This document shows, in pieces, positions 1-64,000 of a DNA stretch of 64,000 nucleotides (within the stretch, counting starts at the first letter, position 1; the number at the start of each line of letters is the position of its first letter). The notes under the pieces are model-generated. The model ran no database searches. It saw only the letters and a list, made by a program, of their open reading frames with translations, and had not been told where the DNA came from. Both the position numbers and the translations under genes were made by a program. The stretch is from the NCBI GenBank assembly GCA_021777565.1, contig JAJYDJ010000001.1, positions 160,142 to 224,141 of the forward strand, written 5' to 3'. The stretch comes from a bacterium. GTDB lineage: Bacteria; Patescibacteriota; Microgenomatia; Levybacterales; UBA12049.

Positions 1-858
1 GCCACCAAAGAGTGATCGTTTTAGTCCGCCTGTTTTGTCCCACGCTTCAAAGACAGTTCGAGTGTAGTAATCAAACCCGCGTGCGATGATAGGGTCATAG
101 ACGATATAGTCGCGAATTCCTTCGTATTTATCCAGTGCGGCAAAAACCTTCGAAAGCCATGGCGCCTTAGTGACATCGGTGTCTTTGAAAAAGGCATTCA
201 ATTTTTCCACTTGTTCATCACTGAGTCCTTGCTCAAAAAGCATTTCATCAAATTCTTCTTGTGACACTTTTTCTTTGCGATCGATAATGCGAAGCAGTGG
301 CATGTATTTATCTTTCTCAATACCAAGGGAGGTAATAAAGCCTTCAAAATAAGACCGGTCATTGACACGAATGATGACCTCATCAGGAGTGAGTCCAATT
401 TCTTTGAAAAAGGTTCCGGCAATAGCAAGAATTTCTGCGTCAGCCTCGGGCGTTTCAGGGCCAAGAACATTAATCTCCCATTGGAAGAACTCTCTCCCAC
501 GCCCTTTTTGTGGCTTCTCATATCTCCACCCACGTCCAAACATGAACCAGCGTATTGGCTGGATCAATTGTTGGGATTTTTGTGCAACCAGTCGGGCAAA
601 CGTTGGGGTCAATTCTGGACGAAGTACGAGCGTTCTGTCGTCCCTATCTTTGAGGGTGAACACTTGCTCAGCAAGGATTTCTTCACTGGTTTTGTCAGCG
701 TAGAGCGTGATGTATTCAATCTCTGGCCCATCGTATTCCTGATAGCCAAAAAGTGCTGAGACTTTGCGCATTTTTTGATAAAGCCAGTCACGCAATACAA
801 AGTCCTCAGGATAGAAATCCCGAGTTCCCGTTACATTTTGTACAAGTGTCTTATTCAT
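1..858 (-). CDS. hisS: histidyl-tRNA synthetase, N-terminal ~286 codons; gene runs off the window start so the C-terminal part is missing
   Basis: Reverse-complement translation begins MNKTLVQNVTGTRDFYPEDF and contains LRPELTPTFAR and RYEKPQKGRGREFFQ, the class II HisRS motif 1/2 signatures. Not in the ORF track because it has no stop inside the window. Confidence 0.8.
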   Translation of the reverse strand, partial: MNKTLVQNVTGTRDFYPEDFVLRDWLYQKMRKVSALFGYQEYDGPEIEYITLYADKTSEEILAEQVFTLKDRDDRTLVLRPELTPTFARLVAQKSQQLIQPIRWFMFGRGWRYEKPQKGRGREFFQWEINVLGPETPEADAEILAIAGTFFKEIGLTPDEVIIRVNDRSYFEGFITSLGIEKDKYMPLLRIIDRKEKVSQEEFDEMLFEQGLSDEQVEKLNAFFKDTDVTKAPWLSKVFAALDKYEGIRDYIVYDPIIARGFDYYTRTVFEAWDKTGGLKRSLFGG

Positions 859-872
859 AGGTCAATTATATA

Positions 873-895
873 CTAAAAAATCCCCTTGCGGGGAT
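873..895 (-). terminator. rho-independent terminator downstream of the AI-2E transporter gene, directly abutting the hisS start
   Basis: On the minus strand, ATCCCC-GCAA-GGGGAT hairpin followed by TTTTT, then TATATAAT about 9 nt before the hisS start codon. Confidence 0.5.
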
Positions 896-1001
896 CAATC
901 TTGGCACAGACCATCACCCCACGTTATGCGGCTGAGTGATGTGTATGTGTGCAAGTACGTTGCATAAGCTGAGTATAGGATTTTTGGGTAGGGAAGTCAA
1001 A

Positions 1002-2015
1002 TTACTTGACTGATTCGGTGTGCATGAGGTGCTTCCAGAGCCTGTGGGCGACCACGACCAAGATACCAAGGACTGGGATAGCCAGAAGTGCCCCGATATT
1101 GCCTGCGAGCTTGAAACCAACCACGAATGAAAGGAGGACGATGATTGGGTGCAGATTAAATGCGTTACCTAAAAGTTTTGGACCAATAACGTTAAAGATA
1201 ATTTGTTCGGCAATCAACAGAAGCAACAAGACTGGGATAATGACACTGGATGCAAAAAGCAGACAGACGACAACTGGTGGGATCAGGGCAAGTGCCGGGC
1301 CAAGCAGTGGAACGATGGTAAGAAGTCCTGCCACAATGGCTGCAGTGAGGGCAAATTCTACATGGAAAATCATTAACACGATCCACGTGGTGACACCTGA
1401 AAGGACTCCAAACACCAGCTGTACTCTAAGGAATGAGGCGAAGGTGCTCTCAATAACATCCTGTACCAGGCGCATTTCTTTGTGCCAGGAAGTTGGCGCA
1501 AGGTTATATAACTCACGAAGAATGGTTTCTTTATCAACGATCAGATAGAAACTAATAATAATCGTCAAGATAAAGTAGAGGAGGAAGTTGGCTACTGATG
1601 GAATGACCACAAGTGAGTTTGAAATATTCCCAGTAACAAAATCTAAGAGTTTATTTGAGAATGTTGATGATGCCGCGGACCCTACGTATTTTGGTAAGAA
1701 CGTGACAATTGCTTCAACTTGAGAAGTGATCGTTGGAATGAAATAGATGATAAAGGTGGTGATGATCCCAATAAATATCAAGTAGACAATAGTTGCGGCA
1801 AATATTTTTTTGATGTGAAGCATGCGAGTGAGATAGTCAACCGGTGGCTCCAAAATAAAACTAATAAGCCAAGCAGAAATCATGATGATAAATACATCAG
1901 AGAAATTGCCTAAAAATGCCCATACATTTTGGAAAAGATACAGACCAACGGCCAGGATAAGAAGGGTTACCAGAAGCTTTGTTGAGCTTACTTGCTGTTT
2001 GATTGCATCCATCAT
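1002..2015 (-). CDS. AI-2E family transporter-like permease (PerM/UPF0118)
   Basis: 337 aa with multiple TM helices; C-terminal LGPALALIPPVVVCLLF-type segment typical of the AI-2E family. Confidence 0.55.
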   Translation of the reverse strand: MMDAIKQQVSSTKLLVTLLILAVGLYLFQNVWAFLGNFSDVFIIMISAWLISFILEPPVDYLTRMLHIKKIFAATIVYLIFIGIITTFIIYFIPTITSQVEAIVTFLPKYVGSAASSTFSNKLLDFVTGNISNSLVVIPSVANFLLYFILTIIISFYLIVDKETILRELYNLAPTSWHKEMRLVQDVIESTFASFLRVQLVFGVLSGVTTWIVLMIFHVEFALTAAIVAGLLTIVPLLGPALALIPPVVVCLLFASSVIIPVLLLLLIAEQIIFNVIGPKLLGNAFNLHPIIVLLSFVVGFKLAGNIGALLAIPVLGILVVVAHRLWKHLMHTESVK

Positions 2016-2057
2016 AACTTGATTGTAGCAACTGTGTGAGTAATCTACAACACAATA

Positions 2058-2804
2058 TTATTTTGCAGCACTGGAAGCAGCTTGAGTGGCGCCAAGTTCT
2101 TGTAAAATCCCTTGGTTGATGACTGGATTTATTGGCAGGTCAGTAAATTCTATGACGCGAAGTGCATTGATATTCCCATTGGATTCAGGCATACCAATAA
2201 CACTCACACGCTTGCCAACAACAAGTTTGGAAAAGCCAGCTTTGGCAATATTGGTACTTTGGCTGTAGGTAGAGGTTTTGGTGGTATTTTGTATATCTAC
2301 GGTCACTTTTTTATTGGCATTGGTAACAATCACCATTTGATAATTCTTCTTGTCTATTGAACCGATGGCACCAGTTAAGAACTGGGGAAGATTCATGACA
2401 TCCACAAAACGACCTAACATACGCTGAGAGTCTTTGTTATACAGTCCCAAAATACCCAATGTTGCCCCTTTTTGGATATCAGAGATGCCAAAGTTATTAC
2501 TTTTGGGAGAAGAGAATTTTGTAAGTTCATCAACGTCGACATAGCGTGTGTTCCCAGCGAGATCGGTCAGTGTAAGTTGGGTGTCACTTGTATCGGTGAC
2601 TGTTCCGATAAATCCACGTTTCTCAACCAGCTTGAGCTCAGCGACTTTGGAGGCGATGCGTGACTTGAGTGCGTCAATCTCAGGATTGAGTGTTGGGGTA
2701 GCTGACGTACTCGCCGCTGCTGGCGTAATCGTAGGTGTAGGGGCCGCCGCGTAGACGGTGGTATGCATAAAGAGTGCAAGTAATGTTGTGATGATTTGTA
2801 TCAT
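2058..2804 (-). CDS. secreted hypothetical protein
   Basis: N-terminal signal peptide (MIQIITTLLALFMHTTVYAAAP) followed by an Ala/Thr/Pro linker; no recognisable catalytic motif. Confidence 0.4.
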   Translation of the reverse strand: MIQIITTLLALFMHTTVYAAAPTPTITPAAASTSATPTLNPEIDALKSRIASKVAELKLVEKRGFIGTVTDTSDTQLTLTDLAGNTRYVDVDELTKFSSPKSNNFGISDIQKGATLGILGLYNKDSQRMLGRFVDVMNLPQFLTGAIGSIDKKNYQMVIVTNANKKVTVDIQNTTKTSTYSQSTNIAKAGFSKLVVGKRVSVIGMPESNGNINALRVIEFTDLPINPVINQGILQELGATQAASSAAK

Positions 2805-2807
2805 AGG

Positions 2808-3278
2808 TTAAAAATCCTCAGTACTTGAGGTAACGGTAAAGGTTTTCTGTGATTCCTGGCCATCAGGTGCGATAGCAGTAATGGTAATAAGATTTTCGCC
2901 ACTTTGCAGTACTGTCGTGAGTGAATAGGTTCCTGCAGAGGTTGGTGTTACCACTTGGTCATCGGTTGCCGTTGTCAACTCGAGTGTTGCATCGGGAACC
3001 GTTTTACCGGTGATAGTAAGGCTTCGTGAGGTAATGACACTTTCATCAGCGGGACTATCCACACTTAATTGGACGGCATTGGATGGGGTTGGGGTAGGAT
3101 TGGTAATTGAAATGGTCGGTATTTTGTTCTGAGGGATAGCCCTGACTATCTGGTACACAAAAAATGCTGCACCTGCCACAAATAGCCCAATGGAGATTGC
3201 AATAAAAGACAAAATGACTTTTTCTAGCTTCATAGCCTTTGGTGGGTCAATCATAGTGTATCGCATACTTCTTGTCAA
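2808..3278 (-). CDS. membrane-anchored Ig-like (Big) domain protein
   Basis: N-terminal TM anchor and beta-rich Ig-like repeat (SLTITGKTVPDATLELTT...TFTVTS); 4-nt gap to the upstream gene suggests an operon. Confidence 0.4.
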   Translation of the reverse strand: MTRSMRYTMIDPPKAMKLEKVILSFIAISIGLFVAGAAFFVYQIVRAIPQNKIPTISITNPTPTPSNAVQLSVDSPADESVITSRSLTITGKTVPDATLELTTATDDQVVTPTSAGTYSLTTVLQSGENLITITAIAPDGQESQKTFTVTSSTEDF

Positions 3279-3307
3279 TGAAACCCAGGGTATGATAGGA
3301 TGGGTTC

Positions 3308-3808
3308 ATGGAAATAATCTTCGTGAGTGAAAAAGCACTTCGTCTAAAAAGTAAAACAGCTACCTTTGGGATTTTTGGGAGAGATGAAAAAGAGAAAACA
3401 GTACTTGATGCTATCTTCTCATTTGGCCAGGCAACATTGGATGGTGAGACAGTCATTTTTACTGGCCCAGGAGAATATGAGGTAAAAGGAGTAAAAATAA
3501 CTGGGGAAGGCAAAGATATACTTCGTGGATTCTCTGGAAGAATTGAGAATATGCAAGTGTTTATCGGTCAAGCAAGTACCCTTGGTGATCCTAAAGATCT
3601 TCCAGAGGCTGATGTTGCCATCATTCGGGCAGATGTCTCTATGGAGTTAAAGCCTATTGCCAATCTCGGAGCACACTTGGTAGTTCTGTCAGGTCCTGAA
3701 GCTTTAAAAATTGCACAGCAATTACAACCTGATATCCAGGAGGTATCAAAGGTTGCCATTATTAAAGATAAACTTGCTGAAGATATGCAAGTTGTTGTAT
3801 TAGGATAA
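3308..3808 (+). CDS. hypothetical protein
   Basis: 166-aa ORF with coding-like composition; no motif recognised. Confidence 0.35.
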   Translation: MEIIFVSEKALRLKSKTATFGIFGRDEKEKTVLDAIFSFGQATLDGETVIFTGPGEYEVKGVKITGEGKDILRGFSGRIENMQVFIGQASTLGDPKDLPEADVAIIRADVSMELKPIANLGAHLVVLSGPEALKIAQQLQPDIQEVSKVAIIKDKLAEDMQVVVLG

Positions 3809-3870
3809 CGCTAATCTGATCCCCTCTGTTCTCTTGTTTTTCTTGTGTTATTTGTCATATCTTTAATGGT

Positions 3871-5205
3871 ATGAAGACCCGTATCCCACCACATAATGAA
3901 GAAGCCGAAAAAAGTGTCCTCGGTGCAATCCTGCTGGACAAGGAAGCCATCAATACCGTCTCAGGCATTCTCAATGCGACTGATTTTTACAACCCTCATC
4001 ATGAAACACTGTATGGTGCCATGATGACACTTTTTGAAGAGCGAGAACCAATTGATGTCGTGACACTCTCGACATTTCTCAAGAAGAAAAAGCAGTATGA
4101 ACAAGTTGGGGGCGCACGATATTTGGCAGAGCTTGCCGAAGGAGTCCCAACCGCAGCCAATGTCGAGACCTATGCCCACCTGATTAAAGAATCCGCAACC
4201 AAACGGGGCCTCATCCACATGGCAGCTAACGTGTCTGATCTGTGTTTTGATGAGGATAAAAGTATTAATGATATTTTGGATACTGCCGAAAGTACCGTTT
4301 TTTCTATTGCTCAGGGCAATATCGCTGGAGGATTCGTCTCCATCAGAGATTCGCTGGCAGAAAGTTTTGAGCGTATCGATACGCTCCATAAAACAGGGGA
4401 TGGCATGCGAGGGGTTCCGACTGGATTTACGGATCTGGATAAAACACTCTCTGGTCTGCAGCCAAGCAATCTTCTCATCCTTGCAGCCCGACCAGGTGTA
4501 GGGAAGACGGGGTTTGCGCTGAATATGGCCCAAAATATTGCACTGCAGACCAAACGAGCTGTCGGGTTTTTCTCTCTGGAAATGAGTAAAGAAGAATTGG
4601 TCGACCGTATGTTAACGGGCCAGGCCAATATCGACGCATGGAGACTCAAGACGGGGAGACTGACTGAGGATGATTGGGAACGAGTGAGTCAGGCGATGGG
4701 GGAGCTTGCTGATGCAAAATTGTTTATTGATGATACACCGGGTATTACGATCAACGAAATGAGAACTAAAGCCAGAAGACTCCATTTGGAGCATAACGTG
4801 TCACTGTTTGTTGTTGACTATTTGCAGCTGATGAATCCTGGGAAAAAGGTAGAAAATCGTGTGCAAGAAGTCTCTCTTATTTCAAAGTTTTTGAAAAATC
4901 TTGCTCGTGAGCTCAAAGTACCCGTGCTTGCGCTTTCACAGCTCAATCGTTCTGTTGAGCATCGTGATAAGAATAGACCTGTACTTGCTGATCTTCGTGA
5001 ATCAGGAACCATCGAGCAGGACGCTGACGTTGTCATGTTCTTGTATCGCCCTGATGAAGAAGAACAGATCAACAGTAATGTGAAAAACTATAAATTAATG
5101 ATTGCAAAACATCGTAATGGCGCGATGGGGGAGATAGATCTTATCTTCAGAGGGGATCGTGTCAAATTCTTCAGTGTTGATAAAGTTCCCGGAGAAACCT
5201 CATAG
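3871..5205 (+). CDS. dnaB: replicative DNA helicase
   Basis: N-terminal PPHNEEAEKSVLGAILLD, Walker A GARPGVGKTGFALN, and a RecA-like C-terminal domain. Confidence 0.92.
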   Translation: MKTRIPPHNEEAEKSVLGAILLDKEAINTVSGILNATDFYNPHHETLYGAMMTLFEEREPIDVVTLSTFLKKKKQYEQVGGARYLAELAEGVPTAANVETYAHLIKESATKRGLIHMAANVSDLCFDEDKSINDILDTAESTVFSIAQGNIAGGFVSIRDSLAESFERIDTLHKTGDGMRGVPTGFTDLDKTLSGLQPSNLLILAARPGVGKTGFALNMAQNIALQTKRAVGFFSLEMSKEELVDRMLTGQANIDAWRLKTGRLTEDDWERVSQAMGELADAKLFIDDTPGITINEMRTKARRLHLEHNVSLFVVDYLQLMNPGKKVENRVQEVSLISKFLKNLARELKVPVLALSQLNRSVEHRDKNRPVLADLRESGTIEQDADVVMFLYRPDEEEQINSNVKNYKLMIAKHRNGAMGEIDLIFRGDRVKFFSVDKVPGETS

Positions 5206-6084
5206 TCCAGTCAGATCAATATCTTGTGCTGAGTATTCAATCCCATTGAAAATATATGTTTTTGCATAATTGTAGGTGGCTGCGTAGGCACTGGGGTATT
5301 CAAGAAAGTTAATAGAATGGTTAAATAAACTGGCGTTATGCTTATACATCGTGTAGGTAAGATACTCGCCATTCATATCTGCAAAACATTCATTCACGGG
5401 TGTGCCGCCACCAGCAGGACTCACACAGTTTTGCGTTGGAAGTTTCTCATGAGTGAATATGGTATTTTCATAATTCGTAAATACATTGTTTACATTTTTG
5501 TCGAGTATCAAATGTCCCAGTTCGTGCGCCATCACAAACATACTGGCCATAGGGTAGTCTGGACACCAGCCGATGGCTGAACAGTAGGCACTCTGATCGC
5601 TACAATAATTAGATAATGCATGCGGACCTCCAGAGATACCAAGTCCACAATTACTAACACCGTTCCCCCAGGAGAATGGAGCACTCACAAAATACACCGT
5701 TGCTGCACCCAAAAGATTCCCGTAGGTGCTTGATTTGTTAAGAAGACACAGCGTTTTGTAGGCGATGCGCTGTTGTCTGAGAACGGTTGCCTGATCGGTA
5801 CTATCTGAGGCAAAGGTGATGTGATAGCGTGAAGTCAAAAGAGAAGAAATATCTCCTCCCGTTGGTGGTGTGCAGTTACCTGCTGGCGCAAATGTCGTTT
5901 GAATATCAATGGTATTAAGGTTAATGGATTGTTTTGTTGATGCGTCAGGCACTTTTACCACCTGCTGCACAATTTCTCCTGGCACCGTGATCACAGGGAG
6001 TCTGCCAAAAGGAAGTCCACTCACCAAAAAAGTAGAGATGACCGCGACTGCAATGATAAGAATTGTCTCATATCCACCACGCAT
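5200..6084 (-). CDS. membrane-anchored extracytoplasmic zincin-like metallopeptidase (HEXXH)
   Basis: HELGH motif and many Cys residues. Start placed at internal Met (MRGGYET...) because that N-terminus aligns over ~70 aa with the CHAP paralog at 6850-7641; the ORF-track start is 6132. Confidence 0.5.
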   Translation of the reverse strand: MRGGYETILIIAVAVISTFLVSGLPFGRLPVITVPGEIVQQVVKVPDASTKQSINLNTIDIQTTFAPAGNCTPPTGGDISSLLTSRYHITFASDSTDQATVLRQQRIAYKTLCLLNKSSTYGNLLGAATVYFVSAPFSWGNGVSNCGLGISGGPHALSNYCSDQSAYCSAIGWCPDYPMASMFVMAHELGHLILDKNVNNVFTNYENTIFTHEKLPTQNCVSPAGGGTPVNECFADMNGEYLTYTMYKHNASLFNHSINFLEYPSAYAATYNYAKTYIFNGIEYSAQDIDLTGL

Positions 6085-6103
6085 ATACTCATGATAACAG
6101 ATG

Positions 6104-6865
6104 CTACTGGTAGGTAATATCAAGGGAATCAATCTGGGACTGGTTCAGCCCGAGGGATAGTGCCCAGGTGTTAAATGCCTCTCTAGCACTTACACTGTCA
6201 TGTTGAGGTGATGCGACTGAAAAGGCAAAATGTTCCTGTGGTGATTCTACTAGTTGTCCGGTAAGTGAAAAGGCACTTTCAGTGTGTGGTGCATGATCCA
6301 TAAGGTAAGCATCAGGATATTTATTTTTATTTGTTTCGCTACGGAGAATATTATGGTTGTCTGGGAATGGTTGTGTACTATCCTGGATAGTACTGAAAGC
6401 AAAGCTGTTGTATGTCACCTGATTTTGACTGCCAACAAAGACGTAGTAGGTGGTATTGGCCTGTAGCGGTTGGCTTAGTGTCATCTGGTATTGATTGCCA
6501 GTCTGGCTCAGGGTAAATGGAACACTTGGCACGATATCGGCATGAATCTGGTCAGTTGTAGGGGACTGAGACAAGGTAAAACTTATATTAGTAGCAAGAG
6601 GGACGTTAGTTGCTTGGTTGGCTGGTGTACTGGAGATGATTGTCAAAACTGGTGGCGGTGTGGGCTTAGTGGTCTGGCCGCTGCTTGGCAGAGAGGACGT
6701 AGGTTGTGTTGATCCACCTGTTGGGATAGGGACGAGCGGATTTTGGCCAGGAGTGGTTTTAAATGAGGTAGTGTAGATCAGAAAAACGGTGATCAAAATA
6801 ATACCGACTCCAATAATGCCACTGATGAGTAACAGATTTCTTTGCATAGCTATATTGGCCTCCAA
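6104..6865 (-). CDS. membrane-anchored surface protein with SbsA/Big_5-like Ig domain
   Basis: N-terminal TM helix, Ser/Thr/Pro linker, STPANQATNVPLATNISFTLSQ pattern typical of bacterial Ig-like domain 5; overlaps both neighbours, indicating an operon. Confidence 0.45.
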   Translation of the reverse strand: MEANIAMQRNLLLISGIIGVGIILITVFLIYTTSFKTTPGQNPLVPIPTGGSTQPTSSLPSSGQTTKPTPPPVLTIISSTPANQATNVPLATNISFTLSQSPTTDQIHADIVPSVPFTLSQTGNQYQMTLSQPLQANTTYYVFVGSQNQVTYNSFAFSTIQDSTQPFPDNHNILRSETNKNKYPDAYLMDHAPHTESAFSLTGQLVESPQEHFAFSVASPQHDSVSAREAFNTWALSLGLNQSQIDSLDITYQ

Positions 6866-7641
6866 AATCCAGATAAACCAGGATCATCATATCGCTCTGT
6901 TTGGACAATATCAACCGAGCCATCGCCACCATTTGCCTCTGCTACGGTAAAGTACGTGCTGTGTGCATCAAGGACATAGGCGATGTGGTTGGCCCCTGGC
7001 TCACCCCATATCGCGAAATCTCCTGTTTGTGCTTTCTGTGCGGGGGTAACCCACTGGAAATTGGATGCTTCAATGATGGAGGCATTGGCAGGGTAATGTG
7101 GTTTGGCGTAGGCGTACGCATTGCCAAATCCGACTGGTAAAAATTTATGCTGTGGGGTCAGGTAGTAAGAAACAGCCGCTGCAAATCCGACACATTGCAG
7201 ACATGTCTCTCCTGGTAGTTTTTTTTGATTGTCACATAGAATTCCTGTTGCACTGTCATGGATCATTGGATATATTTCCGGGTGCAAAATGCCATCCGGT
7301 ATGAGAGGGAAAAGAGGTGATGGATTGCCAGCGATACAGCTACTGCCACCCCTCACAAATCCTCCACAAGTACTTTGAATCACATCAACAAGGGTTTTTA
7401 CTTTCCCGGCAATGCCACTCATCCCTTGCGGTGCCCAGGTTGTCTGAATATCTAGCGTCTTCGCCTGAATACCGTACTGGGTGCTGGCACCTGGGGGAAT
7501 AATTTTTTGCTGGACAATCTCTCCTGGAGCGGTGAGTTGAGGCAGGCTTTTCCATGGCAATCCACTCACAATGAGGGTAGAAACAAGCGCGATAATGATC
7601 AGAAGTAGTGTCTCGTACCCACCTTTTGTATACCTATGCAT
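6850..7641 (-). CDS. membrane-anchored CHAP-domain peptidoglycan hydrolase
   Basis: CHAP signatures CLQCVGFAAAVSYY (Cys), GNAYAYA, GDFAIWGEPGANHIAYVLD (His); N-terminal signal-anchor KGGYETLLLIIIALVSTLIVSGL. Confidence 0.6.
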   Translation of the reverse strand: MHRYTKGGYETLLLIIIALVSTLIVSGLPWKSLPQLTAPGEIVQQKIIPPGASTQYGIQAKTLDIQTTWAPQGMSGIAGKVKTLVDVIQSTCGGFVRGGSSCIAGNPSPLFPLIPDGILHPEIYPMIHDSATGILCDNQKKLPGETCLQCVGFAAAVSYYLTPQHKFLPVGFGNAYAYAKPHYPANASIIEASNFQWVTPAQKAQTGDFAIWGEPGANHIAYVLDAHSTYFTVAEANGGDGSVDIVQTERYDDPGLSGFWRPI

Positions 7642-7689
7642 GTATTCATCGTATCAGGTTTGGGACATGTCTTTCCATAGGATTGATCG

Positions 7690-7719
7690 TTGACTTTACC
7701 TATTCCTGACGGCTATAAT
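7690..7719 (+). promoter_or_regulatory. sigma70-type promoter for 16S rRNA
   Basis: TTGACT (-35), 18-nt spacer, TATAAT (-10), about 125 nt upstream of the 16S 5' end. Confidence 0.55.
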
Positions 7720-7743
7720 ACAGGCACGACGTTTTTTACGTAG

Positions 7744-7754
7744 TTCTTTAACAA
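7744..7754 (+). promoter_or_regulatory. boxA-like rRNA antitermination element in the 16S leader
   Basis: GTTCTTTAACAA versus E. coli rrn boxA GCTCTTTAACAA (one mismatch), followed by leader hairpins (for example the AGTACTTTGCA...TGCAGAGTACT inverted repeat). Confidence 0.45.
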
Positions 7755-7845
7755 GAGAAGCGACACTTTAAATATACACACTTCTTGAAAGGCAAGAAGT
7801 GGTAGGAACCGTTAGTACTTTGCATACGTGCAGAGTACTTCCTTT

Positions 7846-9308
<1,463 letters not shown>

Positions 9309-9750
9309 CTAAATCAAATATATAGAGGTCTCTCCCGCAATCCTTAAGGGAGGGCATAGAAAAGCTTTTATATATGCCGAAAGAGAGAAGGTACGGAAAG
9401 TCTCGAGCAATCGAGATAAAAGTACACCCTCGTTGCAGATACGAGTATTGGCCCAAACCAATGAAAATCTGTATTTGTCCTACCACTTCTTGAAGTTCAA
9501 GAGTGTGTGTCGTTTCTCTGGAACTTTTAAAAACGTATGCAAAAAGATGGTCTTGTACAAATTCTTTCGGGACTTCTTCTCTTTATTCTCTGTTTCACAC
9601 TCATTTTTTTCTTCCCTAAGAGTCATCAGGATGTAGAAATTGGTAAAAGTGTTCTGCCTCTTCACGTGATCAAATAATTTAGCTTTGTAGTCAGAATACT
9701 GACAGAAATTTGGGTCACAGGTCTTCCCAGTGCTATAATGGCAGCTATCT

Positions 9751-10980
9751 ATGGGAAAAGAAAAGATTTATCTAGGATTTCTCTTGGGATTTTGGTTATT
9801 ACAGCTCCTTTGTGGTGCTGGGCTTCTCTATATCGTTGGTATTAATCAAAATGCGTTACTCTTGCAAGATATACAGTCACGGCTTCATGATGATGTTACG
9901 TATCGGGATGGGAAGTGGGATACATATCGCTATAATGCAGATCCTTCAGTCCCCGGGAATGCGTATTCTGTCTATATGATTACCACGGATGGATTTGTCA
10001 TCGAGAGATGGCATCCAATTCAGGGACTTCTTGATACTTCTGATTTTAAACATTTACTCCAATTACAAACTCCTCAAACAATCACAACTATCACTAATCA
10101 AACTTGGCGTGTCTTTTCATTGCCTATCCAACAATCGGGGAGTGTTATTGGTGTCATTACGGTCTCATCGTTTACCCCAACAGACATGGACATGGGACAA
10201 ATTGATAGTGCACTTGAGGACAATGCACATGTTATCCTTGATCATTTGACGGTAAAAAATGGCATTATCTCTGCACGAAACCTTGATGTCAGGGCGATCC
10301 CATACACACTTTCTTTTCAAGTGGTCAATCAATTTAATAAAATTATTGTCAAAAATAATAACTTTAATAGTATTGATCGCTTACCAAATTTTATTGATCC
10401 TAGTTATGTCGATAACGCACTGCATAGTCCACATGAGCGAGTGGTTGCAGATAGTCTCACGGGTGAACATTATTATGTTGTTACCTCAGCGCTTACTGAT
10501 GCCAAGGGGACAGTGCGTGGCGTGATAGTGGTGACAAAGTCGATTAGCTATCTCTATCATCTCTTACTCTGGTACTTCATTGGTCAGCTAGGCGTAGGCA
10601 TCTTGAGCAGTGTGGTGCTCTCATGGTATGTCACTCTACATCCACTCACCCCGGCAAAGGAGAAACCGCTCACCTTTGTTCACTTTGATAAAAAGACCTC
10701 GGTCCTTTCCTTGAATGAATTTGACATGGTTATCCCTTTCGCTACCAATCAATATTATCTTTGTGAGGCGATTTGTGCCCATCCAAAAAAGAAATGGGAG
10801 GTAGGGGAGCTACTTGATCGATTTGGGATTGAGGCGAGCAGTGAGAATGCCCGCAAAGTGTATGACGCGATGCTGCTTCTCAATAAGAAAATTATGACAG
10901 TACAATCAAAGCGTCTGGTGATGATGCAGGATAGACGATATTTCTGTAATCCAGAACTTGCCGCACTGATTTCTTCATAA
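9751..10980 (+). CDS. two-TM membrane protein with a ~250-aa extracytoplasmic domain (sensor-like, no output domain), hypothetical
   Basis: TM1 at residues 5-30 and TM2 near 270-295; TATAAT (-10) lies 12 nt upstream of the ATG. Confidence 0.45.
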   Translation: MGKEKIYLGFLLGFWLLQLLCGAGLLYIVGINQNALLLQDIQSRLHDDVTYRDGKWDTYRYNADPSVPGNAYSVYMITTDGFVIERWHPIQGLLDTSDFKHLLQLQTPQTITTITNQTWRVFSLPIQQSGSVIGVITVSSFTPTDMDMGQIDSALEDNAHVILDHLTVKNGIISARNLDVRAIPYTLSFQVVNQFNKIIVKNNNFNSIDRLPNFIDPSYVDNALHSPHERVVADSLTGEHYYVVTSALTDAKGTVRGVIVVTKSISYLYHLLLWYFIGQLGVGILSSVVLSWYVTLHPLTPAKEKPLTFVHFDKKTSVLSLNEFDMVIPFATNQYYLCEAICAHPKKKWEVGELLDRFGIEASSENARKVYDAMLLLNKKIMTVQSKRLVMMQDRRYFCNPELAALISS

Positions 10981-11035
10981 GCTGACTCCTTCGTGAGTAA
11001 CAGTGACTCACCTCACATTTAGTTATGCTAAAAGC

Positions 11036-11176
11036 ATGAAAAAAATAATGTGGGAGGTCGGTGCAGGGGTACTGTTAGTACTCTTGACTGTTTCTTTATA
11101 TCTGTGGCTTCCTGTCTCAAAAAATCAGGTGCAGTATGGAAGAACTGTTGTCCCTGTGCAATTACTTCAAAACTAA
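11036..11176 (+). CDS. possible small membrane protein (46 aa)
   Basis: ATG-initiated MKKIMWEVGAGVLLVLLTVSLYLWLP... with one TM helix, in an otherwise unexplained 180-nt gap. Below the ORF-track size cutoff. Confidence 0.2.
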   Translation: MKKIMWEVGAGVLLVLLTVSLYLWLPVSKNQVQYGRTVVPVQLLQN

Positions 11177-12433
11177 TAGATATTGTGCGTACCAAACACC
11201 AAGCATCACGATATAGGCAATCAGGGTAGGGATGGTTGCGAACTTTATGTATTTGGACATGGTGAGTTCTTTTACTCCGCTCATGACGGCAATGCCTGCA
11301 GCACTGCCCAGAAGCAAGATTGAACCACCATTTCCTATGGTGAGCGCTAAAAGGACCCAGAGACTTTGATTAGGCAGCGTGACGAGTTTCATAGTGACGG
11401 CAGTAAGTGGAATGTTATCAAAGAATGCAAAAAGGACACCTACCAGTGCTGATCCCCAGACGACGTGCATGAACTCTTGGGTCGCCCCGAAGATCATGCG
11501 TGAAAGTGCCTCAAGAATACCAAGTGCATTAAGGGCATTGGCAGCAAGCAAGATACCTACATAAAAATTTACTGAGGCGATATCAAGTTGTTTAAAAATA
11601 TCTTCCATCACATCAACAGAGGATCCTTTTTGGGTAACATTCTCGTATTGGAGGAAGAGCCAGAGTATACCTAAGCCAAAGAGAAGACCGATATAGGGAG
11701 GCAGGCCAATATTGTTGGCAAGGACTGGAAGGAGGAAGCTCACGCTGGAACCAGCAATAACGAGCTTATCTTTTTTGCTCAAGATGGTGGGATTTTCTTC
11801 TTTTTTTGCAATGTGATCGGAAGGATCAAGTTGAAAGTACAAGATCCCACATGATACCAAAAGGAAGGCAACTGCAGGCAAAAATCCTTCACGGATCACC
11901 GTGAGAGCATCATATTTCCCAGCAATCCACAAAAGTACCGTCGTCACGTCTCCAATTGGAGAGAATGATCCTCCTGCATTGGCTCCAATGACGATAGCAG
12001 CTGCCGCAATAAGCATGTTTCTCCCTTTGAAAAAATGTCTGGCGACCTGGACCATAAGCAGTCCGACTGTCATGTTATCAAGCATGGCTGAGAGGAAGAA
12101 ACTTCCAAGACTTAAAAAGATAAACTGTTTGCGTACATCGATGGAGAGTTCAAGTAGTTTTTCTTTTAAGTATTCAAAAAAATGATGACGTGCCATCAGC
12201 TCAACCAGAGCCATGGATGCTAGAAGAAACATTAAAATACCAAAAATTTCATTACCCGTCTGTTGAAATGCTGCCTGAACATAGGCATGAGATTTTCCCA
12301 TAAGTACCACAATAAGCCACAGAGCACCTCCCAAAACAAGGGCAATGGCAGCCTTACTGGTTCGGAAAACACGTTCAAAAGAAATCAGAAAAAATGAAAA
12401 AACAAAAAGAATAACGGCAATAACTTCTGTCAT
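11162..12433 (-). CDS. ArsB/NhaD-superfamily ion transporter (NhaD-like Na+/H+ antiporter)
   Basis: 423 aa, about 12 TM helices, two-repeat architecture with Gly-rich re-entrant-like segments. Confidence 0.5.
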   Translation of the reverse strand: MTEVIAVILFVFSFFLISFERVFRTSKAAIALVLGGALWLIVVLMGKSHAYVQAAFQQTGNEIFGILMFLLASMALVELMARHHFFEYLKEKLLELSIDVRKQFIFLSLGSFFLSAMLDNMTVGLLMVQVARHFFKGRNMLIAAAAIVIGANAGGSFSPIGDVTTVLLWIAGKYDALTVIREGFLPAVAFLLVSCGILYFQLDPSDHIAKKEENPTILSKKDKLVIAGSSVSFLLPVLANNIGLPPYIGLLFGLGILWLFLQYENVTQKGSSVDVMEDIFKQLDIASVNFYVGILLAANALNALGILEALSRMIFGATQEFMHVVWGSALVGVLFAFFDNIPLTAVTMKLVTLPNQSLWVLLALTIGNGGSILLLGSAAGIAVMSGVKELTMSKYIKFATIPTLIAYIVMLGVWYAQYLLVLK

Positions 12434-12451
12434 ACGAGGTATTATAGCAGC

Positions 12452-13252
12452 TTAGAAAGGGTTAAGTTGTTTGAAAGCCAACAACCCAGAGTGGAGTTTA
12501 CTTTTAACCGATTTGACTCGTGGCTTGATCTTGATGGGTTTGAGATTCATTGGCTTGAGCTTCAAATGGGCCGGAAGATTCATGTGCTGCTGGACTGTTG
12601 TGATGTATCGATAGGGGTATTCAATGTAGGGCATCAATTTTTTCCATCGCCGAGGAGAGGAATCCACAATGAGTTTGGTATCGAACTTAATTTTGCCGTA
12701 TTTTGCCAGATGAATAGAAAGATCAATATCTTCATGAACGAGCCGATCATTCGTGCACACTTCATTTTTGATCTTTTGCCACGCTTCTTTCCTCATAGCG
12801 ATATTTGGACCAAACATCACATCGTGTCCAAGCATACTTTTCACAGAGAGAAGGACAACATTGGCCGGCCATTCCCTTAATCTTAAAATCTTTGGAATAT
12901 CATAAAACTGTGCTGGGCCTGAGAGTCCAATCACATCGGGGTGAGCGGTCATATATCGCTTGATATGCGCAATCCAGTTGGGTCGAAGACGCGTATCAGC
13001 ATCGGTTCGACAAATGAGATCCCCAGTCGCAGCATTAAAGCCAGCATTGCGTGAAAAAGATGCTCCTGGCGTTTTTTCCTTTACCACACGTACAGATGGA
13101 AATTCCTTAACGATCTCAACCGTTCGATCTGTGCAGTTATTATCAACCACGATTACCTCATCTGGCTGCTCTGTCTGAGCAAAAACACTCTCTAAACAGG
13201 CACGGATGTATTGTTCTTCATTCCAGGCGGGGATAGTAAGGGAGACTTTCAT
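12452..13252 (-). CDS. family 2 glycosyltransferase
   Basis: GT2 N-terminal motifs SLTIPAWNEEQYI, VIVVDNNCTDRT, RTDADTRL (DXD). Confidence 0.7.
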   Translation of the reverse strand: MKVSLTIPAWNEEQYIRACLESVFAQTEQPDEVIVVDNNCTDRTVEIVKEFPSVRVVKEKTPGASFSRNAGFNAATGDLICRTDADTRLRPNWIAHIKRYMTAHPDVIGLSGPAQFYDIPKILRLREWPANVVLLSVKSMLGHDVMFGPNIAMRKEAWQKIKNEVCTNDRLVHEDIDLSIHLAKYGKIKFDTKLIVDSSPRRWKKLMPYIEYPYRYITTVQQHMNLPAHLKLKPMNLKPIKIKPRVKSVKSKLHSGLLAFKQLNPF

Positions 13253-13276
13253 ACGCTCAAATATATTTTAGCACAT

Positions 13277-14140
13277 TTATTTGGCCAATATCTGCAGAAG
13301 GACCGATGGAAGCATCTCTTTAGGGGTTGCCAGAAGATAACTTGTCACAACAAGAAGAACAAGAATCAATGTAGGAAGTGGAAGAAGGAACATCCATGGA
13401 TTGGAGATGGTTATTGGTTTATTTGGGGCCACTCGTGCTGGTCCAGTCCCAAATTTGACCTCTTTGCCACGCCAAAGTGCGATTTGGTTGGCTATAGAAT
13501 AGCCAAAAACGAGTTTCATCATGCCAATATCGGTCATACGACGCATAGAAGTGTATATATACATATTGAGGTTATATTCTACTTTGCCAACTTTCTTCAA
13601 CTGAAAACACAGTTCCTGATCCTCTCCAAAGGTGCGAGTGGTATCAAATCCGCCAATTTTCTCAAAGGCGCTCTTGCGTACCGCGATATTTGGGAACAAA
13701 AAGCCTCGCTGGAGGAATTTTAATAAATACATCCATCCAACTGTTGCTGGATAATATAGGAAATTTTCCCACCAGTAGCTTTCCAGAGGGTAGAGCGGGC
13801 CCCCCACGGCGACAATGTCTGGCCGTTTTTCAAATGAGTCAGCCACGGTCTGAAGCCATGTCTTGGGGAGCACATAATCGGCATCGGCTCTGGCAATAAT
13901 ATCAGCTTTGGCGCCATAAAATCCTGCATTACATGCATGGGCATAGCCTTGTTTCTTCTCTTTGATCACCCTAGCCCCCATAGACTGAGCTATCTCAGAG
14001 GTTTTATCAGTACTGTTATTATCAACCACAATCACTTCATAGGGGCCTTTGTAGGTTTGCACTTTGAGTGATTCCAGCAGCTTCGGCAGGAATTTTTCTT
14101 CGTTGTAGGTAGGAATTACGACAGAAATGTGAGGTTTCAT
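13277..14140 (-). CDS. family 2 glycosyltransferase with C-terminal TM segment (polyprenol-phosphate sugar synthase-like architecture)
   Basis: VVIPTYNEEKFL, VIVVDNNSTDKT, ADADYVL, plus a C-terminal hydrophobic helix as in DPM1/ArnC/GtrB-type enzymes. Confidence 0.65.
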   Translation of the reverse strand: MKPHISVVIPTYNEEKFLPKLLESLKVQTYKGPYEVIVVDNNSTDKTSEIAQSMGARVIKEKKQGYAHACNAGFYGAKADIIARADADYVLPKTWLQTVADSFEKRPDIVAVGGPLYPLESYWWENFLYYPATVGWMYLLKFLQRGFLFPNIAVRKSAFEKIGGFDTTRTFGEDQELCFQLKKVGKVEYNLNMYIYTSMRRMTDIGMMKLVFGYSIANQIALWRGKEVKFGTGPARVAPNKPITISNPWMFLLPLPTLILVLLVVTSYLLATPKEMLPSVLLQILAK

Positions 14141-14216
14141 ACAAGTCTACTTCGGTCTTTCTAGTATATCAGGGGTTTTTGCCTGATGCAACGAACTTCC
14201 CACATAAGGCTGATTT

Positions 14217-14225
14217 TGTTATACT
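14217..14225 (+). promoter_or_regulatory. extended -10 promoter element upstream of tRNA-Cys
   Basis: TGtTATACT ending about 12 nt before the tRNA 5' end. Confidence 0.35.
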
Positions 14226-14237
14226 ACGTGTGTGTTT

Positions 14238-14309
14238 GGCGCGTTGGCGAAGTGGTAACGCAGGGGTCTGCAAAACCTCCATGCGCCGGTTCAATCCCGG
14301 CACGCGCCT
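14238..14309 (+). tRNA. tRNA-Cys(GCA)
   Basis: Manual cloverleaf: acceptor GGCGCGT/ACGCGCC, anticodon stem GGGGT/ACCTC, loop CTGCAAA (anticodon GCA), T-arm GCCGG-TTCAATC-CCGGC, discriminator U; no encoded CCA. Confidence 0.9.
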
Positions 14310-14352
14310 CAAACTCTTGGCTGAAAGGCACACTATTTGCTATAATGTGTCA

Positions 14353-14637
14353 ATGGGACGGATGGTGGAAAATGGAGCATATGCTCCACACCAAGAATTT
14401 GTGCAAACTGATGACGGATTTAGCGAATCCAAATTGAGGAAGCGAACAGAGACGGCACAGTCTCAAACAGATCCTCAGTTGGATGAACTCATCCTTCTGT
14501 CCCAAACGCTCACAAGTCTTTTGGAGCATTATCGATCACTACTTGTGACCGATCTGCACCAGGCAGCGAGAGTCCGAGAAGAAATCGCTCGTACTAAAGC
14601 ACGACTTGAAGAGCTATTTCAGACGATTGGAACATAA
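14353..14637 (+). CDS. hypothetical small helical protein (94 aa) between two tRNA genes
   Basis: ATG just after a TATAAT; coding-like, charged/helical composition. The upstream part of track ORF 14179-14637 overlaps the tRNA and is rejected. Confidence 0.3.
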   Translation: MGRMVENGAYAPHQEFVQTDDGFSESKLRKRTETAQSQTDPQLDELILLSQTLTSLLEHYRSLLVTDLHQAARVREEIARTKARLEELFQTIGT

Positions 14638-14640
14638 TGC

Positions 14641-14712
14641 GGGCGCATGGCTCAGTGGTAGAGCGCGTTCCTGATAAGAACGAGGTCCTTGGTCCGATCC
14701 CAAGTGCGCCCA
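14641..14712 (+). tRNA. tRNA-Ile(GAU)
   Basis: Acceptor GGGCGCA/TGCGCCC, D-arm GCTCAGTGGTAGAGC, anticodon loop CTGATAA (GAU), T-arm CTTGG-TCCGATC-CCAAG, discriminator A. Confidence 0.9.
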
Positions 14713-14760
14713 CCCGCAATACTTCATTTTGCCTCCAGGATTTTTGTTATAGAAGAAAAT

Positions 14761-15159
14761 TTACTGTATCTCTTCGAAGGTTCCATCCAAGTGGATGTAG
14801 TAGAGTGACACGTGCAAGTTAGGATATTTCTTCAGAACTGTCTCACGTGCTTTTCTCAAGTCTGTAGCGTGTCTTTCTGGAGTACTTTCCGGGCCGTATG
14901 CACCGCATTCCTCATGGTGTAACAAGACAACATCATGAATACTATGCAGTCTGACAGAGATATCAATTTGTCCGAGAATGGTGTCTAACTCTTTTGTACT
15001 TCCGGCAAAACCTACGTAGTCATAGGTTTTGTTTGGCATATTCTTCTCGATCCATTCATGAATATATTTCTGGAAACGGAAATCAATACAACTAACGATG
15101 ATAGCGTCGCAGGTATGTGCCATATGAGTTAGTGTAGTACTCATGAACATGTGATACAA
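14761..15159 (-). CDS. small beta-class carbonic anhydrase-like protein
   Basis: CIDFR (CxDxR) and HHEECGAYG (HxxCG) metal-ligand motifs with beta-CA-like spacing; unusually short, so uncertain. Confidence 0.35.
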   Translation of the reverse strand: MYHMFMSTTLTHMAHTCDAIIVSCIDFRFQKYIHEWIEKNMPNKTYDYVGFAGSTKELDTILGQIDISVRLHSIHDVVLLHHEECGAYGPESTPERHATDLRKARETVLKKYPNLHVSLYYIHLDGTFEEIQ

Positions 15160-15163
15160 GAGG

Positions 15164-16003
15164 TTATTTTGCGGATTGGGTCGCTGGTGCTGTGGTGACT
15201 ACAGGTTTTACAGAAGGCATAGGAGTAACGGTTGGCATGGTTAAGGGAATGGTTATCTGATTCTCAAGCTTGAGTACTGACTGAACAACACCTTTTGCGG
15301 TAACCAGGGATTTTGGCAGGATCTTGACGACTGTTGAACCACTTGCGGAGGCAGCTGGCAAAAGCTGCAGTTCGATAACGGTTCCTGCTCCTTTGACGGG
15401 AAGTTGTGTCGGAGTAATTCCTAGCGCATAGGTGAAATTACCGGTCTTCATATTCAGGTCTTTAAAGAGGACATCAGGATTGGCAAAGAAACTTGCAGGA
15501 GTTGCGGTGACACTTGAGAAGGCTGCTGGATCAAAGCTTAACTCTAACTGCACGGCTGTAACTTCGTTACCGCCACTATCAATGTGTACGTCAACAGTCC
15601 TCATTTTGCTTGAGCTGGTAGCTGGCTGCAGTTCAAGTGAGAGTACGGTCTGGGCTACTGGTGTGGGCGTTGGTTTTGGAGCGGTAGGCGTTTTTTTGAC
15701 ACTGCCAGGATATTGCGTGATAGCTAAATACAAAAGGAAGACAGTAATAAGTGCGAGCGCTGCAATAAAGAATGTTGTTCGTCGTGGGAGGGACATAAAT
15801 GATCCCGTTGGCTGTCCACCTACTGGTGGCATTTCTGGTGGCACAGGTGTTGCTGGAGGAGTCATTGGTGATGGCGCAGCAGAGGTCGAGGCCTCAGGGG
15901 TTGGAATAGCAGGCATTGTTGGAGTAGGGATAGGTGATCCACTTGGCGTAACTGGTGATGTATCCATATATCCATCATAAAGATTGTTTTGACATTGTGT
16001 CAA
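15164..16003 (-). CDS. membrane-anchored Pro-rich surface protein with cohesin-like domain
   Basis: Pro/Thr-rich N-terminus, one TM helix, then SGGNEVTAVQLELSFDPAAF...GAGTVIELQLLPAA resembling the cohesin-domain consensus. Confidence 0.4.
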   Translation of the reverse strand: MTQCQNNLYDGYMDTSPVTPSGSPIPTPTMPAIPTPEASTSAAPSPMTPPATPVPPEMPPVGGQPTGSFMSLPRRTTFFIAALALITVFLLYLAITQYPGSVKKTPTAPKPTPTPVAQTVLSLELQPATSSSKMRTVDVHIDSGGNEVTAVQLELSFDPAAFSSVTATPASFFANPDVLFKDLNMKTGNFTYALGITPTQLPVKGAGTVIELQLLPAASASGSTVVKILPKSLVTAKGVVQSVLKLENQITIPLTMPTVTPMPSVKPVVTTAPATQSAK

Positions 16004-16023
16004 TATGATATAAAATTGAGCTC

Positions 16024-16968
16024 ATGAAGGTTCGTCAATCTGTTTTTGATACATACTGGTACTTTGCTGCAGAGAGGCAGAACATTTTTTTTAATAGGCT
16101 GAATGGCCGTGAGCCCCTGACACAAGATCCAATTTTTCAAATGTACAAGTTCTGTAATAGCTATCGGGCCAGTGATAGAGTGTCTCAGTTTCTCATTCGT
16201 GAAGTCATATATAACAAGCAGTATTCAGAGGAAGACACCTTATTTCGTATCTTTCTCTTTCGGCTTTTGAATAAAAGTGAGACCTGGGGGCTTTTGGAAA
16301 AGGAATTAGGTGAGATTTCTTTGCGCACCTTTTCTCCTGATAGGTATGCCCGCGCCATTGAAAGTATCTATGCAAGGGGAGAGATAGTCTATGGCAATGC
16401 ATTTATCTTGTGTGCGACCAAAGCATTTGGATTTGATAAAAAACATGAAAATCATATGGCACTGATGAAATATGTTTTCCGCGACACGGACTTCTCCCAA
16501 AAACTCTTGCATGCCACCTCACTGCAACATCTGTTTGAGACACTTCGCTCACTTCCCTTGATAGGGGACTTTATGGCATATCAGATCGCGATTGACTTAA
16601 ATTACTCGGATGTCTTTAATTTTGATGAAAATGATTTCACTATTGCTGGTCCTGGTGCCAAACGTGGCATTGCAAAATGTTTTGAAGATACGAATGGCAA
16701 AGACAGCGCCTATGTGATCCAGTGGATGGTTGAAAATCAGGATAAAGAGTTTGCCCGTCTGGGGATCAATTTTCAATCTCTGTGGGGGAGAAAGTTACAT
16801 GCAATCGATTGTCAGGGACTTTTTTGTGAAACCGATAAATATTCACGAGTCAAATTCCCTGAGCTTAAAAGTAATAGAGTACGTATGAAGACAACCTTTT
16901 CTAGGCATAGCAGCCAAATATCATATTTTTACCCACCCAAATGGGGGATTAATGAAAAGATAGGATAA
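16024..16968 (+). CDS. conserved hypothetical protein (314 aa), possibly a nucleic-acid-acting enzyme
   Basis: Basic/aromatic N-terminus and a candidate helix-hairpin-helix-like GPGAKRGIAKCF element; no firm family assignment. Confidence 0.35.
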   Translation: MKVRQSVFDTYWYFAAERQNIFFNRLNGREPLTQDPIFQMYKFCNSYRASDRVSQFLIREVIYNKQYSEEDTLFRIFLFRLLNKSETWGLLEKELGEISLRTFSPDRYARAIESIYARGEIVYGNAFILCATKAFGFDKKHENHMALMKYVFRDTDFSQKLLHATSLQHLFETLRSLPLIGDFMAYQIAIDLNYSDVFNFDENDFTIAGPGAKRGIAKCFEDTNGKDSAYVIQWMVENQDKEFARLGINFQSLWGRKLHAIDCQGLFCETDKYSRVKFPELKSNRVRMKTTFSRHSSQISYFYPPKWGINEKIG

Positions 16969-17111
16969 GATTGCTATGATAGTGTTATGGTAGGTTTCTA
17001 TGCACGAATGGTACTGATTGGGGGACTCGCGGTCGTCGGGTTTATCATAAGTCTTTTATTCTCAAGTCACTTTGGATTTTGTGTCCCAATAGGTGGCGCG
17101 TGTGGATAACT

Positions 17112-17507
17112 ATGAAGCTTGAAACCAGTATCTATGAGTTTTTTACCGGCGTTTTTGAACTTGCGAAAGTCCCTCCTTCTCAACAACAAGATCTCATGGA
17201 TCAGCTCAGTAGTGCTTCTTTAGTATCAGCCGCTGCAGAGATGATAGGGCAACTGTCCCAGACTACCAACGCTAAAAAACAAGAGAAGAGCAAAGAGAAA
17301 CTTGACGAACTTGTGTCGACCTATGGCGAAGAGGCGGTTAAGATGGCTCTAGCCAGAGCACTACGTGCCAACACGACCATTACTCTGGTTGAATTTATGC
17401 AGGGTCTCAGTCCTGAAGAACAAGGAACAGTAACCACAGTAGTCAATGAGTTAAACATCCATGACGTGACCAATCTCCCCAAGAATTTTTTCTCACTTTT
17501 TGAGTAA
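17112..17507 (+). CDS. hypothetical helical protein (131 aa)
   Basis: Start placed at MKLETSIYEFF; the track ORF starts at 17079. Preceded by a possible 40-aa TM peptide ORF at 16987-17109. Confidence 0.35.
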   Translation: MKLETSIYEFFTGVFELAKVPPSQQQDLMDQLSSASLVSAAAEMIGQLSQTTNAKKQEKSKEKLDELVSTYGEEAVKMALARALRANTTITLVEFMQGLSPEEQGTVTTVVNELNIHDVTNLPKNFFSLFE

Positions 17508-17567
17508 TCAAACGGGGATACTATTTGATACATTGTCTCATGAAAAAAAACTCATTATGATAAAACC

Positions 17568-18896
17568 ATGCTTCAAAAGACTGATAAAGAAGTGTATGAT
17601 CTGATTCAAAAAGAAGAAGAACGTCAGCGTGACGGATTGGAAATGATCCCCTCAGAGAACTATACCAGCGCAGAAGTACGTGAATGCCTCGGCTCAATTC
17701 TTACGAATAAATATTCAGAAGGGTACCCAAAAAAGAGATATTACGGTGGAAATGAATTTATCGATGAAATCGAGATATTAGCGCAAAATCGAGCAAAAAA
17801 GTTGTTCGATGTTCCTCATGCCAATGTACAGCCATATTCTGGGAGTCCAGCGAATTTTGCGGTCTATGTGGCAGTGTGTGAACCAGGCGACAGCGTCATG
17901 GGACTCAATCTTCCTGATGGTGGCCATCTGACTCATGGGTGGAAAGCATCCGCAACCGCAAAGTTTTTTGACTCTCATCCCTACCATGTAAAGCCTGACG
18001 GTCATGTCGATATTGATGAAGCATGGAAGATCGCCAAAGAGTACAAACCCAAGCTTATTTGGGCTGGAGCCACTGCATATATGTATCAGTATGAATTTGA
18101 GAAGTTTGCCGAGATTGCAGATAGTGTTGGGGCTTACTTTGCTACAGATATAGCCCATGTTGCAGGATTGGTCGCTGCAGGCTCCCACCCAAGTCCAGTG
18201 CCTTATGCACATATCGTTACGACTACCACGCATAAGACACTTCGTGGTCCACGTGGTGGCATGATCATGGTGACTGAGAAAGGTCTTGCCAAGGATCCAG
18301 ACTTGGGTAAAAAAATTGACGCGGCTATTTTCCCTGGTATTCAGGGAGGTCCACACAATCATCAGACAGCAGCTATTGCCGTGGCACTTGAACAAGCGAT
18401 GACGCCTGCATTCAAAGAGTATGGCCAGCAGATAGTCACCAATGCGAAAGCCCTGGCAGAAGCCCTGAAAAAAGAAGGATTGACCTTGGTTGGCAATGGT
18501 ACGGAAAATCATCTGATTTTAATTAATCTTGTCCCCTTGATGGGACCTGGTGGAGGAGCACTTGCCGAGCATGCTTTGGGACTTATCAATATTACGATGA
18601 ATAAAAATACTATTCCTGCCGAACCAGCCTCACCTTTCTTCCCAAGTGGTCTCCGTCTAGGTACCCCGACACTGACTACCCGTGGCATGAAAGAGGATGA
18701 TATGGGTAAAGTCGCTCACTGGATAGCGGCAGCACTGCATGAGATTAAGGATTATCATATGCCTGAGGAGAAAGAAGCACGACCCAAATACGTCAAAGAA
18801 TTTAAAGAAAAGATTGAAGGGAATGCAAATCTTATGAAGCTCCGTCAGGAGGTTATTGCCTTTGCTCATGATTTCCCAGTAGAACCTACCCTCTGA
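17568..18896 (+). CDS. glyA: serine hydroxymethyltransferase
   Basis: SHMT motifs EMIPSENYTS, GSPANFAVY and the PLP-lysine region TTTTHKTLRGPRGG. Confidence 0.95.
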   Translation: MLQKTDKEVYDLIQKEEERQRDGLEMIPSENYTSAEVRECLGSILTNKYSEGYPKKRYYGGNEFIDEIEILAQNRAKKLFDVPHANVQPYSGSPANFAVYVAVCEPGDSVMGLNLPDGGHLTHGWKASATAKFFDSHPYHVKPDGHVDIDEAWKIAKEYKPKLIWAGATAYMYQYEFEKFAEIADSVGAYFATDIAHVAGLVAAGSHPSPVPYAHIVTTTTHKTLRGPRGGMIMVTEKGLAKDPDLGKKIDAAIFPGIQGGPHNHQTAAIAVALEQAMTPAFKEYGQQIVTNAKALAEALKKEGLTLVGNGTENHLILINLVPLMGPGGGALAEHALGLINITMNKNTIPAEPASPFFPSGLRLGTPTLTTRGMKEDDMGKVAHWIAAALHEIKDYHMPEEKEARPKYVKEFKEKIEGNANLMKLRQEVIAFAHDFPVEPTL

Positions 18897-18920
18897 TTTC
18901 TGGAATTTACCCCAACATTT

Positions 18921-18929
18921 TGGTACAAT
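18921..18929 (+). promoter_or_regulatory. extended -10 promoter element for tRNA-His
   Basis: TGgTACAAT ending about 11 nt before the tRNA 5' end. Confidence 0.35.
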
Positions 18930-18940
18930 AAGGCTATCTT

Positions 18941-19017
18941 GGTGGCTGTAGCTCAGTTGGTTAGAGCGTCAGTTTGTGGTACTGAATGTCGCGGGTCCGA
19001 ATCCCGTCAGCCACCCA
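18941..19017 (+). tRNA. tRNA-His(GUG) with genomically encoded G-1
   Basis: G-1 plus acceptor GTGGCTG/CAGCCAC, C73 pairing with G-1, anticodon loop TTGTGGT (GUG), T-loop TCCGAAT. Confidence 0.9.
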
Positions 19018-19097
19018 TAGAATCCTTTTTGTACCTACAACATCTCTCTTAGACGTCCCCATGCATTTCTGCAGATCGTCTTTATGTAGTTAGGGGG

Positions 19098-19127
19098 TTG
19101 CAAAAGAGTATTGTATGATGGCATACT
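19098..19127 (+). promoter_or_regulatory. candidate promoter for the metK leader
   Basis: TTGCAA (-35), 17-18-nt spacer, CATACT (-10), ending about 6 nt before riboswitch helix P1. Confidence 0.3.
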
Positions 19128-19132
19128 AACTA

Positions 19133-19216
19133 TGCATTCAGAGAGATAGGAGAGTATCGGCTCGTACCTATCCGGCAACCCTTCATAGCATGGGTGCCAA
19201 ACCGACATAGAATGTG
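19133..19216 (+). promoter_or_regulatory. SAM-I-clan (S-box-like) riboswitch in the metK 5' leader
   Basis: P1 TGCATTC...GAATGTG; conserved blocks AGAGAGATAGGAGAG (compare AAGAGAGGUGGAGGGA), CCGGCAACC (J3/4 GGCAACC) and GGGTGCCAA (compare UGGUGCCAA); located 15 nt upstream of the metK ATG. Confidence 0.5.
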
Positions 19217-19230
19217 ATTTTAGATAAACT

Positions 19231-20337
19231 ATGCAAGACTACACGTTTACTTCAGAATCTGTTTGTAGCGGACACCCCGATAAAGTGTGTGATCAAATAA
19301 GTGATGGTATCGTCGATGCAGTCCTTTCAAAAGATCCTCGTGGGAGGGTTGCGATGGAAGCACTCGTTACTGAAAATAAGATTGTACTCGCAGGAGAAGT
19401 GACGACTTCTGCAAAAGTTGATTTTGAAGCTATCACTAGGCAAGTTATAAAAGACCTAGACTATACTGATTCTCGATTTCGATTTACTCATGAATCTTCT
19501 CTGGACATGTATATCCACGAGCAGTCTCCTGAAATTGCTGCTGGCGTAGATGAAGAAGGAGCTGGAGATCAAGGGATGATGTTTGGGTATGCGTGTCATG
19601 AAACACCTGAGCTGATGCCATTACCAATCACACTTGCTCATCGTATGGCGCAGAAAATTGACGATGTAAGAAAATCTAAAGTCATTGCATATCTTCGCCC
19701 TGATGGGAAGACACAGGTGAGTGTACGATATGAGAATGGAAAGCCTGTCGCTATTACATCGGTTGTCATTGCTGTCCCTCATGAGGAAGAGAAGCAATTA
19801 AAAGAAGTACGCAATAGCTTGTATAGAGAAGTTGTCAGTCCTGTTTTGGCCGCGTATGGTTTTACATTCCCAGAGGATCAAGTCATTGTGAATGGAACAG
19901 GCATTTGGCACATTGGCGGACCGGCCAGTGATACAGGACTTACAGGGCGTAAAATTGTTGTGGATGGCTATGGTGGGTATGCCAGGGTAGGTGGGGGTGC
20001 TTTTTCTGGGAAAGACCCAACAAAGGTTGATCGATCAGGGGCGTATGCTGCACGATTTCTGGCAAAAAATATTGTTGCAAAAGGGTTAGCAGAGAGAGCT
20101 GAAGTGAGACTAGCTTACTTTATCGGAGCAAAAAAACCGTTGATGCAAGACGTTGAAACATTCGGAACAGAAAAAGTCTTGAGAGAACATATTCAAAAGT
20201 TCATGCATGAGATTTTAGATACATCAGTCGCTGGTATCCTCAAAACGTTGAATTTACGAACACCTATCTATAAAAATACTGCTGCCTATGGGCATTTCGG
20301 TCGGAGTGAGTTCCCGTGGGAAAAAATTGTGGCATGA
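19231..20337 (+). CDS. metK: S-adenosylmethionine synthetase
   Basis: SESVCSGHPDKVCDQISD, GAGDQGMMFGYA and GGGAFSGKDPTKVDRS motifs. Confidence 0.95.
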   Translation: MQDYTFTSESVCSGHPDKVCDQISDGIVDAVLSKDPRGRVAMEALVTENKIVLAGEVTTSAKVDFEAITRQVIKDLDYTDSRFRFTHESSLDMYIHEQSPEIAAGVDEEGAGDQGMMFGYACHETPELMPLPITLAHRMAQKIDDVRKSKVIAYLRPDGKTQVSVRYENGKPVAITSVVIAVPHEEEKQLKEVRNSLYREVVSPVLAAYGFTFPEDQVIVNGTGIWHIGGPASDTGLTGRKIVVDGYGGYARVGGGAFSGKDPTKVDRSGAYAARFLAKNIVAKGLAERAEVRLAYFIGAKKPLMQDVETFGTEKVLREHIQKFMHEILDTSVAGILKTLNLRTPIYKNTAAYGHFGRSEFPWEKIVA

Positions 20338-20380
20338 TCACTTCAGTATCTTAAAAGATAATCTTTGCTATACTAGGGGC

Positions 20381-21523
20381 ATGCGACGAGTGCTTCTGAT
20401 CATTGGTTTATTTATCTCTTCACTCTTTAGTTTTTCTCCAAGTGCACATGCTCAAAGTATGCAAAATCTCCAGGATTTTTTCATGAAAGGCACCATTGTT
20501 TCTTCTCAACAGGAGACGGGGAGTAGTCTTGGTGGTTCGCAAGTACCAACGGACTTAGAAGTAAAAGTACTTGATGGCCCACTGCAAGGCAAAACCGTGG
20601 CAGTACAGTATCTCTTTGACCAAAACGGCTCGATGGGGAGTATGGGGGTAGGGACAACGATTATTCTGGAAGCCAAAACTGATCCAACGACAGGAAGTTT
20701 GCAATATGGTGTCTATGAACAGTATCGACTTGATTGGGTATGGGTAGTACTCGGAGCATTTTTGATCGTCATTGTGGGTATCGCGAGGTGGCGTGGACTG
20801 GGATCGGTGGCTGGGCTTCTGGTTAGTCTTGGCATTATCGGTGGATATATCGTGCCACAGATTATTAATGGTGCTGATCCACTGCAAACTTGTCTAGTTG
20901 GTTCTGGCATCATTCTTCTCATTACAACCTATATTGCCCATGGTATCTCGCTTCGAACCACCCTTGCTGTTGTATCCACTGGTATTGTTCTTGTTCTGGC
21001 TGTGGGATTAGCGCAGCTTGTTGTACATCTACTGCAATTGTCTGGGATTGGTAATGAAGAAATATATAATCTACAGGTTGGGATGACGCATTCGATCAAT
21101 CCTCAAGGGCTTTTCCTTGGTGGGCTTCTGATCGGTACACTTGGTGCCCTCAATGACATCACGACCACCCAGGTTATTACCGTCTTTACCCTTATTGATG
21201 AGAAAGCAGGCAAGTCAGTAGGGGAGCTCTTTAAAAAAGGTATGGCAATTGGTCAGGAGCATATTGCCTCACTCATCAATACACTTGTCCTTGCCTACGC
21301 TGGGACATCCCTTGGTGTCTTTATTTTCTTTGGCCTGAACCCCATGCACTTGCCTTGGTGGGTACTCATGAATAATGAGGGTACCGTCGAGGAAATCGTG
21401 CGAAGTGTGGTTGGCAGTATCGCTTTGATTTTGGTAGTTCCTGTGAGCACATGGCTGGCTGCCTGGATTGGGCTGCAAGGTACACGACTCAAAGATTTCT
21501 TCCCAGAGCCCAAGAAAGGGTAG
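20381..21523 (+). CDS. YibE/F-family integral membrane protein
   Basis: Signal peptide, soluble ~90-aa domain, then about 8 TM helices with Gly-rich segments; start placed at MRRVLL, preceded by TGCTATACT. Confidence 0.5.
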   Translation: MRRVLLIIGLFISSLFSFSPSAHAQSMQNLQDFFMKGTIVSSQQETGSSLGGSQVPTDLEVKVLDGPLQGKTVAVQYLFDQNGSMGSMGVGTTIILEAKTDPTTGSLQYGVYEQYRLDWVWVVLGAFLIVIVGIARWRGLGSVAGLLVSLGIIGGYIVPQIINGADPLQTCLVGSGIILLITTYIAHGISLRTTLAVVSTGIVLVLAVGLAQLVVHLLQLSGIGNEEIYNLQVGMTHSINPQGLFLGGLLIGTLGALNDITTTQVITVFTLIDEKAGKSVGELFKKGMAIGQEHIASLINTLVLAYAGTSLGVFIFFGLNPMHLPWWVLMNNEGTVEEIVRSVVGSIALILVVPVSTWLAAWIGLQGTRLKDFFPEPKKG

Positions 21524-21541
21524 TTTTTTTCTAAAATTTCC

Positions 21542-21549
21542 TGTATAAT
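21542..21549 (+). promoter_or_regulatory. extended -10 promoter for rpsB-tsf-frr
   Basis: TGTATAAT about 100 nt upstream of the rpsB start; the leader contains a GCC-TACGGCGA-GGC hairpin. Confidence 0.4.
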
Positions 21550-21646
21550 ACCTCTATCACACACATTCAGTACTAAATCCTGACTGATGACAGTTCAGAC
21601 TGAATGGAGGAGTCCCGCCTACGGCGAGGCGAAGAAGGATTTAATT

Positions 21647-22507
21647 ATGAAAGCAATTACACTTGAAGAACTGCTTGAGGCCGGATGCCATTTTGGGCAC
21701 CAGGTTGGCCGTCAAAATCCAAAAGCACGAGACTATGTCTTCGAAGCTCGCGATGGAGTCCACATTATTGATCTTGCCTTGACCAAAGAAGGTCTTGAAA
21801 AGGCAGCCGAATATATTAAACAAGTGGCTTCAGAAGATGGAACACTTTTGATCGTTGGATCAAAAAGACAAGCTGTTCCTGTTTTGACAGAGAAACTCCA
21901 AACACTTCGCAGTGCACTTCAGGAAAAAGGAGTCAGTGATAATCTCTACACCGTAACCGCTCGTTGGATTGGTGGAACATTGACCAATTCTGAGCAGATG
22001 ATCAAAAACTACAAGAGACTTGAAGACTTGACTGAAAAGCTTCAGGATGAAGTAGTAAAAGCCCGCTACACCAAGAAAGAACTTGGTCTCATGGAAAAAC
22101 AGCGCGGAAAGTTGAACACATTCTACTCAGGTCTTTTAGGTATGACCACCAAACCAACAGCTATCTTTGTTATCGACACACATTTTGAAGAACTTGCAGT
22201 CAAAGAAGCAAAGAAAATGGGTGTTCCTGTAGTTGGAATTGTTGATACCAATGCTGATCCAGATCCAGTTGACTATGTTATCCCAGCTAACGATGATGCC
22301 GCAGGAAGTTTGGAACTTTTGATTGGCTACATCTTGGATGCATGGCAAGAAGGTCGCACCGGGGTTGAAGCAAAAAAAGCAGCCAAGAGTAAAAAAGAAG
22401 CAGCAGTTGAAGAAGAAATCAAAGAAGAAGAAAAAACTGAAGAGAAAAAAGCAGAAAAACCTGCAAAGAAAACTACTACAAAGAAAGCAAAAAAGGAGGA
22501 TAAATAA
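21647..22507 (+). CDS. rpsB: 30S ribosomal protein S2 with Lys/Glu-rich C-terminal extension
   Basis: MKAITLEELLEAGCHFGHQ..., FVIDTHFEELAVKEAKKMGVPVVGIVDTNADPD; AAGAAGGA SD. The track start at 21587 is judged too long. Confidence 0.9.
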   Translation: MKAITLEELLEAGCHFGHQVGRQNPKARDYVFEARDGVHIIDLALTKEGLEKAAEYIKQVASEDGTLLIVGSKRQAVPVLTEKLQTLRSALQEKGVSDNLYTVTARWIGGTLTNSEQMIKNYKRLEDLTEKLQDEVVKARYTKKELGLMEKQRGKLNTFYSGLLGMTTKPTAIFVIDTHFEELAVKEAKKMGVPVVGIVDTNADPDPVDYVIPANDDAAGSLELLIGYILDAWQEGRTGVEAKKAAKSKKEAAVEEEIKEEEKTEEKKAEKPAKKTTTKKAKKEDK

Positions 22508-22509
22508 TC

Positions 22510-22962
22510 GTGGCATTTGATCTTACCATGTTGAAAAAACTTCGTGAGGAAACAGAAGCTTCTATTGCAGATTGCCGCATGGCGCTTGAAGAGACTGATG
22601 GTGACTACCAAAAAGCCCTTGAATGGATCAAAAAGCGAGCAGTCGCAAAAGCCGAGAAGAAAGCAGATCGTGAAGCAGGACAGGGAATTGTCGAGGCATA
22701 CATTCATGGAAATGGCAAAATTGGTGTTTTGGTACAACTTCTGTGCGAGACTGATTTCGTAGCCCGAACTGATGACTTCAAGAACTTGGCTCATGACATC
22801 GCACTGCAAATTGCTGCCATGAACCCTGAAAATGTCGAAGAACTTCTCAAACAAGAATTTATTAAAGATACTTCAGTGACGATTGAACAGAAAATCAAGC
22901 AAGTCATTGGCAAACTGGGTGAGAATATCATCTTGAAAGGTTTTGCCAGACTTGATATATAA
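22510..22962 (+). CDS. tsf: elongation factor Ts (minimal, 150 aa)
   Basis: MAFDLTMLKKLREETEASIADCRMALEETDGDYQKALEWIKKR is the EF-Ts N-terminal UBA-like domain; GTG start with AAGGAGG SD. Confidence 0.85.
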   Translation: MAFDLTMLKKLREETEASIADCRMALEETDGDYQKALEWIKKRAVAKAEKKADREAGQGIVEAYIHGNGKIGVLVQLLCETDFVARTDDFKNLAHDIALQIAAMNPENVEELLKQEFIKDTSVTIEQKIKQVIGKLGENIILKGFARLDI

Positions 22963-22969
22963 TATTAGT

Positions 22970-23521
22970 ATGGATCCACTTCTTCAGGAAACTTCTCAGT
23001 CCATGGACAAAGCAATTTCTTTCTTGCAACAAGACCTTGCCACGGTTCGTACAGGACGTGCAACTCCAAGTTTGGTTGAAGGATTGGTCATCAGTGTCTA
23101 TGGGGGCAGTACCAAAATGAAGCTCATGGAGCTTGCTACCACAGTAGCGTCTGATGCTCAGACCTTGATGATAACCCCATTTGACCCATCAATTCTTGAT
23201 GAAATCCAAAAAGGTATCATGGAAGCCAACACAGGACTGACACCAAGTAGTGACGGACATGTTCTTCGTATCGCGATCCCTGCTCTTTCTGAAGAGAGAC
23301 GACAGGAGTTGGTGAAGTTGATGCATCAAAAATTGGAAAATGCTCGTATTATGGTCCGCCAGGCAAGACAAGATGGACTGCAAGATGTAAAGAAAAATGA
23401 AGACTTGTCAGAAGATGATGTTAAACGACTTGAAAAAGATATCCAAAGACTCACCGATGAACATATTGCTACCATTGATGGACTTGGCAAAGCCAAAGAG
23501 TCAGAACTGATGCAGCTGTAA
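22970..23521 (+). CDS. frr: ribosome recycling factor
   Basis: DKAISFLQQDLATVRTGRATPSLVEGL...DGHVLRIAIPALSEERRQELVK; follows tsf directly with no pyrH. Confidence 0.9.
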   Translation: MDPLLQETSQSMDKAISFLQQDLATVRTGRATPSLVEGLVISVYGGSTKMKLMELATTVASDAQTLMITPFDPSILDEIQKGIMEANTGLTPSSDGHVLRIAIPALSEERRQELVKLMHQKLENARIMVRQARQDGLQDVKKNEDLSEDDVKRLEKDIQRLTDEHIATIDGLGKAKESELMQL

Positions 23522-23563
23522 TTTCCCCTCGGGTCTTCCTGTTTTTTTCAGTAGAAGTATAGT

Positions 23564-24688
23564 ATGATGATTCATATGATCGTGAGTATTCTTGCGTTTT
23601 TTCTGGTGCTTTCTATTCTTGTCCTGATTCATGAAGCTGGACATTTTTTCACAGCAAAAAAATTTGGCATAAAGGTGGAAGAATTTGGTTTTGGTTTTCC
23701 TCCAAAGTTGTTTGGCAAAAAATATGGTGAGACAGAATACACTATCAACGCACTTCCAATTGGTGGCTTTGTCAAACTCTATGGTGAGGATGAGGCTGGT
23801 GCCGGCAGAGTTGATCTGTCTGGTAAAAAACATGAAGTAAAAGGTGATATCAAGCGTGCATTTTATGCGAGACCTGCCTGGCAGCGATTCTTGGTCGTTG
23901 TCGCAGGAGTTGTGATGAATTTTCTTCTGGCAGTCGTGATTTTGACGTATCTATACGCAGTCCCTGGAGTTCCAACACCTGGGGAGACCGTCATCGTGAC
24001 CAATATCATGAAGGGTTCTCCTGCAGAGAAAGCACATGTGCAGGTAGGGGACATCATCTCAGGTGTGGATCAGCTGCCAGTGCATAGCACCAGTGAACTG
24101 GTTTCATATGTAAAAGCGCATGCAGGCCGCTCAGTTACCTTGCATGTCACGACACCAAATGGTCAAAAAAGTGATATCAGTGTCACCCCACGAAGTGTGA
24201 CACCTAAAAATCAAGGGGCACTGGGTGTTGAGATCGCAGTAAAGCTTGTCATGAAACGCTATCCATGGTATCAAGCACCTTTTGTCGGTGTGAAAGAGAC
24301 ACTTATCCAGTCATGGCAAATACTCGCAGGTATCGGACAAGTGATTGCTCAAGTTGTTACGACGGGGAGTGTACCAGCAGGCGTTGCCGGACCAGTTGGC
24401 CTTGCACGTATAACGGGGGATGTCGTCAGGTCAGGTTTTGATGCGACACTAGCGCTGCTTGCCGCATTGTCACTTAATCTTGCGATTCTTAACATTTTGC
24501 CAATTCCGGCTCTGGATGGCGGAAGGTTCTTCTTCATTCTGATCGAGATGATTACCAGAAAAAAAGTAAATCAAAAGTTTGAAACATATGCCCATACGAT
24601 TGGTATGGCGCTGCTTCTTGGGCTGATTATTCTCATTACGATTCATGACGTTTTGGGGATTATTCATAACACTCCTGTTCTTCCATAG
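23564..24688 (+). CDS. rseP: RIP metalloprotease RseP (M50 site-2 protease)
   Basis: HEAGHFF zinc motif in TM1, PDZ domain, LNILPIPALDGGR motif. Confidence 0.85.
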   Translation: MMIHMIVSILAFFLVLSILVLIHEAGHFFTAKKFGIKVEEFGFGFPPKLFGKKYGETEYTINALPIGGFVKLYGEDEAGAGRVDLSGKKHEVKGDIKRAFYARPAWQRFLVVVAGVVMNFLLAVVILTYLYAVPGVPTPGETVIVTNIMKGSPAEKAHVQVGDIISGVDQLPVHSTSELVSYVKAHAGRSVTLHVTTPNGQKSDISVTPRSVTPKNQGALGVEIAVKLVMKRYPWYQAPFVGVKETLIQSWQILAGIGQVIAQVVTTGSVPAGVAGPVGLARITGDVVRSGFDATLALLAALSLNLAILNILPIPALDGGRFFFILIEMITRKKVNQKFETYAHTIGMALLLGLIILITIHDVLGIIHNTPVLP

Positions 24689-24729
24689 CTTTACATCTCC
24701 TGTCTTGCGTCATACAATGAAACAAGAAT

Positions 24730-26442
24730 ATGAAAAAACTTGCCATATCGATCTGGCAACACAAATGGACGCTTCTTTTTTATGCTGTCATGGCAGCAGT
24801 TTTCCTCATCAATACGCTCCACACCAGTTATCCTGACGAGTTTGATAATATTTCCGGTGGATGGTTTATCTTGCATGGCAAGCTTATTTACACGGGATGG
24901 TTTACTCACCATGGGCCATTCCCATACTATCTGGCAGCACTGCTTGAAATTTTTAGCGGGGACTCTTTTGTACGATTCCGACTCATGTATGCAGTCGCGA
25001 TGCTGGCATACTTTATTGGGATATCATATCTTTTGAAAGGAAGAGTCAGCGAGCTCTCCCAGAAACTTTTTCTTGTCTTTACGGCTGTTTTTGGTATTGC
25101 AGCGACGTACTATTGGGCACACATGCTCCTTGCCGACAATGTCGCGGCATTGACTTTTGTCCCGGTATTTATTGTTATCATTGATAAACTTTTCACCAAA
25201 AAGCCCTTTACTCTTAACGATATCTTGTTTCTCTCAATTCTGATGGCATGTGGATTTTATGCCTCTCTTGCCTATATTTATGTGCTTGCATTTTTTGCCG
25301 TCGTTATATTGGGGAACTACTATTGGACTGAAAAGAAGAAACTACATGGAGTGCTCGCATGGCTTAAACCGCTGGTTATGTTTGCCATTCCACATCTCGT
25401 ATTTGGGCTCTATTTAGTGCTGACGGGGAGCGTGTCAGCATATTATCATGACGCCTGGGTCTTCAATGAAAAATACTATATTTTTAATTACCCACGTCCT
25501 GAAGGGGCAGGAATAAATCCAGTCCGCTACAGCATCATGATCGTTCATAACTTTATGATTAGTTTCCAGACCGTGCTTATTGGTGTGAAGTACTTTGACT
25601 TTGGATCACCTATGAATATTACGCTTGCTCTTGGAGACGCGGCCGTCTTTATCTATCTTTTGATGAAAAGAAAATTCTTTCTCGCTGGCTTTGTCTTGCT
25701 TACCTTGGCGCTCACAACCCCACGCAGTGACTTGTCCAAGTCTCAAGAAACAGATTATCAGGCAGCGATGTATATTCTTTTTTCATATTGGAATATTTTG
25801 TGGGTACTTCGTCAAAGCGCTCAGTCTCTGAAAGAAGAGGCAAGTGCCGCTCTCAAAGTGGTCAGTGGATTTTTGCTCCTATTGGTTGGCGTATATAGTA
25901 TCTTTGCAGGGTTATATTTGTTCAATGGATTTTTCACCAAAGCATATCTGAAATATATGGGGACTTCGCCCCTTATTTATGACAGGCCTTCCGCTGCACC
26001 AGTCATCAACACAGTGATTGGGCCAAATGACTATATGTGGATCGGTCCATTTGCTTTTGAAGACCTCTTTTATGCTCATGGGAAGTTCCCATCTATGTAT
26101 CAAATTCTGATCCCGGGTATGGCGCATGATCCACAGATTCGTGCTCGGGTCCTGGCTGATTTTGAAAAAAATCCACCGAAAGTCATGATTTTTGATAGGC
26201 ACTTTGTGGTCCTTGGTAACGACGTTGGTCAGTATGGATCATTCTTGATAGACTTCTTTGATAAAAATTATGTAACGCCCCTTGCGTACCATGATGGCAA
26301 CACCGTCTATCGATCTGTTGCTCCTATTGAGGTAGGTAAACTTGATCTTGAGACACAGCTATATGTTCGAAATGATGTTGTGCAGGAGGTACTCCCAAAA
26401 CTTGTTGATGCAGGGTATCTTAAGAGAGTAACCGTAAAGTAA
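24730..26442 (+). CDS. polytopic membrane protein, GT-C-fold glycosyltransferase-like
   Basis: About 11 TM helices; first extracytoplasmic loop has YPDEFDNISGG (DE motif) at the same position as the PMT_2-like paralog at 56026; C-terminal soluble domain. Confidence 0.4.
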   Translation: MKKLAISIWQHKWTLLFYAVMAAVFLINTLHTSYPDEFDNISGGWFILHGKLIYTGWFTHHGPFPYYLAALLEIFSGDSFVRFRLMYAVAMLAYFIGISYLLKGRVSELSQKLFLVFTAVFGIAATYYWAHMLLADNVAALTFVPVFIVIIDKLFTKKPFTLNDILFLSILMACGFYASLAYIYVLAFFAVVILGNYYWTEKKKLHGVLAWLKPLVMFAIPHLVFGLYLVLTGSVSAYYHDAWVFNEKYYIFNYPRPEGAGINPVRYSIMIVHNFMISFQTVLIGVKYFDFGSPMNITLALGDAAVFIYLLMKRKFFLAGFVLLTLALTTPRSDLSKSQETDYQAAMYILFSYWNILWVLRQSAQSLKEEASAALKVVSGFLLLLVGVYSIFAGLYLFNGFFTKAYLKYMGTSPLIYDRPSAAPVINTVIGPNDYMWIGPFAFEDLFYAHGKFPSMYQILIPGMAHDPQIRARVLADFEKNPPKVMIFDRHFVVLGNDVGQYGSFLIDFFDKNYVTPLAYHDGNTVYRSVAPIEVGKLDLETQLYVRNDVVQEVLPKLVDAGYLKRVTVK

Positions 26443-26446
26443 TACC

Positions 26447-27127
26447 ATGAAAGTTCAGTATATACAGTCGACAGATATTGCGACCATTTCAAACACCATT
26501 ACGTCTTCACTTGATCCCCAGACAGCGCTGTTTCTCTCAGGTGGCAGTACGCCAAAATCTCTCTATAGTTATTGGGCAGCCAATGGATTTTTACTGCCAG
26601 GGGCAGTGGCACTGGTTGATGAAAGATACGGGACAAAATGGCACGAAAAAAGTAATGAGTTGATGATCAGAGATACCGGCCTGGTGAAGTATTTAGAAGA
26701 GCACAATGTTGGGTGGTATCCTATCTTGCAGGATGAAAATTTATCTCTTCTCGAGACAGCAGCGCACTATCATGAGACGGTAGAGAGTTTATTTAGCTTG
26801 TATCAAAAGAAAATTGCGATTATGGGTATTGGGACTGATGCCCATACGGCAGGTATTGCGCCGCTTCTTGGAAAATTGCAGAATTTTGTCGCGTCCTATG
26901 ACCGTCGTGATTTATATGACAAAGGATTTGGCCCACGTGTCACACTGACGTTTGACGCACTGAAACATATGGATCATTTCTTTATTCTTGCCTTCGGAAC
27001 AGAGAAAGCACGTCCACTTGCCCAAATGATGACCGAGGGGTCGCTGGATGAAATTCCTGCGCGATTTTTCACACTTCCTGAGATTACAGAACACGTGACT
27101 CTTCTCACAGATCAAGTAATTGAGTAA
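26447..27127 (+). CDS. pgl: 6-phosphogluconolactonase
   Basis: LSGGSTP and VDERYG motifs of the DevB/Pgl family; adjacent to zwf. Confidence 0.8.
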   Translation: MKVQYIQSTDIATISNTITSSLDPQTALFLSGGSTPKSLYSYWAANGFLLPGAVALVDERYGTKWHEKSNELMIRDTGLVKYLEEHNVGWYPILQDENLSLLETAAHYHETVESLFSLYQKKIAIMGIGTDAHTAGIAPLLGKLQNFVASYDRRDLYDKGFGPRVTLTFDALKHMDHFFILAFGTEKARPLAQMMTEGSLDEIPARFFTLPEITEHVTLLTDQVIE

Positions 27128-27150
27128 GTGATTCGTGATACAATGCTCCT

Positions 27151-28521
27151 ATGCAACAGGTAACACTCGTTATTTTTGGCGGGACAGGTGATCTAGCACA
27201 ACATAAATTATTTCCAGCACTGCATACGTTATTTCTGCAAGGTAAACTCCCAGAGGATTTTTTGATCTTTGGCTTCTCACGACGCGCCATGACCGATCAA
27301 GAGTATCAGGAATTAATAAAAGAGAGTATCCCGAGTGCCAGTGAAGCATTTCTCTCGCACGTTGCCTATCAGCAAGGTGAATTTAATACCCCCGATGGGT
27401 ATGAGCTGCTTCATCAAACAATGACCAAGCTGCCTGGTACTCACATTTTCTATTTAGCCACGCCACCTGAACACTACGAATCCATCCTTACAGCCTTATG
27501 TGATCATGGTGTTTGTAACGGCGAGTCTCGTATCGCAATCGAGAAGCCTTTTGGGAAAGACTTAGAGAGTGCACAGGCGCTAGATAATCGTCTCGCAGAG
27601 ATGTTTCATGAACAGCAGATTTTTCGTGTGGATCACTATCTTGGGAAAGAGGTATTACAAAATATTCTTTATTTTCGTTTTGCCAATACTATCTTTGAAC
27701 CGATCTGGACTTCAGAATATATTGATAACGTTCAGCTCACTTTTTTTGAAGATAAGACAATTCATGGGCGAGGAAAATTTTTCGATGGGGTAGGAATGCT
27801 TCGGGATGTCGGGCAAAATCATCTCATGCAAATGCTTGCCGCAGTAGTGATGGAGCAACCGGCAAGCTTTACCAAGGAAGATGTCAGAAGTAAGCGTGCT
27901 GAAGCGATAGAAGCACTAACACCTATTACTGATATAGCCCACGGAGTCGTACGTGGTCAGTATGAGGGATACCTTGAAGAGAAGGATGTCCTGCCTGATT
28001 CACAGACAGAGACGCTCGTTGGTTTGAAATTCTTTGTCAATACGCCACGATTTACTGGTGTACCTTTCTATATGCGTGCTGGCAAAGCCATGGCACGTCC
28101 TGAGGTCAGTATCTCAATCGTCTTTAAACAAACCTGCCATATTCTCTTCAAAGAAATTGGGTGTCCGGAGATTGGGAATGTTCTGACATTTCGTATTCAG
28201 CCCCATGAAGGGATATCGCTTCGCACCATCACCAAAACTCCAGGGACTAAGCCAGGTCTTGAATCTGTTGATCTGCACTTTTCTTATAAAGAGGCCTATG
28301 GCAATGCAGGAAGTGATGCATATGAGAAAGTATTGCTGGATGTTATTACAGGAGATCAAATGTTGTTTAACCGATCTGATGAGATGGTTGCTTCCTGGAA
28401 GTTTATTACTGACATTATGAAAGGCTTGGGGAGCGTGCCACTGCAGAGCTATGACAAGGGGAGTGAAGAAATCCCTGCGCTCACTGAGCTTATAGAAAGG
28501 GATGGCAGGAAATGGCTTTAG
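27151..28521 (+). CDS. zwf: glucose-6-phosphate 1-dehydrogenase
   Basis: IFGGTGDLAQHKLFPAL NADP-binding and RVDHYLGKE active-site motifs. Confidence 0.92.
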   Translation: MQQVTLVIFGGTGDLAQHKLFPALHTLFLQGKLPEDFLIFGFSRRAMTDQEYQELIKESIPSASEAFLSHVAYQQGEFNTPDGYELLHQTMTKLPGTHIFYLATPPEHYESILTALCDHGVCNGESRIAIEKPFGKDLESAQALDNRLAEMFHEQQIFRVDHYLGKEVLQNILYFRFANTIFEPIWTSEYIDNVQLTFFEDKTIHGRGKFFDGVGMLRDVGQNHLMQMLAAVVMEQPASFTKEDVRSKRAEAIEALTPITDIAHGVVRGQYEGYLEEKDVLPDSQTETLVGLKFFVNTPRFTGVPFYMRAGKAMARPEVSISIVFKQTCHILFKEIGCPEIGNVLTFRIQPHEGISLRTITKTPGTKPGLESVDLHFSYKEAYGNAGSDAYEKVLLDVITGDQMLFNRSDEMVASWKFITDIMKGLGSVPLQSYDKGSEEIPALTELIERDGRKWL

Positions 28522-29309
28522 AGGAAGAAAAAGTATTTCTCGTTAATACTGAGGGCAAAAAGTTGTGTGGATTATTTCATGAGCCCAAAAAATCCAACGG
28601 CACCTGCGTTATTCTTTGTCATGGCATAACCTCTAATAAAGACGAATGTGGCGTATTTATTGATGTTGCGAACGAACTAGCAGAAAGAGGATTTAGTACC
28701 TTTCGTTTTGACTTTACTGCACATGGGGAATCTGAAGGAGAGAGTAAAGAGGTTACGCTTTATACCTTTGTTCGTGATATCGAGTCAGTAGTCCATTTTC
28801 TCAAAGAAGAAAAACATGCCACCTCACTTGCAACCCTAAGTGCAAGCTTTGCTGGTGCTCCAACGCTTCTGTATGCGGGTGAAAATCCTGACCTTTTCCA
28901 AGCAATTGTTCTCTGGAATCCACGTCTGGATTTTGAAACACTCTTTCACCCCATCACTGAAATGGGCAAGAAAAATTGGGGGCAGCAGGTTATCGATAAT
29001 GCCTCCAAGACGGGCTTTCATGAGATCCAGGGAGATGAGGGGTCATTTTTTATCAGTCAGAAATTTGTGGAAGATATGCAAAAATATACTCCCTGGCAGA
29101 TGCTTGATCGCATCGCCTCCCCAGTACTTATTGTGCATGGGGATGCAGACACCTTTGTGCCTTACAGTGACAGTGTGAAATATAGCAAGATGTTTGACCT
29201 GCCACTCGTCACGATTAGTGGGGGAGAGCATGGATTTATTGATAACTACACGCATGAATTGCAGGCAACACATGCAACTATAGATTTTTTTCAAAAATAT
29301 CTGGTATAA
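28512..29309 (+). CDS. alpha/beta-fold hydrolase
   Basis: VILCHGITSNKDE, nucleophile elbow LSASFAG, His near the C-terminus (GGEHGF). Confidence 0.55.
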   Translation: MALEEEKVFLVNTEGKKLCGLFHEPKKSNGTCVILCHGITSNKDECGVFIDVANELAERGFSTFRFDFTAHGESEGESKEVTLYTFVRDIESVVHFLKEEKHATSLATLSASFAGAPTLLYAGENPDLFQAIVLWNPRLDFETLFHPITEMGKKNWGQQVIDNASKTGFHEIQGDEGSFFISQKFVEDMQKYTPWQMLDRIASPVLIVHGDADTFVPYSDSVKYSKMFDLPLVTISGGEHGFIDNYTHELQATHATIDFFQKYLV

Positions 29310-29316
29310 AGATACT

Positions 29317-30237
29317 ATGCAGATTGCTTTTTTAGGTCTTGGAAAAATGGGAAGTCGCATGGCCTCCAAACTGGTTGCGGATGGCCACGAACTTATCGTG
29401 TGGAATCGTACGAAGGAAACCGCAGAAGAATTTGTCGCGCATTATCCAAAAGGTTCCACTCTTGCCACAACAGTAGAAGAGGCACTCTCGGCACTTACTG
29501 GCTCGCCTAAAATAGTCTGGCTCATGCTCCCAGCAGGCGACGCTACTGAAGCAATGATCACCGAAGTCATGCCACTGCTTGCAAAAGGCGATGTGTTGAT
29601 TGATGGTGGCAATGCACGTTTCTCAGATACAGAGAGGCGCTCTCAAATGCTTTCTGAAAAAGGTATTCTTTTCCTGGGTATTGGGGTGAGTGGTGGTATT
29701 ATCGCAGCTACCGAAGGATATCCGATGATGGCTGGAGGAGACAAGGCAGCCTACGACATAATTGTGCCACTTCTTGATACCTTGGCCAAGCCTCATGGTG
29801 GGCATGACTATTTTGGCACCGGGGGAGCAGGACATTTTGTAAAAATGGTGCATAACGGCATAGAGTATGGCATGATGCAGGCATTTGCCGAAGGGTTTGC
29901 GGTTTTGGAAAAGTCTGACTATCACTTTGACCTGCATAAAATTTCCCGCCTGTGGCAGAAAGGGACCATCGTCTCAAGCTTTCTTCTTGATCGAGCTGAG
30001 GAAATGCTTGCCAATGATACGAGTCTTGCCTCATTTACTGGTGTGGTGACCGAAAGTGGTGAAGGGAAATGGACGGTTGAAGAGGCCAAAAAAGAAGGTG
30101 TTCAGACACCGATTATTGAAGGATCACTACAATATAGATGGGAGACAAAAGAAGATACTGCCAAGCAACAATCCTACGTTTCACGTATGCTTAATGCCCT
30201 CAGAAATGCCTTTGGCGGCCATGAAGTGAAGAAATAG
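29317..30237 (+). CDS. gnd: 6-phosphogluconate dehydrogenase (decarboxylating), short-form ~300 aa
   Basis: FLGLGKMGSRMASKL Rossmann motif, GGNARFSDTERR, GGAGHFVKMVHNGIEYGMMQA. Confidence 0.85.
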   Translation: MQIAFLGLGKMGSRMASKLVADGHELIVWNRTKETAEEFVAHYPKGSTLATTVEEALSALTGSPKIVWLMLPAGDATEAMITEVMPLLAKGDVLIDGGNARFSDTERRSQMLSEKGILFLGIGVSGGIIAATEGYPMMAGGDKAAYDIIVPLLDTLAKPHGGHDYFGTGGAGHFVKMVHNGIEYGMMQAFAEGFAVLEKSDYHFDLHKISRLWQKGTIVSSFLLDRAEEMLANDTSLASFTGVVTESGEGKWTVEEAKKEGVQTPIIEGSLQYRWETKEDTAKQQSYVSRMLNALRNAFGGHEVKK

Positions 30238-30240
30238 TGG

Positions 30241-30561
30241 TTAGGATACTTTTCTGCGGATCTCAGGGAGACTTATTCGGGGTAAGTCAGTCTCAGCCTC
30301 TTGTGGTGGGAATTCAGTGATAATGGCCGTGACAGTCTCTACGCCTCTAAGAAGTGCTGCTTCCCATGCCTCACGTCTTCGTGTGTCATTCAGGGAAGTG
30401 ATAGGGGTTTGGCTTGCTCTATCCATAGCAGACTTAAGTGGTGCGACAGGTGAGGGATGGACTACTTCACAATATTGTGTGAATTCACCGAGCGGGCGTG
30501 TTGTTCTCTCGACATCAGAAACGAGTGCCATGAGGGGAAGTATAGTGGAAAATAGCCTCAA
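30241..30561 (-). CDS. hypothetical protein (106 aa); same frame as the upstream ORF, separated only by TAA..TGA
   Basis: TTG start; more protein-like than the + strand alternatives. Confidence 0.3.
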   Translation of the reverse strand: MRLFSTILPLMALVSDVERTTRPLGEFTQYCEVVHPSPVAPLKSAMDRASQTPITSLNDTRRREAWEAALLRGVETVTAIITEFPPQEAETDLPRISLPEIRRKVS

Positions 30562-30585
30562 AAGCTGTGAGCAAGGTCACGAGAA

Positions 30586-30876
30586 TTATTTAACATCTCG
30601 ACGAGCTGGCATTTTTATTGTTGCCGTAGAAGATACTCTTTCTTGATATGCAGCATCTAATGCATCTTGACTACGAGCGAAACGCTCTTCTCTCTGAGCA
30701 CGTTCTGCACGCAGTGCAGCCAAGTTTGCAGCGGTTGCAATGGCTGTTTCTGCAAGAGAGTCAGAAACAATACCTCGAGCTTGCTGCTCTTTGATGCCCT
30801 GTTCTACCAGGGGGAATGTTGCCCCGGTGATAGCTTCGATGGTTCCGTTCATTGCCATAATAGTAAGACTATACAA
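30586..30876 (-). CDS. hypothetical Ala-rich helical protein (96 aa)
   Basis: TTG start at 30876; coding-like. Possibly the N-terminal half of a disrupted gene (see findings). Confidence 0.3.
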   Translation of the reverse strand: MYSLTIMAMNGTIEAITGATFPLVEQGIKEQQARGIVSDSLAETAIATAANLAALRAERAQREERFARSQDALDAAYQERVSSTATIKMPARRDVK

Positions 30877-30924
30877 CGAAACAATAATATTGTCAAGTTA
30901 TAGACAACAATCTGGCTATTCTAG

Positions 30925-31137
30925 CCATGGACAAACGGAGGTGTTTCTGTCATACTTTTATCAAAGCTTTGGAAGGATCCCAACCTTTCTCCGTCAACCG
31001 ATGGAAAGCTGGCTGCGATGAGCAGTCCCGGAGGCAAAACCGTAAAAGATGAGTGCACCAACCAAGGTGGTACCACGCGAGTAAGCGTCCTTGTAAATGC
31101 CTGAAAACATGCAGGTGTTTATAAGGGCGTTTTTTGT
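30925..31137 (+). promoter_or_regulatory. T-box riboswitch leader (tRNA-Pro sensing) upstream of proS
   Basis: T-box sequence AAGGTGGTACCACGCG (compare AGGGUGGNACCGCG), candidate Stem I ACGGAG...CTCCGT enclosing AAGG-ATCCCAA-CCTT with a CCC/CCA Pro codon followed by a purine, then the terminator 31086-31137. Confidence 0.55.
31086..31137 (+). terminator. intrinsic terminator of the proS T-box leader
   Basis: CGTCCTTGT...ATAAGGGCG 9-bp stem (two G-U pairs) followed by TTTTTTGTT; ends 13 nt before the proS ATG. Confidence 0.5.
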
Positions 31138-31149
31138 TAGACTAAACAT

Positions 31150-32622
31150 ATGGCATATCAAAATACATTACCGAAAAAGTCAGAAGATTTATCAGCCTGG
31201 TACAACCAGATTGTGCTGTCTGCTGAACTTGCTGACTATGGTCCTGCGAAAGGCACCATGATTTTCCGTCCGTATGGCTATCGTATCTGGGAGCTTGTGC
31301 AGGAAGCTATGGACAAGCGTATCAAAGATCATGGCGTGGATAATGCGTACTTCCCACTTTTTATTCCTGAAAGTTTTCTCAAGCGTGAGAAAGAGCATGT
31401 AGAAGGATTTGCTCCTGAGCTGGCCGTTGTCACGGTCGGTGGGGGAGAAGAATTGGAAGAAAAGTTAGTAGTCAGACCTACCAGTGAGACTATCATGTAT
31501 GATGCCTACAGTCGTTGGATACAATCCTGGCGAGATCTACCAATCCTTATTAATCAGTGGAATAACGTGGTTCGTTGGGAGAAGCGAACATATCTCTTCC
31601 TTCGTACGACAGAATTTTTGTGGCAGGAAGGGCATACGGCACATGCGACCCATGAAGATGCGGTGGATACCCAGAAGTGGGCCATGCAGATGTATGCGGA
31701 TATCTATAAAGAATACTTTGCACTTCCAGGAATCGTTGGGTACAAATCACAATCTGAAAAGTTTGCAGGAGCCGACGCCACGTTAACCTATGAATCACTC
31801 ATGCCAGAAGGAAAAGCACTGCAGGCATGTACGTCCCATGATCTTGGACAAAATTTCGCCAAAGCATTTAACATCTCATTCCAGGATAAAGAGGGGAAAT
31901 CTGAATATGCCTGGCAGACGAGTTGGGGCTTTTCAACACGTTCACTTGGTGGTCTTTTCATGGCACACGGTGATGATAAAGGACTAGTCTTGCCACCGAA
32001 ACTGGCACCGATTAAAGTAGTGATTCTTCCTGTCTTAGGAAAGGATGATAAAAAAGTATTAGATTTTTGCGAGGAAATAAAAAAGTCCATTAAGGCTGTC
32101 GACTCCCAGTTCTTAGGCAAAGTTGAGGTTTTGGATCAAGATTGGAAGAGTATCGGATGGAAAGCAAGTGACGCAGAGATGAGAGGTATACCTATAATAA
32201 TTCCTGTTGGGCTCAAGGAGGCAGAAGGTGGAGACATTAAGATACAAACAAGAATTGAAGGATATTTTAAAGACGAGAATACATATGGGAATCTAGTCCC
32301 TGTTACCTCTGAAAACATTGGGGCAGAAGTCGAACGTGTCTTGTCTTTGATCCAAGGTAGATTATTAGAGAATGCCCAGAAGTTCTTAAAGGAAAATACA
32401 CATATAGTAAACTCATATGACGAGTTGAAGAAATATATGGAAACGACCAAAGGATTCTTAAAAGCATTCTGGTGTGAAGACGCGACCTGTGAATCAAAGA
32501 TCAAAGAAGAAACCAAGGCAACCACTCGCTGTCTGCCTCTTGATGCTCCCGAGGAATCCGGGAAGTGCGTCTACTGCGGGAAAGATGCCACGCATCGCTG
32601 GATCTTTGCACAAGCCTACTAA
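31150..32622 (+). CDS. proS: prolyl-tRNA synthetase, archaeal/eukaryotic-type
   Basis: Class II motifs (FRPYGYRIW, RWEKRTYLFLRTTEFLWQEGHTAH), C-terminal Zn-binding Cys cluster, no bacterial-type insertion domain. Confidence 0.93.
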   Translation: MAYQNTLPKKSEDLSAWYNQIVLSAELADYGPAKGTMIFRPYGYRIWELVQEAMDKRIKDHGVDNAYFPLFIPESFLKREKEHVEGFAPELAVVTVGGGEELEEKLVVRPTSETIMYDAYSRWIQSWRDLPILINQWNNVVRWEKRTYLFLRTTEFLWQEGHTAHATHEDAVDTQKWAMQMYADIYKEYFALPGIVGYKSQSEKFAGADATLTYESLMPEGKALQACTSHDLGQNFAKAFNISFQDKEGKSEYAWQTSWGFSTRSLGGLFMAHGDDKGLVLPPKLAPIKVVILPVLGKDDKKVLDFCEEIKKSIKAVDSQFLGKVEVLDQDWKSIGWKASDAEMRGIPIIIPVGLKEAEGGDIKIQTRIEGYFKDENTYGNLVPVTSENIGAEVERVLSLIQGRLLENAQKFLKENTHIVNSYDELKKYMETTKGFLKAFWCEDATCESKIKEETKATTRCLPLDAPEESGKCVYCGKDATHRWIFAQAY

Positions 32623-32625
32623 TCT

Positions 32626-32958
32626 ATGAAGACGCAGGATGCATTCGCCGCACTTGATATCCGGGTTGGTAAAATTATTGCCGTGTCTCTTCTGCCAAAT
32701 CCGCGCTACACCACCCATAAACTTACTATAGATTTAGGGCCAGAAATTGGTCAAAAAACATCTGGTGCACGGGTTCTTAACTATACGCAGGAAGAGCTGA
32801 TGGGAAAATTAGTACTTTGTGTGATCAATCTCCCCCCCAAACAAATTGGTGGTACTATGTCGGAAGTTCTGACGCTTGGTGTGCCTGATGCAGGGCATGA
32901 ATGTGTATTGATCTCTCCAGATAATGAAAAAGCAGTTATTGGTGGCAAACTCTACTAA
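32626..32958 (+). CDS. tRNA-binding protein (CsaA/Trbp111, EMAP-like OB fold)
   Basis: LDIRVGKII...HKLTIDLGPE...LVLCVINLPP typical of Myf/EMAP tRNA-binding domains. Confidence 0.65.
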   Translation: MKTQDAFAALDIRVGKIIAVSLLPNPRYTTHKLTIDLGPEIGQKTSGARVLNYTQEELMGKLVLCVINLPPKQIGGTMSEVLTLGVPDAGHECVLISPDNEKAVIGGKLY

Positions 32959-33926
32959 CTCAATCCCGGGATTGGGAATGGAAGCTTCAAGTTAAATATT
33001 TTAATCCACAAGACCATATATCCCAGAAGAAAAATAACAGCTCCAACAACATAAATAGCAACTGAGGTAGGACTTTTGGCTTTGGGTGCTATATAGCCAT
33101 GCACAGCATCCCCATGTTTGGCTCCACTGGCTGCTGGCGTTTCTGGAAGTGGTGGCAGTGGAGTCGTGGCAACTGGCGCTTCAGGAGTTGGTGGTGTTGG
33201 AATTGGTCCCAGGGACTCAGTGGGAGCAGGTGTCTCTGGAAGGGTTGGCACTTCTGGCTGTTCTTCTGGTGCGCTTGGCATTGGTGCTACTGGTGATGCT
33301 ACCAGATCTTCTGGTGGCATCTTGTGCTGCTCTGTTGTATCTGCTGGTGTAGTCTGAGTACTTGGGGTAGGCGTAGGTGTCGTTGATACACCTGGAATGT
33401 CCAGTGGTGGCATCACTGGTGGCTCAGGTGGTGTCCCTGGCGTAGGGGCTGCGGGAGACGTTGGGATGGATTCTGTTGGCTGCTCTGGAGTTGATGGCAT
33501 CACTGTCTCCGGAATCTCTGTTGACGTTGTTTCGGAGGGTGTTGCTACTTCCTCAGCCACCAGTTTTGGTGCTTCTACTGGCTGCTCTGGAGTAGTGGGC
33601 ATACTAGGTGTTACTTCAGGTGCTGCAGGTGTGCTTGGTGTTACGTCAGTTGGAATGGTTATCTCTGGTGCCGGTGGAGGAGGGGTTGGATTGGCAGATT
33701 GAGTAAATGGTCGATCTGATACAGATGGTGCCAATTCATCACTGGATGGCATGATCTCAGGTGCACGTTGTGTCTGTGGGGTAGCAGTTGGTGTGGCTTG
33801 ATCGCTTGGTGTCGTAGGGGTTACTGAGGGGGTACCACCCAGAACTGTGTTATAAATTTCCTGTAATTTTGGGTCAATCGTATCAGCCATGTATTCATCG
33901 TAACAACCTAGAGAAGAGAATGTCAA
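32955..33926 (-). CDS. Pro/Thr/Glu-rich low-complexity surface protein with C-terminal TM anchor
   Basis: About 250 residues of PTPxxP/TPS repeats and a C-terminal hydrophobic helix VAIYVVGAVIFLLGYMVLWI. Confidence 0.5.
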   Translation of the reverse strand: MTFSSLGCYDEYMADTIDPKLQEIYNTVLGGTPSVTPTTPSDQATPTATPQTQRAPEIMPSSDELAPSVSDRPFTQSANPTPPPPAPEITIPTDVTPSTPAAPEVTPSMPTTPEQPVEAPKLVAEEVATPSETTSTEIPETVMPSTPEQPTESIPTSPAAPTPGTPPEPPVMPPLDIPGVSTTPTPTPSTQTTPADTTEQHKMPPEDLVASPVAPMPSAPEEQPEVPTLPETPAPTESLGPIPTPPTPEAPVATTPLPPLPETPAASGAKHGDAVHGYIAPKAKSPTSVAIYVVGAVIFLLGYMVLWIKIFNLKLPFPIPGLS

Positions 33927-33948
33927 ATCCTTTTGCTACAATAAGAGT

Positions 33949-34890
33949 ATGAAAGTCATTGTTACGCACTATGCTCCTGATTGGGATGCTATTTGTTCAG
34001 TTTGGCTCATCAAGACGTACTTGCCAGGGTGGGATGAGGCAGTGGTTGAATTTGTTCCTCATGGCAGCAGGCTTACGCTGGATGGCAAACAGCTCGTTGT
34101 TGAAATTGATCGCAGTAAGGCAGTCCCTGAAGTGATTGAGCACACAGCTGATCATGATTTGATACATGTTGATACGGGACTCGGGCCACTGGATCATCAC
34201 GAGACAGAAGACCAGACTATTTGTGCATCCACAAGATGTTTAGAATATGTGAAAAAACACAATGACATGTTTGATAGTCACGAGGATAAATGGCAGGTAC
34301 ATGAGGAGGCCCTAGAGCGAATCACTGTATACATGACGGCACTAGATCATTTTCAAGAAGTATTCTGGCCAGAAGCAGCTACCGATCGCTATGATTTTTC
34401 GATCTGGGCAGTGCTGGAGGGGTATAAGGCCATTGTGAAGGGTGATAATGACAAGATCATGCAGTTTGGGCTAACAATCATGGATATACTCTTTCACCGT
34501 ATGGAAGGAAAAATATGGTCAGAGAGAGAACTGCGACAAAAAGGCAAAGAATTTCAGACACAGTTTGGCAAAGGAATAGCCATCGAGACACTGGATGATG
34601 ATGTCGTACGGCTTGCTGAGAAGCTAGGGTATGCGGTTGTTATCAGAAAAGATCCACGCAAAGGTTATGTCAGGATCAAGGCACTACCACAACGCGTGGA
34701 TGGTCAGCCTGATACCATTGACCTCACTCGTTTGTACGAGAGGCTGATAAAAATAGATAGTAGAGCCTCGTGGTATCTGCATGTGTCCAAAAGGATGATC
34801 TTAAATACAGCCAATAAAGAAGTCAGGGCCGTGCCAACGACCTTATCACTTGCGCAAGTTGTGGCACTTTTATTAGAATTGTATCGATGA
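33949..34890 (+). CDS. DHH-family phosphoesterase
   Basis: HYAPDWDAICS (motif I) and HVDTGLGPLDHHETE (DHH). Confidence 0.55.
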   Translation: MKVIVTHYAPDWDAICSVWLIKTYLPGWDEAVVEFVPHGSRLTLDGKQLVVEIDRSKAVPEVIEHTADHDLIHVDTGLGPLDHHETEDQTICASTRCLEYVKKHNDMFDSHEDKWQVHEEALERITVYMTALDHFQEVFWPEAATDRYDFSIWAVLEGYKAIVKGDNDKIMQFGLTIMDILFHRMEGKIWSERELRQKGKEFQTQFGKGIAIETLDDDVVRLAEKLGYAVVIRKDPRKGYVRIKALPQRVDGQPDTIDLTRLYERLIKIDSRASWYLHVSKRMILNTANKEVRAVPTTLSLAQVVALLLELYR

Positions 34891-35201
34891 ACGACTGTAT
34901 CTTTTGTAAAATAGCCAACCGTGAGATCACGCCTGAGATCCTCTATGAAGATGATATGGTTATGGCGTTTCGAGATATTCACCCTAAAAAACCAGTACAT
35001 ATCCTCATAATTCCTAAAAAACATATAGAAAATATCATGGCGCTTGATGATGATCAGGTGCTAAATGGTGTGCGAGAAGCGGTAAAACACCTGGTCCATT
35101 TGCATGAACTCGAGGGAAAAGGTTTCAAAATTGAGATCAATGGAGGGGGACTGCAAGACGTAGAGCACTTGCATGTGCACCTCATGGGACCATACAAGTA
35201 G
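34887..35201 (+). CDS. HIT-family nucleotide hydrolase
   Basis: CIFCKI N-terminus and histidine triad HLHVHLM. Confidence 0.85.
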   Translation: MNDCIFCKIANREITPEILYEDDMVMAFRDIHPKKPVHILIIPKKHIENIMALDDDQVLNGVREAVKHLVHLHELEGKGFKIEINGGGLQDVEHLHVHLMGPYK

Positions 35202-35213
35202 TTCTTACTTTTT

Positions 35214-35243
35214 TTGGCAAAATCTCCCCGAAGGTGTTATAAT
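35214..35243 (+). promoter_or_regulatory. sigma70-type promoter for rpsU
   Basis: TTGGCA (-35), 18-nt spacer, TATAAT (-10); AAAAAGGAGAGGGGG SD follows. Confidence 0.5.
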
Positions 35244-35288
35244 ACTTCTACACAAATTTCCTAAAAAGGAGAGGGGGTGTTATTTTTT

Positions 35289-35480
35289 ATGGTTAGTGTT
35301 AAAAAACAGCCAGGTACAAGTGATGATCACTTGATCAAACAATTTACGCGAAAAGTCATGCTTGAAGGGATTGTCCTGGAGGCTAAACGCCGTCAGTTCC
35401 ATCTCAAACCATCAGCAGCTCGCAAACAGCGCAAAAAAGACAAACAACTGGAGAGAGCCCTCATTGCCAAAGCAATGTAA
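35289..35480 (+). CDS. rpsU: 30S ribosomal protein S21
   Basis: Basic 63-aa protein with KRRQFHLKPSAARKQRKKDK; alternative GTG start at 35277. Confidence 0.6.
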   Translation: MVSVKKQPGTSDDHLIKQFTRKVMLEGIVLEAKRRQFHLKPSAARKQRKKDKQLERALIAKAM

Positions 35481-35530
35481 TTGCCCTTCTTGCCTCGCAT
35501 TTATCTTGTCAGCGTAGTATAATCGAGACG

Positions 35531-35920
35531 ATGAAAGATCTTCGAGTGCTGTTATATGTTGAAAGCCGCTTCAAAGTAAACCGTAAGCGTGTACGTGCTG
35601 TGGTTAGTCGTGTCATAGGGGATCAGCATATAGAAGGACCAGTCGAAGTTTCTATTTCTTTTGTCGGAAATAGAAAAATGAAAGAGATTTCTGATAGACA
35701 CCTCAATGATGGCAAAATCCATAATATTCTTTCATTCCCATTTGCTGAAGGGGAAGCCTCTGTTATGCCATCGGATGCGCTGCATCTAGGAGACATTATT
35801 ATTTCCTATCCAATTCTGATACAGGAAGCATCTGAAGAGGAAGAACTCGTTGATGATCGGGTCGATATGCTTGTGGAGCACGGGCTTTTACATCTTCTTG
35901 GTATTCATCACCCAGTATAA
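35531..35920 (+). CDS. ybeY: rRNA maturation endoribonuclease YbeY
   Basis: HGLLHLLGIHH metal-binding motif. Confidence 0.75.
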   Translation: MKDLRVLLYVESRFKVNRKRVRAVVSRVIGDQHIEGPVEVSISFVGNRKMKEISDRHLNDGKIHNILSFPFAEGEASVMPSDALHLGDIIISYPILIQEASEEEELVDDRVDMLVEHGLLHLLGIHHPV

Positions 35921-35986
35921 ACTCTCGCGTGATATATTTAGGTAACTGTTATCAAAAGGGAAGTATATTCTATACTGAATACTACC

Positions 35987-37468
35987 ATGGTGTATTATCG
36001 TAAGTATCGTCCTCAAACAATTGCTGATCTAGATAATGCAGCCCTTCGAGACCGCCTGACATCACTTCTTGCCAACCCTGAACATGTACCTCATGCATTT
36101 CTTTTCACAGGCCCTAAAGGGACAGGGAAGACGTCTACTGCTCGTATCATCGCAAAGATCGTTAATTGTGAAGAAAATCTCTATGCCGGCAAAGGCAAAA
36201 ATATAGAGCCGTGTAACACCTGTTCTGAATGTGTCTCTATCACCAATGGGAGCAGTATGGATGTACTTGAGATTGACGGGGCCAGTAATCGTGGTATCGA
36301 TGAGATACGAGACCTGAGGGAAAAAGTTCGTCTGTCGCCCGTGAGTGCTCGTAAAAAAGTGTACATTATTGATGAAGTGCACATGCTCACGACTGAAGCA
36401 TTTAATGCACTGTTGAAAACAATTGAAGAACCACCAGCCCATGTCCTTTTTATCTTCTGCACGACAGAGCCACACAAGGTCCCGGATACCATCATCTCTC
36501 GTTGTGTCCATGTAGCGATCACTAAGGGGAGTAAAGAGGAAGTTGTGGGGTCACTACAAAAAGTTGTGGAGGCAGAGAAATTATCTATCGATCAGGAAGT
36601 GCTAGAAGAAATCGCTCGTATCACTGATGGGGGGTTTCGTGATGCTAAAAAAATATTGGAAGAGCTGGCGAGTGCTGCTGAGGGCAAAACCATCACCCTG
36701 GATCTGTTACACACCTTGCATCACAGCGGGACAGGCCTCGTATTTGCTCAAGAGTTCATGAATACAATTTGTGTTCAAGATGGCGAGAAAGCTATCTCAC
36801 TCATTGAGAATGCTGCCGCAGAAAATATGGATATGGGATATATTTTGGATACGCTTCTAGATCTGCTGCATACGCAGTTATTACTTCATTATGGGATAGG
36901 AGAAGGTGAGATGATGGAGATGTCTGAAGAGTTTATTGCATATGCGGTTGATGTTTTCTCACGCGCCAAGGGACAGATGAAGTACGCCAGTGTGAGTCAA
37001 CTGCCCTTAGAGCTTGCTATCATAGAACTCATCCCGGGAGACGAAAAAGAAAGTGAAGAAGAGAAGGAGCCTGCGTCTTCGGTGAAAGTACAAAGTGGTA
37101 AACCAAATCTTACGATGATGATGAAAAAGCAGCAGCACATCACCTTTCAACAACGCATCAATCCACCAAAGCCGCCGGTACCAGTGAAAAAAGTGAGTAG
37201 TGAAAAATCTCCACAGATCAGTGTAAATCACGATATCACTTTCATGGATAATTTGATCCAAAAAGTAAAAGCAGTCAACAATTCTCTTTCTGGTGTACTT
37301 CGTGGGATTACCTTAAGTGATAAAACAGATGATAGTCTTACTTTTACGACCCGTTTTTCCTTTCACAAAGAGAGGCTTGAAGAGAGCGCAAATTATGCGA
37401 TAATGGAGAAAGCAATTCGGGAGATCATGGGCAAACAGATGAAATTTAATATTCAATTAGTGAAGTAA
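35987..37468 (+). CDS. dnaX: DNA polymerase III subunit gamma/tau
   Basis: YRKYRPQT, GPKGTGKTSTARI Walker A, Zn module CNTCSEC, IDEVHMLT. Confidence 0.92.
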   Translation: MVYYRKYRPQTIADLDNAALRDRLTSLLANPEHVPHAFLFTGPKGTGKTSTARIIAKIVNCEENLYAGKGKNIEPCNTCSECVSITNGSSMDVLEIDGASNRGIDEIRDLREKVRLSPVSARKKVYIIDEVHMLTTEAFNALLKTIEEPPAHVLFIFCTTEPHKVPDTIISRCVHVAITKGSKEEVVGSLQKVVEAEKLSIDQEVLEEIARITDGGFRDAKKILEELASAAEGKTITLDLLHTLHHSGTGLVFAQEFMNTICVQDGEKAISLIENAAAENMDMGYILDTLLDLLHTQLLLHYGIGEGEMMEMSEEFIAYAVDVFSRAKGQMKYASVSQLPLELAIIELIPGDEKESEEEKEPASSVKVQSGKPNLTMMMKKQQHITFQQRINPPKPPVPVKKVSSEKSPQISVNHDITFMDNLIQKVKAVNNSLSGVLRGITLSDKTDDSLTFTTRFSFHKERLEESANYAIMEKAIREIMGKQMKFNIQLVK

Positions 37469-37481
37469 GGAGGTGATATCT

Positions 37482-37766
37482 ATGATGAATCCATTTAAAG
37501 GCATTTCAGATTTAAATGAGATGCGTAAACAAGCACAACAAATTCAACAAGCACTGCAGCAAGAACTTATTGAGGTAACTCACAAAGGAGTTCGTGTTGT
37601 CATCGATGGCGCTCAGAAAGTTCGCGAACTCAATCTTAATGGGATGAGTGACAGTGAAGCACTTGAAGCAATCAACCGTGCCATTGAAGAATCACAAAAA
37701 GTTGCAGCCAAGAAACTCGCACAGATGGGCGGAGGCTTAGGTGGTCTATTGGGAGGAAATAGTTAA
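37482..37766 (+). CDS. ybaB: nucleoid-associated protein YbaB/EbfC
   Basis: MMNPFKGISDLNEMRKQAQQIQQ; AAGGAGGTG SD six nt upstream. The track start at 37473 is a GTG inside the SD. Confidence 0.85.
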   Translation: MMNPFKGISDLNEMRKQAQQIQQALQQELIEVTHKGVRVVIDGAQKVRELNLNGMSDSEALEAINRAIEESQKVAAKKLAQMGGGLGGLLGGNS

Positions 37767-38368
37767 TGACGATCCCGAAAGCGATCTCTGATCTGATCAA
37801 CTCCTTTGAAAGACTGCCTGGAGTTGGCCCCAAGAGTGCACAACGTTTGGCATTTTATCTTCTCCATGTTCCGCAAGGACAGCTGGATGATTTTGCCGTG
37901 GCGCTGCAAAACCTCAAAAAACACACCGTGATGTGTTCACGTTGCTTTAATATCTCTGAAGTAGATCCGTGCTGGATCTGTGCAGACAAGACGCGTGATC
38001 AAAGTATGATTTGTGTGGTGGAACAACCACTGGATCTTCTGGCACTTGAAAAAAGTGGGACGTACAAAGGACTGTATCATGTGCTCCATGGGAGGATTGA
38101 CCCATTAAGTAATATTGGCCCTGATGAAATTTACATCGCGCCACTTCTGGAAAGAATTGAAAGCGAGCCAGTCAAAGAAGTAATCCTTGCGACCAATCCA
38201 ACGATGGAAGGTGAAGCCACGGCGATGTATGTGACCAAGCAAATCAAACAAAAAAAGGCAGATGTCATCGTGACTCGTATTGGTCGAGGTCTACCAATCG
38301 GAGCAGATATCGAATATGCTGATGACATCACCCTCACTCGTGCCATGGAGGGCAGAAGGGAAGTATAG
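37766..38368 (+). CDS. recR: recombination protein RecR
   Basis: HhH N-terminus, C4 zinc finger CSRCFNISEVDPCWIC, Toprim domain. Confidence 0.9.
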   Translation: MTIPKAISDLINSFERLPGVGPKSAQRLAFYLLHVPQGQLDDFAVALQNLKKHTVMCSRCFNISEVDPCWICADKTRDQSMICVVEQPLDLLALEKSGTYKGLYHVLHGRIDPLSNIGPDEIYIAPLLERIESEPVKEVILATNPTMEGEATAMYVTKQIKQKKADVIVTRIGRGLPIGADIEYADDITLTRAMEGRREV

Positions 38369-38369
38369 T

Positions 38370-39443
38370 ATGGGATACGCACTGAAAGACAAACAAGCAT
38401 TTTTGAAGGAATGGGAGGAGCTTCTTGTATCTGCACAGGATATTCTTATTACGACTCATATTCGTGAAGATGATGACGCTATTGGATCTTTGCTCTCACT
38501 GTATTCACACCTCACACGCACTTACCCAACAAAGAAAGTCAAAATGGCCGTTTCATATGCTACCAAGCCTCGATGGAATCAATTTAAGAATTTTGATCTT
38601 ATTCAGTTTGATAAAGATATTGCAGATGAAATAGATCAGCATGACCTACTTATTATTGTTGATACTGCAAATTATGACCGCGTCTCCTATAAACCAGATA
38701 TCCTTGCAGCAAGTCACATCAAAAAGATGTGTATTGATAACCATGAATCAACCGAGCGTGATGCTTTTGACGCGATGTGTATTGATCTGGATACGGTATC
38801 GGTTTCAGAAATGGTCTATGAACTTTTTTATGAACAAGCAGCGCATATTCTCAGGGATGATGCGGAAGCCATGATGCTTGGCATTTTGGGTGATAGTATA
38901 TGGTTTACGCTAAACTTAGCACCCAAGAAAGTAAAAGTGTTCACTATTGTGGAGAGGCTTTTACGAGAAGGACAAATTGACCTGGAGACATTTAAAGAAA
39001 AATTTTGGCTTGAACCCTCTCAGACATTTCTTATCATGCAAAACGCGATGAGCCATGCAACATTCTATGAAATACCTGGATGGCCAAAGTTCTTGTGTAG
39101 TTATATTGATCGCGAGTTTGTTGAGAAACACAAATTTTCTGATGCGGATCTATCAGTAGGGATGAGTGCCTACACGGCTGACTTTAATAAAACACTCAGT
39201 GATGTCCCATGGGGAATTAGTCTGTATCCACAGAAGGATGGAAGTATCAAGGCATCACTGCGGTCTCGTCCTGGCAGCGTAAACGTTCGCGTCATTGCAG
39301 AAACAATGGGGCTAGGGAAAGGACACGATGGAGCAAGCGGCATGGTGTTCCCAAGTAATGGGGAAACACTTCAACCAGCAGAGGCAGTAGAGGAATTTTT
39401 GGAATTTCTAAAAACACATACACCAGTAAAGTACGAACACTAG
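38370..39443 (+). CDS. DHH/DHHA1 phosphoesterase, NrnA-like oligoribonuclease/pAp phosphatase
   Basis: DDDAIGS, DTANYDR, DHHA1 GKGHDGASG (GGGH-like) motifs; start at MGYALKD. Confidence 0.65.
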   Translation: MGYALKDKQAFLKEWEELLVSAQDILITTHIREDDDAIGSLLSLYSHLTRTYPTKKVKMAVSYATKPRWNQFKNFDLIQFDKDIADEIDQHDLLIIVDTANYDRVSYKPDILAASHIKKMCIDNHESTERDAFDAMCIDLDTVSVSEMVYELFYEQAAHILRDDAEAMMLGILGDSIWFTLNLAPKKVKVFTIVERLLREGQIDLETFKEKFWLEPSQTFLIMQNAMSHATFYEIPGWPKFLCSYIDREFVEKHKFSDADLSVGMSAYTADFNKTLSDVPWGISLYPQKDGSIKASLRSRPGSVNVRVIAETMGLGKGHDGASGMVFPSNGETLQPAEAVEEFLEFLKTHTPVKYEH

Positions 39444-39458
39444 TCTAGAATAAAAAAT

Positions 39459-40004
39459 ATGCCTGCTGCGACACATACAAATCGACCATACCAAATTATT
39501 CCCTATGATCCTCATTGGGCAGAAAAGTTTCAGACGCATGCAGCAACACTCCACAAAATTTTTGGAGATACGGTGGTCATGCTTGAGCATATCGGAAGCA
39601 CCGCAATCCCTGGCATGTGGGCAAAACCTCAAATAGACATTGTCATGACAGTAAAAGAATTTGAGAATGTCCCAACGTACTATGAAGCGATGCAACACGC
39701 AGGGTATACACCACGTGGAGATTGGACAGGCCAAATGGGAGAAGAGTATTTCACCTATGACACATCAGATGGCATTCGTGAAGCAAGTATCCATGTGTTG
39801 CCAATTGGCCATAAGTGGGCAACTCAGTTGGTCGATTTTAGGGATTACTTATTGACCCATCCTGACGACCTCAGACGGTATGCAGATATGAAAAAAGAGC
39901 TTCATCAGAAGCATCCCTCGGATTACACCAGTTACTATAAGGGTAAGGTAGAACTAGTAGAAGAGCTTTTGGATAAAGCTGCTGCATGGCGTCATCGCTC
40001 ATAG
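39459..40004 (+). CDS. GrpB-family protein (nucleotidyltransferase-like fold)
   Basis: HIGSTAIPGMWAKPQIDIV signature of GrpB/UPF0157. Confidence 0.6.
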   Translation: MPAATHTNRPYQIIPYDPHWAEKFQTHAATLHKIFGDTVVMLEHIGSTAIPGMWAKPQIDIVMTVKEFENVPTYYEAMQHAGYTPRGDWTGQMGEEYFTYDTSDGIREASIHVLPIGHKWATQLVDFRDYLLTHPDDLRRYADMKKELHQKHPSDYTSYYKGKVELVEELLDKAAAWRHRS

Positions 40005-40016
40005 CTTTATAGTTAC

Positions 40017-41438
40017 ATGAAAATGGCTTATACTACACGTATGCTCAAGTTGTATAACACCCTCTCCAGAAGTGTTGAAGAATTCAAACCCCTCAAGGAT
40101 GATCAAGTTTCTTTGTATGCCTGTGGGATGACCGTCTATGACAATGCCCATATTGGCCATGCCAAAAAATATATTGGTGATGATATTCTGGTGCGCGTAC
40201 TGCGTTGGGACGGCTACGAAGTGACGCATGCGATGAATGTTACTGATGTCGGACATCTGGTGAGTGATGAGGATACGGGCGAGGATAAGATGGAAAAAGG
40301 CGCCCGAAAATATGACATGTCTGTGTGGGATGTGGCACACAAATTCGAGGGACAATTTTGGGACAGCATGGACGCTGTTGGTAATGACAGGCCAGATGTA
40401 CTCATGCATGCGACGGATTACATACCAGAACAGATTGCTCTCATTCAGACGCTTGAGAAGAAAGGCTATACCTACCAGATAGAAGATGGTATTTATTTTG
40501 ACACCTCAAAATTCCCACACTATTTTGATTTGTCACGACAAGACCCTGAAAAATTGAAAGCTGGAGCACGCGTAGAATTTGTAGAAGGCAAGAAAAATGT
40601 CAGTGATTTTGCACTCTGGAAATTCTCACCAAAGACTGAAAAACGCGAGATGGAATGGGAGAGCCCATGGGGAGTCGGATTCCCGGGTTGGCATATCGAA
40701 TGTAGTGCCATGAGTATGGATGCATTTGGGCCGAGACTGGATATTCATACCGGTGGGATAGATCATATCGCCATTCACCATACAGATGAAATTGCACAAA
40801 GTGAGGCGGCGACAGGGGAAAAGTTTGTAAATTATTGGGTGCATCATAATTTTCTTCTTGTAGATGGACAGAAAATGAGCAAAAGTCTAGGGAATGTGTA
40901 TTCAGTACAAGATGTTATTGCAAAAGGATTTGATCCACTCTCTCTTCGGTATCTCTTTCTAACTGGTCATTATCGTCAGGAGATGAATTTTACCTGGGAA
41001 TCCCTTGAGGCTGCACAGACAGCGTATAAAAAACTGATTGCCCATGTTAGATCACTGCAACAGGAGCCAACCGAGGCAGTCAGTGCCGAGAAAGAAGAAT
41101 CGTATGAACAGCAATTTATAGACAGTGTGAATGATGATCTGAACACCGCAAAAGCAATTGCCACTATGTGGGATATGCTCAAAAGTGATCTGCCAGCAGG
41201 GGAGAAGATAACGGCATTATCGATGATGGACTCCATTCTCGGGCTACAGATATTTAAAAAAGCAGAAGAACATGAAGAAGTACTGATTCCACAAGAAGTA
41301 CTTGATCTTCTGCAGGAGAGGGAAGCATTTAGAAAAGCAGGGGATTTCACTGCCTCAGATGAAATGAGGGCGAAAATTAGCGATCTGGGATTTGATGTTA
41401 TTGACAGCAAGACCGGATCACAGCTAAAAAAGAAATAG
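40017..41438 (+). CDS. cysS: cysteinyl-tRNA synthetase
   Basis: HIGH (NAHIGHAK), Zn ligands, KMSKS (KMSKSLGN). Confidence 0.95.
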   Translation: MKMAYTTRMLKLYNTLSRSVEEFKPLKDDQVSLYACGMTVYDNAHIGHAKKYIGDDILVRVLRWDGYEVTHAMNVTDVGHLVSDEDTGEDKMEKGARKYDMSVWDVAHKFEGQFWDSMDAVGNDRPDVLMHATDYIPEQIALIQTLEKKGYTYQIEDGIYFDTSKFPHYFDLSRQDPEKLKAGARVEFVEGKKNVSDFALWKFSPKTEKREMEWESPWGVGFPGWHIECSAMSMDAFGPRLDIHTGGIDHIAIHHTDEIAQSEAATGEKFVNYWVHHNFLLVDGQKMSKSLGNVYSVQDVIAKGFDPLSLRYLFLTGHYRQEMNFTWESLEAAQTAYKKLIAHVRSLQQEPTEAVSAEKEESYEQQFIDSVNDDLNTAKAIATMWDMLKSDLPAGEKITALSMMDSILGLQIFKKAEEHEEVLIPQEVLDLLQEREAFRKAGDFTASDEMRAKISDLGFDVIDSKTGSQLKKK

Positions 41439-41439
41439 T

Positions 41440-41775
41440 ATGCCAGATATTCAACTGCCCACCATGTGCCCCAAGTGTGGAGGAGTCATCACCCCCGGAG
41501 ATATTTTCTGTAGTCATTGTGGATATGCGCTCGTTGCGCAACCTATTCATATCGGACAACAAATCAATATCATTTTGATAAGTTTGTTATTGCCACCATT
41601 TGGCCTCGTGTACTTTTTTAAATATTTCAAGTCAGAAAATAGCTCAAATAAAAGAATTGGGTATATCGCTGGCGTACTCACTATTGTCTCAACGATTTTT
41701 GTTACCTGGACGACAATTGGAGTTTGGCAGGGGATCCAGCAAACATTTTCTCAATATCCAAGCTTGAGCTATTAG
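41440..41775 (+). CDS. zinc-ribbon membrane protein
   Basis: CPKCGG...CSHCG double CxxC followed by two TM helices. Confidence 0.45.
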   Translation: MPDIQLPTMCPKCGGVITPGDIFCSHCGYALVAQPIHIGQQINIILISLLLPPFGLVYFFKYFKSENSSNKRIGYIAGVLTIVSTIFVTWTTIGVWQGIQQTFSQYPSLSY

Positions 41776-42125
41776 CGCATCCCGATGAAGTCGATATGTG
41801 GGAAGTCTTTCCTGATGTATCCCCAGAACGTCTCAGCTGTTTTATTGGAATATTTACCGTAGCGACTGGTCTCAGAGTAGCCACAAAGAATATTTTCAAA
41901 ACGCCTGATCAAATTCAGGACATCCTCACCAGTCTCGTCTAATTCTTTTTGTCCTGCGTGAGTTTTAGGATCATAGGCATCATGTGCCACCCGAAACGCT
42001 TCAAAAACTGCTTTATTTCTATCAATCATATCCTGGTAGTATTCCTGTGACTTGGTCATGTATTGCCAGTATACGAAAGGAAATATCATCTGGTAAAGAG
42101 CACAATACATATCAAACCTTGACAA
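41772..42125 (-). CDS. hypothetical protein
   Basis: 117-aa ORF convergent with the upstream gene, 4-nt overlap; no motif recognised. Confidence 0.3.
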   Translation of the reverse strand: MSRFDMYCALYQMIFPFVYWQYMTKSQEYYQDMIDRNKAVFEAFRVAHDAYDPKTHAGQKELDETGEDVLNLIRRFENILCGYSETSRYGKYSNKTAETFWGYIRKDFPHIDFIGMR

Positions 42126-42153
42126 CTTTTTCTCAGGTTGTCACTATAGAGAT

Positions 42154-42621
42154 ATGCCAAAGAAGACTGCCCGTCCTTCTAACTCTGATACGTTTCACAA
42201 ACGCTTCATGACTGTGACCCCACTATCCAAGTGCATTGCGTTGTTTTTCTTTATTTTGCTTCCTATTTTTGCCTTCGTGATTGGGGCGAGGTATCAGCGG
42301 GTTCTTGACCAAGTGATGTTGTATCAGACCATTATCCCGACTTCTAATCGAGTAATTACACTTACAGCACTAGATAATGGTATGACAAAATATGCACAGG
42401 TGGGGGACACACTTCAAGTAACACCAGATGGTGCGATGAAGGCGTCTCTTATGAGTTCTGATGAACATGTGGTAAAACCTGATGCTACGCAGTCTGGTCT
42501 ATTTAAAGCACTTAAACCTGGAGAAGTGACTCTGTCTGGGACACTCGCACCAATTTGTCGTAGAACTATGCCGTGTCCACAACTGATCATCCGCTATAGT
42601 GTCGATATCGTCGTCAAATAA
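42154..42621 (+). CDS. membrane-anchored hypothetical protein
   Basis: N-terminal TM helix CIALFFFILLPIFAFVIG followed by a soluble beta-rich domain. Confidence 0.4.
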   Translation: MPKKTARPSNSDTFHKRFMTVTPLSKCIALFFFILLPIFAFVIGARYQRVLDQVMLYQTIIPTSNRVITLTALDNGMTKYAQVGDTLQVTPDGAMKASLMSSDEHVVKPDATQSGLFKALKPGEVTLSGTLAPICRRTMPCPQLIIRYSVDIVVK

Positions 42622-42655
42622 GGATCTTCACGAAAGAAAGGAGGTGTATATCAAT

Positions 42656-42907
42656 ATGGCAACTAAGAAAAAAGCAGTGGCAAAGAAAAAAACAGTAGTA
42701 AAAGCAACCGCAAAAAAGACGGTTAAAAAAGCTGTGAGAAAAGTAGCAAGTGCTGCAGTAGCAGAAAAGAAAATGGTTAAGAAAGTAGCACGCGTCGCAG
42801 TCAAAGAGGTGCGTAAGCATCCAAAAGAAACTGTTGGACTCCTCGCAGGTCTTGCAGCACTCGGTGCTGGAATGGCACTCATGCTTGGCATGAAGAAGCG
42901 AAGATAA
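42656..42907 (+). CDS. Lys/Ala-rich histone H1-like basic protein with C-terminal hydrophobic helix
   Basis: MATKKKAVAKKKTVVKATAKKTVKK... then VGLLAGLAALGAGMALMLGM-KKRR; AAGGAGG SD. Confidence 0.5.
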   Translation: MATKKKAVAKKKTVVKATAKKTVKKAVRKVASAAVAEKKMVKKVARVAVKEVRKHPKETVGLLAGLAALGAGMALMLGMKKRR

Positions 42908-42931
42908 ACTATCTTTGCGAACTTATTCGAA

Positions 42932-42968
42932 GGCACATTCTCTGGTCAATTGAGAGTGTGCCTTTTTT
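42932..42968 (+). terminator. rho-independent terminator
   Basis: GGCACATTCTC / GAGAGTGTGCC 11-bp stem, 9-nt loop, then TTTTTT. Confidence 0.7.
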
Positions 42969-43130
42969 GTGAGAGAAGAGGATTAAAGAAGCAGTTCTCT
43001 GTGGACTTTGAGTTTGTTATTTCGAACCAAGAAATAGATGATTTTGTGGATAAAATAAAAGAATGGCAGAGCTTATTTGTACAACGCTCATTAATTTAAC
43101 CGGAAATTCAGTTGGCCTATTGAGGAATTC

Positions 43131-43730
43131 TTATACTATTGATTCTGTCTTAACTTCTCCGTCACGTTTGTAGTAAAGAAAAACTATACCATTTGGGGTA
43201 ACTTTAGATTCAAAGAGTTTGAAGGAAGCAGGGATTGTGCCTTTATCAAATAATCGTTTTCCGTTGCCTAATGTAATAGGAAATATTTTAAGCCAAAATT
43301 CATCCACCAAATCATGCTCCATTAATGTCTGTACAAGATTAGCACTTCCATAAACTTGTAGGTCTGGACCATCTGAGCGTTTTAATTCTTTTAATCCTTC
43401 GACATCACTTAACACTACAGTATTTTCCCATGATGGATTTTTTAAGGTTCTGGAGACTACATATTTTGTGATTTTGTTTACTTGAGGCCAGGGCTCTGTA
43501 TGCTCTGGCCAATATCCTGCAAAGATATCATACGTTTTTCTTCCAAGGAGTAAACCAGCTGTCTCTTTCATCTGTTTTTCCATTTCATGACCAGCAACTT
43601 CATCTTTACCAAAATATGGACCCATCCATCCGCCGTATTTAAAACCTTCGCTAACATCTTCCTGAGAGGCACCTGGCGCCTGCATGACACCATCAAGGGT
43701 AAGGAATTCAACAACAATAATCTTTCTCAT
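43131..43730 (-). CDS. dihydrofolate reductase-family protein (RibD C-terminal domain-like)
   Basis: MRKIIVVEFLTLDGVMQAPG...GRKTYD...VYGSANLVQTL pattern. Confidence 0.75.
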   Translation of the reverse strand: MRKIIVVEFLTLDGVMQAPGASQEDVSEGFKYGGWMGPYFGKDEVAGHEMEKQMKETAGLLLGRKTYDIFAGYWPEHTEPWPQVNKITKYVVSRTLKNPSWENTVVLSDVEGLKELKRSDGPDLQVYGSANLVQTLMEHDLVDEFWLKIFPITLGNGKRLFDKGTIPASFKLFESKVTPNGIVFLYYKRDGEVKTESIV

Positions 43731-43878
43731 GAAACCATCTTAACACAACGACAACTTACTGGAAATATTACTTTTGAGACTAAAATTTACTGAGTACTAG
43801 GGACTCGAACCATTTTAGCTTCAAAAATTGCGGTGAAGAAGGGAGATTACAAAAAATTAGCCTCAAAAATGGAGTTTG

Positions 43879-43961
43879 TGGGCAAGGAGGGACTCGAACC
43901 CTCAAGGCCTTGCGACCAGTAGTTTTTGAGACTACCGCGTATACCATTCCGCCACTCGCCC
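43879..43961 (-). tRNA. tRNA-Leu(CAA), class II with long variable arm
   Basis: Acceptor GGGCGAG/CTTGCCC, anticodon stem GTAGT/ACTAC, loop CTCAAAA (CAA), 15-nt variable arm, T-arm GAGGG-TTCGAGT-CCCTC, discriminator A. Confidence 0.9.
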
Positions 43962-44013
43962 TAGACTAGCCTCATTATACCTTTTTTGCCTTTTTTCTGC
44001 TATACTTGAGCAT

Positions 44014-44568
44014 ATGTTAGTTGTGTCTGAACTTCGTGCAGGAGCTATTTTTGAAGAGGACGGCGTTCTGTGGCAGGTCCTTTCCTATGAGCACATCAAG
44101 ATGGGTCGTGGCAGTGCCACCATCAAAGTAAAAGTGAAAAATCTTCGTACCGGAACCATCACTGAAAAAGGCTTTGTGAACGGAACCAAAGTAAAAGATG
44201 TGTCTGTCGTGAAAAAGCCACTGCAGTATCTGTACATGGATGATGACAGTGCCTATTTTATGGATAATGAGTCATTTGATCAGCTCGCAGTCCCACTTCG
44301 TCTGGTCAGTAATCCATTGTTTCTCAAAGACGGCGAATCCTATTCAATCTCATTTTTGGGGACAGAAGCACTCAGTGTCGAACTCCCTCCAAAAGTTGAA
44401 TTAACCATTGCTGAGACCGCTCCTGGCATCAAAGGGAATTCAGCATCAAATGTGTACAAAGAAGCAGTCATGGAAAATGGATTTAAGACTCGCGTACCAC
44501 TTTTTATTAATATTGGAGACAAAATTCGCATTGATACCAGAACAGGGGATTATACTGAGCGCGCATAA
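44014..44568 (+). CDS. efp: elongation factor P
   Basis: KMGRGSATIKVKVKNLRTG (KOW-like) and three-OB-domain length; preceded by TGCTATACT. Confidence 0.9.
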   Translation: MLVVSELRAGAIFEEDGVLWQVLSYEHIKMGRGSATIKVKVKNLRTGTITEKGFVNGTKVKDVSVVKKPLQYLYMDDDSAYFMDNESFDQLAVPLRLVSNPLFLKDGESYSISFLGTEALSVELPPKVELTIAETAPGIKGNSASNVYKEAVMENGFKTRVPLFINIGDKIRIDTRTGDYTERA

Positions 44569-44612
44569 CCCTTTTCTTCTCTGAATTTCTGCTATACTAA
44601 GTACACTAACGT

Positions 44613-45851
44613 ATGACACGCCTTTTTTCAGCCTTGAGAAATCGTGCATTCCTTTTCCTCTGGCTCGCAGAGTTACTTTCTCAAGTCGCAATGAACATGA
44701 TGAACTTTGTGCTCATCTTGTTCGCTTTTCATATCACTTCATCAAATACAGCAGTCTCTGGTATCGTGCTTGCCTTTACGATCCCTGCGCTCCTTTTCGG
44801 AATCTTGGCAGGTGTCTATGTGGACTGGTGGGATAAAAGAACTGTTCTTATTGCGACAAACGTCTTGAGAGGCATTATTCTTTTCTTTTTGATTTTCTTT
44901 CAAAGTAATCTTGTTGTCTTGTACGTCATCACGTTCTTAATTTCTATCATTACGCAATTTTTCATACCTGCCGAGACACCGATGATTCCACTGATCGTTT
45001 CGGAGTCAGAACTTTTTTCTGCGAATGCACTGTTTAGTATGGCGTGGTTCGGGTCAGTGTTTATCGCATATGGTCTCTCTGGCCCAATGTTGCTTCTTTT
45101 TGGGAGGACGAACGCGCTGTCGGCATTGGTGATTTGTTTTTTCCTTGCAGGTGCCGCTGCAATTCTTATTAAAGTGCGAGATACGGGCAAGACTGTTAAG
45201 AAGGAGAGACTTCATATTTGGAAGGAAATTATTAATGCCTTTACTGTGATTTTCAAAAATACTGATGTGGCGCACGCATTTTTACTTCTGGCACTGACTC
45301 AAGTGTTAACACTGATCGTGTCGGTGCTGGGTCCGGGGTTTGCCAAAGATGTCCTACGTATTCCCATTGATGCATTCCCACTCGTATTTATCACGCCGGC
45401 CATCGTTGGCATGGTCATAGGCTCAGCCTTGGTTACCAGTGTATTTTATCGATTTAATCGTCATAAGAGCTCAACCTTGGGGCTTATGTTGGCTGCAGTA
45501 ACGGTTCTCACCATGGCATTTGGTCGTGAAATCGCGTGGTATCTGCACCACACCATGCTCCATGGTACTCCCGAGAAGACAGTACTTTTGACACTTATGA
45601 TTGGCGTTGCGGTGCTGCTGGGATTTGCGAACTCATTTATGTTCGTCCCATCTAACACTCTCGTGCAAGAGCAGACCTCTGATGAACTGCGTGGTAAAAT
45701 CTATGGGACACTCAGTAGTGTGGTAGCATTGTTGTCATTCCTGCCGGTTATTGTCGTTGGACCCTTGGCAGATATTTTTGGGGTTGAGCGAGTCCTGATG
45801 GGAGTTGGAGTTGGTATCGCTGCTATCGGAATTGCTCGATTAAAACTATGA
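44613..45851 (+). CDS. MFS transporter
   Basis: About 12 TM helices, GxLaDrxGrr-like loop (VYVDWWDKRTV), two-fold repeat. Confidence 0.75.
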   Translation: MTRLFSALRNRAFLFLWLAELLSQVAMNMMNFVLILFAFHITSSNTAVSGIVLAFTIPALLFGILAGVYVDWWDKRTVLIATNVLRGIILFFLIFFQSNLVVLYVITFLISIITQFFIPAETPMIPLIVSESELFSANALFSMAWFGSVFIAYGLSGPMLLLFGRTNALSALVICFFLAGAAAILIKVRDTGKTVKKERLHIWKEIINAFTVIFKNTDVAHAFLLLALTQVLTLIVSVLGPGFAKDVLRIPIDAFPLVFITPAIVGMVIGSALVTSVFYRFNRHKSSTLGLMLAAVTVLTMAFGREIAWYLHHTMLHGTPEKTVLLTLMIGVAVLLGFANSFMFVPSNTLVQEQTSDELRGKIYGTLSSVVALLSFLPVIVVGPLADIFGVERVLMGVGVGIAAIGIARLKL

Positions 45852-46525
45852 CCGTTCTCTCATACATCATTGGCATTATCGTTTTTCTCTATTCTATTTT
45901 TGTCCTGTCCAGGGATGATTATTTGCTGATTCGTAAAAATGTCTCTCAAGAGACAATGTTTTCTCTCAGTCTATTTTGTATTCTTACCAGCCTTTTTATC
46001 GCACGTGTTGTCTTTGCACTAGAGCGTCATCATGTAGCATATCTTAACCCACTGGTGTTTTTTGCACTGCAATATTTCCCTGGACTCTCATTGACTGGTG
46101 GCATGTTGGGATTTTTAGGAGGCTTTTTTATCTTTGCCAAACGCCAAAAGCTGCCATTTGCTCGTATCGTTGATATTCTTTCACTTGCGGCATTGTATAG
46201 CTTCTCCAGTGGACTATTAGTCCATTTCTTGGGTGAACTGATCATTACTCATCATCCTCAGTGGGATATTTTAGTCAAAAGTATCGCCATGTGTGGCACA
46301 TGGGGTCTGCTTTTGTGGTTCTGGAATAAGAAAAATCTGCATGCTGGCAGTGTTGGAATATTAGCAATCGCCACCACCAGTGCGATATTTGCTATCAGCG
46401 CTATTGTTCTTATGGTCTTAACACATGGGAAACTCTCAATAGATGCTATGTCACTTATCGTTCTTTTTGTGATAAGTTTTGTCTGTTTTCTTTTGAGAAA
46501 GAGATTATTTTTTACCCATGATTGA
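45848..46525 (+). CDS. polytopic membrane protein, possibly Lgt-like
   Basis: FPGLSLTGGMLGFLGGFF resembles the Lgt G-rich signature; only 225 aa, so tentative. Confidence 0.35.
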   Translation: MTVLSYIIGIIVFLYSIFVLSRDDYLLIRKNVSQETMFSLSLFCILTSLFIARVVFALERHHVAYLNPLVFFALQYFPGLSLTGGMLGFLGGFFIFAKRQKLPFARIVDILSLAALYSFSSGLLVHFLGELIITHHPQWDILVKSIAMCGTWGLLLWFWNKKNLHAGSVGILAIATTSAIFAISAIVLMVLTHGKLSIDAMSLIVLFVISFVCFLLRKRLFFTHD

Positions 46526-47279
46526 GCCAACTATTCTTTTTGAGGACGATGCTATCGTTGTTGTTTCCAAACCTTTTGGTATGACGGTCAATGCTGCCGA
46601 TAGTGCTAAAGGGGAACTAACGCTGCAAGAGTGGGCAGAAGAGAAATATCATTTTAGCAGGACAACATGGGAACCATTGATGGTAGATGGATATAACGTC
46701 ACTGATGAATTTCTCAGTCGTGGCGGGGTAGTTCACCGGTTGGATAAAGAAACCTCTGGGGTGCTTGTCCTGGCTAAAAATCCAGAGTCATTTGCCAAAC
46801 TCAAGCATCAATTTCTTACCAGAACCACGCGTAAAACCTATCTTGCACTTGCTCACGGCAAGATCGCTCCTGAAAAGGGCCTTATTGATGCCCCGACTGG
46901 GAGATTGCCTTATAACCGTATGCGTTTTGGTGTGATTGCTGGTGGGAGAGAAGCCCAGACAGAGTATGACGTTCTTGCAATTTACACACTCAAAGTGCAC
47001 AAAGAGACAGAGACACTCTCTCTCGTGCAGTTGCATCCACTGACCGGCAGGACACATCAGATTCGTGTTCATTTAAAACATCTTGGACACCCGATATTTG
47101 CAGACGAATTATATGCTGGTCGCAAAACTGCCAGAGATGACAGGCAATTGTTACCACGACTTTTCTTGCATGCACAGCAACTTGAGTTTGTCCATCCTAC
47201 GACAGGGGAGCAGATGACGATAAAAGCACCGCTTCCTGAGGAGTTACAACACTTCCTCGATTCTTTACAAAAAGTCTAA
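46518..47279 (+). CDS. RluA-family pseudouridine synthase
   Basis: VVHRLDKETSGVLVLAKN catalytic Asp motif; no S4 domain. Confidence 0.85.
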   Translation: MIEPTILFEDDAIVVVSKPFGMTVNAADSAKGELTLQEWAEEKYHFSRTTWEPLMVDGYNVTDEFLSRGGVVHRLDKETSGVLVLAKNPESFAKLKHQFLTRTTRKTYLALAHGKIAPEKGLIDAPTGRLPYNRMRFGVIAGGREAQTEYDVLAIYTLKVHKETETLSLVQLHPLTGRTHQIRVHLKHLGHPIFADELYAGRKTARDDRQLLPRLFLHAQQLEFVHPTTGEQMTIKAPLPEELQHFLDSLQKV

Positions 47280-47291
47280 ATTTGCCGATGC

Positions 47292-47321
47292 TTGCCAGAA
47301 AGGCTTTTATTCCGGTAAAAT
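47292..47321 (+). promoter_or_regulatory. sigma70-type promoter for the atp operon
   Basis: TTGCCA, 18-nt spacer, TAAAAT, about 10 nt upstream of the atpB ATG. Confidence 0.45.
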
Positions 47322-47331
47322 ACAGTTGATC

Positions 47332-48289
<958 letters not shown>

Positions 48290-48297
48290 AGCAGATG

Positions 48298-48317
48298 CGA
48301 AAGGATTTTTCCTTTCG
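48298..48317 (+). other. intercistronic hairpin between atpE and atpF (no U-tract)
   Basis: CGAAAGGA-TTTT-TCCTTTCG 8-bp stem immediately after the atpE stop. Confidence 0.35.
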
Positions 48318-48370
48318 TCGTCGCGAGCAGTCTTACCTCTAAAGACTTCTGGCTACGTCGAAAGTGACGG

Positions 48371-48880
48371 ATGTATATGGATATTTTAAATAACTTTGGA
48401 TTTGAACCAGTATTATTTGCTGCACAAGTAGTGAACTTTTTGGTCATATTATTTTTGCTGCAAAAATTTGCATTAAAACCGATTCTTAAGTTACTAGACG
48501 ATCGAAAACAGACGATAGCTGAAGGGTTTAAGAATGCTGAAACAGCACAAAAAGCACTCACACAAGCAGTCGAGGAAGAAAAGAAAATTATTCGAAGTGC
48601 CCAGCAGACTTCAGAGCAACTCATTGATACTGCAAAAAAGCAAGCAAAAGAAATTGTGACACTTGCACGCCAAGAAGCGAAAGAACAAGTTGAAGAAATT
48701 ATTGAATCAGCACGCGCTGAAATGGCACAAGAGCAGAAGAAACTTGAGAAGGAATTGGCTGTTTCTGTTGCCAGAACTGCCGTAAATATGGTAGAAAAAG
48801 CATTAGTAGGTCTTGTTGATCAGAAGGATCAACAAAAAGTTGTTGAGAAATTTACTGAGAAATTAAAGAAACAAGTATGA
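48371..48880 (+). CDS. atpF: F0F1 ATP synthase subunit b
   Basis: N-terminal TM helix then a long charged coiled coil. Confidence 0.85.
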   Translation: MYMDILNNFGFEPVLFAAQVVNFLVILFLLQKFALKPILKLLDDRKQTIAEGFKNAETAQKALTQAVEEEKKIIRSAQQTSEQLIDTAKKQAKEIVTLARQEAKEQVEEIIESARAEMAQEQKKLEKELAVSVARTAVNMVEKALVGLVDQKDQQKVVEKFTEKLKKQV

Positions 48881-49239
48881 CACGTAAACAGTTACAAATC
48901 CTTGTAGAACAAAGTTACACTGGACACAGTCTTGATGGTGCAAAAGTAGAACAACTGACTTCAAAGCTCTCACATAAAGATTTGCGTGGATATATAAGGC
49001 TTCTGAAAAAAAGAGAGCAAGAGCAGCAAGTTCACGTTGCCCTGCCAGTTGCTTCCGTGTATAATCAAAACGTAAATAAAGTATTGTTAGAGGTGTTTCC
49101 TGATAAGGAAATCTTGATCGAGGAAGATGCACTCCTCCTGTTAGGTGCAAAAATTACCGCAAATGACATGGTGTACGAGATGAGTTTGCGATCAAGACTC
49201 GAAGATTTTATTGAAAAGGTAGAACAATTGTATGACTAA
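48877..49239 (+). CDS. atpH: F0F1 ATP synthase subunit delta (short, 120 aa)
   Basis: Position between atpF and atpA; C-terminal LLGAKITANDMVYEMSLRSRLEDF resembles the delta/OSCP C-terminus. Confidence 0.65.
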   Translation: MTRKQLQILVEQSYTGHSLDGAKVEQLTSKLSHKDLRGYIRLLKKREQEQQVHVALPVASVYNQNVNKVLLEVFPDKEILIEEDALLLLGAKITANDMVYEMSLRSRLEDFIEKVEQLYD

Positions 49240-50776
49240 ATCAACAATCACCAGTGATGCTATTATCAAAAAACTTGAAGGTCGACTCACAGACTTTGGT
49301 ACTGATGCAAAGACCACCAACGTTGGTAGAATTGAAAAATTGGGTGATGAAGTTGTTGTTGCCAGTGGTTTGTCCAAAGCAGTCATGGGCGAAGAAGTTG
49401 AGTTTCAAGACGGCACTCTGGGACTTATTCTTGAATTAAACGAAGACACCGTTTCTATCGTACTTCTTGGAAAATCTACTATTCTCAAAGAAGGGGACAG
49501 CATCAAAACAACTGGTCGAATTCTTTCTGTTATCGCTGATGATAAACTTCTTGGACGCGTTGTAAATCCACTTGGTATACCGCTTGATGGTAAGGATGAA
49601 ATTAAAAAAGGAAAGCAAATGAGACTTGAAAGAGTCGCCGCTGGTGTTGTTGATCGTCAGAAGGTAGATACGCCTTTAAAGACAGGTATTAAAGCCGTTG
49701 ATGCACTGATCCCAATTGGTCGTGGACAGCGTGAATTGATCATTGGAGATCGAGGACTTGGTAAGACCGCGGTTGCCGTTGATACCATCATCAATCAAGC
49801 AAAACTCAACAAAACACTTTCGAAAAATCAAAAACGCGTACTGTGCGTGTATGTTGCGATCGGACAAAAACAATCCACAGTCGCACGTGTCATGCAGACA
49901 CTGCAAGAAGCAGGGGCACTGGAATACACGGTTATCGTCGCTGCCAACGCATCAGACAGTGCCGCACTGCAATATCTGGCACCGTATGCCGGTGTTGCTA
50001 TCGCAGAATACTTCATGGAAAAAGGTGAAGATGTGTTGATCATTTATGATGATTTGACCAAGCACGCTTTTGCCTATCGTCAGATCTCACTGGTTCTGAA
50101 GCGTCCAGCAGGTCGTGAAGCATATCCAGGTGACATTTTCTACCTCCACAGTATACTTTTGGAGCGCGCCGTTCGCATGAATGACAGACTCGGTGGTGGA
50201 TCAATTACAGCTCTTCCAGTTATTGAAACCCAAGCTGATGACATCTCCGCATACATCCCAACCAACGTTATTTCTATTACTGACGGACAGATCTTCTTGA
50301 AGAGTGATTTATTCAATTCCGGTATCAGACCAGCATTGGATGTAGGTAACTCAGTTTCTCGTGTCGGTGGAGATGCACAAACCAAAGCGATGAAATCGGT
50401 CGCAGGAAAGATCAAATTGGAACTCGCACAGTATCGTGAGCTCGCAGTCTTTGCTCAGTTTGGTTCAGAACTGGACGAATCAACTACACGACAACTTGAA
50501 AGAGGGAAGCGTTTGACAGAAATTCTCAAACAACCACAATACAATCCACTCCCAGAAGAGCTGGAAGTTGCGAGTATTTGGGTTGTTGCCAATGGGTATA
50601 CCGATGATATCCCGGTGAATGATTTGAGAGATTTTGAAGATAAATATCATGATTATCTAAAAGCTCACGCCAAAAAACTCTTGGAAACGCTTGCCACCGG
50701 CGCTAAATTGACCGATGAAACGAATGCCGAGTTACAAAAACAAACAGAAGCATTCAAAAAAGGATTCAAGAAATAA
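49232..50776 (+). CDS. atpA: F0F1 ATP synthase subunit alpha
   Basis: GDRGLGKTAV Walker A and alpha-subunit length. Confidence 0.95.
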   Translation: MTKSTITSDAIIKKLEGRLTDFGTDAKTTNVGRIEKLGDEVVVASGLSKAVMGEEVEFQDGTLGLILELNEDTVSIVLLGKSTILKEGDSIKTTGRILSVIADDKLLGRVVNPLGIPLDGKDEIKKGKQMRLERVAAGVVDRQKVDTPLKTGIKAVDALIPIGRGQRELIIGDRGLGKTAVAVDTIINQAKLNKTLSKNQKRVLCVYVAIGQKQSTVARVMQTLQEAGALEYTVIVAANASDSAALQYLAPYAGVAIAEYFMEKGEDVLIIYDDLTKHAFAYRQISLVLKRPAGREAYPGDIFYLHSILLERAVRMNDRLGGGSITALPVIETQADDISAYIPTNVISITDGQIFLKSDLFNSGIRPALDVGNSVSRVGGDAQTKAMKSVAGKIKLELAQYRELAVFAQFGSELDESTTRQLERGKRLTEILKQPQYNPLPEELEVASIWVVANGYTDDIPVNDLRDFEDKYHDYLKAHAKKLLETLATGAKLTDETNAELQKQTEAFKKGFKK

Positions 50777-50784
50777 TATAGACG

Positions 50785-53062
<2,278 letters not shown>

Positions 53063-53065
53063 TCC

Positions 53066-53473
53066 ATGACGCTGCACCTGACGATTACTACTCCTGATAG
53101 TGTCCTTATCGATGATGAGGTACAAGAAATTACTATTCCAACCACCAGTGGTGAAGTGACGATCCTTCCAGGTCATGCAGAATTGGTATCAGAGTTAAGC
53201 GATGGGGAAGTGACGGTGACCAGAAATGGCAAGCAAGATCATATTGCTTTGATTGGTGGATTTTTGCAGGTAAATCCAAAGGAAGTAACAATTCTTGCCA
53301 ACTATGCATCACATGGCAAAGATTTGACGCTGATTGAGATCGAGGAAGCCAAAAAGCGAGCTGAGAAGGCGATGCAAGAGCATGCGTCAAAAGAAGATTT
53401 TGCAATAGCTGAAGCAGCATTCAAGAAAGCAATTCTTGAATTGAAAGTCGCCAGAAAACAAAAAGCTTCATAA
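53066..53473 (+). CDS. atpC: F0F1 ATP synthase subunit epsilon
   Basis: Beta-sandwich plus C-terminal helical hairpin; last gene of the operon. Confidence 0.85.
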   Translation: MTLHLTITTPDSVLIDDEVQEITIPTTSGEVTILPGHAELVSELSDGEVTVTRNGKQDHIALIGGFLQVNPKEVTILANYASHGKDLTLIEIEEAKKRAEKAMQEHASKEDFAIAEAAFKKAILELKVARKQKAS

Positions 53474-53980
53474 TTCTTCTAGTGGTTCTATAGATATACG
53501 GTGTAACTTTTTCCCAACATACGTAAGTCGATAGTGATGTTGTCCTTTATTGGTAAGTGCATGTTTGAGAAAGTGAGGGACATTACTGACGACATCGGTA
53601 CGAGAGGTATCGGTAGCGATATGGGTTGGTTGCCACATGAGCCGACCTTCTCTTGTTTCTCTTTCTTGAAATCGATGCGTATCGGGTAAGGGAGTAGTGA
53701 GGTAAAGGTACATGCCACCTCTGACATGTTCCTCACCGAATTGTTGCTTGTTCCATGTGACAATTCCTTTTGATAAAACTTGGTCAGGAGCAAGTGATAT
53801 GCCAGTTTCTTCGTATACTTCTCGGATTACGGAATAAATGGGGGATTCACCCTCTTGTAATTTCCCTCCAACACCATTCCAGAGTCCTTGGTTAGGATGA
53901 TTACTGCGTAATAGCATCAAAACATGATCTTCAGATAGACAAAAACACACATTATAAGGAATTTGCAGTATCTCTTTCAT
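53468..53980 (-). CDS. NUDIX hydrolase
   Basis: Nudix box GGKLQEGESPIYSVIREVYEETGI. Confidence 0.85.
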   Translation of the reverse strand: MKEILQIPYNVCFCLSEDHVLMLLRSNHPNQGLWNGVGGKLQEGESPIYSVIREVYEETGISLAPDQVLSKGIVTWNKQQFGEEHVRGGMYLYLTTPLPDTHRFQERETREGRLMWQPTHIATDTSRTDVVSNVPHFLKHALTNKGQHHYRLTYVGKKLHRISIEPLEEL

Positions 53981-54011
53981 GGCCTTAGTATAATGTGATT
54001 AACGTAGGGAA

Positions 54012-54959
54012 TCAATGTAAGATTTCTTCAACCAATTTAATTGCTGCGTCACTACTTTGGGTCAGCATGAATTGTTCACGAAGTTTGCTTGCGCCATCAA
54101 ATCCGTTGAGATAAATTTTGAAGTACTTTTTCAGTACTTGAAATGGTTTTTGTCCTTGCCAAGTTTTGTCAAAAAGTTCTACATGCTCTTTCAGTAGTGT
54201 TAGACGATCAGAGAGAGATTTATCTTTTTCTTCTGAGTACAGCCAAGGGTCATGAAAAATTCCACGACCGATCATGATGCCATCACATCCGTAGGTTGCT
54301 ACTTTTTCCCTGATTTCACTCAGTGACATCACGTCCCCATTGCCAATAATTTTTGTTGTTGGGGAGATTTTATTCCTCATCTCAACAATTTTTGTCATCT
54401 CATCCCAATGAGCGGGGACAGCTGATTGTTCGGCAATGGTTCTCAAATGCATGGTAAGCGCAGGGAGATGTTGCTCGAGCAAAAACCTTATCCAACTTTC
54501 TGTCTGTATCGTTTTGTTCCCAAGACGTGTCTTAATGGTTACAGGTAAATCTCCTGCGCCTTCACGAGTGGCCTGCAATATCTCTTTCACATGATCAGTG
54601 CGTCCGATGCAGCCTCCACCAGCCCCTTGCTTGACCACATCTTTGACTGGACAACCCATATTGATATCGATGCCGTTAAATCCCATCTGGACTATCTTCT
54701 CAGCAGCTTGACGAAACTTCTCAGGATCATTACCCCAAATTTGGGCTATCAAAGGCTTCTCTTCGGGAATAAATTTGAGTCGCTGCGCTACTTTTTCACT
54801 CCCAAGCGGGGAGAGGAGGCCATCAATGTTGGTAAACTCCGTAAAAAAGAGTTGTGGTCTACCTGTTCTTAATATAATTTGTCGAAAGACAGTATCAGTA
54901 ACATCCTCCATAGGAGCGAGAACGGTGATGGGTGATGAGAGAGTGTTCCAGATATTCAT
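54012..54959 (-). CDS. dus: tRNA-dihydrouridine synthase
   Basis: VLAPMEDVTD, IDINMGCP, catalytic Cys region, TIM-barrel length. Confidence 0.9.
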   Translation of the reverse strand: MNIWNTLSSPITVLAPMEDVTDTVFRQIILRTGRPQLFFTEFTNIDGLLSPLGSEKVAQRLKFIPEEKPLIAQIWGNDPEKFRQAAEKIVQMGFNGIDINMGCPVKDVVKQGAGGGCIGRTDHVKEILQATREGAGDLPVTIKTRLGNKTIQTESWIRFLLEQHLPALTMHLRTIAEQSAVPAHWDEMTKIVEMRNKISPTTKIIGNGDVMSLSEIREKVATYGCDGIMIGRGIFHDPWLYSEEKDKSLSDRLTLLKEHVELFDKTWQGQKPFQVLKKYFKIYLNGFDGASKLREQFMLTQSSDAAIKLVEEILH

Positions 54960-54983
54960 GAAGTGAGTATAGCAAAATTATGT

Positions 54984-55925
54984 TTAATACTGGGTGGCTG
55001 GTCTATATACGGGAACATTTGGCTTGTTCTCCTGCATCTCTTCCACCTTGTGTTGTCCAACTCGAGCTGCTCTATGAGCAAACCCACTAATAACCCCAAA
55101 TCCACCTGCCCCAATTGCAAGGACAAGTGCCCACCCATTTGTCCCGACAGTTGCAACCACAAGTCCGAGCGTTTTAAGAACACCTGCGCTGATAGCAAGG
55201 CCACCTCCTAATATACCTGCACGGGTACGAACACCACGATTATCTTGTACATCTTGTTGACTTTGTTGCAGCTCACGTTGGTAGACTGTCATAGTTTGCT
55301 CACCGGCACTGAGCGCATCTAATGCCTTATCGCTTGCCATGATAAGGAGAGCATATTGTATGACCGCCAAGGTCGCTCGTGCGACATCGGTACGGCCTTC
55401 GGTAATTATCGCCGCAATTTCTCGCTGCCAAAGCTCTCGTTCTATTCTGAGTACTTCTGCACCAACAGGATCATTTGTTTGTTCACCTGTCTGTCCTGCA
55501 TGGAGTGCACTTCTTTGATATTCAATGCCTTGCGTAAGCAGACGATCACTCCCATAAGCATCTACTGCATCACTTGCAACACGTCTCACTTGGCCTAGGA
55601 GAGTCATATCTTCTTCGTCAGTTCGAGAAAATCTATCGGCGAGTGTTGCTCGGCGTTCGCGACGTGCATCTAACTCGTCATCAATTGCTTGCACATACTC
55701 ACTATTTGGACGCCAAAAATTTAGGCCCCTTTCTACCTGCAAGTCTCTATCAGAACGATCACCGAATCGTGTTTGTTCTGCTGGGATGGCTGGAACATGC
55801 GTGTGAATAACTTGCAATGCTCGTGGAGTAGTTACTTCAGCTTGGTCTGGTTCATGAGGTGTAGTAACTGCCTGCAGTGCACCAAGTGCAGCCACAAAAT
55901 CGCCTTCAGTCATGAGGTGTGCCAT
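54984..55925 (-). CDS. hypothetical helical protein with C-terminal glycine-zipper membrane hairpin
   Basis: About 240 aa of charged helical sequence, then GILGGGLAISAGVLKTLGLVVATVGTNGWALVLAIGAGGFGVISGF; start placed at MAHLMTEGD. Confidence 0.45.
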   Translation of the reverse strand: MAHLMTEGDFVAALGALQAVTTPHEPDQAEVTTPRALQVIHTHVPAIPAEQTRFGDRSDRDLQVERGLNFWRPNSEYVQAIDDELDARRERRATLADRFSRTDEEDMTLLGQVRRVASDAVDAYGSDRLLTQGIEYQRSALHAGQTGEQTNDPVGAEVLRIERELWQREIAAIITEGRTDVARATLAVIQYALLIMASDKALDALSAGEQTMTVYQRELQQSQQDVQDNRGVRTRAGILGGGLAISAGVLKTLGLVVATVGTNGWALVLAIGAGGFGVISGFAHRAARVGQHKVEEMQENKPNVPVYRPATQY

Positions 55926-56025
55926 ATCGACCTGTATTATACATCTGCTGTCAAAGTGTTGCCACATTCAAGACAACAAATTTCTGACTCTCGCCTGAAA
56001 ATTTATTTGGCAGTAGAATAAAACT

Positions 56026-57702
56026 ATGTATCAGTTACTGCGGAATACGTATGTGTGGTTATTTCTGATTTTTCTTCTCGGGGCGACAGTACGTTTTATT
56101 CATATCGATCAAATCCCGGTTTCTTTGTACTGGGACGAGACAGCAATAGGATATAACGCCTATTCCATTCTGCATACCGGTAAGGATGAGTATGGAGCAG
56201 TGATGCCTGTGTTGTTCCGCTCATTCAATGACTATAAATTAGGAGGGTATATCTACCTTACTGTTATCCCTGTTCTGCTCTTTGGTTTGAGTGAAGTTGC
56301 GGTTCGATTCTGGTCGGCATTCTTTGGCAGTATCAGTGTTTTCTTAATGTATCTATTTGCTTTGCAGGTGTTGTCCTTTACCAAAGTACCAGAAAAGAGT
56401 CATCGCTTTGTTGCGCTCATTGCTTCTTTACTTCTTGCCATCTCACCCTGGCTCATAAATTTCTCACGTGTTGGATTTGAGGCGAATGTAGGGGCATGTG
56501 TGATCGTCGGCAGTATCAGTATATTTTTGTACTATCTGCGATCTCAAAAAATACGATGGTATCTTGTAAGCACATTACTTTGTGTGGCAAGCATCTATTT
56601 TTATCGAAGTGAGTGGGTGTTTGTTCCAATGATTTTTCTTTTTGCGCATCTGCTTTTCTGGCGTGAAATCCATAAAAAGATAGTGTTACTCTATGCATTT
56701 GTGATATTTCTTGTGTTATCGTTGCCACTTGTGATAGCTGTGAGGAGTGAGTCACTTTCTGATCGCTCACTGCAGGTAACTTTTTTACAACAAGATGTGG
56801 ACAAGCTCAATTATGACCTTGCTCAAAATAGACTGAAGTTTAAAATGGTAGGAGGAGACATTATTTTTAATAGACGGTTATTGCGCGTATATCAGCTGGG
56901 ACAAAACTATGTGAGCAATCTCTCCCCACAGTATTTGTTTATCAGTGGTGATCCTGAGATACGACATGGCGCAAGGGGACTAGGGGTCTTGTATTGGATT
57001 GATGAGCCACTGCTTTTGGCGGGTCTGTGGTTTCTCCTCACACAGAGGTCAAAGGGTTGCTGGCTTTTACTGGGGTGGGTACTCCTGGCCATTATACCAG
57101 CGGCTATTGCGCTGCCAAATCCTCATGCTCTTCGTAGTTTGCCTGCCGCATGGGGATATCTCATGAGTATTGCTCTTGGTATCTGGTGGGTGAGTGAGAG
57201 GTTCACCAAGCGCACATGGATTGTTCTTGGTTTGATCGGGATTGGATATCTGGGGTGTTTTCTTTTCTTTCTGTATCAGTATTTTGTCGTCACCCCACCA
57301 CTGGCAGCATACAATTTTGGTGACGGGTATAAACAATTGCACGCCTATCTTCAGTCTCAAAAAGGATATGACAAATTCATCATCTCTGGTGAGTACTGGA
57401 AACCCTATATCTACTTTCTTTTTTACGATCGCTATGATCCGTCGCTGTATCAAAAAACAGGCAGTGAATCAGGATATGGCAAGTATCTATTTGGCCCAAC
57501 AGGGTGGGATCAGGTAGATGCGAAGATGGCGGGATTGAGTAATGTGAATCTTTCAAGCTATGCGGGGACAAATAAGGTACTGGTGGCACTTTCCCCAAAA
57601 GAATATCACTTCCAGAGAGAAAAGTATGGAGTCTCTGATGCGATTCATGTGATTTACAACCACGCGGGATATCCCATGTTTTATATTGCCAGGCCTTGGT
57701 AA
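56026..57702 (+). CDS. GT-C-fold glycosyltransferase of the PMT_2/ArnT (COG1807, GT39/GT83-like) family
   Basis: About 11 TM helices, first-loop [23 protein letters not shown] (DE motif), C-terminal soluble domain. Confidence 0.7.
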
Positions 57703-57718
57703 AAGACTTCCCTCTGTA

Positions 57719-57727
57719 TGGTATAAT
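57719..57727 (+). promoter_or_regulatory. extended -10 promoter for uvrA
   Basis: TGgTATAAT about 50 nt upstream of the uvrA ATG. Confidence 0.4.
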
Positions 57728-57751
57728 GGGAACACGCAGACTATGCGTTCC
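57728..57751 (+). promoter_or_regulatory. imperfect palindrome in the uvrA leader (candidate operator)
   Basis: GGGAACACGCA-GACTA-TGCGTTCC directly downstream of the -10; does not match a canonical Cheo or LexA box. Confidence 0.2.
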
Positions 57752-57776
57752 TCCGAAAGGGGCTTTTGTCGTGTCT

Positions 57777-60716
57777 ATGAATGAAAAAATCATCATTAAA
57801 GGAGCCAGAGAGCACAATCTTAAAAATATCGATCTGGAAATCCCTAAAAATAAGCTGGTTGTTTTTACCGGTCTCTCCGGTAGTGGTAAATCCAGTCTCG
57901 CTTTTGACACTATCTACGCTGAGGGACAACGTCGATATGTTGAGAGTTTGTCATCCTATGCAAGACAGTTTTTGGGGGTAATGAAAAAGCCTGATGTTGA
58001 TTTGATAGAAGGACTTTCTCCGGCAATCTCCATTGACCAAAAAGGAACGTCACATAACCCTCGATCTACTGTCGGTACGGTTACTGAAATTTATGATTAT
58101 CTGCGTCTTTTGTTCGCTCGTGTCGGCCATCCTCATTGTCCTGTGTGTGGACGGGAGATCTCTCATTTAAGTAAAGAACAAATTGTCGATGCCATTTTAA
58201 AAATGCCTGAAGACCCTGATAGAATTTTGCGCGAGATGGGAAATGCAGAAGAGTCAGATCTCATGGTCCCTAAAAAAGAGCTACGTGTATTGATCCTGGC
58301 AACACTGGTCAAAGACAGAAAAGGGGAGTACTCAGAATTATTTAAAGACCTCAAAAAACGCGGATATTCTAAAGTACGTATTGATGGAAGCGTGTACATG
58401 ATCGATGATGTTCCTGTTTTGATTAAAACGAACAAGCATACTATCGATGCAGTCATTGATAGTATGGTACTCTCCAAAGATACTGACAGGCTGCGTCTGA
58501 TGAGTAGTGTGGAGCAAGCATTAAAACTTGGTAATGGAGAACTTCGCGTTGGGGTCATTCGCGATAAAGGATTTAGTATGCCACCACTTCCTAAAGAGAT
58601 TGAGGATGAGCTGTTTAGTGAAAAATTTGCTTGTCCAGTTGATAATGTTTCAATCCCAGAAATTGAGCCACGTATGTTTTCATTTAACACACCACATGGT
58701 GCATGTCCAACGTGTAGTGGACTTGGTGTTTTGTTATCAGTCGATCCGGCACTAGTTTTAAATAAAAATCTTTCTATCAATGAAGGTGGCATTATGCCAT
58801 TTTCAACTGCTTTGAAATTTGATAGTTGGTTTAGTCGAACCCTTAAAACCTTCTGTGATGAAAATAGTATCTCAATGAATGCCTACATCGGTGAAATTCC
58901 TGAGGATAAATTACAACTGTTGCTTTTTGGGACAGGAGAGAAACAGTACGAAGTGATTGGAGAAAACCGCTGGGGGAGAACGACCGCCATTCATGAAACT
59001 TTTCATGGAGTTTTGGAAGAAGTGAAACGACGATATGAATCAACCGAGTCAATGTTTATGAAAACACAGATTGAAAAGTTCATGCGCTATGAAACTTGTC
59101 CCACCTGTGATGGCAGTCGACTCAAAAAAGAAGCATTGTCTATCACTATTGATCACATATCTATTCGAGATGTCTCAGATATGTCCATTGAAAAAGCACT
59201 CGCGTTTATTGATACATTACCAGGCAAACTCTCAGATCGAGAAGGACAAATTGGACGATTGGTGCTTAAAGAAATTCGTGAACGTCTGCACTTTTTAGTT
59301 AACGTCGGCCTTGATTATCTTGCTCTGGCACGAAATGCCAACACACTTGCTGGGGGAGAAGCACAACGTATCCGTCTGGCATCCCAAATCGGAAGCGGAC
59401 TGACTGGTGTGTTATATGTGCTTGATGAACCATCTATCGGTCTGCATCCAAAAGATAACACCAAGCTTATTGAGACCCTCAAAAGACTTCGCGATCTTGG
59501 CAATACCGTTTTGGTAGTCGAGCATGATCAGGAGACTATGGAAGAGGCAGATTATATTTATGACTTTGGTCCTGCAGCAGGAGTCCATGGTGGGTCGGTC
59601 GTTGCCTCTGGTACGCCATCTGAGCTGATGCAAAATCCTTCTTCAGTCACTGGACCATATCTTTCTGGAAAGAAAAAAATTCATATTGCCAAGACGCAGC
59701 CAATTTTGCAGGAAGAGGAGCGAGCACTCACCATTCATGGGGCCAAAGAACATAACTTGAAAAATATCACGGTATCATTCCCACTCAATAAATTAACCGT
59801 TGTTACCGGTGCCTCGGGCAGTGGGAAATCAACTCTGGTTACAGATATTTTAGATAGAGCGCTGCATGCCAAGATGGGCGAGGGAAGTGACAGGGAAAAA
59901 CCAGGGAATTTTGAAGGCATGACAGGAGATGAATTTATCAAACATGTCTTTACTATCGATCAGTCACCAATTGGAAGGACACCACGCAGTAATCCTGCTA
60001 CCTACACGGGTATTTTTACTTATATCCGTGATATCTTTGCCAATACCCGTGAGTCCAAAGTTCGTGGTTACGGACAAGGAAGATTTTCATTCAACGTCAA
60101 AGGTGGGCGTTGTGAAGCATGCCAGGGAGAAGGACAAATTAAAATTGAAATGCAATTTTTGCCAGATGTTTATGTGCCCTGTGAGGTGTGTGGTGGGACG
60201 CAGTATTCACGAGACGTACTTGAGATTGCTTTTAATAGCAAAAACATTGCTGAAGTATTGCAAATGACTGTTGCTGAGGCATTACAATTTTTCTCATTCC
60301 ATCCAGCACTTTCACATAAATTGCAGACCCTCAACGATGTTGGGCTTTCTTATATCAAACTTGGGCAACCAGCCCCTACACTTTCTGGTGGAGAGGCACA
60401 GCGTGTCAAACTTGCCACAGAGCTTTCCAAACGAGGTCGTGATGCGCTCTATATTCTTGACGAGCCTACCACCGGACTTCATTTTGCTGATCTTGAGAAA
60501 CTGTTACAAGTACTTCGTAAATTGGTAGATGCAGGCAATACCGTGGTCGTGATTGAGCATAACCTAGATGTTATTAAAAATGCGGATCATATTATTGATC
60601 TTGGTCCTGAAGGTGGCGACAAAGGTGGAGAGATTGTGGTAGAAGGCACGCCAGAACAGGTAGCCAAACATCCGACCAGTTATACAGGGAAATTCTTGAA
60701 AAAAACGCTCGCCTAA
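57777..60716 (+). CDS. uvrA: excinuclease ABC subunit A
   Basis: Two ABC modules ([25 protein letters not shown]), Zn-finger Cys clusters; start placed at [18 protein letters not shown]. Confidence 0.95.
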
Positions 60717-60764
60717 TGGTTCTTCTGGTTGTCACTCACTGGTGAATTCTTATATACTGACAGC

Positions 60765-62570
60765 ATGAGAAAAATCCTCTCGATTTTGGGGTTTCTGGTC
60801 TTTTCTCTTCTTTGTGTTCCACTCGTTCATGCCGATAACAACTTTGATACAGCATTTGATGTGACTTACACCGCAAATACACAAGGGAATACTCATGTTG
60901 TTTTTCAGGGGACCCTCACCAATACGACAGATAAATATTATGCGTCGTCCTACAGTATTACTACTGGTTTTACGGATGCACAGAATATCACTGCGCGCGA
61001 TGACGATGGCAGTATCACCCCAGATGTCACCACCCCAGATGGTAAAACACGCATATCACTCAATTTTAAGCATAAAGCCTTGGGACTTAATAGTGCAGTT
61101 CATTTTACCATTAGCTTTGACACTGCAAGTGTGACAACACGAGTGGGGAACGTGTGGGAAGTCGCAGTGCCTGGGATCGCCGACCAGGGCACATTTAGTG
61201 CATTTACCGTGCATGTTAATGTCCCAAGCAGTTTTGGCACATTAGCACTGAGTAAACCTATCGCGAGTGGTGGTCTTACTTTTACCAAAGATCAACTTGG
61301 GGATGGAGGAGTCTTTCTCGTTTTTGGAGATGCACAGCAGTTTAATTTCACCCTGAACTATCACATTAAGAATGATAATGTCTTCCCGGTGAAAACAGAT
61401 ATCGCCCTTCCACCCGACACGTCTTATCAAAAAGTCTCTTTGGACTCACTCGATCCAAAACCAGAAAATGTTTTTAAAGATGCAGATGGCAACTATATGG
61501 CGCGGTATTTTCTCCTCCCAGGGCAACGCACAACTGTTGTTGCAAAAGGAAGCGTGTTGTTGCAGCTCTCACCGCGTAAGGAAACCCTAACAGCAGATGC
61601 CAAACAGCAATATCTTGCATCACAAAAATACTGGGAAGTAGGGGATCCCCACATTCAAGATTTGGCACATCAGCTCAAAACGCCTGAAGCAATCTATAAT
61701 TACGTCGTTACTCATCTGACCTATGATTTTTCTCGTGTTACTACCAGCCAACAACGTCTTGGTGCTTCCTACATTTTAGATCACCCAAGCAATGCGGTTT
61801 GTCTTGAATTTACCGATCTTTTCGTAACGCTTGCGCGCGCAGCTGGCATACCTGCTCGTGAAGTGGACGGGTTTGCCTATACCCAGAACAGTCGAGAGCG
61901 TCCATTGTCTCTGGTGCAAGATATTTTGCACGCATGGCCTGAGTATTATGACGAAAGTAAAGGTGCATGGGTGATGGTAGATCCGACATGGGGAAATACG
62001 ACCCATGGCATTGATTACTTCAATACGTTTGATTTTGATCATGTCGCGTTTGTGGTAAAAGGCTTGGATTCTCAGTATCCTGTCCCTGCCGGGGGATACA
62101 AATTTGATGACAATTCAAAAGATGTCGACGTTGTTCCTTCGGTTATCACCACAGAGCAGCCAGCACAAGCGACGTTTGACCTAGCAGGGTCACAACAACT
62201 GCTCCCATGGCTTCCCATTCATGCTACACTCACTATTACGAACCTCGGGCCTGGCTTTATCTCTGGGAGAGATGTTCATTTCACGAGCTCACTGTCTAAA
62301 ATTTCACCTGATACCATCTCACTTCCTGATATCCCACCATTTGGCAAACAGACAATGGCGGTAGAAATCTCTCATCAGCCTATTTTGACAAAGCAAACCA
62401 TACCCATTACAATCCAGTTTGGGAGTATCTCGGTGGATAAGCAGCTTACTATCTATCCTATTGATCCATCCCAAATGCCAATTGTGTATGCAGGAGTCTC
62501 ACTTTTCATTGCCATCATCATCATATGGATCATTGCCGCAAAAGCCAGGCGTGTACGTGTATCACGATAA
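60765..62570 (+). CDS. secreted transglutaminase-like (cysteine-protease-fold) protein with C-terminal TM anchor
   Basis: Signal peptide; core triad context NAVCLEFTDLF...HAWPEYY...WVMVDPTWG; C-terminal hydrophobic helix plus KARRVRVSR. Confidence 0.55.
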   Translation: MRKILSILGFLVFSLLCVPLVHADNNFDTAFDVTYTANTQGNTHVVFQGTLTNTTDKYYASSYSITTGFTDAQNITARDDDGSITPDVTTPDGKTRISLNFKHKALGLNSAVHFTISFDTASVTTRVGNVWEVAVPGIADQGTFSAFTVHVNVPSSFGTLALSKPIASGGLTFTKDQLGDGGVFLVFGDAQQFNFTLNYHIKNDNVFPVKTDIALPPDTSYQKVSLDSLDPKPENVFKDADGNYMARYFLLPGQRTTVVAKGSVLLQLSPRKETLTADAKQQYLASQKYWEVGDPHIQDLAHQLKTPEAIYNYVVTHLTYDFSRVTTSQQRLGASYILDHPSNAVCLEFTDLFVTLARAAGIPAREVDGFAYTQNSRERPLSLVQDILHAWPEYYDESKGAWVMVDPTWGNTTHGIDYFNTFDFDHVAFVVKGLDSQYPVPAGGYKFDDNSKDVDVVPSVITTEQPAQATFDLAGSQQLLPWLPIHATLTITNLGPGFISGRDVHFTSSLSKISPDTISLPDIPPFGKQTMAVEISHQPILTKQTIPITIQFGSISVDKQLTIYPIDPSQMPIVYAGVSLFIAIIIIWIIAAKARRVRVSR

Positions 62571-63792
62571 AGCCGGGAAGGTTATTTACGTCGGCAAAGC
62601 AAAGCAGTTAAAAAATAGAGTTTCTTCTTATTTTCAAAGTCCCACGCGCTTAACGGGTAAAACAGCTCTGCTTGTTCCACAGATCGCAACGATTGAAGTC
62701 TATGTCGTGGAGTCAGAACTAGAAGCGCTGCTTCTGGAAGCGCGATTTATCAAGAAATACAATCCAAAATATAACATCATGCTCAAAGACGGAAAAGCAT
62801 ATGTTCTTATTCGGGTCACAAAAGGAGAAACTTATCCAGCAGTTGTCACTGCAAGGAAAATGGATGATAAAAAGTCAGTCTATTTTGGACCATTTCCCAG
62901 TAGTACGGCAGTCAGAGAAGTTCTGCGGACACTGAGAAGAATATTCCCATTCCAGTCAGTCCTGCACCATGATCGAAGGCCATGTCTGTATCATCATTTA
63001 GGTTTATGCCCATGTGTGAGCGCATTCCCCAATACACTCCCTGCCTATAAAAAGACGATCAGTCATCTTATTAAATTTCTTGGTGGGCATACCAAACAGG
63101 TAGTGAAAGATTTGGAAAAAGAAAGAAATGTAGCAAGCAAACAAGAGGATTTTGAATTGGCGGCCAAACTGCAAAAACAAATTGACGCGATTGCGTACGT
63201 GACGCATCCTATGCATCAGGCATTTGAGTATGAAACAAATCCTCATCTCGTAGATGACCTGCGTACTCAGGAGATGGAGGCATTGCAGCAGGTATTGAAC
63301 GGACATGGGGTGCCAATCGGGCTTCCAAAACGTATTGAGTGTTATGACATTTCTAACTTTCAAAGTTCCTACCCAGTGGGTTCGATGACGGTTCTGACGA
63401 ATGGAACTATTGATAAAAGTCAGTATCGTAAATTTAAAATGCATAGTACCGGCCCAAATGATTTTGGTATGCATGCTGAGATGATGCAAAGGCGTCTCAA
63501 ACATGATGAATGGCCACTCCCTGATCTTTTTGTGATCGATGGAGGCAAAGGCCAGGTAAGTGCCGTACGAGAAGTAATTGAACAGGATCCACGATTTGTG
63601 GGAAAGCCATTACCAATGATTGGACTGGCTAAACGTGAAGAGACTATGGTCACGCCAGATCTAGAAGAAATACATATTCCTAAAAGTAGTCCCGCGCTGC
63701 AGCTGGTGATGCGTATTCGCGACGAAGCGCACAGATTTGGGATTACCTTTCACAGAAAACTTCGATCCAAAGGATTTTTGCCACAACAATGA
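62533..63792 (+). CDS. uvrC: excinuclease ABC subunit C
   Basis: GIY-YIG ([30 protein letters not shown]), UvrBC-interaction region and RNase H-like domain. The start is uncertain: TTG at 62533 is proposed; the track ORF starts 114 nt earlier inside the upstream gene. Confidence 0.88.
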   Translation: [419 protein letters not shown]

Positions 63793-63795
63793 GAA

Positions 63796-64000
63796 TTATT
63801 TTCTTGTAATCGTGTAGCTGAAAGGGAAATAAAGGAATGCAGCTGGTGGATCATCCGTGAGATATTTTTGAAAATCAGTATAGTATTTTTTACGCTCTGT
63901 CTCATCAGTCGTTTTACTCCGTCCATTCTCGAGAAGTAAATCGATACGAGGACTATTATACCTAGTAATGTTGTTATCCTCGTTGGAGTGCCAGAGTGTA
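63796..64000 (-). CDS. C-terminal end of an SBP-family-5 (oligopeptide ABC substrate-binding)-like protein; gene continues beyond the window end
   Basis: Minus-strand frame gives ...SPRIDLLLENGRSKTTDETERKKYYTDFQKYLTDDPPAAFLYFPFSYTITRK*, resembling OppA/DppA C-termini; convergent with uvrC. Confidence 0.35.
   Translation of the reverse strand, partial: TLWHSNEDNNITRYNSPRIDLLLENGRSKTTDETERKKYYTDFQKYLTDDPPAAFLYFPFSYTITRK

Follow-up and report, generated by a model that had tools for sequence, protein, structure and literature searches.

A lineage-restricted N-terminal module shared by a CHAP hydrolase and a zincin-like protein of a tiny uncultured bacterium

A three-gene cluster beside the 16S rRNA gene

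The stretch of DNA analyzed in this work (64 kb, referred to as the window) comes from a tiny uncultured bacterium with a 953-kb genome. Three tightly packed ORFs on its minus strand, here named A, B and C, were found at the coordinates given by an earlier note on this DNA; the cluster is placed between dnaB and the 16S rRNA gene, and hisS is also among its neighbours. The features considered below are the following:

7690..7719, plus strand: strong promoter-like site facing the 16S rRNA gene and divergent from A (TTGACT-18-TATAAT, 11/12)
7648..7653, minus strand: TACGAT, a -10-like hexamer 6 nt 5' of the ATG of A, candidate leaderless-type promoter
6850..7641, minus strand: gene A (263 aa), predicted membrane-anchored CHAP peptidoglycan hydrolase
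7414..7641, minus strand: shared module of A (residues 1-76): basic leader, GGYET, TM helix, VSGLPW, LPxxTxPGEIVQQ, DIQTTWAPQG
6859..7209, minus strand: CHAP catalytic domain of A (residues ~145-261), from Pfam, the endolysin alignment and PHROG
6104..6847, minus strand: gene B (247 aa), predicted TM-anchored Big_5 Ig-like protein
6091..6096, minus strand: TATCAT, a -10-like hexamer 6 nt 5' of the ATG of C and part of 14 nt that are conserved in front of P0003, a module-bearing protein of a related organism
5200..6084, minus strand: gene C (294 aa from the ATG at 6084), shared module followed by an orphan head with zincin-like motifs
5869..6084, minus strand: shared module of C (residues 1-72), from BLASTP and alignments with A
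5512..5526, minus strand: HELGH, candidate zinc-binding motif of C (residues 187-191)
5377..5394, minus strand: NECFAD, candidate gluzincin third-ligand motif of C (residues 231-236)

The overlapping stops and starts previously described for these genes exist only with upstream TTG starts and not with the ATG starts of the public gene calls, which leave 2 nt between A and B and 19 nt between B and C. The cluster does diverge from the 16S rRNA gene, as had been stated: the latter lies at 7843-9308, and 201 bp separate it from A. Upstream of A, the -35 that would accompany the TACGAT hexamer is weak; other genes of the window are likewise preceded by TAYGAT-6 nt-ATG, there together with a TTGACA -35 hexamer, and the element may act as a leaderless-type promoter. 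B carries GGAGG 12 nt 5' of its ATG. The Saccharibacteria-like affiliation given in the earlier note is tentative: one TM7 probe site matched perfectly, another probe site gave no match with up to two mismatches allowed, and the universal 515 site is atypical.

We identify A as a CHAP peptidoglycan hydrolase from its sequence, as the earlier note had done. Pfam CHAP (PF05257) matched residues 149-237 with 28.9 bits (cut-off 26), PHROG endolysin families were matched with an E-value of 1.5e-4, and alignment to the phage endolysin CHAP 8h1i/8xyf showed conservation of QC150, H219 and E235-x-N237. The Cys/His/Glu-x-Asn set is thus intact, with QC at 149-150, NHIAY at 218 and AEAN at 234. The single-sequence AlphaFold model of A was confident only at a helix spanning residues 6-26, and its mean pLDDT of 39.4 was too low for a fold search that might show the papain-like alpha+beta fold expected of CHAP. 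The assignment of B to the Big_5 proteins was equally correct (PF13205, 37.8 bits against a cut-off of 23.6), and the public gene calls carry the same precomputed match. The C-terminal 96 residues of B, a domain of about 90 aa, matched no Pfam family. An orthologue of B with 42% identity is present in the related locus L007, described below.

The description of C as an HEXXH metallopeptidase holds as far as the motif is concerned, since HELGH is present, but no family profile reached its cut-off: Peptidase_M78 scored 18-18.5 bits (cut-off 22) and Peptidase_M48 about 12 bits (cut-off 20.3), both covering just the HEXXH helix (around 25 residues). Nothing significant was retrieved for C from NCBIfam, the PDB or PHROGs, and in the word-index search its sole homologue was C itself. 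The single-sequence AlphaFold model (mean pLDDT 34.8) has an order of secondary-structure elements that is compatible with a zincin but unreliable. These results would also fit a C that is not a peptidase, with HELGH occurring by chance in an orphan surface domain that serves another purpose; the shortness of the profile matches, the lack of relatives in the PDB and in the word index, and an unusable structure model all lean that way, and the picture of two hydrolases would then shrink to one hydrolase plus two accessory proteins. Against it, HELGH falls within a predicted helix (residues 178-196) that follows a predicted helix-plus-sheet unit, both in the low-confidence model, and NECFAD lies 40 residues downstream. 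This second element, a motif-level match, has what we take to be the E-x-x-x-D form and the spacing of the gluzincin third-ligand helix, like NEAISD in thermolysin. Moreover, all of the weak Pfam and PHROG matches of C fall on HEXXH-bearing families, namely M78, M48 and one transcription-regulator PHROG family that matches over the HELGH stretch alone (residues 179-202). We consider a non-peptidase C unlikely, though a serious contender, and C itself to be probably a zincin, that is, a gluzincin-type metallopeptidase, an assignment resting on two short motifs.

The shared module and its probable place in the membrane

The N-termini of A and C align without gaps with 39 identical and 52 similar residues out of 68 (57% identity, BLASTP E 1e-23), and past this module no significant similarity between the two proteins was detected. 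All the motifs that had been quoted for it are present: [KR]GGYET, a hydrophobic helix, VSGLP, LPxxTxPGEIVQQ and DIQTT[WF]AP. The claim that one homologous N-terminal module precedes C-terminal domains unrelated to each other, on two proteins whose genes cluster with that of a Big_5 protein, was borne out. The module of A and C matched no model in Pfam or NCBIfam, prepilin N-terminal models included, and thus none of a known sorting signal.

Each protein has one hydrophobic segment, in which the Kyte-Doolittle mean of a 19-mer reaches 2.4-2.7, while the rest of the sequence does not exceed 0.9; in A the strongest 19-mer covers residues 11-29 (mean 2.42), in the region of the helix that AlphaFold modelled confidently (residues 6-26). 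Lys or Arg lies on the N-terminal side of the segment, and Tyr and Trp/Phe flank it. The leaders of A, C and P0003 are short, basic and end in Gly (MHRYTKG-G, MRG-G and MPTKKLSRG-G), each being followed by YET and the helix. A point against a plain anchor is the invariant [KR]-G-G on what would be its cytoplasmic side, which such anchors do not usually have and which coincides with the position at which prepilin peptidases cut. The invariant positions of the helix fall on one face, with a helical moment that 4.4% of shuffles reach, a marginal result obtained with three sequences. Overall, we read the module as most likely an N-in/C-out signal anchor private to this lineage, left uncleaved and followed by a stalk, which possibly docks different heads to one partner.

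The same segment could be read as a cleavable Sec signal peptide cut after VSG, in which case the conserved part would be the mature N-terminus, that is, a common pro-peptide, wall-binding peptide or docking peptide. All three proteins combine a basic n-region, a hydrophobic core and V-S-G with Leu at +1, and V-S-G followed by L-P fits the -3/-1 rule, so that signal peptidase I could cleave off the helix; in addition, the LPxxTxPG...I.TT[WF] stretch downstream of the VSG site is conserved. However, the hydrophobic span from Tyr to Trp/Phe measures 22 residues with an aromatic residue at both ends, which is more typical of a stable anchor, and neither GGYET before the helix nor a conserved helix face would have a purpose in a discarded signal peptide. 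We regard cleavage as improbable.

Still less credence is given to the module being a divergent class III (prepilin-like) signal, cut by prepilin peptidase after [KR]-G, whose helix would mount the heads on or beside a pilus-like fibre in the manner of enzymatic minor pilins or archaeal bindosome proteins. The short basic leaders ending in Gly (MHRYTKG, MRG, MPTKKLSRG) suit such a signal, and, counted from a cut after the first Gly, Ala falls at +11, position +14 is a small residue, and the Pro at +22 precedes an aromatic one, a pattern that resembles type IVa pilins. Saccharibacterial pilins are reported to have diverged too far to be picked up by sequence searches, and extra C-terminal domains resembling hydrolases or lectins occur in some of them (PMC11623550). 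Nevertheless, even at permissive E-values no prepilin N-terminal model was matched, either by residues 1-142 of A in Pfam (no family at all, N_methyl included, E up to 10) or by A and C in NCBIfam (TIGR02532 included, E up to 1). As the earlier note had pointed out, the Glu is off the canonical +5; we found it at +3 or, with the other Gly as -1, at +2. A proline-rich stretch follows the helix instead of the amphipathic second half of a pilin helix, the 64-kb window contains no site for the pattern [KR]G[FMIYLV][ST][LIV][ILVM]E and no obvious pilus genes upon inspection of its ORF listing, and the cluster is flanked by dnaB and the 16S gene. If the [KR]-G-G-Y-E-T helix module were all the same a new, highly divergent prepilin-like signal of a CPR lineage loading interchangeable heads, which we think doubtful, CHAP, zincin-like and papain-like heads would be carried on a pilus- or bindosome-like assembly used against the host envelope, and the exchange of heads between C and P0003 would be a cassette-like diversification of an attack or attachment tool.

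Age, distribution and head replacement

To describe the two modules as almost identical or superimposable, as had been done, overstates their likeness, as amino-acid and DNA identity are both 57%. At the DNA level 117 of 204 positions match, and third codon positions agree in just 20 of 68 cases (29%). Synonymous divergence is saturated (pS 0.74), against a nonsynonymous pN of 0.32, which gives a dN/dS of about 0.14 or lower. A DNA identity this low together with saturated third positions indicates an old duplication maintained under purifying selection. Nothing was found in favour of the shared N-terminus being an artefact of assembly, a recent duplication or the result of gene conversion, and such origins are refuted by these values, by the operon being 100% identical in three independent assemblies (with one SNP in a fourth), and by a third copy of the module, 45-51% identical, in another organism.

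A and C carry the only copies of the module in the window. When 1.84 billion representative proteins were searched exhaustively with a profile, three matches came back, A, C and P0003, so that the carriers amount to three clusters in a total of about 15 billion proteins. A degenerate DNA pattern that recovers every known copy of the module had no match in 185,579 species-representative genomes, nor in JGI metagenome contigs or viral contigs. This absence beyond three clusters points to a private invention of one small lineage rather than a general sorting system. The proposed modular family of envelope-displayed enzymes gains a third head with P0003, but is confined to these three clusters.

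At locus L007, in the related organism, the orthologue of B is followed by P0003, which occupies the slot of C and whose module is 51% identical to that of C and 45% identical to that of A. The upstream stretches also correspond, gcatctgtTATCAT-6 nt-ATG for C in the window and gcatctgcTATCAT-6 nt-ATG for P0003 at L007, with a matching 14-nt motif. In contrast, the head of P0003 resembled nothing in the window operon, whichever reading frame was compared. It scored 13.5-14.5 bits against Peptidase_C39_2 (PF13529), under the cut-off of 24 (E 0.05-0.11), and a Q-C ... H pattern, by itself, suggests a papain-like enzyme. C and P0003 represent a head replacement at a conserved locus. The reuse of one anchor with different enzyme heads is thus real, although very lineage-restricted.

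Altogether, we favor an explanation, with a rough probability of 0.55 as a whole, in which A and C are paralogous single-pass envelope anchors with unrelated heads that dock to a common partner. The N-terminus of both proteins would be cytoplasmic and the head outside. In the module a short basic leader, with the invariant GGYET on what would be the cytoplasmic face, precedes a strongly hydrophobic helix between Tyr and Trp/Phe; an invariant VSGLP leads out of the helix into a proline-rich stalk, in which two short segments look strand-like. It goes back to an old duplication that copied a gene's 5' end, and was joined later to the CHAP head in A, to the probable gluzincin-type head in C and to a third head in P0003 of the related organism. 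The helix would insert via the general secretion route and keep the head on the membrane's outer face, and docking of different heads to one shared partner would be made possible by the residues conserved on either side of the membrane and along a single helix face. For this partner, the Big_5 protein B, TM-anchored and encoded in the same cluster, would be the obvious candidate. The heads would then cut the wall of the organism itself, or possibly that of a host, at a controlled place.

Comparison with known systems

An N-terminal TM segment on a muralytic enzyme recalls the SAR endolysins. SAR helices, however, show little hydrophobicity and contain much Gly, Ala and Ser, whereas Leu, Ile and Val abound in the helix described here (Kyte-Doolittle mean 2.4-2.7), and the neighbours of the cluster are housekeeping genes. 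We rejected a SAR endolysin identity on the grounds of this strong hydrophobicity, the dnaB, 16S rRNA and hisS neighbourhood, and the lack of any relative on viral contigs. PcsB-type CHAP hydrolases are governed by FtsEX; PcsB itself is secreted and docks to FtsX through a coiled coil. Like PcsB, A is a CHAP hydrolase that likely acts on the own wall and would be positioned by a non-catalytic N-terminal part; in contrast, A is predicted to be TM-anchored and lacks a coiled coil, and no ftsEX genes were seen adjacent to it.

Class III signal peptides occur on non-pilin proteins such as the sugar-binding proteins of the archaeal bindosome. Minor pilins of Saccharibacteria that bear extra C-terminal domains (PMC11623550) are comparable cases. 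The module shares with such proteins a short basic leader ending in Gly, a hydrophobic helix of about 20 residues, a functional domain behind it and an invariant motif at the putative cytoplasmic face; it differs in matching no model, in its misplaced Glu, in the prolines after the helix and in that no pilus genes were seen nearby.

Modular autolysins and endolysins, such as the pneumococcal choline-binding LytA, LytB, LytC and CbpD or the staphylococcal SH3b or LysM fusions, combine one targeting module with varied catalytic domains. A shared non-catalytic module with different heads, CHAP among them, is common to both cases, and the CHAP domain of A aligns to endolysins. However, the module described here is an N-terminal anchor plus stalk instead of a C-terminal wall-binding repeat, it has no match to a known binding domain, and there is no phage context.

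In Staphylococcus aureus, LytH-ActH and SagB-SpdC are anchored peptidoglycan hydrolases controlled by a membrane partner through the TM or juxtamembrane region. There is no sequence relationship to the proteins studied here, which place two (or three) unrelated heads on one module, and whose candidate partner would be a small Big_5 protein, proposed from its co-encoding, rather than a polytopic one. Nevertheless, in both cases a single N-terminal TM helix tethers, or would tether, a wall hydrolase on the membrane's outer face, and the conservation observed within and beside the helix of A and C is what partner binding of this kind would predict.

The module shared by proteins A and C

The analysis concerns three consecutive minus-strand ORFs within 5200-7641, flanked by a convergent and a divergent gene:

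6850-7641, minus strand: gene A, CHAP protein of 263 aa
6104-6847, minus strand: gene B, Big_5 protein of 247 aa, from the ATG used as start in public gene calls (6104-6865 from a TTG)
5200-6084, minus strand: gene C, protein of 294 aa with a HELGH motif, from the ATG (5200-6132 from a TTG)
3871-5205, plus strand: dnaB, convergent with C
7843-9308: 16S rRNA gene, divergent from A

A and C begin with a common module, made up of a basic leader, GGYET, a hydrophobic helix, VSGLP and a proline-rich stalk. BLASTP of A against C returned a single ungapped match (residues 6-73 of A, 2-69 of C; 39 of 68 positions identical and 52 similar, E 1e-23) and no significant similarity after the module, in the parts that we call heads. 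The motifs quoted by an earlier note, made from the sequence alone, are all present in both proteins, but its description of the N-termini as almost identical was overstated, given the 39 identities in 68 residues and a DNA identity of 57% over the module. The matches between the two coding sequences fall on 44, 53 and 20 of 68 first, second and third codon positions, respectively, and the Nei-Gojobori estimates are 0.74 for pS, which is saturated, and 0.32 for pN. The saturated pS and the resulting dN/dS of about 0.14 or less indicate that the two modules derive from an ancient duplication maintained under purifying selection.

Three independent assemblies, ERZ27236897 (a contig of 953 kb), GCA_027424575.1 and ERZ27236866, agree at every position of the 2442-bp operon, and a fourth, ERZ27233572, departs from them by a single base. 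The DNA divergence, the pS and pN values and this identity across assemblies rule out an assembly artefact, a mis-join, a recent copy or a gene-conversion tract; the possibility that the N-termini were an artefact, identical at the DNA level, had been raised beforehand and was thus not borne out. The ERZ27233572 variant of A carries Ile for Ser at residue 131 (7249-7251), in the unassigned stretch that separates the module from the CHAP domain, in agreement with the sole operon SNP among the four assemblies.

Heads of the operon and genomic setting

The CHAP and Big_5 calls proposed for A and B were confirmed, both scoring above the Pfam cut-offs (28.9 bits against a curated 26, and 37.8 against 23.6, respectively). 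A also matches PHROG endolysin families, and its residues 145-261 align with the CHAP domains of the phage endolysins 8h1i and 8xyf, of solved structure, with conservation of the Q-C, H and E-x-N positions. A SAR endolysin or a prophage was rejected on account of the excessive hydrophobicity of the helix, the housekeeping neighbours and the lack of a relative on viral contigs. B possesses its own N-terminal hydrophobic helix; its C-terminal ~90 residues were assigned to no family.

Protein C is less clear-cut. The word-index protein search returned no homologue besides itself, and neither C, which has no relative among PDB sequences, nor P0003, a third module-bearing protein described below, gave anything informative against them. 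In Pfam, C matched Peptidase_M78 (18.5 bits, cut-off 22) and M48 (12 bits, cut-off 20.3) below threshold, over about 25 residues around the HELGH. This motif (187-191) is followed 40 residues on by NECFAD (231-236), which we take to follow the E-x-x-x-D pattern seen on the third-ligand helix of gluzincins, for example NEAISD of thermolysin and ENIAD of neprilysin. The combination of both motifs makes C a probable gluzincin-like metallopeptidase; the zincin assignment of the earlier note gains no Pfam family above cut-off, and that C is not a metallopeptidase is an unlikely outcome, although one to be reckoned with. AlphaFold predictions made without alignments had mean pLDDT values of 34.8 for C and 39.4 for A, the only confident part being the helix at 6-26 of A. 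After residue 70, C has 8 Cys and A and P0003 have 5 each, so that the predicted extracytoplasmic parts are Cys-rich (5200-5868 and 6850-7413 in the operon), a hint that the exposed domains may be disulfide-stabilised or metal-binding.

The stops and starts of the operon overlap, as first described, when the less likely TTG starts are used, but not with the ATG starts of the public gene calls, which leave gaps of 2 nt between A and B and 19 nt between B and C. A GGAGG lies 12 nt upstream of the ATG of B, whereas A and C lack a Shine-Dalgarno sequence and share a TAYSAT-6 nt-ATG layout. Sigma-70-like -35/-10 pairs with just 5-7 nt between the end of the -10 hexamer and the ATG are found at many genes, at 33890 (-), 15967 (-), 16024 (+), 17568 (+), 3308 (+), 53980 (-) and 60765 (+) and also at 7641 (-) and 6084 (-), the first of them reading TTGACA-18-TACGAT-GAATAC-ATG. 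Such proximity points to frequent leaderless mRNAs in the source genome. The stop regions of C and dnaB share six bases (5200-5205), with no space for a terminator, and the 201-bp spacer between A and the 16S rRNA gene contains a strong promoter-like site oriented toward the latter. Past dnaB and a 166-aa gene, two further small predicted surface proteins are encoded on the strand of the operon (2058-3278, minus), one TM-anchored (148/156 aa) with a match to the Ig-like Glucodextran_B and the other of 248 aa, its N-terminus resembling a signal sequence, with a faint match to DUF5666; the neighbourhood is abundant in small envelope proteins.

The 64-kb window contains no 23S gene downstream of the 16S gene, so the rRNA genes are unlinked. 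Together with the 953-kb contig and a GC content of about 44%, the lack of a nearby 23S gene fits a CPR/Patescibacteria genome. With regard to TM7 oligonucleotides, the sequence that we take to be that of probe TM7905 has a perfect match at 8691-8712, the TM7-1177R site differs at three positions and the TM7-580F primer found no match within two mismatches. The Saccharibacteria-like affiliation given in the earlier note is therefore tentative, and its epibiotic lifestyle and any role directed at a host are assumptions. The universal 515 site (8300-8330) reads GTGCCAGAAGTCTCGGTAATGCG, the standard sequence being GTGCCAGCAGCCGCGGTAATAC, and for this reason standard 515F primers would probably miss the source organism. 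The 16S rRNA gene contains spurious ORFs (8728-9252, plus strand, and others in 7843-9308), and public gene calls place a 156-aa "protein" in the same rRNA stretch (8390-8860 of L001, a public contig with the same region).

Distribution of the module and replacement of a head

No module copy was found within the window beyond those of A and C. The search for further members that the earlier note had proposed added one: a HMMER profile built from the two module sequences, run against 1.84 billion representative proteins standing for about 15 billion, matched three proteins: A and C themselves, and P0003 at E 3e-18. GGYET-13 codons-VSGLP, written as a degenerate DNA pattern (about 39 bits) that matches every known copy, had no match in 185,579 species-representative genomes, JGI metagenome contigs or viral contigs. 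Likewise, back-translated PGEIVQQ[KV] and DIQTT[WF]AP found no relative in genome contigs, B-derived patterns none in JGI metagenomes and A-derived patterns none in viral contigs, and the module matched no family in Pfam (E up to 10) or NCBIfam. The word-index search with the 80-aa module returned nothing, not even the query, as short queries evidently fall below the resolution of the index; full-length C and B each retrieved just themselves, and as the 42%-identical orthologue of B next to P0003 was missed, little weight attaches to these negatives. The reliable negative is the exhaustive profile search. Altogether, the three-protein result and the empty pattern and family searches indicate a module private to a single, poorly sampled lineage rather than a general sorting signal; with three protein clusters among about 15 billion proteins, the idea of a general sorting or display system is unsupported.

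P0003, of 294 aa, is found in GCA_037025105.1 and SRR24677564, from a related organism, and its N-terminus reads MPTKKLSRGGYETILVIVIAIVATFLVSGLPFGSLPHLTPPG. Its module is 51% identical to that of C and 45% to that of A, and past the module it has no similarity to either; in its head, a Q-C ... H pattern is accompanied by a weak match to Peptidase_C39_2 below threshold. On its short contig, where the comparison spans the B orthologue, P0003 and the convergent gene, the B orthologue immediately precedes P0003, which therefore occupies the slot of C. The 14 nt before the P0003 start are gcatctgcTATCAT, then 6 nt and the ATG, and match those before C, gcatctgtTATCAT, also followed by 6 nt and the ATG. 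By tblastx, homology between the two loci is confined to B and the module, the heads being unrelated in every frame, so that C and P0003, both of 294 aa, are not frame-shifted versions of each other. The simplest reading is an orthologous 5' part with a replaced catalytic 3' part. This replacement is the best support for the modularity suggested at the outset, albeit on a very small scale. The convergent gene after P0003 differs from DnaB.

Proposed anchoring and docking, and alternative readings

A, C and P0003 each have one strongly hydrophobic segment (Kyte-Doolittle 19-mer means of 2.4-2.7), preceded by Lys/Arg and bordered by Tyr and Trp/Phe, which is the signature expected of an N-in/C-out signal anchor. 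Invariant in the three proteins are (i) G-G-Y-E-T before the helix, (ii) V-S-G-L-P at its end, (iii) L-P-x-x-T-x-P-G and (iv) scattered stalk positions. Within the helix, T11, I15, A18, T22 and V25, then P29, are invariant with a 4-3-4-3-4 spacing that would place them on one face; with three sequences, and a helical moment reached by 4.4% of shuffles, this is suggestive but not strong. The conservation, which covers the cytoplasmic face, one side of the helix and the outer exit, goes beyond the needs of a generic anchor, from which we infer that the module may dock different heads to one common membrane partner. B, co-encoded and co-conserved, would be the obvious candidate.

A cleaved Sec signal peptide, with the conserved stalk as mature N-terminus, seems improbable to us: V-S-G followed by L-P obeys the -3/-1 rule, but the invariant GGYET and the conserved helix face would be left without explanation. 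A divergent prepilin-like signal we regard as very improbable. The leaders are short, basic and Gly-terminated, cutting after the first Gly would put Pro at +22 with an aromatic residue next, as in type IVa pilins, and Saccharibacterial pilins are reported to evade sequence searches and to bear extra C-terminal domains (PMC11623550). However, the module matches no prepilin model, its Glu lies at +3 instead of +5, prolines occur where a pilin helix should go on, and the 64-kb window holds no canonical pilin motif or obvious pilus genes.

Ultrasmall CPR bacteria have to reshape their cell wall, and probably also to penetrate or hold on to a host envelope, with, to our knowledge, very few known autolysins, and little has been described of how they position such enzymes. 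Overall, the initial observation was real and its domain calls mostly right, although its wider sorting interpretation was not supported, and the locus is a clean natural case of a lineage-private anchor/stalk module reused on three unrelated heads, one reuse being a swap of heads between two related organisms at a conserved position in the genome. Should the module prove to serve in docking or processing, it would lead to the partner that controls these hydrolases and help in seeking modules of other CPR lineages that are similar in function but unrelated in sequence. The confinement to one poorly sampled lineage limits its reach, and the significance is modest unless the prepilin-like or the docking reading gains experimental confirmation. 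Membrane-tethered, modular wall hydrolases are already a known kind. The closest functional precedents for the docking proposed here, from sequence, are the staphylococcal TM-anchored hydrolases LytH and SagB, under the control of the membrane partners ActH and SpdC, respectively.

Follow-up and report, generated by a model that had tools for sequence, protein, structure and literature searches.

Introduction

The GT-C enzymes Emb, AftA-D, MptA/B and PimE of mycobacteria and corynebacteria build arabinogalactan and LAM using polyprenol-phosphate sugars. Protein O-mannosylation systems favour external Pro/Thr linkers; Pmt is single in kind, and multiple tandem PMT_2-type paralogs are atypical for it. 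Gram-positive bacteria possess multi-component transmembrane glycosylation systems, such as CsbB/GtcA/YfhO, GtlA/GtlB, GacI/GacK/GacL and CsdAB, and the PMT_2-type GT-C enzymes of monoderms mostly decorate LTA, WTA and wall polysaccharides (PMC8035078).

Life in attachment to other cells makes surface chemistry central to host recognition in Patescibacteria, yet this chemistry is almost unexplored. Literature searches for GT-C enzymes of Patescibacteria returned no paper, only passing mentions of annotations as "dolichol-phosphate mannosyltransferase". Here we describe the glycosyltransferase genes of a 64-kb stretch (the window) of a Patescibacteria chromosome of approximately 953 kb, together with the 10 kb beyond the window start. 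The window by itself holds ordinary glycosyltransferase genes and no unexpected mechanism: the cell-envelope glycan machinery in it is ordinary and falls into three unlinked pieces that do not make a single module.

Gene layout

The genes considered here are listed in Table 1. A sequence-only reading of the window had joined two GT2 genes, two GT-C genes and several Pro/Thr-rich surface proteins into one lipid-linked glycosylation module. The four transferase genes are not physically clustered in this way: their loci lie 10–30 kb apart with housekeeping genes between them, and the 10 kb before the window start contain housekeeping genes only. The window holds no GT2 besides GT2-A and GT2-B, and a search in it for a GtrA flippase, using an HMM trained on the GtrA domains of the fusion proteins described below, found none (best E 0.16).

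Table 1. Glycosyltransferase genes, an adjacent permease gene and Pro/Thr/Ser-rich proteins of the window.
Feature	Coordinates	Strand	Description
GT2-B	13277..14140	-	287 aa; inverting GT-A (GT2) glycosyltransferase; PF00535 1.2e-31, PF13641 53.5 bits
GT2-A	12452..13252	-	266 aa; paralog of GT2-B, 24 nt downstream of GT2-B
CitMHS/ArsB-NhaD-type permease	11162..12433	-	PF03600 2.4e-27; 18 nt downstream of GT2-A
GT-C1	24730..26442	+	570 aa; polytopic GT-C fold; directly downstream of rseP
GT-C2	56026..57702	+	558 aa; polytopic GT-C fold; divergent PMT_2/ArnT-like; 3' end overlaps the uvrA start
Candidate surface protein	15164..16003	-	Type II membrane protein; TM 77-95; external Pro/Thr linker 96-115; cohesin-like domain
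Candidate surface protein	6104..6865	-	Signal-anchor TM 12-30; external P/T/S linker 42-84; Big_5 Ig-like domain
Candidate secreted protein	2058..2804	-	N-terminal signal-peptide-like segment, then P/T/S linker 19-42
Pro/Thr-rich tail-anchored protein	32955..33926	-	Sole TM at about residues 289-311; no signal peptide

The GT2 pair

The two neighbouring GT2 genes proposed at 12452-14140 are confirmed as co-directional minus-strand ORFs, both of which match PF00535 with E values of about 1e-30 (103.2 bits for GT2-A and 110.3 bits for GT2-B, against a cut-off of 23.3) and PF13641 above threshold. They are paralogs of 37% identity. The motifs of GT2-B are D40, D86-x-D88, E173-D174 and S198-x-R200, of which D86-x-D88 is invariant in the family alignment (A3) from which invariant residues were taken. 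The C-terminal TM tail that had been described for one of the two proteins is present in GT2-B, where a conserved juxtamembrane linker is followed by a single TM helix at residues 252-270. It is absent from GT2-A, where the C-terminal tail is polybasic and the motif SSPRRWKK is conserved.

This tail had been taken as typical of polyprenol-phosphate sugar synthases of the DPM1/ArnC/GtrB type. The C-terminal anchor of such synthases consists of two TM helices in GtrB and of one in yeast DPM1; the single TM in GT2-B is compatible with the family, not defining for it. The order of parts in GT2-B, with a GT-A domain followed by an amphipathic linker and a C-terminal TM, would suit a polyprenol-phosphate glycosyltransferase as well. 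The proposed kinship fails in the acceptor half of the proteins, into which the matches do not extend. The pair scores 39.1 and 28.0 bits against ArnC (NF007986), 48.2 and 20.4 bits against AglJ and, for GT2-B only, 21.3 bits against PpgS; the alignments to these models, to DPMS (5mlz), to GtrB (5ekp) and to the phage GtrB-like phrog_841 end by approximately residue 110, and cover just the N-terminal nucleotide-binding part of about 100 residues. As a positive control we used GT2 proteins of about 240 aa encoded just upstream of GT-C2 orthologs. These gave 110–112 bits for AglJ, 60–73 for PpgS and 56–64 for ArnC, with the AglJ match spanning the whole protein and the PpgS and ArnC matches doing likewise in one or both. 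An HMM built from the control proteins aligns to GT2-A and GT2-B only at model positions 1–106 of 240. Full-length catalytic-domain similarity to polyprenol-phosphate sugar synthases was found in neither GT2-A nor GT2-B, and these comparisons approach, without proving, the conclusion that the pair may lack lipid-carrier specificity.

The matches that do extend through the ED motif are to other families. The best NCBIfam match of GT2-B is TIGR04283, with 105 bits over residues 5-215 against a family cut-off of 182 (GT2-A, 79 bits). GT2-B also matches EpsD across residues 5-186, as well as MftF, and matches of the GT2 family profile extend to K4CP (E 4e-35, positions 4–193), PmHS2, PcManGT and BcsA. 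The scores of the pair are far under the cut-offs of the TIGR04283/MftF/EpsD-type families, so that as judged from these scores it is a member of none of them. WrtF (9omh) is matched over 3–200 by GT2-A alone; it acts on an Und-PP-linked O-polysaccharide (PMC12595478). More distant relatives of GT2-B match PF13506 (GT21 ceramide/DAG glucosyltransferase) and PF13632, and some of them are fused to a polysaccharide deacetylase (PF01522).

The ordered pair, B then A, recurs at two other loci (L003 and L004) with 50–55% identity and different neighbours, GT2-A orthologs lying directly downstream of GT2-B orthologs. The permease gene is probably co-transcribed with the pair in the window; it is not beside the pair in L003 or L004 and is therefore outside the conserved unit. 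A scan for promoters and terminators around the pair found sites no more numerous than in shuffled sequence. No conserved partner gene was found in the three ortholog contexts (the window, L003 and L004) or in 80 loci of more distant relatives, at all of which a GT-C1, GT-C2 or GtrA-like ORF is lacking within 8 kb. Pfam scans of neighbours in cultured genomes (Sphingomonas, Nitrosomonas, Rhodococcus, Nocardia, Actinoplanes and Sediminibacterium) gave unrelated functions, with the exception of one Bac_transf. GT2 proteins from the GT-C gene clusters of L006, L008 and L009 were considered as orthologs of the pair and rejected: their BLAST identities are only 23–35%, and the alignment of the short ones of about 240–250 aa is limited to the N-terminal part.

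GT-C1 and GT-C2

GT-C1 and GT-C2 are indeed two polytopic proteins of GT-C fold with an acidic first-loop motif, as the sequence-only reading had it, and the D-E pair is conserved in both. Each motif lies directly after TM1, the N-terminus of which is positively charged. In GT-C1 the motif is D36-E37-x-D39, whose three acidic residues do not vary across 37 sequences; the protein has a C-terminal extracytoplasmic α/β domain at approximately 430–570. GT-C2 contains Y-W-D37-E38 in the first loop plus D54-E55, with D37 invariant and E38 at least 90% conserved in 38 sequences, and ends in a soluble α/β domain at approximately 435–558.

Their placement in the PMT_2/ArnT family carries caveats. GT-C2 scores 22.9 bits for PF13231 (PMT_2) against a gathering threshold of 26.1, and most of its 35–44% identical orthologs carry PF13231. 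GT-C1 has no Pfam or NCBIfam match. Only remote members of its family reach PMT_2, such as P0467, which passes the threshold with 35.8 bits, and it is the fold and these remote intermediates that link GT-C1 to PMT_2. Comparison of the GT-C1 and GT-C2 alignments (A1 and A2) using hhalign found no relation (probability 7%).

More specific assignments found little. The domains expected of a protein O-mannosyltransferase (GT39), namely a PF02366 core, a C-terminal PMT_4TMC (PF16192) and, in eukaryotes, MIR, were matched by neither protein at E ≤ 0.01, and neither matches the ArnT equivalog NF009784. PDB sequence searches with both proteins and their family profiles gave ArnT as the best hit (5ezm, GT-C2 family profile, E = 0.046); hits to GABA receptor and LHC were discarded as noise, and the fold was addressed by structure prediction for both proteins. 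On inspection of the sequences, the WWD of the oligosaccharyltransferase WWDxG motif is absent from both, GT-C2 having a conserved "SWD/GWD" only. The fold of GT-C2 is as near to ALG12, AglB, STT3 and ArnT as to PMT.

A profile search put the size of the GT-C1 family at no fewer than 1380 representatives, clustered at 50% identity. Approximately 28 of the best 150 representatives carry an N-terminal GtrA/DPMS_TM flippase-type domain (PF04138, E 1e-20 to 1e-26); these fused proteins are distant members of the family. Homologs of GT-C1 and GT-C2 occur together on 14 contigs, as verified in L006, L009, L011 and L012, where the GT-C genes lie among YfhO, PMT_2 paralogs, GT2, GT4, epimerase and Wzx-like genes. 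In other Patescibacteria, orthologs of GT-C1 and GT-C2 co-cluster with YfhO, PMT_2 paralogs and AglJ/PpgS-type GT2s; in related genomes as many as seven PMT_2-type paralogs stand in tandem, together with a GT-C1 ortholog, and ftsA and ftsZ flank one GT-C1 ortholog. The suggestion that the GT-C enzymes use lipid-linked donors is thereby supported at the level of the family, by the GtrA fusions and by co-clustering with YfhO and AglJ/PpgS-type GT2s.

Pro/Thr/Ser-rich proteins

Four ORFs had been put forward as Pro/Thr/Ser-rich envelope proteins. The composition or linkers were found in all four, with P+T+S of 45% (32955-33926), 37% (15164-16003) and 33% (6104-6865), and the cohesin-like domain of 15164-16003 scores 24.0 bits against a cut-off of 24.1. 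In 32955-33926 the PT-rich part is N-terminal to the sole TM in a protein lacking a signal peptide, and is therefore predicted to be cytoplasmic. This would make it a poor target for a GT-C enzyme that faces outward. External Pro/Thr linkers are present in several of the window's secreted or anchored proteins. In our view the GT-C enzymes more probably decorate a cell-wall glycopolymer than O-glycosylate proteins.

Discussion

We propose, with a probability of roughly 0.55, that the GT2 proteins are a self-contained pair of membrane-acceptor glycosyltransferases and not donor synthases, and that GT-C1 and GT-C2 are separate envelope-glycan transferases that use polyprenol-phosphate sugars. The GT2 pair, which are the obvious candidates for donor synthases, are thus probably something else. 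GT2-B, by its C-terminal TM, and GT2-A, by its polybasic tail, would be tethered to the membrane on its cytoplasmic side, with catalytic domains that appear to be of the PF13641/TIGR04283/MftF/EpsD/"minimal cellulose-synthase-like" type carrying D, DxD, ED and SxRR motifs. The putative pair may act sequentially, adding two successive sugars from nucleotide sugars onto a membrane-bound acceptor; either a glycolipid or a glycan linked to undecaprenyl-PP would serve as this acceptor, and the product would not be a polyprenol-phosphate monosaccharide. In GT-C1 and GT-C2 the invariant Asp-Glu of the first extracytoplasmic loop seems to be positioned as the catalytic acidic motif, and the enzymes would move a sugar from a polyprenol-phosphate sugar at the outer face to an envelope acceptor. 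By analogy with the Gram-positive multi-component transmembrane glycosylation systems and from gene context in other genomes, the likeliest acceptor would be a wall-associated glycopolymer. The polyprenol-phosphate sugar synthase that is required (of AglJ/PpgS type in relatives) and a GtrA-type flippase would be encoded outside the window. If the genome contains no genuine AglJ/GtrB-type GT2 and GtrA elsewhere, the GT2 pair would become the only candidate donor synthase.

It seems very unlikely that the GT2 pair are polyprenol-phosphate sugar synthases like Ppm1/DPM1 and that GT-C1 and GT-C2 are Pmt-like O-glycosyltransferases acting on the Pro/Thr-rich surface proteins of the window. The C-terminal TM helix in GT2-B, the first-loop D-E motif in both GT-C proteins and the external P/T/S linkers in ORFs 15164, 6104 and 2058 would all be expected of such a system. 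However, the synthase models match the N-terminal half of the GT2 pair only, genuine AglJ/PpgS-type GT2s adjoin the GT-C2 orthologs elsewhere, and a GT-C or GtrA gene is near none of the 80 related GT2 loci. GT-C2 has no PF02366, PMT_4TMC or MIR and a fold as near to ALG12, AglB, STT3 and ArnT as it is to PMT; the tandem arrays of related genomes, in which a GT-C1 ortholog joins as many as seven PMT_2-type paralogs, are atypical for a Pmt; and the most PT-rich protein (the 32955 ORF) is predicted to be cytoplasmic. An intermediate arrangement, which we consider doubtful, keeps the wall glycopolymer as the acceptor and makes the GT2 pair non-orthologous polyprenol-phosphate sugar synthases that replaced the AglJ/PpgS type in a reduced genome and provide two sugars for two GT-Cs. 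The numbers agree, the window's only two GT2 genes being matched by two GT-C genes; the GT2-B layout of GT-A domain, linker and TM is compatible with it; and the GT-C arrays in L008, L009 and L011 are accompanied by GT2 pairs, of which one member each is of PF13641 type and about 316 aa long. GT2-A and GT2-B are, however, just 20–27% identical to the PF13641-type GT2s of those clusters, and the sequence tests put them outside the polyprenol-phosphate glycosyltransferase clade. No GT-C gene adjoins the orthologous GT2-B/A pair in either L003 or L004, and GtrA is missing from the window.

A narrower possibility concerns the GT2 pair only, which could be glycolipid synthases. Starting from diacylglycerol or some other scavenged lipid, they would form first a monoglycosyl and then a diglycosyl lipid as a membrane stabiliser or anchor, and would work independently of the GT-Cs. 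We note that this is a specific sub-case of the membrane-acceptor explanation. Some GT2 proteins of PF13641/GT21 type, HpnI and CruG for example, are lipid glycosyltransferases, and the NCBIfam models of these two are matched weakly by the pair; distant GT2-B relatives match PF13506 (GT21) and PF13632, and the pair forms a membrane-tethered, stand-alone unit of two genes with no conserved partner genes. On the other side, no specific match to a characterised glycolipid synthase was found, and the best full-domain PDB relatives (K4CP and WrtF for GT2-A, K4CP and PmHS2 for GT2-B) build polysaccharide; we hold the glycolipid version to be unlikely in this specific form.

A wider and speculative reading, which we hold to be unlikely, can also be offered. 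GT-C1 may found a large, unannotated, Patescibacteria-centred GT-C family, with a GtrA-fused subset, which together with PMT_2 arrays would assemble a complex surface glycan outside the membrane from polyprenol-phosphate sugars, while GT2-B and GT2-A would make a lipid or Und-PP-linked primer. If true, this would parallel the logic of mycobacterial arabinogalactan and LAM in ultra-small episymbionts. The GT-C transferases provide handles on the envelope biochemistry of Patescibacteria; one of the two families, that of GT-C1, is invisible to Pfam and NCBIfam and is tied to GtrA flippases and to the large GT-C arrays of related genomes. We also suggest caution, in that a "PMT_2-like" annotation should not be taken as evidence of protein O-mannosylation.

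Comparison with known systems

The ArnC/ArnT system (undecaprenyl-phosphate Ara4FN synthase and the lipid A Ara4N transferase, GT83) differs from the genes of the window at both steps: ArnC models match the GT2 pair at the N-terminus only, and the ArnT equivalog is unmatched, with a PDB profile E of 0.046. The lineage of the window is generally regarded as monoderm and without lipid A. The mycobacterial and corynebacterial GT-C arrays (Emb, AftA-D, MptA/B and PimE) share no detectable sequence similarity with GT-C1 and GT-C2, which are the only two members in the window. Actinobacterial Ppm1/Pmt (a DPM1-like GT2 and a GT39) is alike in its GT-C enzyme, which bears the D-E motif in the first loop, and in the presence of secreted proteins with Pro/Thr-rich linkers. 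It is unlike in that GT-C2 has no PF02366/PMT_4TMC, GT-C1 is Pfam-less, the GT2 pair is DPM1/Ppm1-like in the nucleotide-binding half only, and the GT-Cs of the window belong to multi-paralog families, whereas Pmt is single.

For the GT2 pair, the best full-domain matches are to the small GT2s of TIGR04283/MftF/EpsD type and to WrtF, which share the D, DxD, ED layout with GT2-A and GT2-B. In contrast to these, GT2-B adds a TM anchor, and the tandem-paralog arrangement is specific to the lineage of the window.

With respect to the Gram-positive systems, the GT-C genes of the window differ in being orphaned among housekeeping genes, with no GtrB/CsbB-type GT2 nearby, and no GtrA is encoded alongside them within the window as it is in a three-component GT2/GtrA/GT-C system. 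Related Patescibacteria, again unlike the Gram-positive systems, have far larger tandem arrays, of up to seven PMT_2-type paralogs and a GT-C1 ortholog. Teichoic acids are not known from the lineage of the window. The likeness is in the enzymes and in their relatives: the Gram-positive systems have outward-facing GT-C enzymes, often PMT_2-type or Pfam-less, which bear an acidic motif in one of the outer loops and use C55-P-sugar donors (PMC8035078), and correspondingly relatives of GT-C1 are fused to a GtrA domain, and the gene clusters of the orthologs contain YfhO together with a short polyprenol-phosphate sugar synthase.

The four transferase loci are separated by 10–30 kb with unrelated genes between them, and they do not form a physical module as proposed in the sequence-only reading. 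The window has no GT2 or GT-C genes beyond those listed in the table, and no GtrA gene. On the best-supported interpretation, these loci are separate components, not linked to one another, of the machinery for envelope glycans.

Features of the window and of related loci
Locus	Coordinates (strand)	Length	Description
GT2-A	12452–13252 (−)	266 aa	GT2 sugar transferase
GT2-B	13277–14140 (−)	287 aa	GT2 sugar transferase
ORF	14179–14637	152 aa	Between tRNA-Cys and tRNA-Ile, overlapping tRNA-Cys
tRNA-Cys, tRNA-Ile	14238–14310, 14641–14714		Divergent, just upstream of the GT2 pair
Surface protein	15164–16003 (−)		Type II membrane protein, Pro/Thr-rich either side of the TM helix; borderline cohesin match (24.0 bits, cut-off 24.1)
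5-hmdU kinase-like	16024–16968 (+)	314 aa	5-hmdU DNA kinase helical domain over nearly entire length (PF18723, E 2.4e-101); also PHROG phrog_2396 (3.9e-59)
Gene order	21587–26442		rpsB, short tsf-like ORF, frr, rseP, GT-C1
GT-C1	24730–26442 (+)		Large membrane transferase
GT-C2	56026–57702 (+)		Large membrane transferase
Transglutaminase-core	60729–62570 (+)	613 aa	TM helix at both ends; between uvrA and uvrC; shares ~150 nt with the listed uvrC ORF
L010, same contig, ~7 kb beyond window start	18213–21014	590 aa (Thy1/ThyX-like)	Thy1/ThyX-like protein, then dUTPase and dCTP deaminase
L007, other Patescibacteria genome	7001–8758		GT-C1 ortholog P0034, between ftsA and ftsZ
L008, L009, L012	7001–15196, 7001–15367, 200–11719		PMT_2-type arrays
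L093	2691–6491		GtrA::GT-C1-like fusion P0429 immediately downstream of a DUF2142 membrane protein

Structure and motifs of GT-C1 and GT-C2

Both proteins are indeed polytopic, and their predicted structures (pLDDT 91.1 for GT-C1 and 90.0 for GT-C2; pTM 0.90 each) identify them as GT-C fold enzymes. Sequence searches of the PDB returned no relative of either one. The GT-C2 model scored 25.4 against ALG12, 25.2 against AglB, 23.7 against STT3B, 23.5 against Pmt4, 23.2 against ArnT and 21.2 against Pmt2; identities in the GT-C structure comparison are 7–16%, and therefore neither protein is specifically PMT-like. The expected assignment to PMT_2 (PF13231) was approached by GT-C2, at 22.9 bits against a threshold of 26.1, while GT-C1 gave zero matches in Pfam and NCBIfam; one other GT-C1 relative exceeds the PMT_2 threshold.

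The first-loop acidic motif was borne out, and lies directly after TM1 in both proteins. Residues D36-E37-x-D39 of GT-C1 are all invariant in its family alignment (n = 37); in that of GT-C2 (n = 38) D37 is invariant and E38 is conserved at 90% or more. Both proteins end in a soluble α/β domain, which is the layout of ArnT and OST. The domains PMT_4TMC and MIR, which PMT has, are lacking from both.

Sugar donor and gene clusters of the GT-C families

A GT-C1 profile run against 1.84 billion representative proteins gave 1380 matches with an E-value of 1e-3 or lower, and 177 with one of 1e-30 or lower. Many distant family members have an additional ~140 N-terminal residues. In all four proteins picked for an N-terminal extension of about 135–190 residues, this is a GtrA/DPMS_TM domain (PF04138, E 1e-20 to 1e-26), and a local HMM found about 28 GtrA fusions among the top 150 members. 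In three-component glycosylation systems GtrA acts as the flippase (PMC8035078), so that its fusion to GT-C1-family members is good evidence for a polyprenol-phosphate sugar donor.

Clusters shared by GT-C1 and GT-C2 orthologs provide a second line of evidence for such donors. In other Patescibacteria, fourteen contigs, paired by their equal lengths, carry a homolog of each, an arrangement verified in four loci (L006, L009, L011 and L012). One recurrent order is YfhO, GT2 (~316 aa), GT2 (~238 aa), GT-C2 ortholog, PMT_2 paralogs and GT-C1 ortholog; in L012, seven tandem PMT_2 genes are followed by the GT-C1 ortholog, GT2, epimerase, GT4 and a Wzx-like gene. The arrays in the table, with up to seven paralogs and a GT-C1 ortholog, are accompanied by YfhO, DUF2079, acyltransferase_3, GT4, epimerase and Wzx-like genes, making up a very large extracytoplasmic glycosylation cluster. 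The division/cell-wall cluster around P0034 includes mraY, ftsW, murG and a gene for a Mur ligase. P0429 belongs to a small group of sugar-related genes, with one for an epimerase close by.

The GT2 pair

The two GT2 genes are adjacent, as had been described, with a 24-nt gap between them and a CitMHS-type permease gene 18 nt beyond GT2-A. Both proteins match PF00535 (E 1e-31 and 2e-29) and exceed the PF13641 threshold, and they are paralogs with 37% identity. GT2-B has a single C-terminal TM helix (residues 252–270); GT2-A has no TM helix, only a polybasic tail. The ORF between the two tRNA genes is probably not a real gene, because it overlaps tRNA-Cys.

The C-terminal TM tail noticed in one enzyme is thus present, but the likeness to DPM1/ArnC/GtrB drawn from it is not supported by sequence, since such models align N-terminally only. 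The best NCBIfam matches of GT2-B are TIGR04283 (105 bits, residues 5–215), MftF (87.8) and EpsD (83.3); ArnC (39.1 bits), AglJ (48.2) and PpgS (21.3) align over residues ~4–110 or less, and GT2-A shows the same pattern. Searches of the PDB, with single sequences and with the GT2 family profile, aligned K4CP, PmHS2, PcManGT and BcsA through the ED motif (and WrtF, with GT2-A alone), and DPMS, GtrB and ArnC only through the DxD motif. A phage "GtrB-like" PHROG match covers only positions 2–119 of 309. As a positive control we used the ~240-aa GT2 genes immediately upstream of GT-C2 orthologs in L008 and L009, which gave 110–112 bits with AglJ, 60–73 with PpgS and 56–64 with ArnC; the AglJ match spans the full protein, and those of PpgS and ArnC do so in one or both. 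Only positions 1–106 of the 240 in an HMM of these control genes aligned with GT2-A and GT2-B. Judged by sequence, then, the pair is not DPM1/ArnC/GtrB-like. Orthology with the GT2 genes of L008/L009-type clusters was ruled out (20–35% identity).

The B-then-A order is kept in L003 and L004 at 50–55% identity; the genes on either side differ there, and none of them encodes a GT-C enzyme. None of 80 loci with more distant GT2 relatives (29–56% identity, many phyla) has a GT-C1-like, GT-C2-like or GtrA-like ORF within 8 kb, and in cultured genomes the neighbours are functionally unrelated. More distant relatives match GT21 (PF13506), some being fused to polysaccharide deacetylase. The closest orthologs in the species-representative genome collection (L013/L004, 55% identity) are on CAZCCG010000005.1, which bears the title "uncultured Gammaproteobacteria". 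The genes it carries and its homology to the window suggest that it is a Patescibacteria contig with a wrong label or in the wrong bin.

Gene content of the window

GC content is even (0.41–0.47), and most genes are housekeeping genes (dnaB, glyA, metK, rpsB, frr, rseP, pgl/zwf/gnd, proS, dnaX, recR and cysS, together with efp, ATP synthase genes, dus and uvrA/uvrC). The proteins of the window have homologs assigned to Levybacteria/Levyibacteriota, Saccharimonadales or the "Patescibacteria group", and an identical GT2-B sequence with the same neighbouring genes occurs on a 953,194-bp ENA metagenome contig (ERZ27236897:k141_2336031). This places the window on a small chromosome of Patescibacteria (CPR), of which the analysis covered about 74 kb out of 953 kb. 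The genes uppS and cdsA, usual between frr and rseP, are missing from that slot. The 5-hmdU kinase-like gene is flanked by the surface protein gene and glyA, on a bacterial chromosome; together with the Thy1/ThyX-like, dUTPase and dCTP deaminase genes it may point to thymidine hypermodification of the cell's own DNA, or a phage remnant.

Proposed function

Pro/Thr/Ser-rich segments are present where they had been noted, and external PT linkers in three proteins would suit Ppm/Pmt-type O-glycosylation of surface proteins; however, the best candidate substrate, the ORF at 32955, is predicted to be cytoplasmic, and nothing specific supports this pathway. We propose instead that GT-C1 and GT-C2 would act outside the membrane on polyprenol-phosphate sugar donors, whose synthase and flippase genes would lie in other parts of the genome. 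A wall-associated glycopolymer is the most likely acceptor, by analogy with the PMT_2-type enzymes of monoderms, which decorate LTA, WTA and wall polysaccharides (PMC8035078); the arrays of multiple paralogs and the setting in a dcw cluster likewise point to a wall glycopolymer. A literature search returned nothing specific on GT-C enzymes of Patescibacteria.

The GT2 pair is best regarded as a self-contained, membrane-tethered two-enzyme unit. On the cytoplasmic side of the membrane it probably transfers two sugars to an acceptor that is either a lipid or Und-PP-linked. The GT2 and GT-C genes here belong to already known kinds; only the GT-C1 family is mildly novel, being large, centred on Patescibacteria, missed by both Pfam and NCBIfam, and tied to GtrA through fusion proteins.

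Follow-up and report, generated by a model that had tools for sequence, protein, structure and literature searches.

SAM riboswitches on metK are textbook knowledge, and metK is the commonest target gene of the SAM-I family (RF00162). SAM-IV (RF00634) is known mainly from Actinomycetales and acts mostly on translation. The families of the clan differ in their peripheral modules. The cryo-EM structure of SAM-IV shows no P4 and a small P2 loop that is not a kink-turn (Zhang 2019, PMC6890682), whereas SAM-I/IV (RF01725) has an undivided P2 and no PK-1 (Weinberg 2010, PMC2864571; Zhang 2019, PMC6890682), together with a short P4 (Zhang 2019, PMC6890682); the pseudoknot PK-2 defines both SAM-IV and SAM-I/IV (Zhang 2019, PMC6890682). 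In the direct-occlusion riboswitches SAM-II and preQ1-I, the 3' strand of a ligand-stabilised pseudoknot lies within the translation-initiation region and no separate alternative hairpin is needed, the Shine-Dalgarno sequence being buried in a small H-type pseudoknot (review PMC10907184). Our literature search found no study of a natural riboswitch in Patescibacteria, where regulation is largely unknown.

Here we describe the metK leader in a 64-kb stretch of DNA from a member of the Patescibacteria (hereafter the window, meaning all 64,000 nt that were analysed). We consider it likely that positions 19134-19216 form a SAM-clan (Rfam CL00012) riboswitch aptamer at the 5' end of the metK mRNA, which would repress the gene by occluding its AUG. 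The element is a reduced SAM riboswitch, well known in kind and of a form that standard databases miss.

Architecture of the metK leader

The leader lies between tRNA-His (18942-19016) and metK, which codes for an S-adenosylmethionine synthetase of 368 aa (ORF 19231-20337) and is the putative regulated gene; all features given below are on the + strand. Homologues of this MetK carry PF00438, PF02772 and PF02773, and the start codon is backed by N-terminal alignment with relatives (MQDYTFTSESV in the window; MNDYIFTSESV and MKDFIFTSESV in the relatives). A sequence check placed all blocks listed in the original prediction at the coordinates given for them. Its limits for the element (19098-19230) were too wide, as the aptamer proper, made of P1, P2, P3 and a conserved core, occupies only 19134-19216, and 19098-19127 is promoter; its 15-nt gap to the metK start also needed correction, as 14 nt separate the AUG (19231) from the final base of P1 (19216). 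The unconstrained minimum-free-energy fold of the leader yields P1, P2 and P3 (z = -1.7).

The P1 helix that had been claimed (TGCATTC, 19133-19139; GAATGTG, 19210-19216) is present: GCAUUC (19134-19139) pairs with GAAUGU(G) (19210-19216), with U19133-G19216 as a possible extra U-G pair. The minimum-free-energy fold also extended P1 on its 5' side (CUAA/UUAG), an extension we dropped, with CUAA lying upstream of the predicted transcription start. J1/2 (AGAGA, 19140-19144) is the conserved SAM-clan junction, with invariant columns in alignments A1 and A3; its GAG is invariant, and the junction matches AAGAG in the Rfam consensus for both SAM-I and SAM-I/IV. The block AGAGAGATAGGAGAG (19140-19154), previously assigned to P2, is likewise present. 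The P2 arm (19145-19172) consists of P2a, formed by GAUAGG (19145-19150) and CCUAUC (19167-19172), a 1x3 internal loop (A19151 versus G19164-U19165-A19166), P2b, formed by GAG (19152-19154) and CUC (19161-19163), and the loop UAUCGG (19155-19160). The P3 arm (19174-19198) has an outer part, GGCA (19174-19177) with UGCC (19195-19198), a bulged A19178, and an inner part, CCC (19179-19181) with GGG (19192-19194), followed by loop 3 (19182-19191). Both further blocks of the original prediction are there, GGGTGCCAA at 19192-19200 and CCGGCAACC at 19173-19181; the latter had been labelled J3/4 and in fact comprises J2/3 and the first strand of P3.

The pseudoknot of the P2 loop that was to be checked for exists: UCGG (19157-19160) pairs with CCGA (19202-19205) to form PK-1, which covaries (CG to UA). 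The 3' strand of PK-1 lies in J3/1, AAACCGACAUA (19199-19209), which contains no P4 hairpin. P4 is absent, as the spacer from P3 to P1 is just these 11 nt, 4 of them taken by PK-1, and in the Rfam SAM-I alignment the relatives place 4-5 nt against 20-21 P4 positions. Comparison with the relatives identifies the element as SAM-I-like, with P4 lost.

The SAM-clan core (the P1/P3 pocket, J1/2 (A)AGAG, GGCAACC...GGUGCC and the bulged A) is complete and invariant in eight leaders, and from its identity and the gene context we infer that the ligand is SAM. A real aptamer fold that binds SAH or another adenosyl compound would fit a peripheral architecture unlike that of the characterised families. 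We consider this highly improbable, as CAUU/AAUG of P1, GAG of J1/2, GGCAACC and GGUGCC are identical to the Rfam consensus for SAM-I and SAM-I/IV or preserve its pairs, these segments cover the residues within 5 Å of SAM listed by Zhang 2019 (PMC6890682), and the putative targets are metK and a methyltransferase.

When compared to SAM-I, the window copy has the same ligand core (P1 with A-U/U-A pairs, J1/2 AGAG, P3 GGCAACC...GGUGCC and bulged A) and a PK-1 that joins the P2 loop to the junction strand after P3, and two of its relatives (L082 and L210) retain the kink-turn, one of them (L210) passing the RF00162 threshold. Unlike SAM-I, it has a three-way and not a four-way junction, P4 being missing, its kink-turn site has no G.A pairs, and in place of a terminator/antiterminator platform we propose a pseudoknot between loop 3 and the 3' tail. 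The closest topology is that of SAM-IV, with no P4, a P2 interrupted by a small non-kink-turn loop, PK-1 and, as proposed for the window, a PK-2 of loop 3 with the tail after P1. It differs from SAM-IV in that P5, the hairpin that bears PK-2, is reduced to a vestige in the window though present in relatives, in that the proposed PK-2 pairs with the AUG and not with the Shine-Dalgarno region, in its sequence, which derives from a SAM-I-like lineage, and in its host, a member of the Patescibacteria. With SAM-I/IV it shares the common core, a 3' extension past P1 and the proposed PK-2-type interaction; in contrast to that family it has an interrupted P2, a covarying PK-1, no P4 and a score below the gathering threshold. 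SAM-I/IV, to which the 3' part had been likened in the original prediction, is the best Rfam match; rather than a canonical member of that family, the element is best regarded as a derivative of SAM-I that lacks P4 and has a SAM-IV-like topology.

Model scores, conservation and covariation

At Rfam gathering thresholds, no riboswitch match was found over the window. Below them, the only riboswitch-class match was to SAM-I/IV at 19129-19241 (36.9 bits versus a gathering threshold of 41.1; E = 0.027 for the whole window with all 4227 families, E = 1.3e-4 for the leader alone). The SAM-I threshold of 44.4 bits is missed by the window copy, whose SAM-I match scored below 36.9 bits and was removed by clan competition; a SAM-IV match (E < 10), also below 36.9 bits, lost the same competition to SAM-I/IV. 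Relatives fare variously with the SAM-I model (L210: 45.9 bits, which passes; L082: 38.0; L211: 32.4; L212: 29.6; L205: 25.1), and two sister leaders score above 41.1 bits with SAM-I/IV (L083: 49.7; L084: 49.2) and are bona fide members of that family. In the Rfam check proposed at the outset, the window copy stays below threshold and three relatives (L210, L083 and L084) pass. Since the element falls under all Rfam thresholds, standard annotation undercounts riboswitches in these phyla.

A leave-one-out covariance model built from seven related leaders, with the window excluded (R2), scored the window copy at 87.7 bits (E = 2.7e-23), its sole match in 64 kb; a second copy of the element, which the original prediction had suggested looking for, is absent from the 64-kb window. 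A model made from window-type leaders only (R1) also finds elements upstream of Firmicutes metK, which Rfam rates as SAM-I at 77-91 bits. Its match at 21572-21645 (12.8 bits, E = 0.52) we regarded as noise.

To count base-pair changes we used A3, a MAFFT (structure-blind) alignment of eight leaders of this kind, whose core positions are all invariant and whose MetK proteins are 70-76% identical to that of the window. In A3, 98.1% of the cells pair, compared to 29-41% with the partners slid, and seven pairs change on both sides, a number reached by 1 of 500 shuffles. At least one compensatory pair occurs in each of P1, P2a, P2b, P3 and PK-1. In P1 (columns 4-9 with 165-170, helix 1 of A3) all cells pair (100%), and the outermost pair is GC in four leaders, AU in three and GU in one; pairs changed on both sides make up 3/6 in P2a and 1/3 in P2b; in P3 (columns 99-107 with 146-153), column 106/147 is CG in five and UA in three, while GGCAACC and GGUGCC are invariant and agree with the Rfam consensus. 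PK-1 also pairs in 100% of the cells (column 81/159: CG in five, UG in two, UA in one) and has five sequence solutions across 14 leaders. Two other alignments, A2 (MAFFT, 17 aptamers of mixed architecture) and A4 (model-guided), misplaced or truncated the 3' strand of P1 where P4 is present, so that formal pair counts were limited to A3.

The contig search with MetK gave at least three close relatives among the matches listed, and P4-less leaders occur in at least 12 MetK lineages among the relatives. Most of what a DNA-pattern scan of metagenomes yielded was either SAM-I of the classical, high-GC sort or chance matches in coding sequence, and the useful leaders from it were only L089, L155, L164, L128 and L188; of these further members, L164 precedes metK and L155 precedes a methyltransferase. 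Could the likeness have arisen by chance in an AT-rich spacer between genes? The sub-threshold Rfam match and a single-sequence fold with a z of only -1.7 would allow it, but covariation in five helices and the leave-one-out score refute this reading, whose probability we take to be negligible, and the element sits at the same position 5' of metK in more than 10 independent contigs. The original prediction of a SAM-I-clan riboswitch candidate on metK, which had staked itself on either an above-threshold match or conservation of the leader, is accordingly upheld by the R2 score and by a leader that is strongly conserved and covaries in relatives.

The window copy is the most reduced among all leaders examined. 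The P2 kink-turn of SAM-I is a 3-nt bulge with tandem G.A/A.G pairs after it. Its canonical signature, CUC-GAU/UAU-GA, is found in L082 and L210 (aligned by Rfam SAM-I), and a kink-turn is also met in L089 and L155; the window reads CUC-GUA-CC at this site, and as CC replaces the GA of the relatives, the G.A pairs are missing and the kink-turn is degenerate. A P5 hairpin of 3-5 bp is present in L082, L205, L207, L213 and L210 and absent also from L212 and L206, and the window has a candidate vestigial hairpin at 19217-19225 (AUU-UUA-GAU, a marginal 3 bp). Since the kink-turn G.A pairs and P5 organise PK-1 and PK-2 in solved relatives, affinity or switching could be impaired in the window. Taken further, the leader might be a decaying SAM-I relic that has lost P4, the kink-turn and P5 and no longer switches, with metK expressed constitutively, a reading to which the sub-threshold Rfam score would also be congenial. 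We find it very unlikely: the core has stayed invariant across the eight leaders at the above MetK divergence, compensatory changes maintain all helices, PK-1 and PK-2 complementarity is retained, P4-less leaders are widespread across the MetK lineages, and the case of SAM-IV shows SAM binding by a SAM-I-type core in which P4 is missing (Zhang 2019, PMC6890682).

The start codon as the predicted target of control

A promoter just upstream, judged plausible from the sequence in the original prediction, gains support from conservation among relatives. An extended -10 (TGG-CATACT, 19119-19127) lies 18 nt after a -35-like hexamer, TTGCAA (19098-19103); in 12 of 14 leaders the end of the extended -10 motif, TGnYWWAMT, is 6-10 nt away from P1 on the 5' side, and 8 of 14 have TTGCAA, TTGTCA or TTGTAA at a distance of 17-18 nt ahead of the -10. 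The promoter/terminator scan flagged no promoter, which is seen only via the conservation of the extended -10. From this motif, transcription is predicted to start at ~19133-19135, the first nucleotides of P1. A mini-ORF at 19132 (ATGCATTCAGAGAGATAG) is unconserved and was hence taken as chance. The terminator scan found no terminator, in agreement with what had been noted earlier.

Between the aptamer and metK there is an A/U-rich linker (19217-19228) with no Shine-Dalgarno sequence. Such sites are rare in the genome, where many genes look leaderless, and with none in the metK leader the AUG is the only available target. Loop 3 holds CAUAG (19184-19188), which is complementary to CUAUG (19229-19233), a segment that includes the metK AUG (19231-19233), and we propose these as the two strands of PK-2. 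Secondary-structure prediction by itself leaves the AUG region unpaired. The CAUAG/CUAUG complementarity is found in the window, L211, L212 and L082; L205 and L213 show a compensatory switch to CAUAUU/AAUAUG, and L210 has a shifted solution, UAAGU/ACUUA, so that complementarity of loop 3 to the AUG is kept through differing sequences in 7 of 9 type-A leaders. Comparing the longest Watson-Crick match with shuffles, sequence by sequence, gave p-values of 0.01-0.17, except in L206 and L207, where the complementarity is weak (p 0.37-0.55); Fisher combination of five lineage p-values gave ~0.004. As the AUG is invariant, only positions -2 and -3 are able to covary in PK-2. An RNAduplex cross-matrix of loop 3 against tails was undiscriminating, AU-rich tails being common to all. 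A direct repeat, AACUAUGCA (19127-19135 and 19227-19235), was considered as another partner of loop 3 and rejected: relatives do not have its upstream copy, whose position is no later than the point where transcription is predicted to begin.

Loop-3/AUG complementarity together with rare Shine-Dalgarno use makes SAM-stabilised AUG occlusion the best-supported mechanism, with the AUG itself as the predicted occluded site and a translational OFF logic. When abundant, SAM would bind between P1 and P3 and would stabilise P1 and PK-2, pairing loop 3 with the segment that holds the start codon. The AUG would then be buried against the compact aptamer 14 nt away, initiation by the ribosome would be blocked and MetK synthesis would drop, so that SAM would hold back its own production through direct occlusion. 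This would resemble SAM-II and preQ1-I in its use of a ligand-stabilised pseudoknot, with the difference that the buried site would be a start codon and the RNA that buries it a large SAM-I-type aptamer of several helices.

A genuine SAM aptamer could instead act on transcription or mRNA fate, through termination early in the coding region, dependent on Rho or on pausing, or through 5'-end-dependent RNase access. The aptamer is predicted to begin at the transcript 5' end, neither an intrinsic terminator nor an alternative sequestering hairpin is predicted in the leader, support for PK-2 is moderate and falls off in L206 and L207, and sister lineages employ transcription termination, with clear terminators (stem plus U-run) in L083, L084, L208, L001 and L002. 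We nonetheless hold such control to be unlikely, given the complementarity retained in the type-A leaders, the absence of any sequence hint of a Rho site, and the fact that the aptamer adjoins the AUG in all type-A leaders, with a spacing that varies only via the optional P5 hairpin. Occlusion of the AUG is the reading we prefer.

Leader diversity and its meaning

Within one Patescibacteria (Microgenomates-like) MetK lineage, 66-76% identical to the window MetK, nearly every combination of the peripheral modules that define the three SAM-clan families is found if PK-2 is counted where it is proposed: kink-turn, PK-1 and P4 in SAM-I-like leaders (L089, L155); PK-1, mini-P4, P5, PK-2 and a terminator (L208); mini-P4, P5 and PK-2 with no PK-1 in leaders that Rfam accepts as SAM-I/IV (L083, L084); and PK-1 and PK-2 with no P4, SAM-IV-like, in the window and eight others. 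We tentatively raise the possibility that the three families are forms of a single evolving RNA that can change into one another, and that its expression platforms switch repeatedly between terminator and AUG burial. If this is true, the SAM-clan families are not separately arisen scaffolds, and the form in the window would be a minimal end-point for a genome in which initiation is not led by Shine-Dalgarno sequences and the start codon serves as the regulatory target.

These observations suggest that Patescibacteria, with their reduced genomes, retain control by a metabolite over the one enzyme with which they produce SAM. The element would be among the smallest SAM-I-type architectures, with three helices and two pseudoknots, and its direct target may be the AUG, in a host largely devoid of Shine-Dalgarno sites. 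How the peripheries of SAM-I, SAM-IV and SAM-I/IV interconvert can be asked of the natural series that the neighbouring lineages provide. A compact, natural and Shine-Dalgarno-independent OFF switch of this kind could serve Patescibacteria genetics, for which control by riboswitches has been put forward (PMC11665869).

The metK leader and its promoter

The element lies in the spacer between the tRNA-His gene (18942-19016) and metK (19231-20337, plus strand), which encodes a 368-aa S-adenosylmethionine synthetase with homologues in which all three Pfam domains of MetK are present; a serine hydroxymethyltransferase gene (17568-18896) lies upstream and a YibE/F membrane protein gene follows metK. 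The closest MetK homologues are labeled Patescibacteria, Levyibacteriota, and Daviesbacteria. The sequence blocks of the original prediction were all found where it had placed them, with three adjustments: CCGGCAACC is not J3/4 but makes up J2/3 and the 5' P3 strand; the last P1 base is 19216, which leaves 14 nt to the AUG instead of 15; and 19098-19127, the first part of its span 19098-19230, is promoter and not part of the RNA element.

In 12 of 14 leaders, an extended -10 motif (TGnYWWAMT) ends 6–10 nt upstream of where P1 begins, and in most cases TTGCAA or TTGTCA is found 17–18 nt farther upstream, bearing out the promoter that had been considered plausible. In the window, a -35-like TTGCAA (19098-19103, plus strand) and the extended -10 TGG-CATACT (19119-19127, plus strand) place the predicted transcription start near G19134, the first base of P1. 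The element sits between two copies of a 9-nt direct repeat, AACTATGCA (19127-19135 and 19227-19235); the upstream copy falls no later than the predicted transcription start and has no counterpart in relatives, which makes the repeat probably coincidental. The metK leader contains no Shine-Dalgarno sequence, though the 16S rRNA 3' end is CCUCC; such a start is typical of this genome, a Shine-Dalgarno sequence being present in only ~6 of 46 crude ORFs across the window. At 14 of 30 plus-strand ORFs, a -10-like TAnnnT box ends 6–8 nt before the ATG, the distances peaking sharply at -7 (for example, ATGs at 9751, 27151, 29317, 33949, 44014, and 56026). Such spacing is characteristic of leaderless mRNAs and suggests that many genes are transcribed in that form.

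At Rfam gathering thresholds, the whole window returned only 16S rRNA and four tRNAs, and no riboswitch. With permissive filters, SAM-I/IV (RF01725) was the one riboswitch-class match at the leader, covering 19129-19241 at 36.9 bits, below its gathering score of 41.1 (E = 1.3e-4 for the 301-nt leader; 0.027 for the whole window vs. all 4227 families), the lower-scoring, overlapping SAM-I and SAM-IV matches being suppressed by clan competition. The P1/P2/P3 junction was present in the unconstrained minimum-free-energy fold of 19125-19245 (z = -1.7), and a scan of the leader revealed no intrinsic terminator, in agreement with the original prediction. Taken alone, the Rfam and fold evidence on this leader is suggestive, not decisive. 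Elsewhere in the window, an ORF that Pfam identifies as a prolyl-tRNA synthetase (31150-32622) is immediately preceded by a sub-threshold T-box leader match (30960-31095, plus strand; 27.6 bits vs. the gathering score of 93; E 0.034), which may be a divergent T-box riboswitch.

Two leader architectures among metK relatives

Numerous MetK homologues share 66–76% identity with the window MetK, and leaders were collected from the DNA around twelve homologues, three genome-scan loci, and a few metagenome pattern-scan loci (L-numbers). One of these, L081, comes from essentially the organism of the window itself, with 99% identity in MetK and no difference in the aptamer. Type A leaders (window, L082, L205, L206, L207, L210, L211, L212, and L213) consist of P1, P2 with a characteristic loop (GAGAGU..GGCUC), P3, and an 11–12-nt junction (AAACCGAC...) with no P4, followed by the P1 3' strand, an optional short hairpin, an A-rich stretch, and the AUG, without a terminator. 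Type B leaders (L083, L084, L001, L002, and L208/L209) have a 3–5-bp P4 with a tetraloop cap, a hairpin after P1, and a clear stem and U-run terminator, often adjoining the ATG. Some MetK gene calls are overextended upstream through the leader, and their translated extension shows the leader type (GAKPT for GGTGCCAAACCGAC; RGFFM for GAGGTTTTTTTATG). By this readout, at least 9 additional lineages have type A, and at least 10 have the terminator type.

The RGFFM extension was seen in the MetK relatives P0018, P0050, P0059, P0062, P0082, P0096, P0099, P0107, and P0108. In terminator-type leaders (L083 ~2462-2503; L208 ~1185-1203; RGFFM proteins) the U-run adjoins the ATG and GAGAGG, the terminator 3' arm, lies at Shine-Dalgarno distance; the terminator hairpin could also mask the ribosome-binding site. 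L208 (1004-1215; also L209) is a hybrid carrying the P2 loop/junction pseudoknot PK-1 (UCGG/CCGA), a mini-P4 (CCC-GAGA-GGG), a post-P1 hairpin, the loop 3/3' tail pseudoknot PK-2 (CAUGU/ACAUG), and a terminator; the AUG within its PK-2 tail lies 10 codons ahead of metK and shares its reading frame. A ~55-nt branched insertion in the P2 5' strand, comprising GGACCGUCC...GGACGGCC and a second small hairpin, makes P2 a multi-helix junction and is kept across type A (L206 1062-1120; L207, same aptamer) and type B (L208/L209 ~1020-1078). Similarly, a hairpin insertion within P3 (CGGCAAGCU...CUUUGCAAAC) is common to type A (L213 ~975-1005) and type B (L001 ~2255-2290), with the PK-2 strand left in an internal loop, as its segment on the 3' side. 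The MetK relatives P0013, P0025, and P0034 bear an odd ~25-aa N-terminal insertion or duplication (MNDYIFTAPSNSKHKNKNSLAESREKLLSIFTSESV...), in which the MNDYIFT start is repeated ahead of the conserved IFTSESV. Related low-GC elements that resemble SAM-I, in that they have a kink-turn, PK-1, and a full P4, precede a class-I methyltransferase-like ORF (Pfam Methyltransf_25/11; L155 6405-6517, plus strand), a short 350-aa metK (L164 10804-10910, minus strand), and a 132-aa ORF (L089 6578-6679, minus strand).

Covariation and homology to the SAM clan

Eight distinct type-A aptamers were aligned with MAFFT, which is blind to structure, and pairs were counted in P1, P2a, P2b, P3, and PK-1. Standard pairs filled 98.1% of the cells, compared to 29–41% when the 3' partners were slid by 1–3 columns. 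Both sides had changed at seven pairs, a number that a single shuffle out of 500 reached. The covariation score was 0.266 (shuffles: 0.154 ± 0.019; reached by 0 of 500), and each of the five helices held at least one compensatory pair. PK-1, in which UCGG of the P2 loop (19157-19160) pairs with CCGA of the junction (19202-19205; plus strand), had been put forward for checking; it is present, and is kept across 14 leaders by five solutions (UCGG/CCGA, UUGG/CCAA, CUGG/CCAG, UUUGG/CCAAA, and CUAG/CUAG). Purifying selection on the core, together with the compensatory changes in the helices, makes it unlikely that the leader is a non-functional riboswitch relic.

A covariance model built from seven relatives, with the window left out, scored the window leader at 87.7 bits (E 2.7e-23), its sole match in 64 kb; a model including the window detected no second copy there, even with filters off. 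The latter model, whose training set consisted of type-A leaders only, matched elements 100–250 nt upstream of metK at many Firmicutes loci (20–31 bits), the same elements that Rfam assigns to SAM-I (77–91 bits). Together these results make SAM-clan homology secure; a chance resemblance is scarcely credible, and an aptamer for a different ligand is very improbable. The window element is a genuine SAM-clan riboswitch, predicted from sequence to control metK, as originally proposed, in a form now refined to one lacking P4 and bearing PK-1.

Family assignment and a proposed pairing with the start codon

Among type B leaders, SAM-I/IV was the best Rfam family (gathering score 41.1) for L083 (49.7 bits), L084 (49.2 bits), and the hybrid L208 (37.3 bits). 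Among type A leaders it was SAM-I (gathering score 44.4) for L210 (45.9 bits), L082 (38.0 bits), L211 (32.4 bits), L212 (29.6 bits), and L205 (25.1 bits), while L206 and L213 matched no Rfam family at E < 1. The covariance-model check with SAM-I and SAM-I/IV fell short for the window itself, but L083, L084, and L210 exceeded their thresholds. On the SAM-I model, the kink-turn, P2 loop, P3, and core of L210 and L082 were all matched, with only 4–5 nt against the 20–21 P4 model positions, indicating that type A is a SAM-I-type aptamer with P4 deleted.

By published definitions (Zhang 2019, PMC6890682; Weinberg 2010, PMC2864571), SAM-I has a kink-turn in P2, P4, and PK-1 but no PK-2/3' hairpin; SAM-IV has a small turn in P2, no P4, PK-1, and PK-2 with a 3' hairpin (P5); and SAM-I/IV has an undivided P2, P4, no PK-1, and a PK-2/3' hairpin. 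On these definitions, the topology closest to the window leader is SAM-IV. The SAM-I/IV label of the sub-threshold Rfam match shows only that this model contains no P4 or kink-turn to penalize. Of the whole set, the window leader is reduced the furthest: the kink-turn strand, CUC-GAU/UAU-GA in L082 and L210, is CUC-GUA-CC here, so that all P2a pairs are Watson-Crick and a 1x3 internal loop results, and of the post-P1 hairpin no more than a 3-bp vestige is left. L205 and L213 independently swapped the G.A pairs for Watson-Crick pairs and a 3-nt bulge.

In the window leader, the loop-3 sequence CAUAG (19184-19188) complements CUAUG (19229-19233), which includes the metK AUG (shuffle p 0.10). The same pairing occurs in L082 (p 0.065), UCAUAG/CUAUGA in L211 and L212 (p ~0.01), CAUAUU/AAUAUG in L205 and L213 (U-A replacing G-C at -2, and one more U-A at -3; p 0.06–0.08), a shifted UAAGU/ACUUA in L210 (p 0.17), and a weak UUCA/UGAA in L206 and L207 (p 0.37–0.55). 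Over five lineages, our Fisher combination of these shuffle p values gave ~0.004; since the AUG is invariant, covariation is possible at one or two positions only. The corresponding loop of type B leaders has its partner in the tail that separates the 3' hairpin from the terminator (L083, UGUAU/AUACA; L208, CAUGU/ACAUG), and this pairing is the PK-2 of SAM-IV and SAM-I/IV. From the type-A complementarity and the type-B PK-2, we propose that SAM binding would stabilize P1 and PK-2 and that PK-2 formation would bury the metK AUG, switching expression OFF. SAM-dependent burial of the AUG by the window leader is probable, and such a switch would fall in the class of direct-occlusion OFF riboswitches (reviewed in PMC10907184). 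A real aptamer acting instead via Rho, pausing, or mRNA decay seems to us rather unlikely.

On a crude neighbor-joining MetK tree without bootstrap, type-A and terminator-type leaders are interleaved, with terminator-type leaders in the outer lineages, tentatively implying at least two platform switches. With the modules combined in L208, this MetK lineage seems, tentatively, to cover most of the ways in which the defining modules of the three SAM-clan families can be combined. In the literature searched, we found no study of a natural riboswitch in Patescibacteria, the phylum to which this leader belongs. What is new here is a P4-less, PK-1-bearing form that lies below Rfam thresholds and probably buries the AUG.

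Follow-up and report, generated by a model that had tools for sequence, protein, structure and literature searches.

A strongly reduced, putative proline-specific T-box leader upstream of an archaeal/eukaryal-type prolyl-tRNA synthetase gene in a Patescibacteria-like genome

The window, by which is meant the whole 64,000-nucleotide stretch of DNA analyzed here, carries on its plus strand a proS gene (31150..32622) encoding a prolyl-tRNA synthetase (ProRS) of 490 amino acid residues. The protein scores 536 bits against TIGR00408 (proS_fam_I; cut-off 437) and possesses the Pfam domains tRNA-synt_2b, HGTP_anticodon, and ProRS-C_1, which confirms the archaeal/eukaryal type that had been assigned to it originally. 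A second gene on the same strand (32626..32958) starts 3 nt after proS and specifies a CsaA/Trbp111-like protein of 110 residues with a tRNA-binding domain (PF01588, tRNA_bind). This protein falls slightly under the cut-offs of the NCBIfam “tRNA-binding protein” and CsaA models, and its gene probably belongs to the same operon as proS. No tRNA-Pro gene was found in the window, the tRNAs of which are those for Cys, Ile, His, and Leu only.

Upstream, a gap of 273 nt separates the proS ATG at 31150 from a divergent 96-residue ORF on the minus strand (30586-30876), and the proS leader discussed here comprises the 190 bases 5′ of the synthetase gene. A consensus scan alone places a promoter-like site on the plus strand at 30928..30956 (TGGACA, a 17-nt spacer, and CATACT, with TG before the -10 hexamer), from which the transcript would be expected to start at approximately 30962-30965, just 5′ of Stem I. 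Shine-Dalgarno-like motifs precede only four of the 44 long ORFs in the window, and no Shine-Dalgarno sequence is found before proS. The 16S rRNA does have CCUCC. Attenuation through a leader peptide was considered and rejected, as the leader holds a single short ORF (ATG at 31001, six codons) and this ORF is devoid of proline codons.

The leader contains, as the original prediction held, a T-box sequence (AAGGTGGTACCACGCG, 31064-31079). Alignment to RF00230 and folding place it in an antiterminator (plus strand, 31063..31093) in which helices A1 (CAAGG/CCUUG; 31063-31067 with 31089-31093) and A2 (ACGC/GCGU; 31075-31078 with 31085-31088) enclose a 7-nt bulge, UGGUACC (31068-31074), of the form UGGNACC. 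The UGGU of this bulge would pair with the 3′ ACCA of tRNA, and such pairing with discriminator A is consistent in all six of the proS leaders described below. A terminator scan further reveals an intrinsic terminator on the plus strand at 31084..31135, consisting of a hairpin (31084-31131) whose 20 bp close a loop of 8 nt, and of six T residues (31130-31135) that end 14 nt before the proS ATG; it is thus considerably longer than the 9-bp hairpin first described, and the spacing to the start codon had been given as 13 nt. Since the 5′ arm of the terminator consumes 31085-31093, that is, the 3′ strands of A2 and A1, the antiterminator and the terminator cannot coexist, and the mutually exclusive folding that had been proposed as a check is indeed obtained, with computed energies of -9.2 kcal/mol for the antiterminator versus -28.4 kcal/mol for the terminator. 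T-boxes are usually arranged like this, the weaker antiterminator fold needing tRNA in order to win. A U-run right after a hairpin is the signature of intrinsic termination. As proS is a core translation gene and the space behind the terminator is too short for another promoter, some means of readthrough must exist.

Searched at its gathering threshold, Rfam reports no T-box in the window. With E-value thresholds the proS leader (30960-31095) is the sole T-box match in the 64 kb, with E = 2.4e-4 locally and 0.034 across the whole window and all families; the covariance scan that had been suggested as a check therefore recovers the site and nothing else, but at 27.6 bits, well under the RF00230 gathering score of 93. 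The alignment covers the antiterminator, the purines AGUG...AA that flank it, the Stem II hairpin, and, as Stem IIA plus F-box, a block CGG...CCGUAA, and the folding z-score of the whole leader is -4.9. The sub-threshold score is one of two points in favor of a chance resemblance or of a small protein encoded on the opposite strand, where an ORF of 51 residues (30921-31076, minus strand) was called in one assembly (L202). In L201, which assembles the same sequence, this ORF is uncalled, and it has no family match on record. Homologous leaders in five other genomes preserve the RNA helices by compensatory change and not a reading frame, and two of these leaders match the site in nhmmer at E-values of 1e-6 and 2e-4. 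We regard such an explanation as exceedingly improbable.

The RF00230 alignment condenses 87 Stem I model positions into 34 nt, and the region 30960-31010 is without an AG bulge, a distal loop, and a platform. In the minimum free energy (MFE) fold, a reduced Stem I (plus strand, 30965..31010) is predicted, the base helix of which (30965-30970 with 31005-31010) encloses two hairpins. The first of these, the specifier hairpin (30971..30989), is seen in the MFE fold and in the homologues; it has a stem of 6 bp (30971-30976 with 30984-30989) and a 7-nt apical loop, AUCCCAA (30977-30983), and includes as its core the element AAGG-ATCCCAA-CCTT (30973-30987). The loop contains the proposed specifier, CCC (30979-30981), followed by the purine A30982, and in T-boxes the specifier codon is as a rule followed by a purine. 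The second, smaller hairpin (CCGUC-AACC-GAUGG, 30991..31004) contains an alternative proline codon, CCG (30998-31000), likewise followed by A; insertion hairpins at the same place in L017 and L139 do not conserve its sequence. The 5′ sequence of Stem I, CAAAGC-UUUGG, resembles the CAAAGC-AUUGA of L016. The K-turn consensus found at the base of Stem I in the class (GC-NUU-GA...GA-GC) is not matched in the window (GC-UUU-GG...AA-GC), where UGG and AA take the place of UGA and GA; the fold predicted there is a plain helix of 6 bp.

Hairpins of 4 bp whose 7-nt loop contains an in-register CCN plus purine arise in 6.8% of dinucleotide shuffles, and in 2.4% if CCC plus purine is demanded. Taken by itself, the predicted specifier hairpin is weak evidence, and it becomes convincing only via its homologues. 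Five other leaders served to build a covariance model of Stem I only (R1), which failed to find the window Stem I at E-values up to 10. The latter deviates from the K-turn consensus and contains an insertion of 17 nt.

Downstream of Stem I, both the RF00230 alignment and the MFE fold yield a short Stem II (GGCUGC-GAUGA-GCAGUC, plus strand, 31011..31027) of 6 bp with a pentaloop of the GANRA type and without the internal S-turn loop. It is followed by a Stem IIA-like hairpin, CGG-AGGCAAAA-CCG (31029-31042), and by the F-box-like CCGUAA (31040-31045), which together (plus strand, 31029..31045) align to the CGg...cCGUUA block of RF00230; neither the alignment nor the MFE fold of the window leader offers a convincing partner for this hairpin or for CCGUAA in a IIA/B pseudoknot. 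The purine string (plus strand, 31051..31061) consists in the RF00230 alignment of GAGUG (31051-31055), 4 nt, and AA (31060-31061). The motif RRRxG...AA normally flanks Stem III (PMC7583486); in the window leader its purines are kept, with only 4 nt between them, and Stem III is absent.

Relatives of the leader were sought through the synthetase, using one genome per species. The ProRS of the window is found unchanged on a 953-kb contig, and its nearest relatives are at most 65% identical; the bacterial ones derive from metagenome-assembled genomes (MAGs) of Patescibacteria (candidate phyla radiation, CPR), and the remainder from DPANN archaea. A T-box lies 5′ of proS, or of a tRNA_bind-proS gene pair, at four of 32 CPR-like loci (L004, L005, L016, and L017), and a sixth proS leader, L113, is among the matches listed from a pattern scan of metagenomes. 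A CsaA/Trbp111-like tRNA-binding protein is encoded at four of these six T-box proS loci. Among all the loci searched, tRNA-Pro genes occur at archaeal loci only, with none beside the bacterial leaders.

At the nucleotide level, nhmmer matches the leaders of the orthologous proS operons to exactly this site of the window, with E = 1.5e-6 for L016 and 2.2e-4 for L005. Between the point where Stem I closes and the antiterminator, the latter included, the leaders of the window, L016, and L113 share a mean column identity of 78%. In Stem II, CUGCGAUGAGCAG is identical between the window and L005, the hairpin reading CUGC-GAUGA-GCAG in both, and its counterparts in L016 (GUGC-GAUAA-GCAU) and L113 (CAGC-GACAA-GCUG) display compensatory changes, with U-A replaced by A-U and C-G by G-U. 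In the IIA-like hairpin, the CGG/CCG pairing is CAG/CUG in L113, a change of G-C to A-U, and the inner pairs of A2 covary as C-G, A-U, and G-C. Leaders L016 and L113 are also without Stem III while keeping the RRRxG...AA purines, so that they form, together with the window leader, a conserved sub-type rather than an isolated case of decay. An S-turn-like Stem II is present in L091, L151, and L004.

The K-turn consensus is matched by L004, L005, L016, L017, and L113. Right after the 5′ GC-NUU-GA segment, all of the proS leaders but one have a short hairpin with seven nucleotides in its apical loop, the five loops being AUCCCAA in the window, UUCCCAG in L017, and UUUCCCG in L016, L004, and L113. 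Only the triplets UCC and CCC are common to all five loops, and CCC alone is both a proline codon and followed by a purine. The hairpin with CCC plus purine in a 7-nt terminal loop, as originally proposed, is thus present at 30973-30987 and recurs in four more proS leaders, and a corresponding hairpin is found in leaders for Ser, Ile, Arg, and Trp. The stems beneath the five loops differ (AAGG/CCUU, AGAG/CUCU, UGGG/CCCA, GGAG/CUUU, and GCGG/CCGU). A whole-leader MAFFT alignment was structurally poor, and modules were aligned instead. In the six-sequence alignment of the Stem I module, some members of which were chosen by structural pattern and from which the insertion in L017 was excised, 100% of the cells pair and five of the seven pairs show compensatory change. 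The covariation value of 0.86 compares with 0.22 for shuffled alignments and at most 0.25 for slid partners, and none of 500 shuffles reaches the observed value.

Leader L005 differs from the other five in having a canonical internal specifier loop (AGUA / GAA-CCA-A) and a 4-bp stub capped by GCAA. Since it is the closest to the window in Stem II and the F-box, it provides an argument for a second reading, in which the T-box acts in the same way but the specifier is CCG (30998-31000) with A31001. This codon, on the 3′ side of Stem I, would be presented to tRNA-Pro(CGG) in a setting that resembles the side bulge of canonical T-boxes. In layout and spacing, CAA-CCG-A-UGGA-AAGC of the window (CAA-CCG-A being 30995-31001) matches GAA-CCA-A-CCCA-GGAGC of L005. 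The window nevertheless lacks the AGUA/GAA S-turn, and the second hairpin of its MFE fold takes up part of the CCG; a 3′ segment of this kind is missing altogether from L016, L004, and L113, which have only the apical CCC loop, and the corresponding CCC of L017 is followed by U rather than by a purine. We consider this reading unlikely and prefer the apical CCC. As both codons specify proline, the assignment of the amino acid is robust, but that of the isoacceptor is not.

The pattern scan of metagenomes retrieved at least 120 T-boxes, which are mostly ordinary leaders with a long Stem I. Among the matches listed, however, seven leaders possess a short Stem I, and the codon in the apical loop fits the gene in the serS, ileS, argS, and argH leaders as well as beside a tRNA-Trp gene. 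In L126 the loop presents UCC-G upstream of a SerRS gene, and the bulge reads UGGC; the contig also encodes tRNA-Ser(GGA) with discriminator G73. In L139, UGG-G precedes an ORF of 91 residues, and tRNA-Trp(CCA) with A73 is encoded 600 nt downstream. A matching tRNA is present on the contig in these two class members. The codon is AUC-A before an IleRS gene in L091 and, as a candidate, before an IleRS-like gene in L151; CGC-A precedes ArgH in L189, CGC a B3_4-ArgRS fusion in L109, and UAC-A the TyrRS gene of Parvimonas micra (L186). The related short-Stem-I leaders attain 30-66 bits with RF00230, all under the threshold of 93, and L004 and L109 are not matched by it at E-values up to 0.01.

Of 11 other leaders scanned, ten are followed by a terminator with an energy between -17 and -33 kcal/mol and a U-run of four or more residues (4-7 U). 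The exception is L186, where an AGGAGG Shine-Dalgarno sequence is a possible pairing partner for the antiterminator 3′ strand; for L113, which was folded separately, no terminator is visible. These two leaders bear on the proposition that the switch is mainly translational, the long hairpin 14 nt before the ATG occluding the ribosome as in the ultrashort ileS T-boxes of actinobacteria. L113 has the same Stem I with no terminator, L186 offers the Shine-Dalgarno pairing just described, and the start codons of the window, L004, L005, and L017 lie only 6-30 nt past their hairpins. In addition, the ultrashort-class T-boxes described in open papers are all translational (10.1101/2023.02.28.530422). 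On the other side, 4-7 U residues stand right after every hairpin apart from those of L186 and L113, and sequestration of a Shine-Dalgarno sequence is disfavored by the scarcity of such motifs in the window and by their absence before proS. We deem predominantly translational control unlikely; the U-runs directly after the hairpins, taken with the scarce Shine-Dalgarno-like motifs, favor control at the level of transcription, to which occlusion of the start codon 14 nt away may add a contribution.

The distribution of the element is patchy. It is absent from the close relatives of the L005 ProRS (P0092, P0101, and P0071) and from P0142, which is 93% identical to the ProRS of L017, indicating that it is dispensable in evolution; at L208-L211 the tRNA_bind gene survives merely as a remnant of its 3′ part. 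Short-Stem-I and near-canonical long-Stem-I T-boxes both occur in several lineages of Patescibacteria, an example of the latter being L001 (Amesbacteria), which reaches 85.8 bits, has UAC as its specifier, and shares an operon with a TyrRS-like gene. With a long-Stem-I T-box also found in CPR, T-boxes look resident there, with patchy gain and loss, rather than borrowed from hosts. The regulatory exchange with Gram-positive or actinobacterial hosts that was hinted at originally finds no support in these data.

This clear loss among close relatives could also be read as a sign that the window leader is a decayed relic, in which terminator and T-box have been kept, the response to tRNA has been lost, and proS is expressed through leaky termination or another factor. 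The leader has the lowest Rfam score and is the most degenerate of the set, with neither the K-turn consensus nor an S-turn nor Stem III. A terminator of -28 kcal/mol before a core translation gene would nonetheless be costly without antitermination, and no damage is seen in the T-box bulge, in A1 and A2, or in the purine string beside them. The loss of Stem III and the short pentaloop Stem II are, moreover, shared with L016 and L113, as befits a conserved sub-type. On balance a relic appears quite improbable.

The leader is, we conclude, very probably a real, unusually stripped-down T-box that senses uncharged tRNA-Pro, and a proline-specific riboswitch acting by transcription attenuation in strongly reduced form is, judging from its sequence and that of its relatives, the reading that we hold to be likely by a good measure. 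Against it stand the Rfam score of 27.6 versus 93 and the absence of the K-turn consensus, the S-turn, an evident IIA/B pseudoknot, and Stem III; the K-turn, the S-turn, and Stem III are reported to be important for tRNA binding in the ileS and glyQS models (PMC7583486). In the mechanism that we propose, transcription would start near 30963 and the nascent leader would fold its short Stem I, the apical loop of which would offer CCC with the adjoining A (30979-30982) to a tRNA-Pro whose anticodon is most likely GGG. The short Stem II with its GAUGA pentaloop and then the Stem IIA-like hairpin would form next. If the bound tRNA were uncharged, its 3′ ACCA would pair with UGGU (31068-31071) and stabilize the weak antiterminator (31063-31093), and RNA polymerase would read on into proS and the gene for the tRNA-binding protein. 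With tRNA charged or absent, the stronger 20-bp terminator (31084-31131) with its six U would presumably prevail and transcription would stop 14 nt before the ATG. No elbow platform being present, decoding would depend upon the codon in the apical loop and the UGGU-ACCA contact.

If functional, the leader would rank among the smallest natural tRNA-sensing transcription switches, measuring approximately 130 nt with the antiterminator included. It would raise the question of how a co-transcriptional decision is made without the fast elbow contact, and would imply that the reduced genomes of Patescibacteria monitor the charging of tRNA. Curated models miss the class, every member falling below the Rfam threshold, which is a reason to rebuild the T-box covariance models with uncultured lineages. 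In the open literature no paper was found that ties T-boxes to Patescibacteria, CPR, or Saccharibacteria; an earlier description elsewhere is possible. A bolder suggestion is that these leaders constitute an undescribed class of transcriptional T-boxes in Patescibacteria and some other uncultured bacteria, serving Pro, Ser, Ile, Arg, and Trp, devoid of the elbow contact and of Stem III, with an apical specifier and with a pentaloop Stem II replacing the S-turn. The CsaA/Trbp111-like protein might then supply the contact to the tRNA corner in trans or otherwise take part in the switch. In this full form the suggestion is a speculative one, to which we give little credence at present.

Compared with the canonical transcriptional T-boxes (RF00230; for example, tyrS and glyQS of Bacillus subtilis), the proS leader shares the UGGNACC bulge between A1 and A2, a terminator built on the 3′ strand of the antiterminator and ending in a U-run, a codon plus purine that fits the downstream aminoacyl-tRNA synthetase, the F-box-like CCGUAA, the RRRxG...AA purines, and a site directly 5′ of the gene. 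It differs in lacking the long Stem I with AG bulge, distal loop, and a double T-loop platform that sits on the tRNA elbow, and in lacking both the S-turn of the specifier internal loop and Stem III. The elbow platform is generally required for transcriptional T-boxes, and ultrashort Stem I's belong to translational ones (PMC7583486). The glyQS-type T-boxes, which are without Stem II, offer a partial parallel, as their all-G/C codon-anticodon duplex (GGC:GCC) can be likened to CCC:GGG in the proS leader; for the glycine T-boxes it has been argued that such a duplex needs less lateral support by the Stem II S-turn (PMC7583486), and by analogy the missing S-turn of the proS leader may be rationalized in the same way. 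Unlike the proS leader, glyQS has retained a long, platform-bearing Stem I as well as Stem III.

The closest likeness in Stem I is to the ultrashort ileS T-boxes of actinobacteria (Mycobacterium tuberculosis, M. smegmatis, and Nocardia farcinica; TBDB class II), which were invoked in the original prediction. The comparison stands insofar as both have a short Stem I, a specifier with purine in its terminal loop, no distal platform, and Stem II and Stem IIA-like elements after Stem I. It fails in other respects: all ultrashort-class T-boxes regulate ileS through tRNA-Ile (10.1101/2023.02.28.530422), TBDB class II has been modeled solely from actinobacterial ileS, and these T-boxes are translational, with a Shine-Dalgarno sequestrator and a long Stem II that contains the S-turn and engages in the IIA/B pseudoknot. 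The proS leader has instead a 6-bp GAUGA hairpin with no pseudoknot evident, an intrinsic terminator, proS as its gene, and a Patescibacteria-like host. Whereas open papers tie a short tRNA-reading stem only to translational isoleucine control, here such a stem is combined with a terminator. The leader and its relatives thus break the division between transcriptional T-boxes with a long Stem I and platform and ultrashort translational ones upstream of ileS, in that a specifier in the apical loop is joined to an intrinsic terminator that is strong, and this in leaders for proline and for no fewer than four further amino acids.

The tRNA_bind (CsaA/Trbp111-like) gene is a recurrent neighbor of proS where the latter is preceded by a T-box. 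In the window a gene of this type (110 aa; 32626-32958, + strand) adjoins proS, and other copies are found at L004 (2660-2986), L005 (2642-2974), L017 (approximately 2643-2903), and L019 (761-1093), where it follows a proC-like gene. Overall, it is the neighbor of proS in four of the six loci with a proS T-box, the six including L113 from among the metagenome matches listed. Within the 32 CPR-like loci recovered by the genome scan, the gene is present at three of four T-box loci, compared to one of 28 lacking a T-box (Fisher p = 0.003); the protein may be linked functionally to ProRS and the reduced T-box. Blackburnbacteria-like genomes (L208-L211, approximately 1000-1300), whose ProRS shares 93% identity with the L017 protein, no longer have the T-box. 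All that is left of their tRNA_bind ORF upstream of proS is a 3′ remnant, pointing to a recent deletion.

Convergent with the proS operon of the window is an ORF of 323 aa (32955-33926, − strand), which has an extremely high content of Pro, Thr, and Ala and a C-terminal hydrophobic segment. On the same strand, a 51-aa ORF (30921-31076) was called across the T-box leader by the gene caller in one of the two assemblies containing this sequence (L202); no such ORF is called in the other (L201). It is probably a miscall due to the unannotated RNA element.

When each window ORF of 200 aa or more is read from its first ATG, Shine-Dalgarno-like motifs at −20 to −4 are present in only 4 of 44, against a background rate of 15%. 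Despite this scarcity the 3′-end of the 16S rRNA (approximately 9300) reads CACCUCCUUUCU. A second riboswitch-like element, matching the SAM-I/IV family in Rfam, is located at 19129-19241 (+ strand). At 36.9 bits (local E 1.3e-4) it falls just short of the family's gathering score (41.1). It immediately precedes a metK-like ORF, whose start at 19231 it overlaps. This is probably a genuine SAM riboswitch falling below the curated thresholds.

Further observations concern other short-Stem-I T-boxes among the metagenome matches listed. The IleRS behind the Ile T-box of L091 contains a His_Phos_1 (histidine-phosphatase, PGAM-like) insert at residues 522-683 (Pfam) and, judging by an RHG motif, the IleRS-like protein behind that of L151 appears to carry one as well. 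At L109 the ArgRS has an N-terminal B3_4 fusion (Pfam B3_4 + tRNA-synt_1d + DALR_1), and its leader displays CGC in each of two hairpin loops. The T-box of L139 (approximately 886-1835 region) has UGG in its apical loop and precedes a 91-aa ORF, with a tRNA-Trp(CCA) gene approximately 600 nt further 3′; as in the window, its Stem I encloses a second hairpin.

In an Amesbacteria MAG (L001, 2324-2600, − strand), a near-canonical T-box with a long Stem I and the specifier UAC, scoring 85.8 bits, heads a three-gene operon that ends with a TyrRS-like gene; Stem I therefore occurs in CPR genomes in a long as well as a short form. The proS leader of L113 (oriented approximately 8790-8960; Stem I GCGG-UUUCCCG-CCGU) shares with the reduced proS leaders the Stem I type, the pentaloop Stem II, and a discriminator without Stem III; no recognizable terminator was found ahead of the ATG. 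Nor was a convincing one found in the tyrS leader of Parvimonas micra, a cultured Firmicute (L186, oriented approximately 2025-2150). This very short Tyr T-box has the apical loop CUUACAA, the distance from Stem I to the T-box sequence is only about 45 nt, and the AGGAGG Shine-Dalgarno sequence can pair with the 3′ strand of the antiterminator. It may represent a translational ultrashort T-box beyond the Actinobacteria and beyond ileS.
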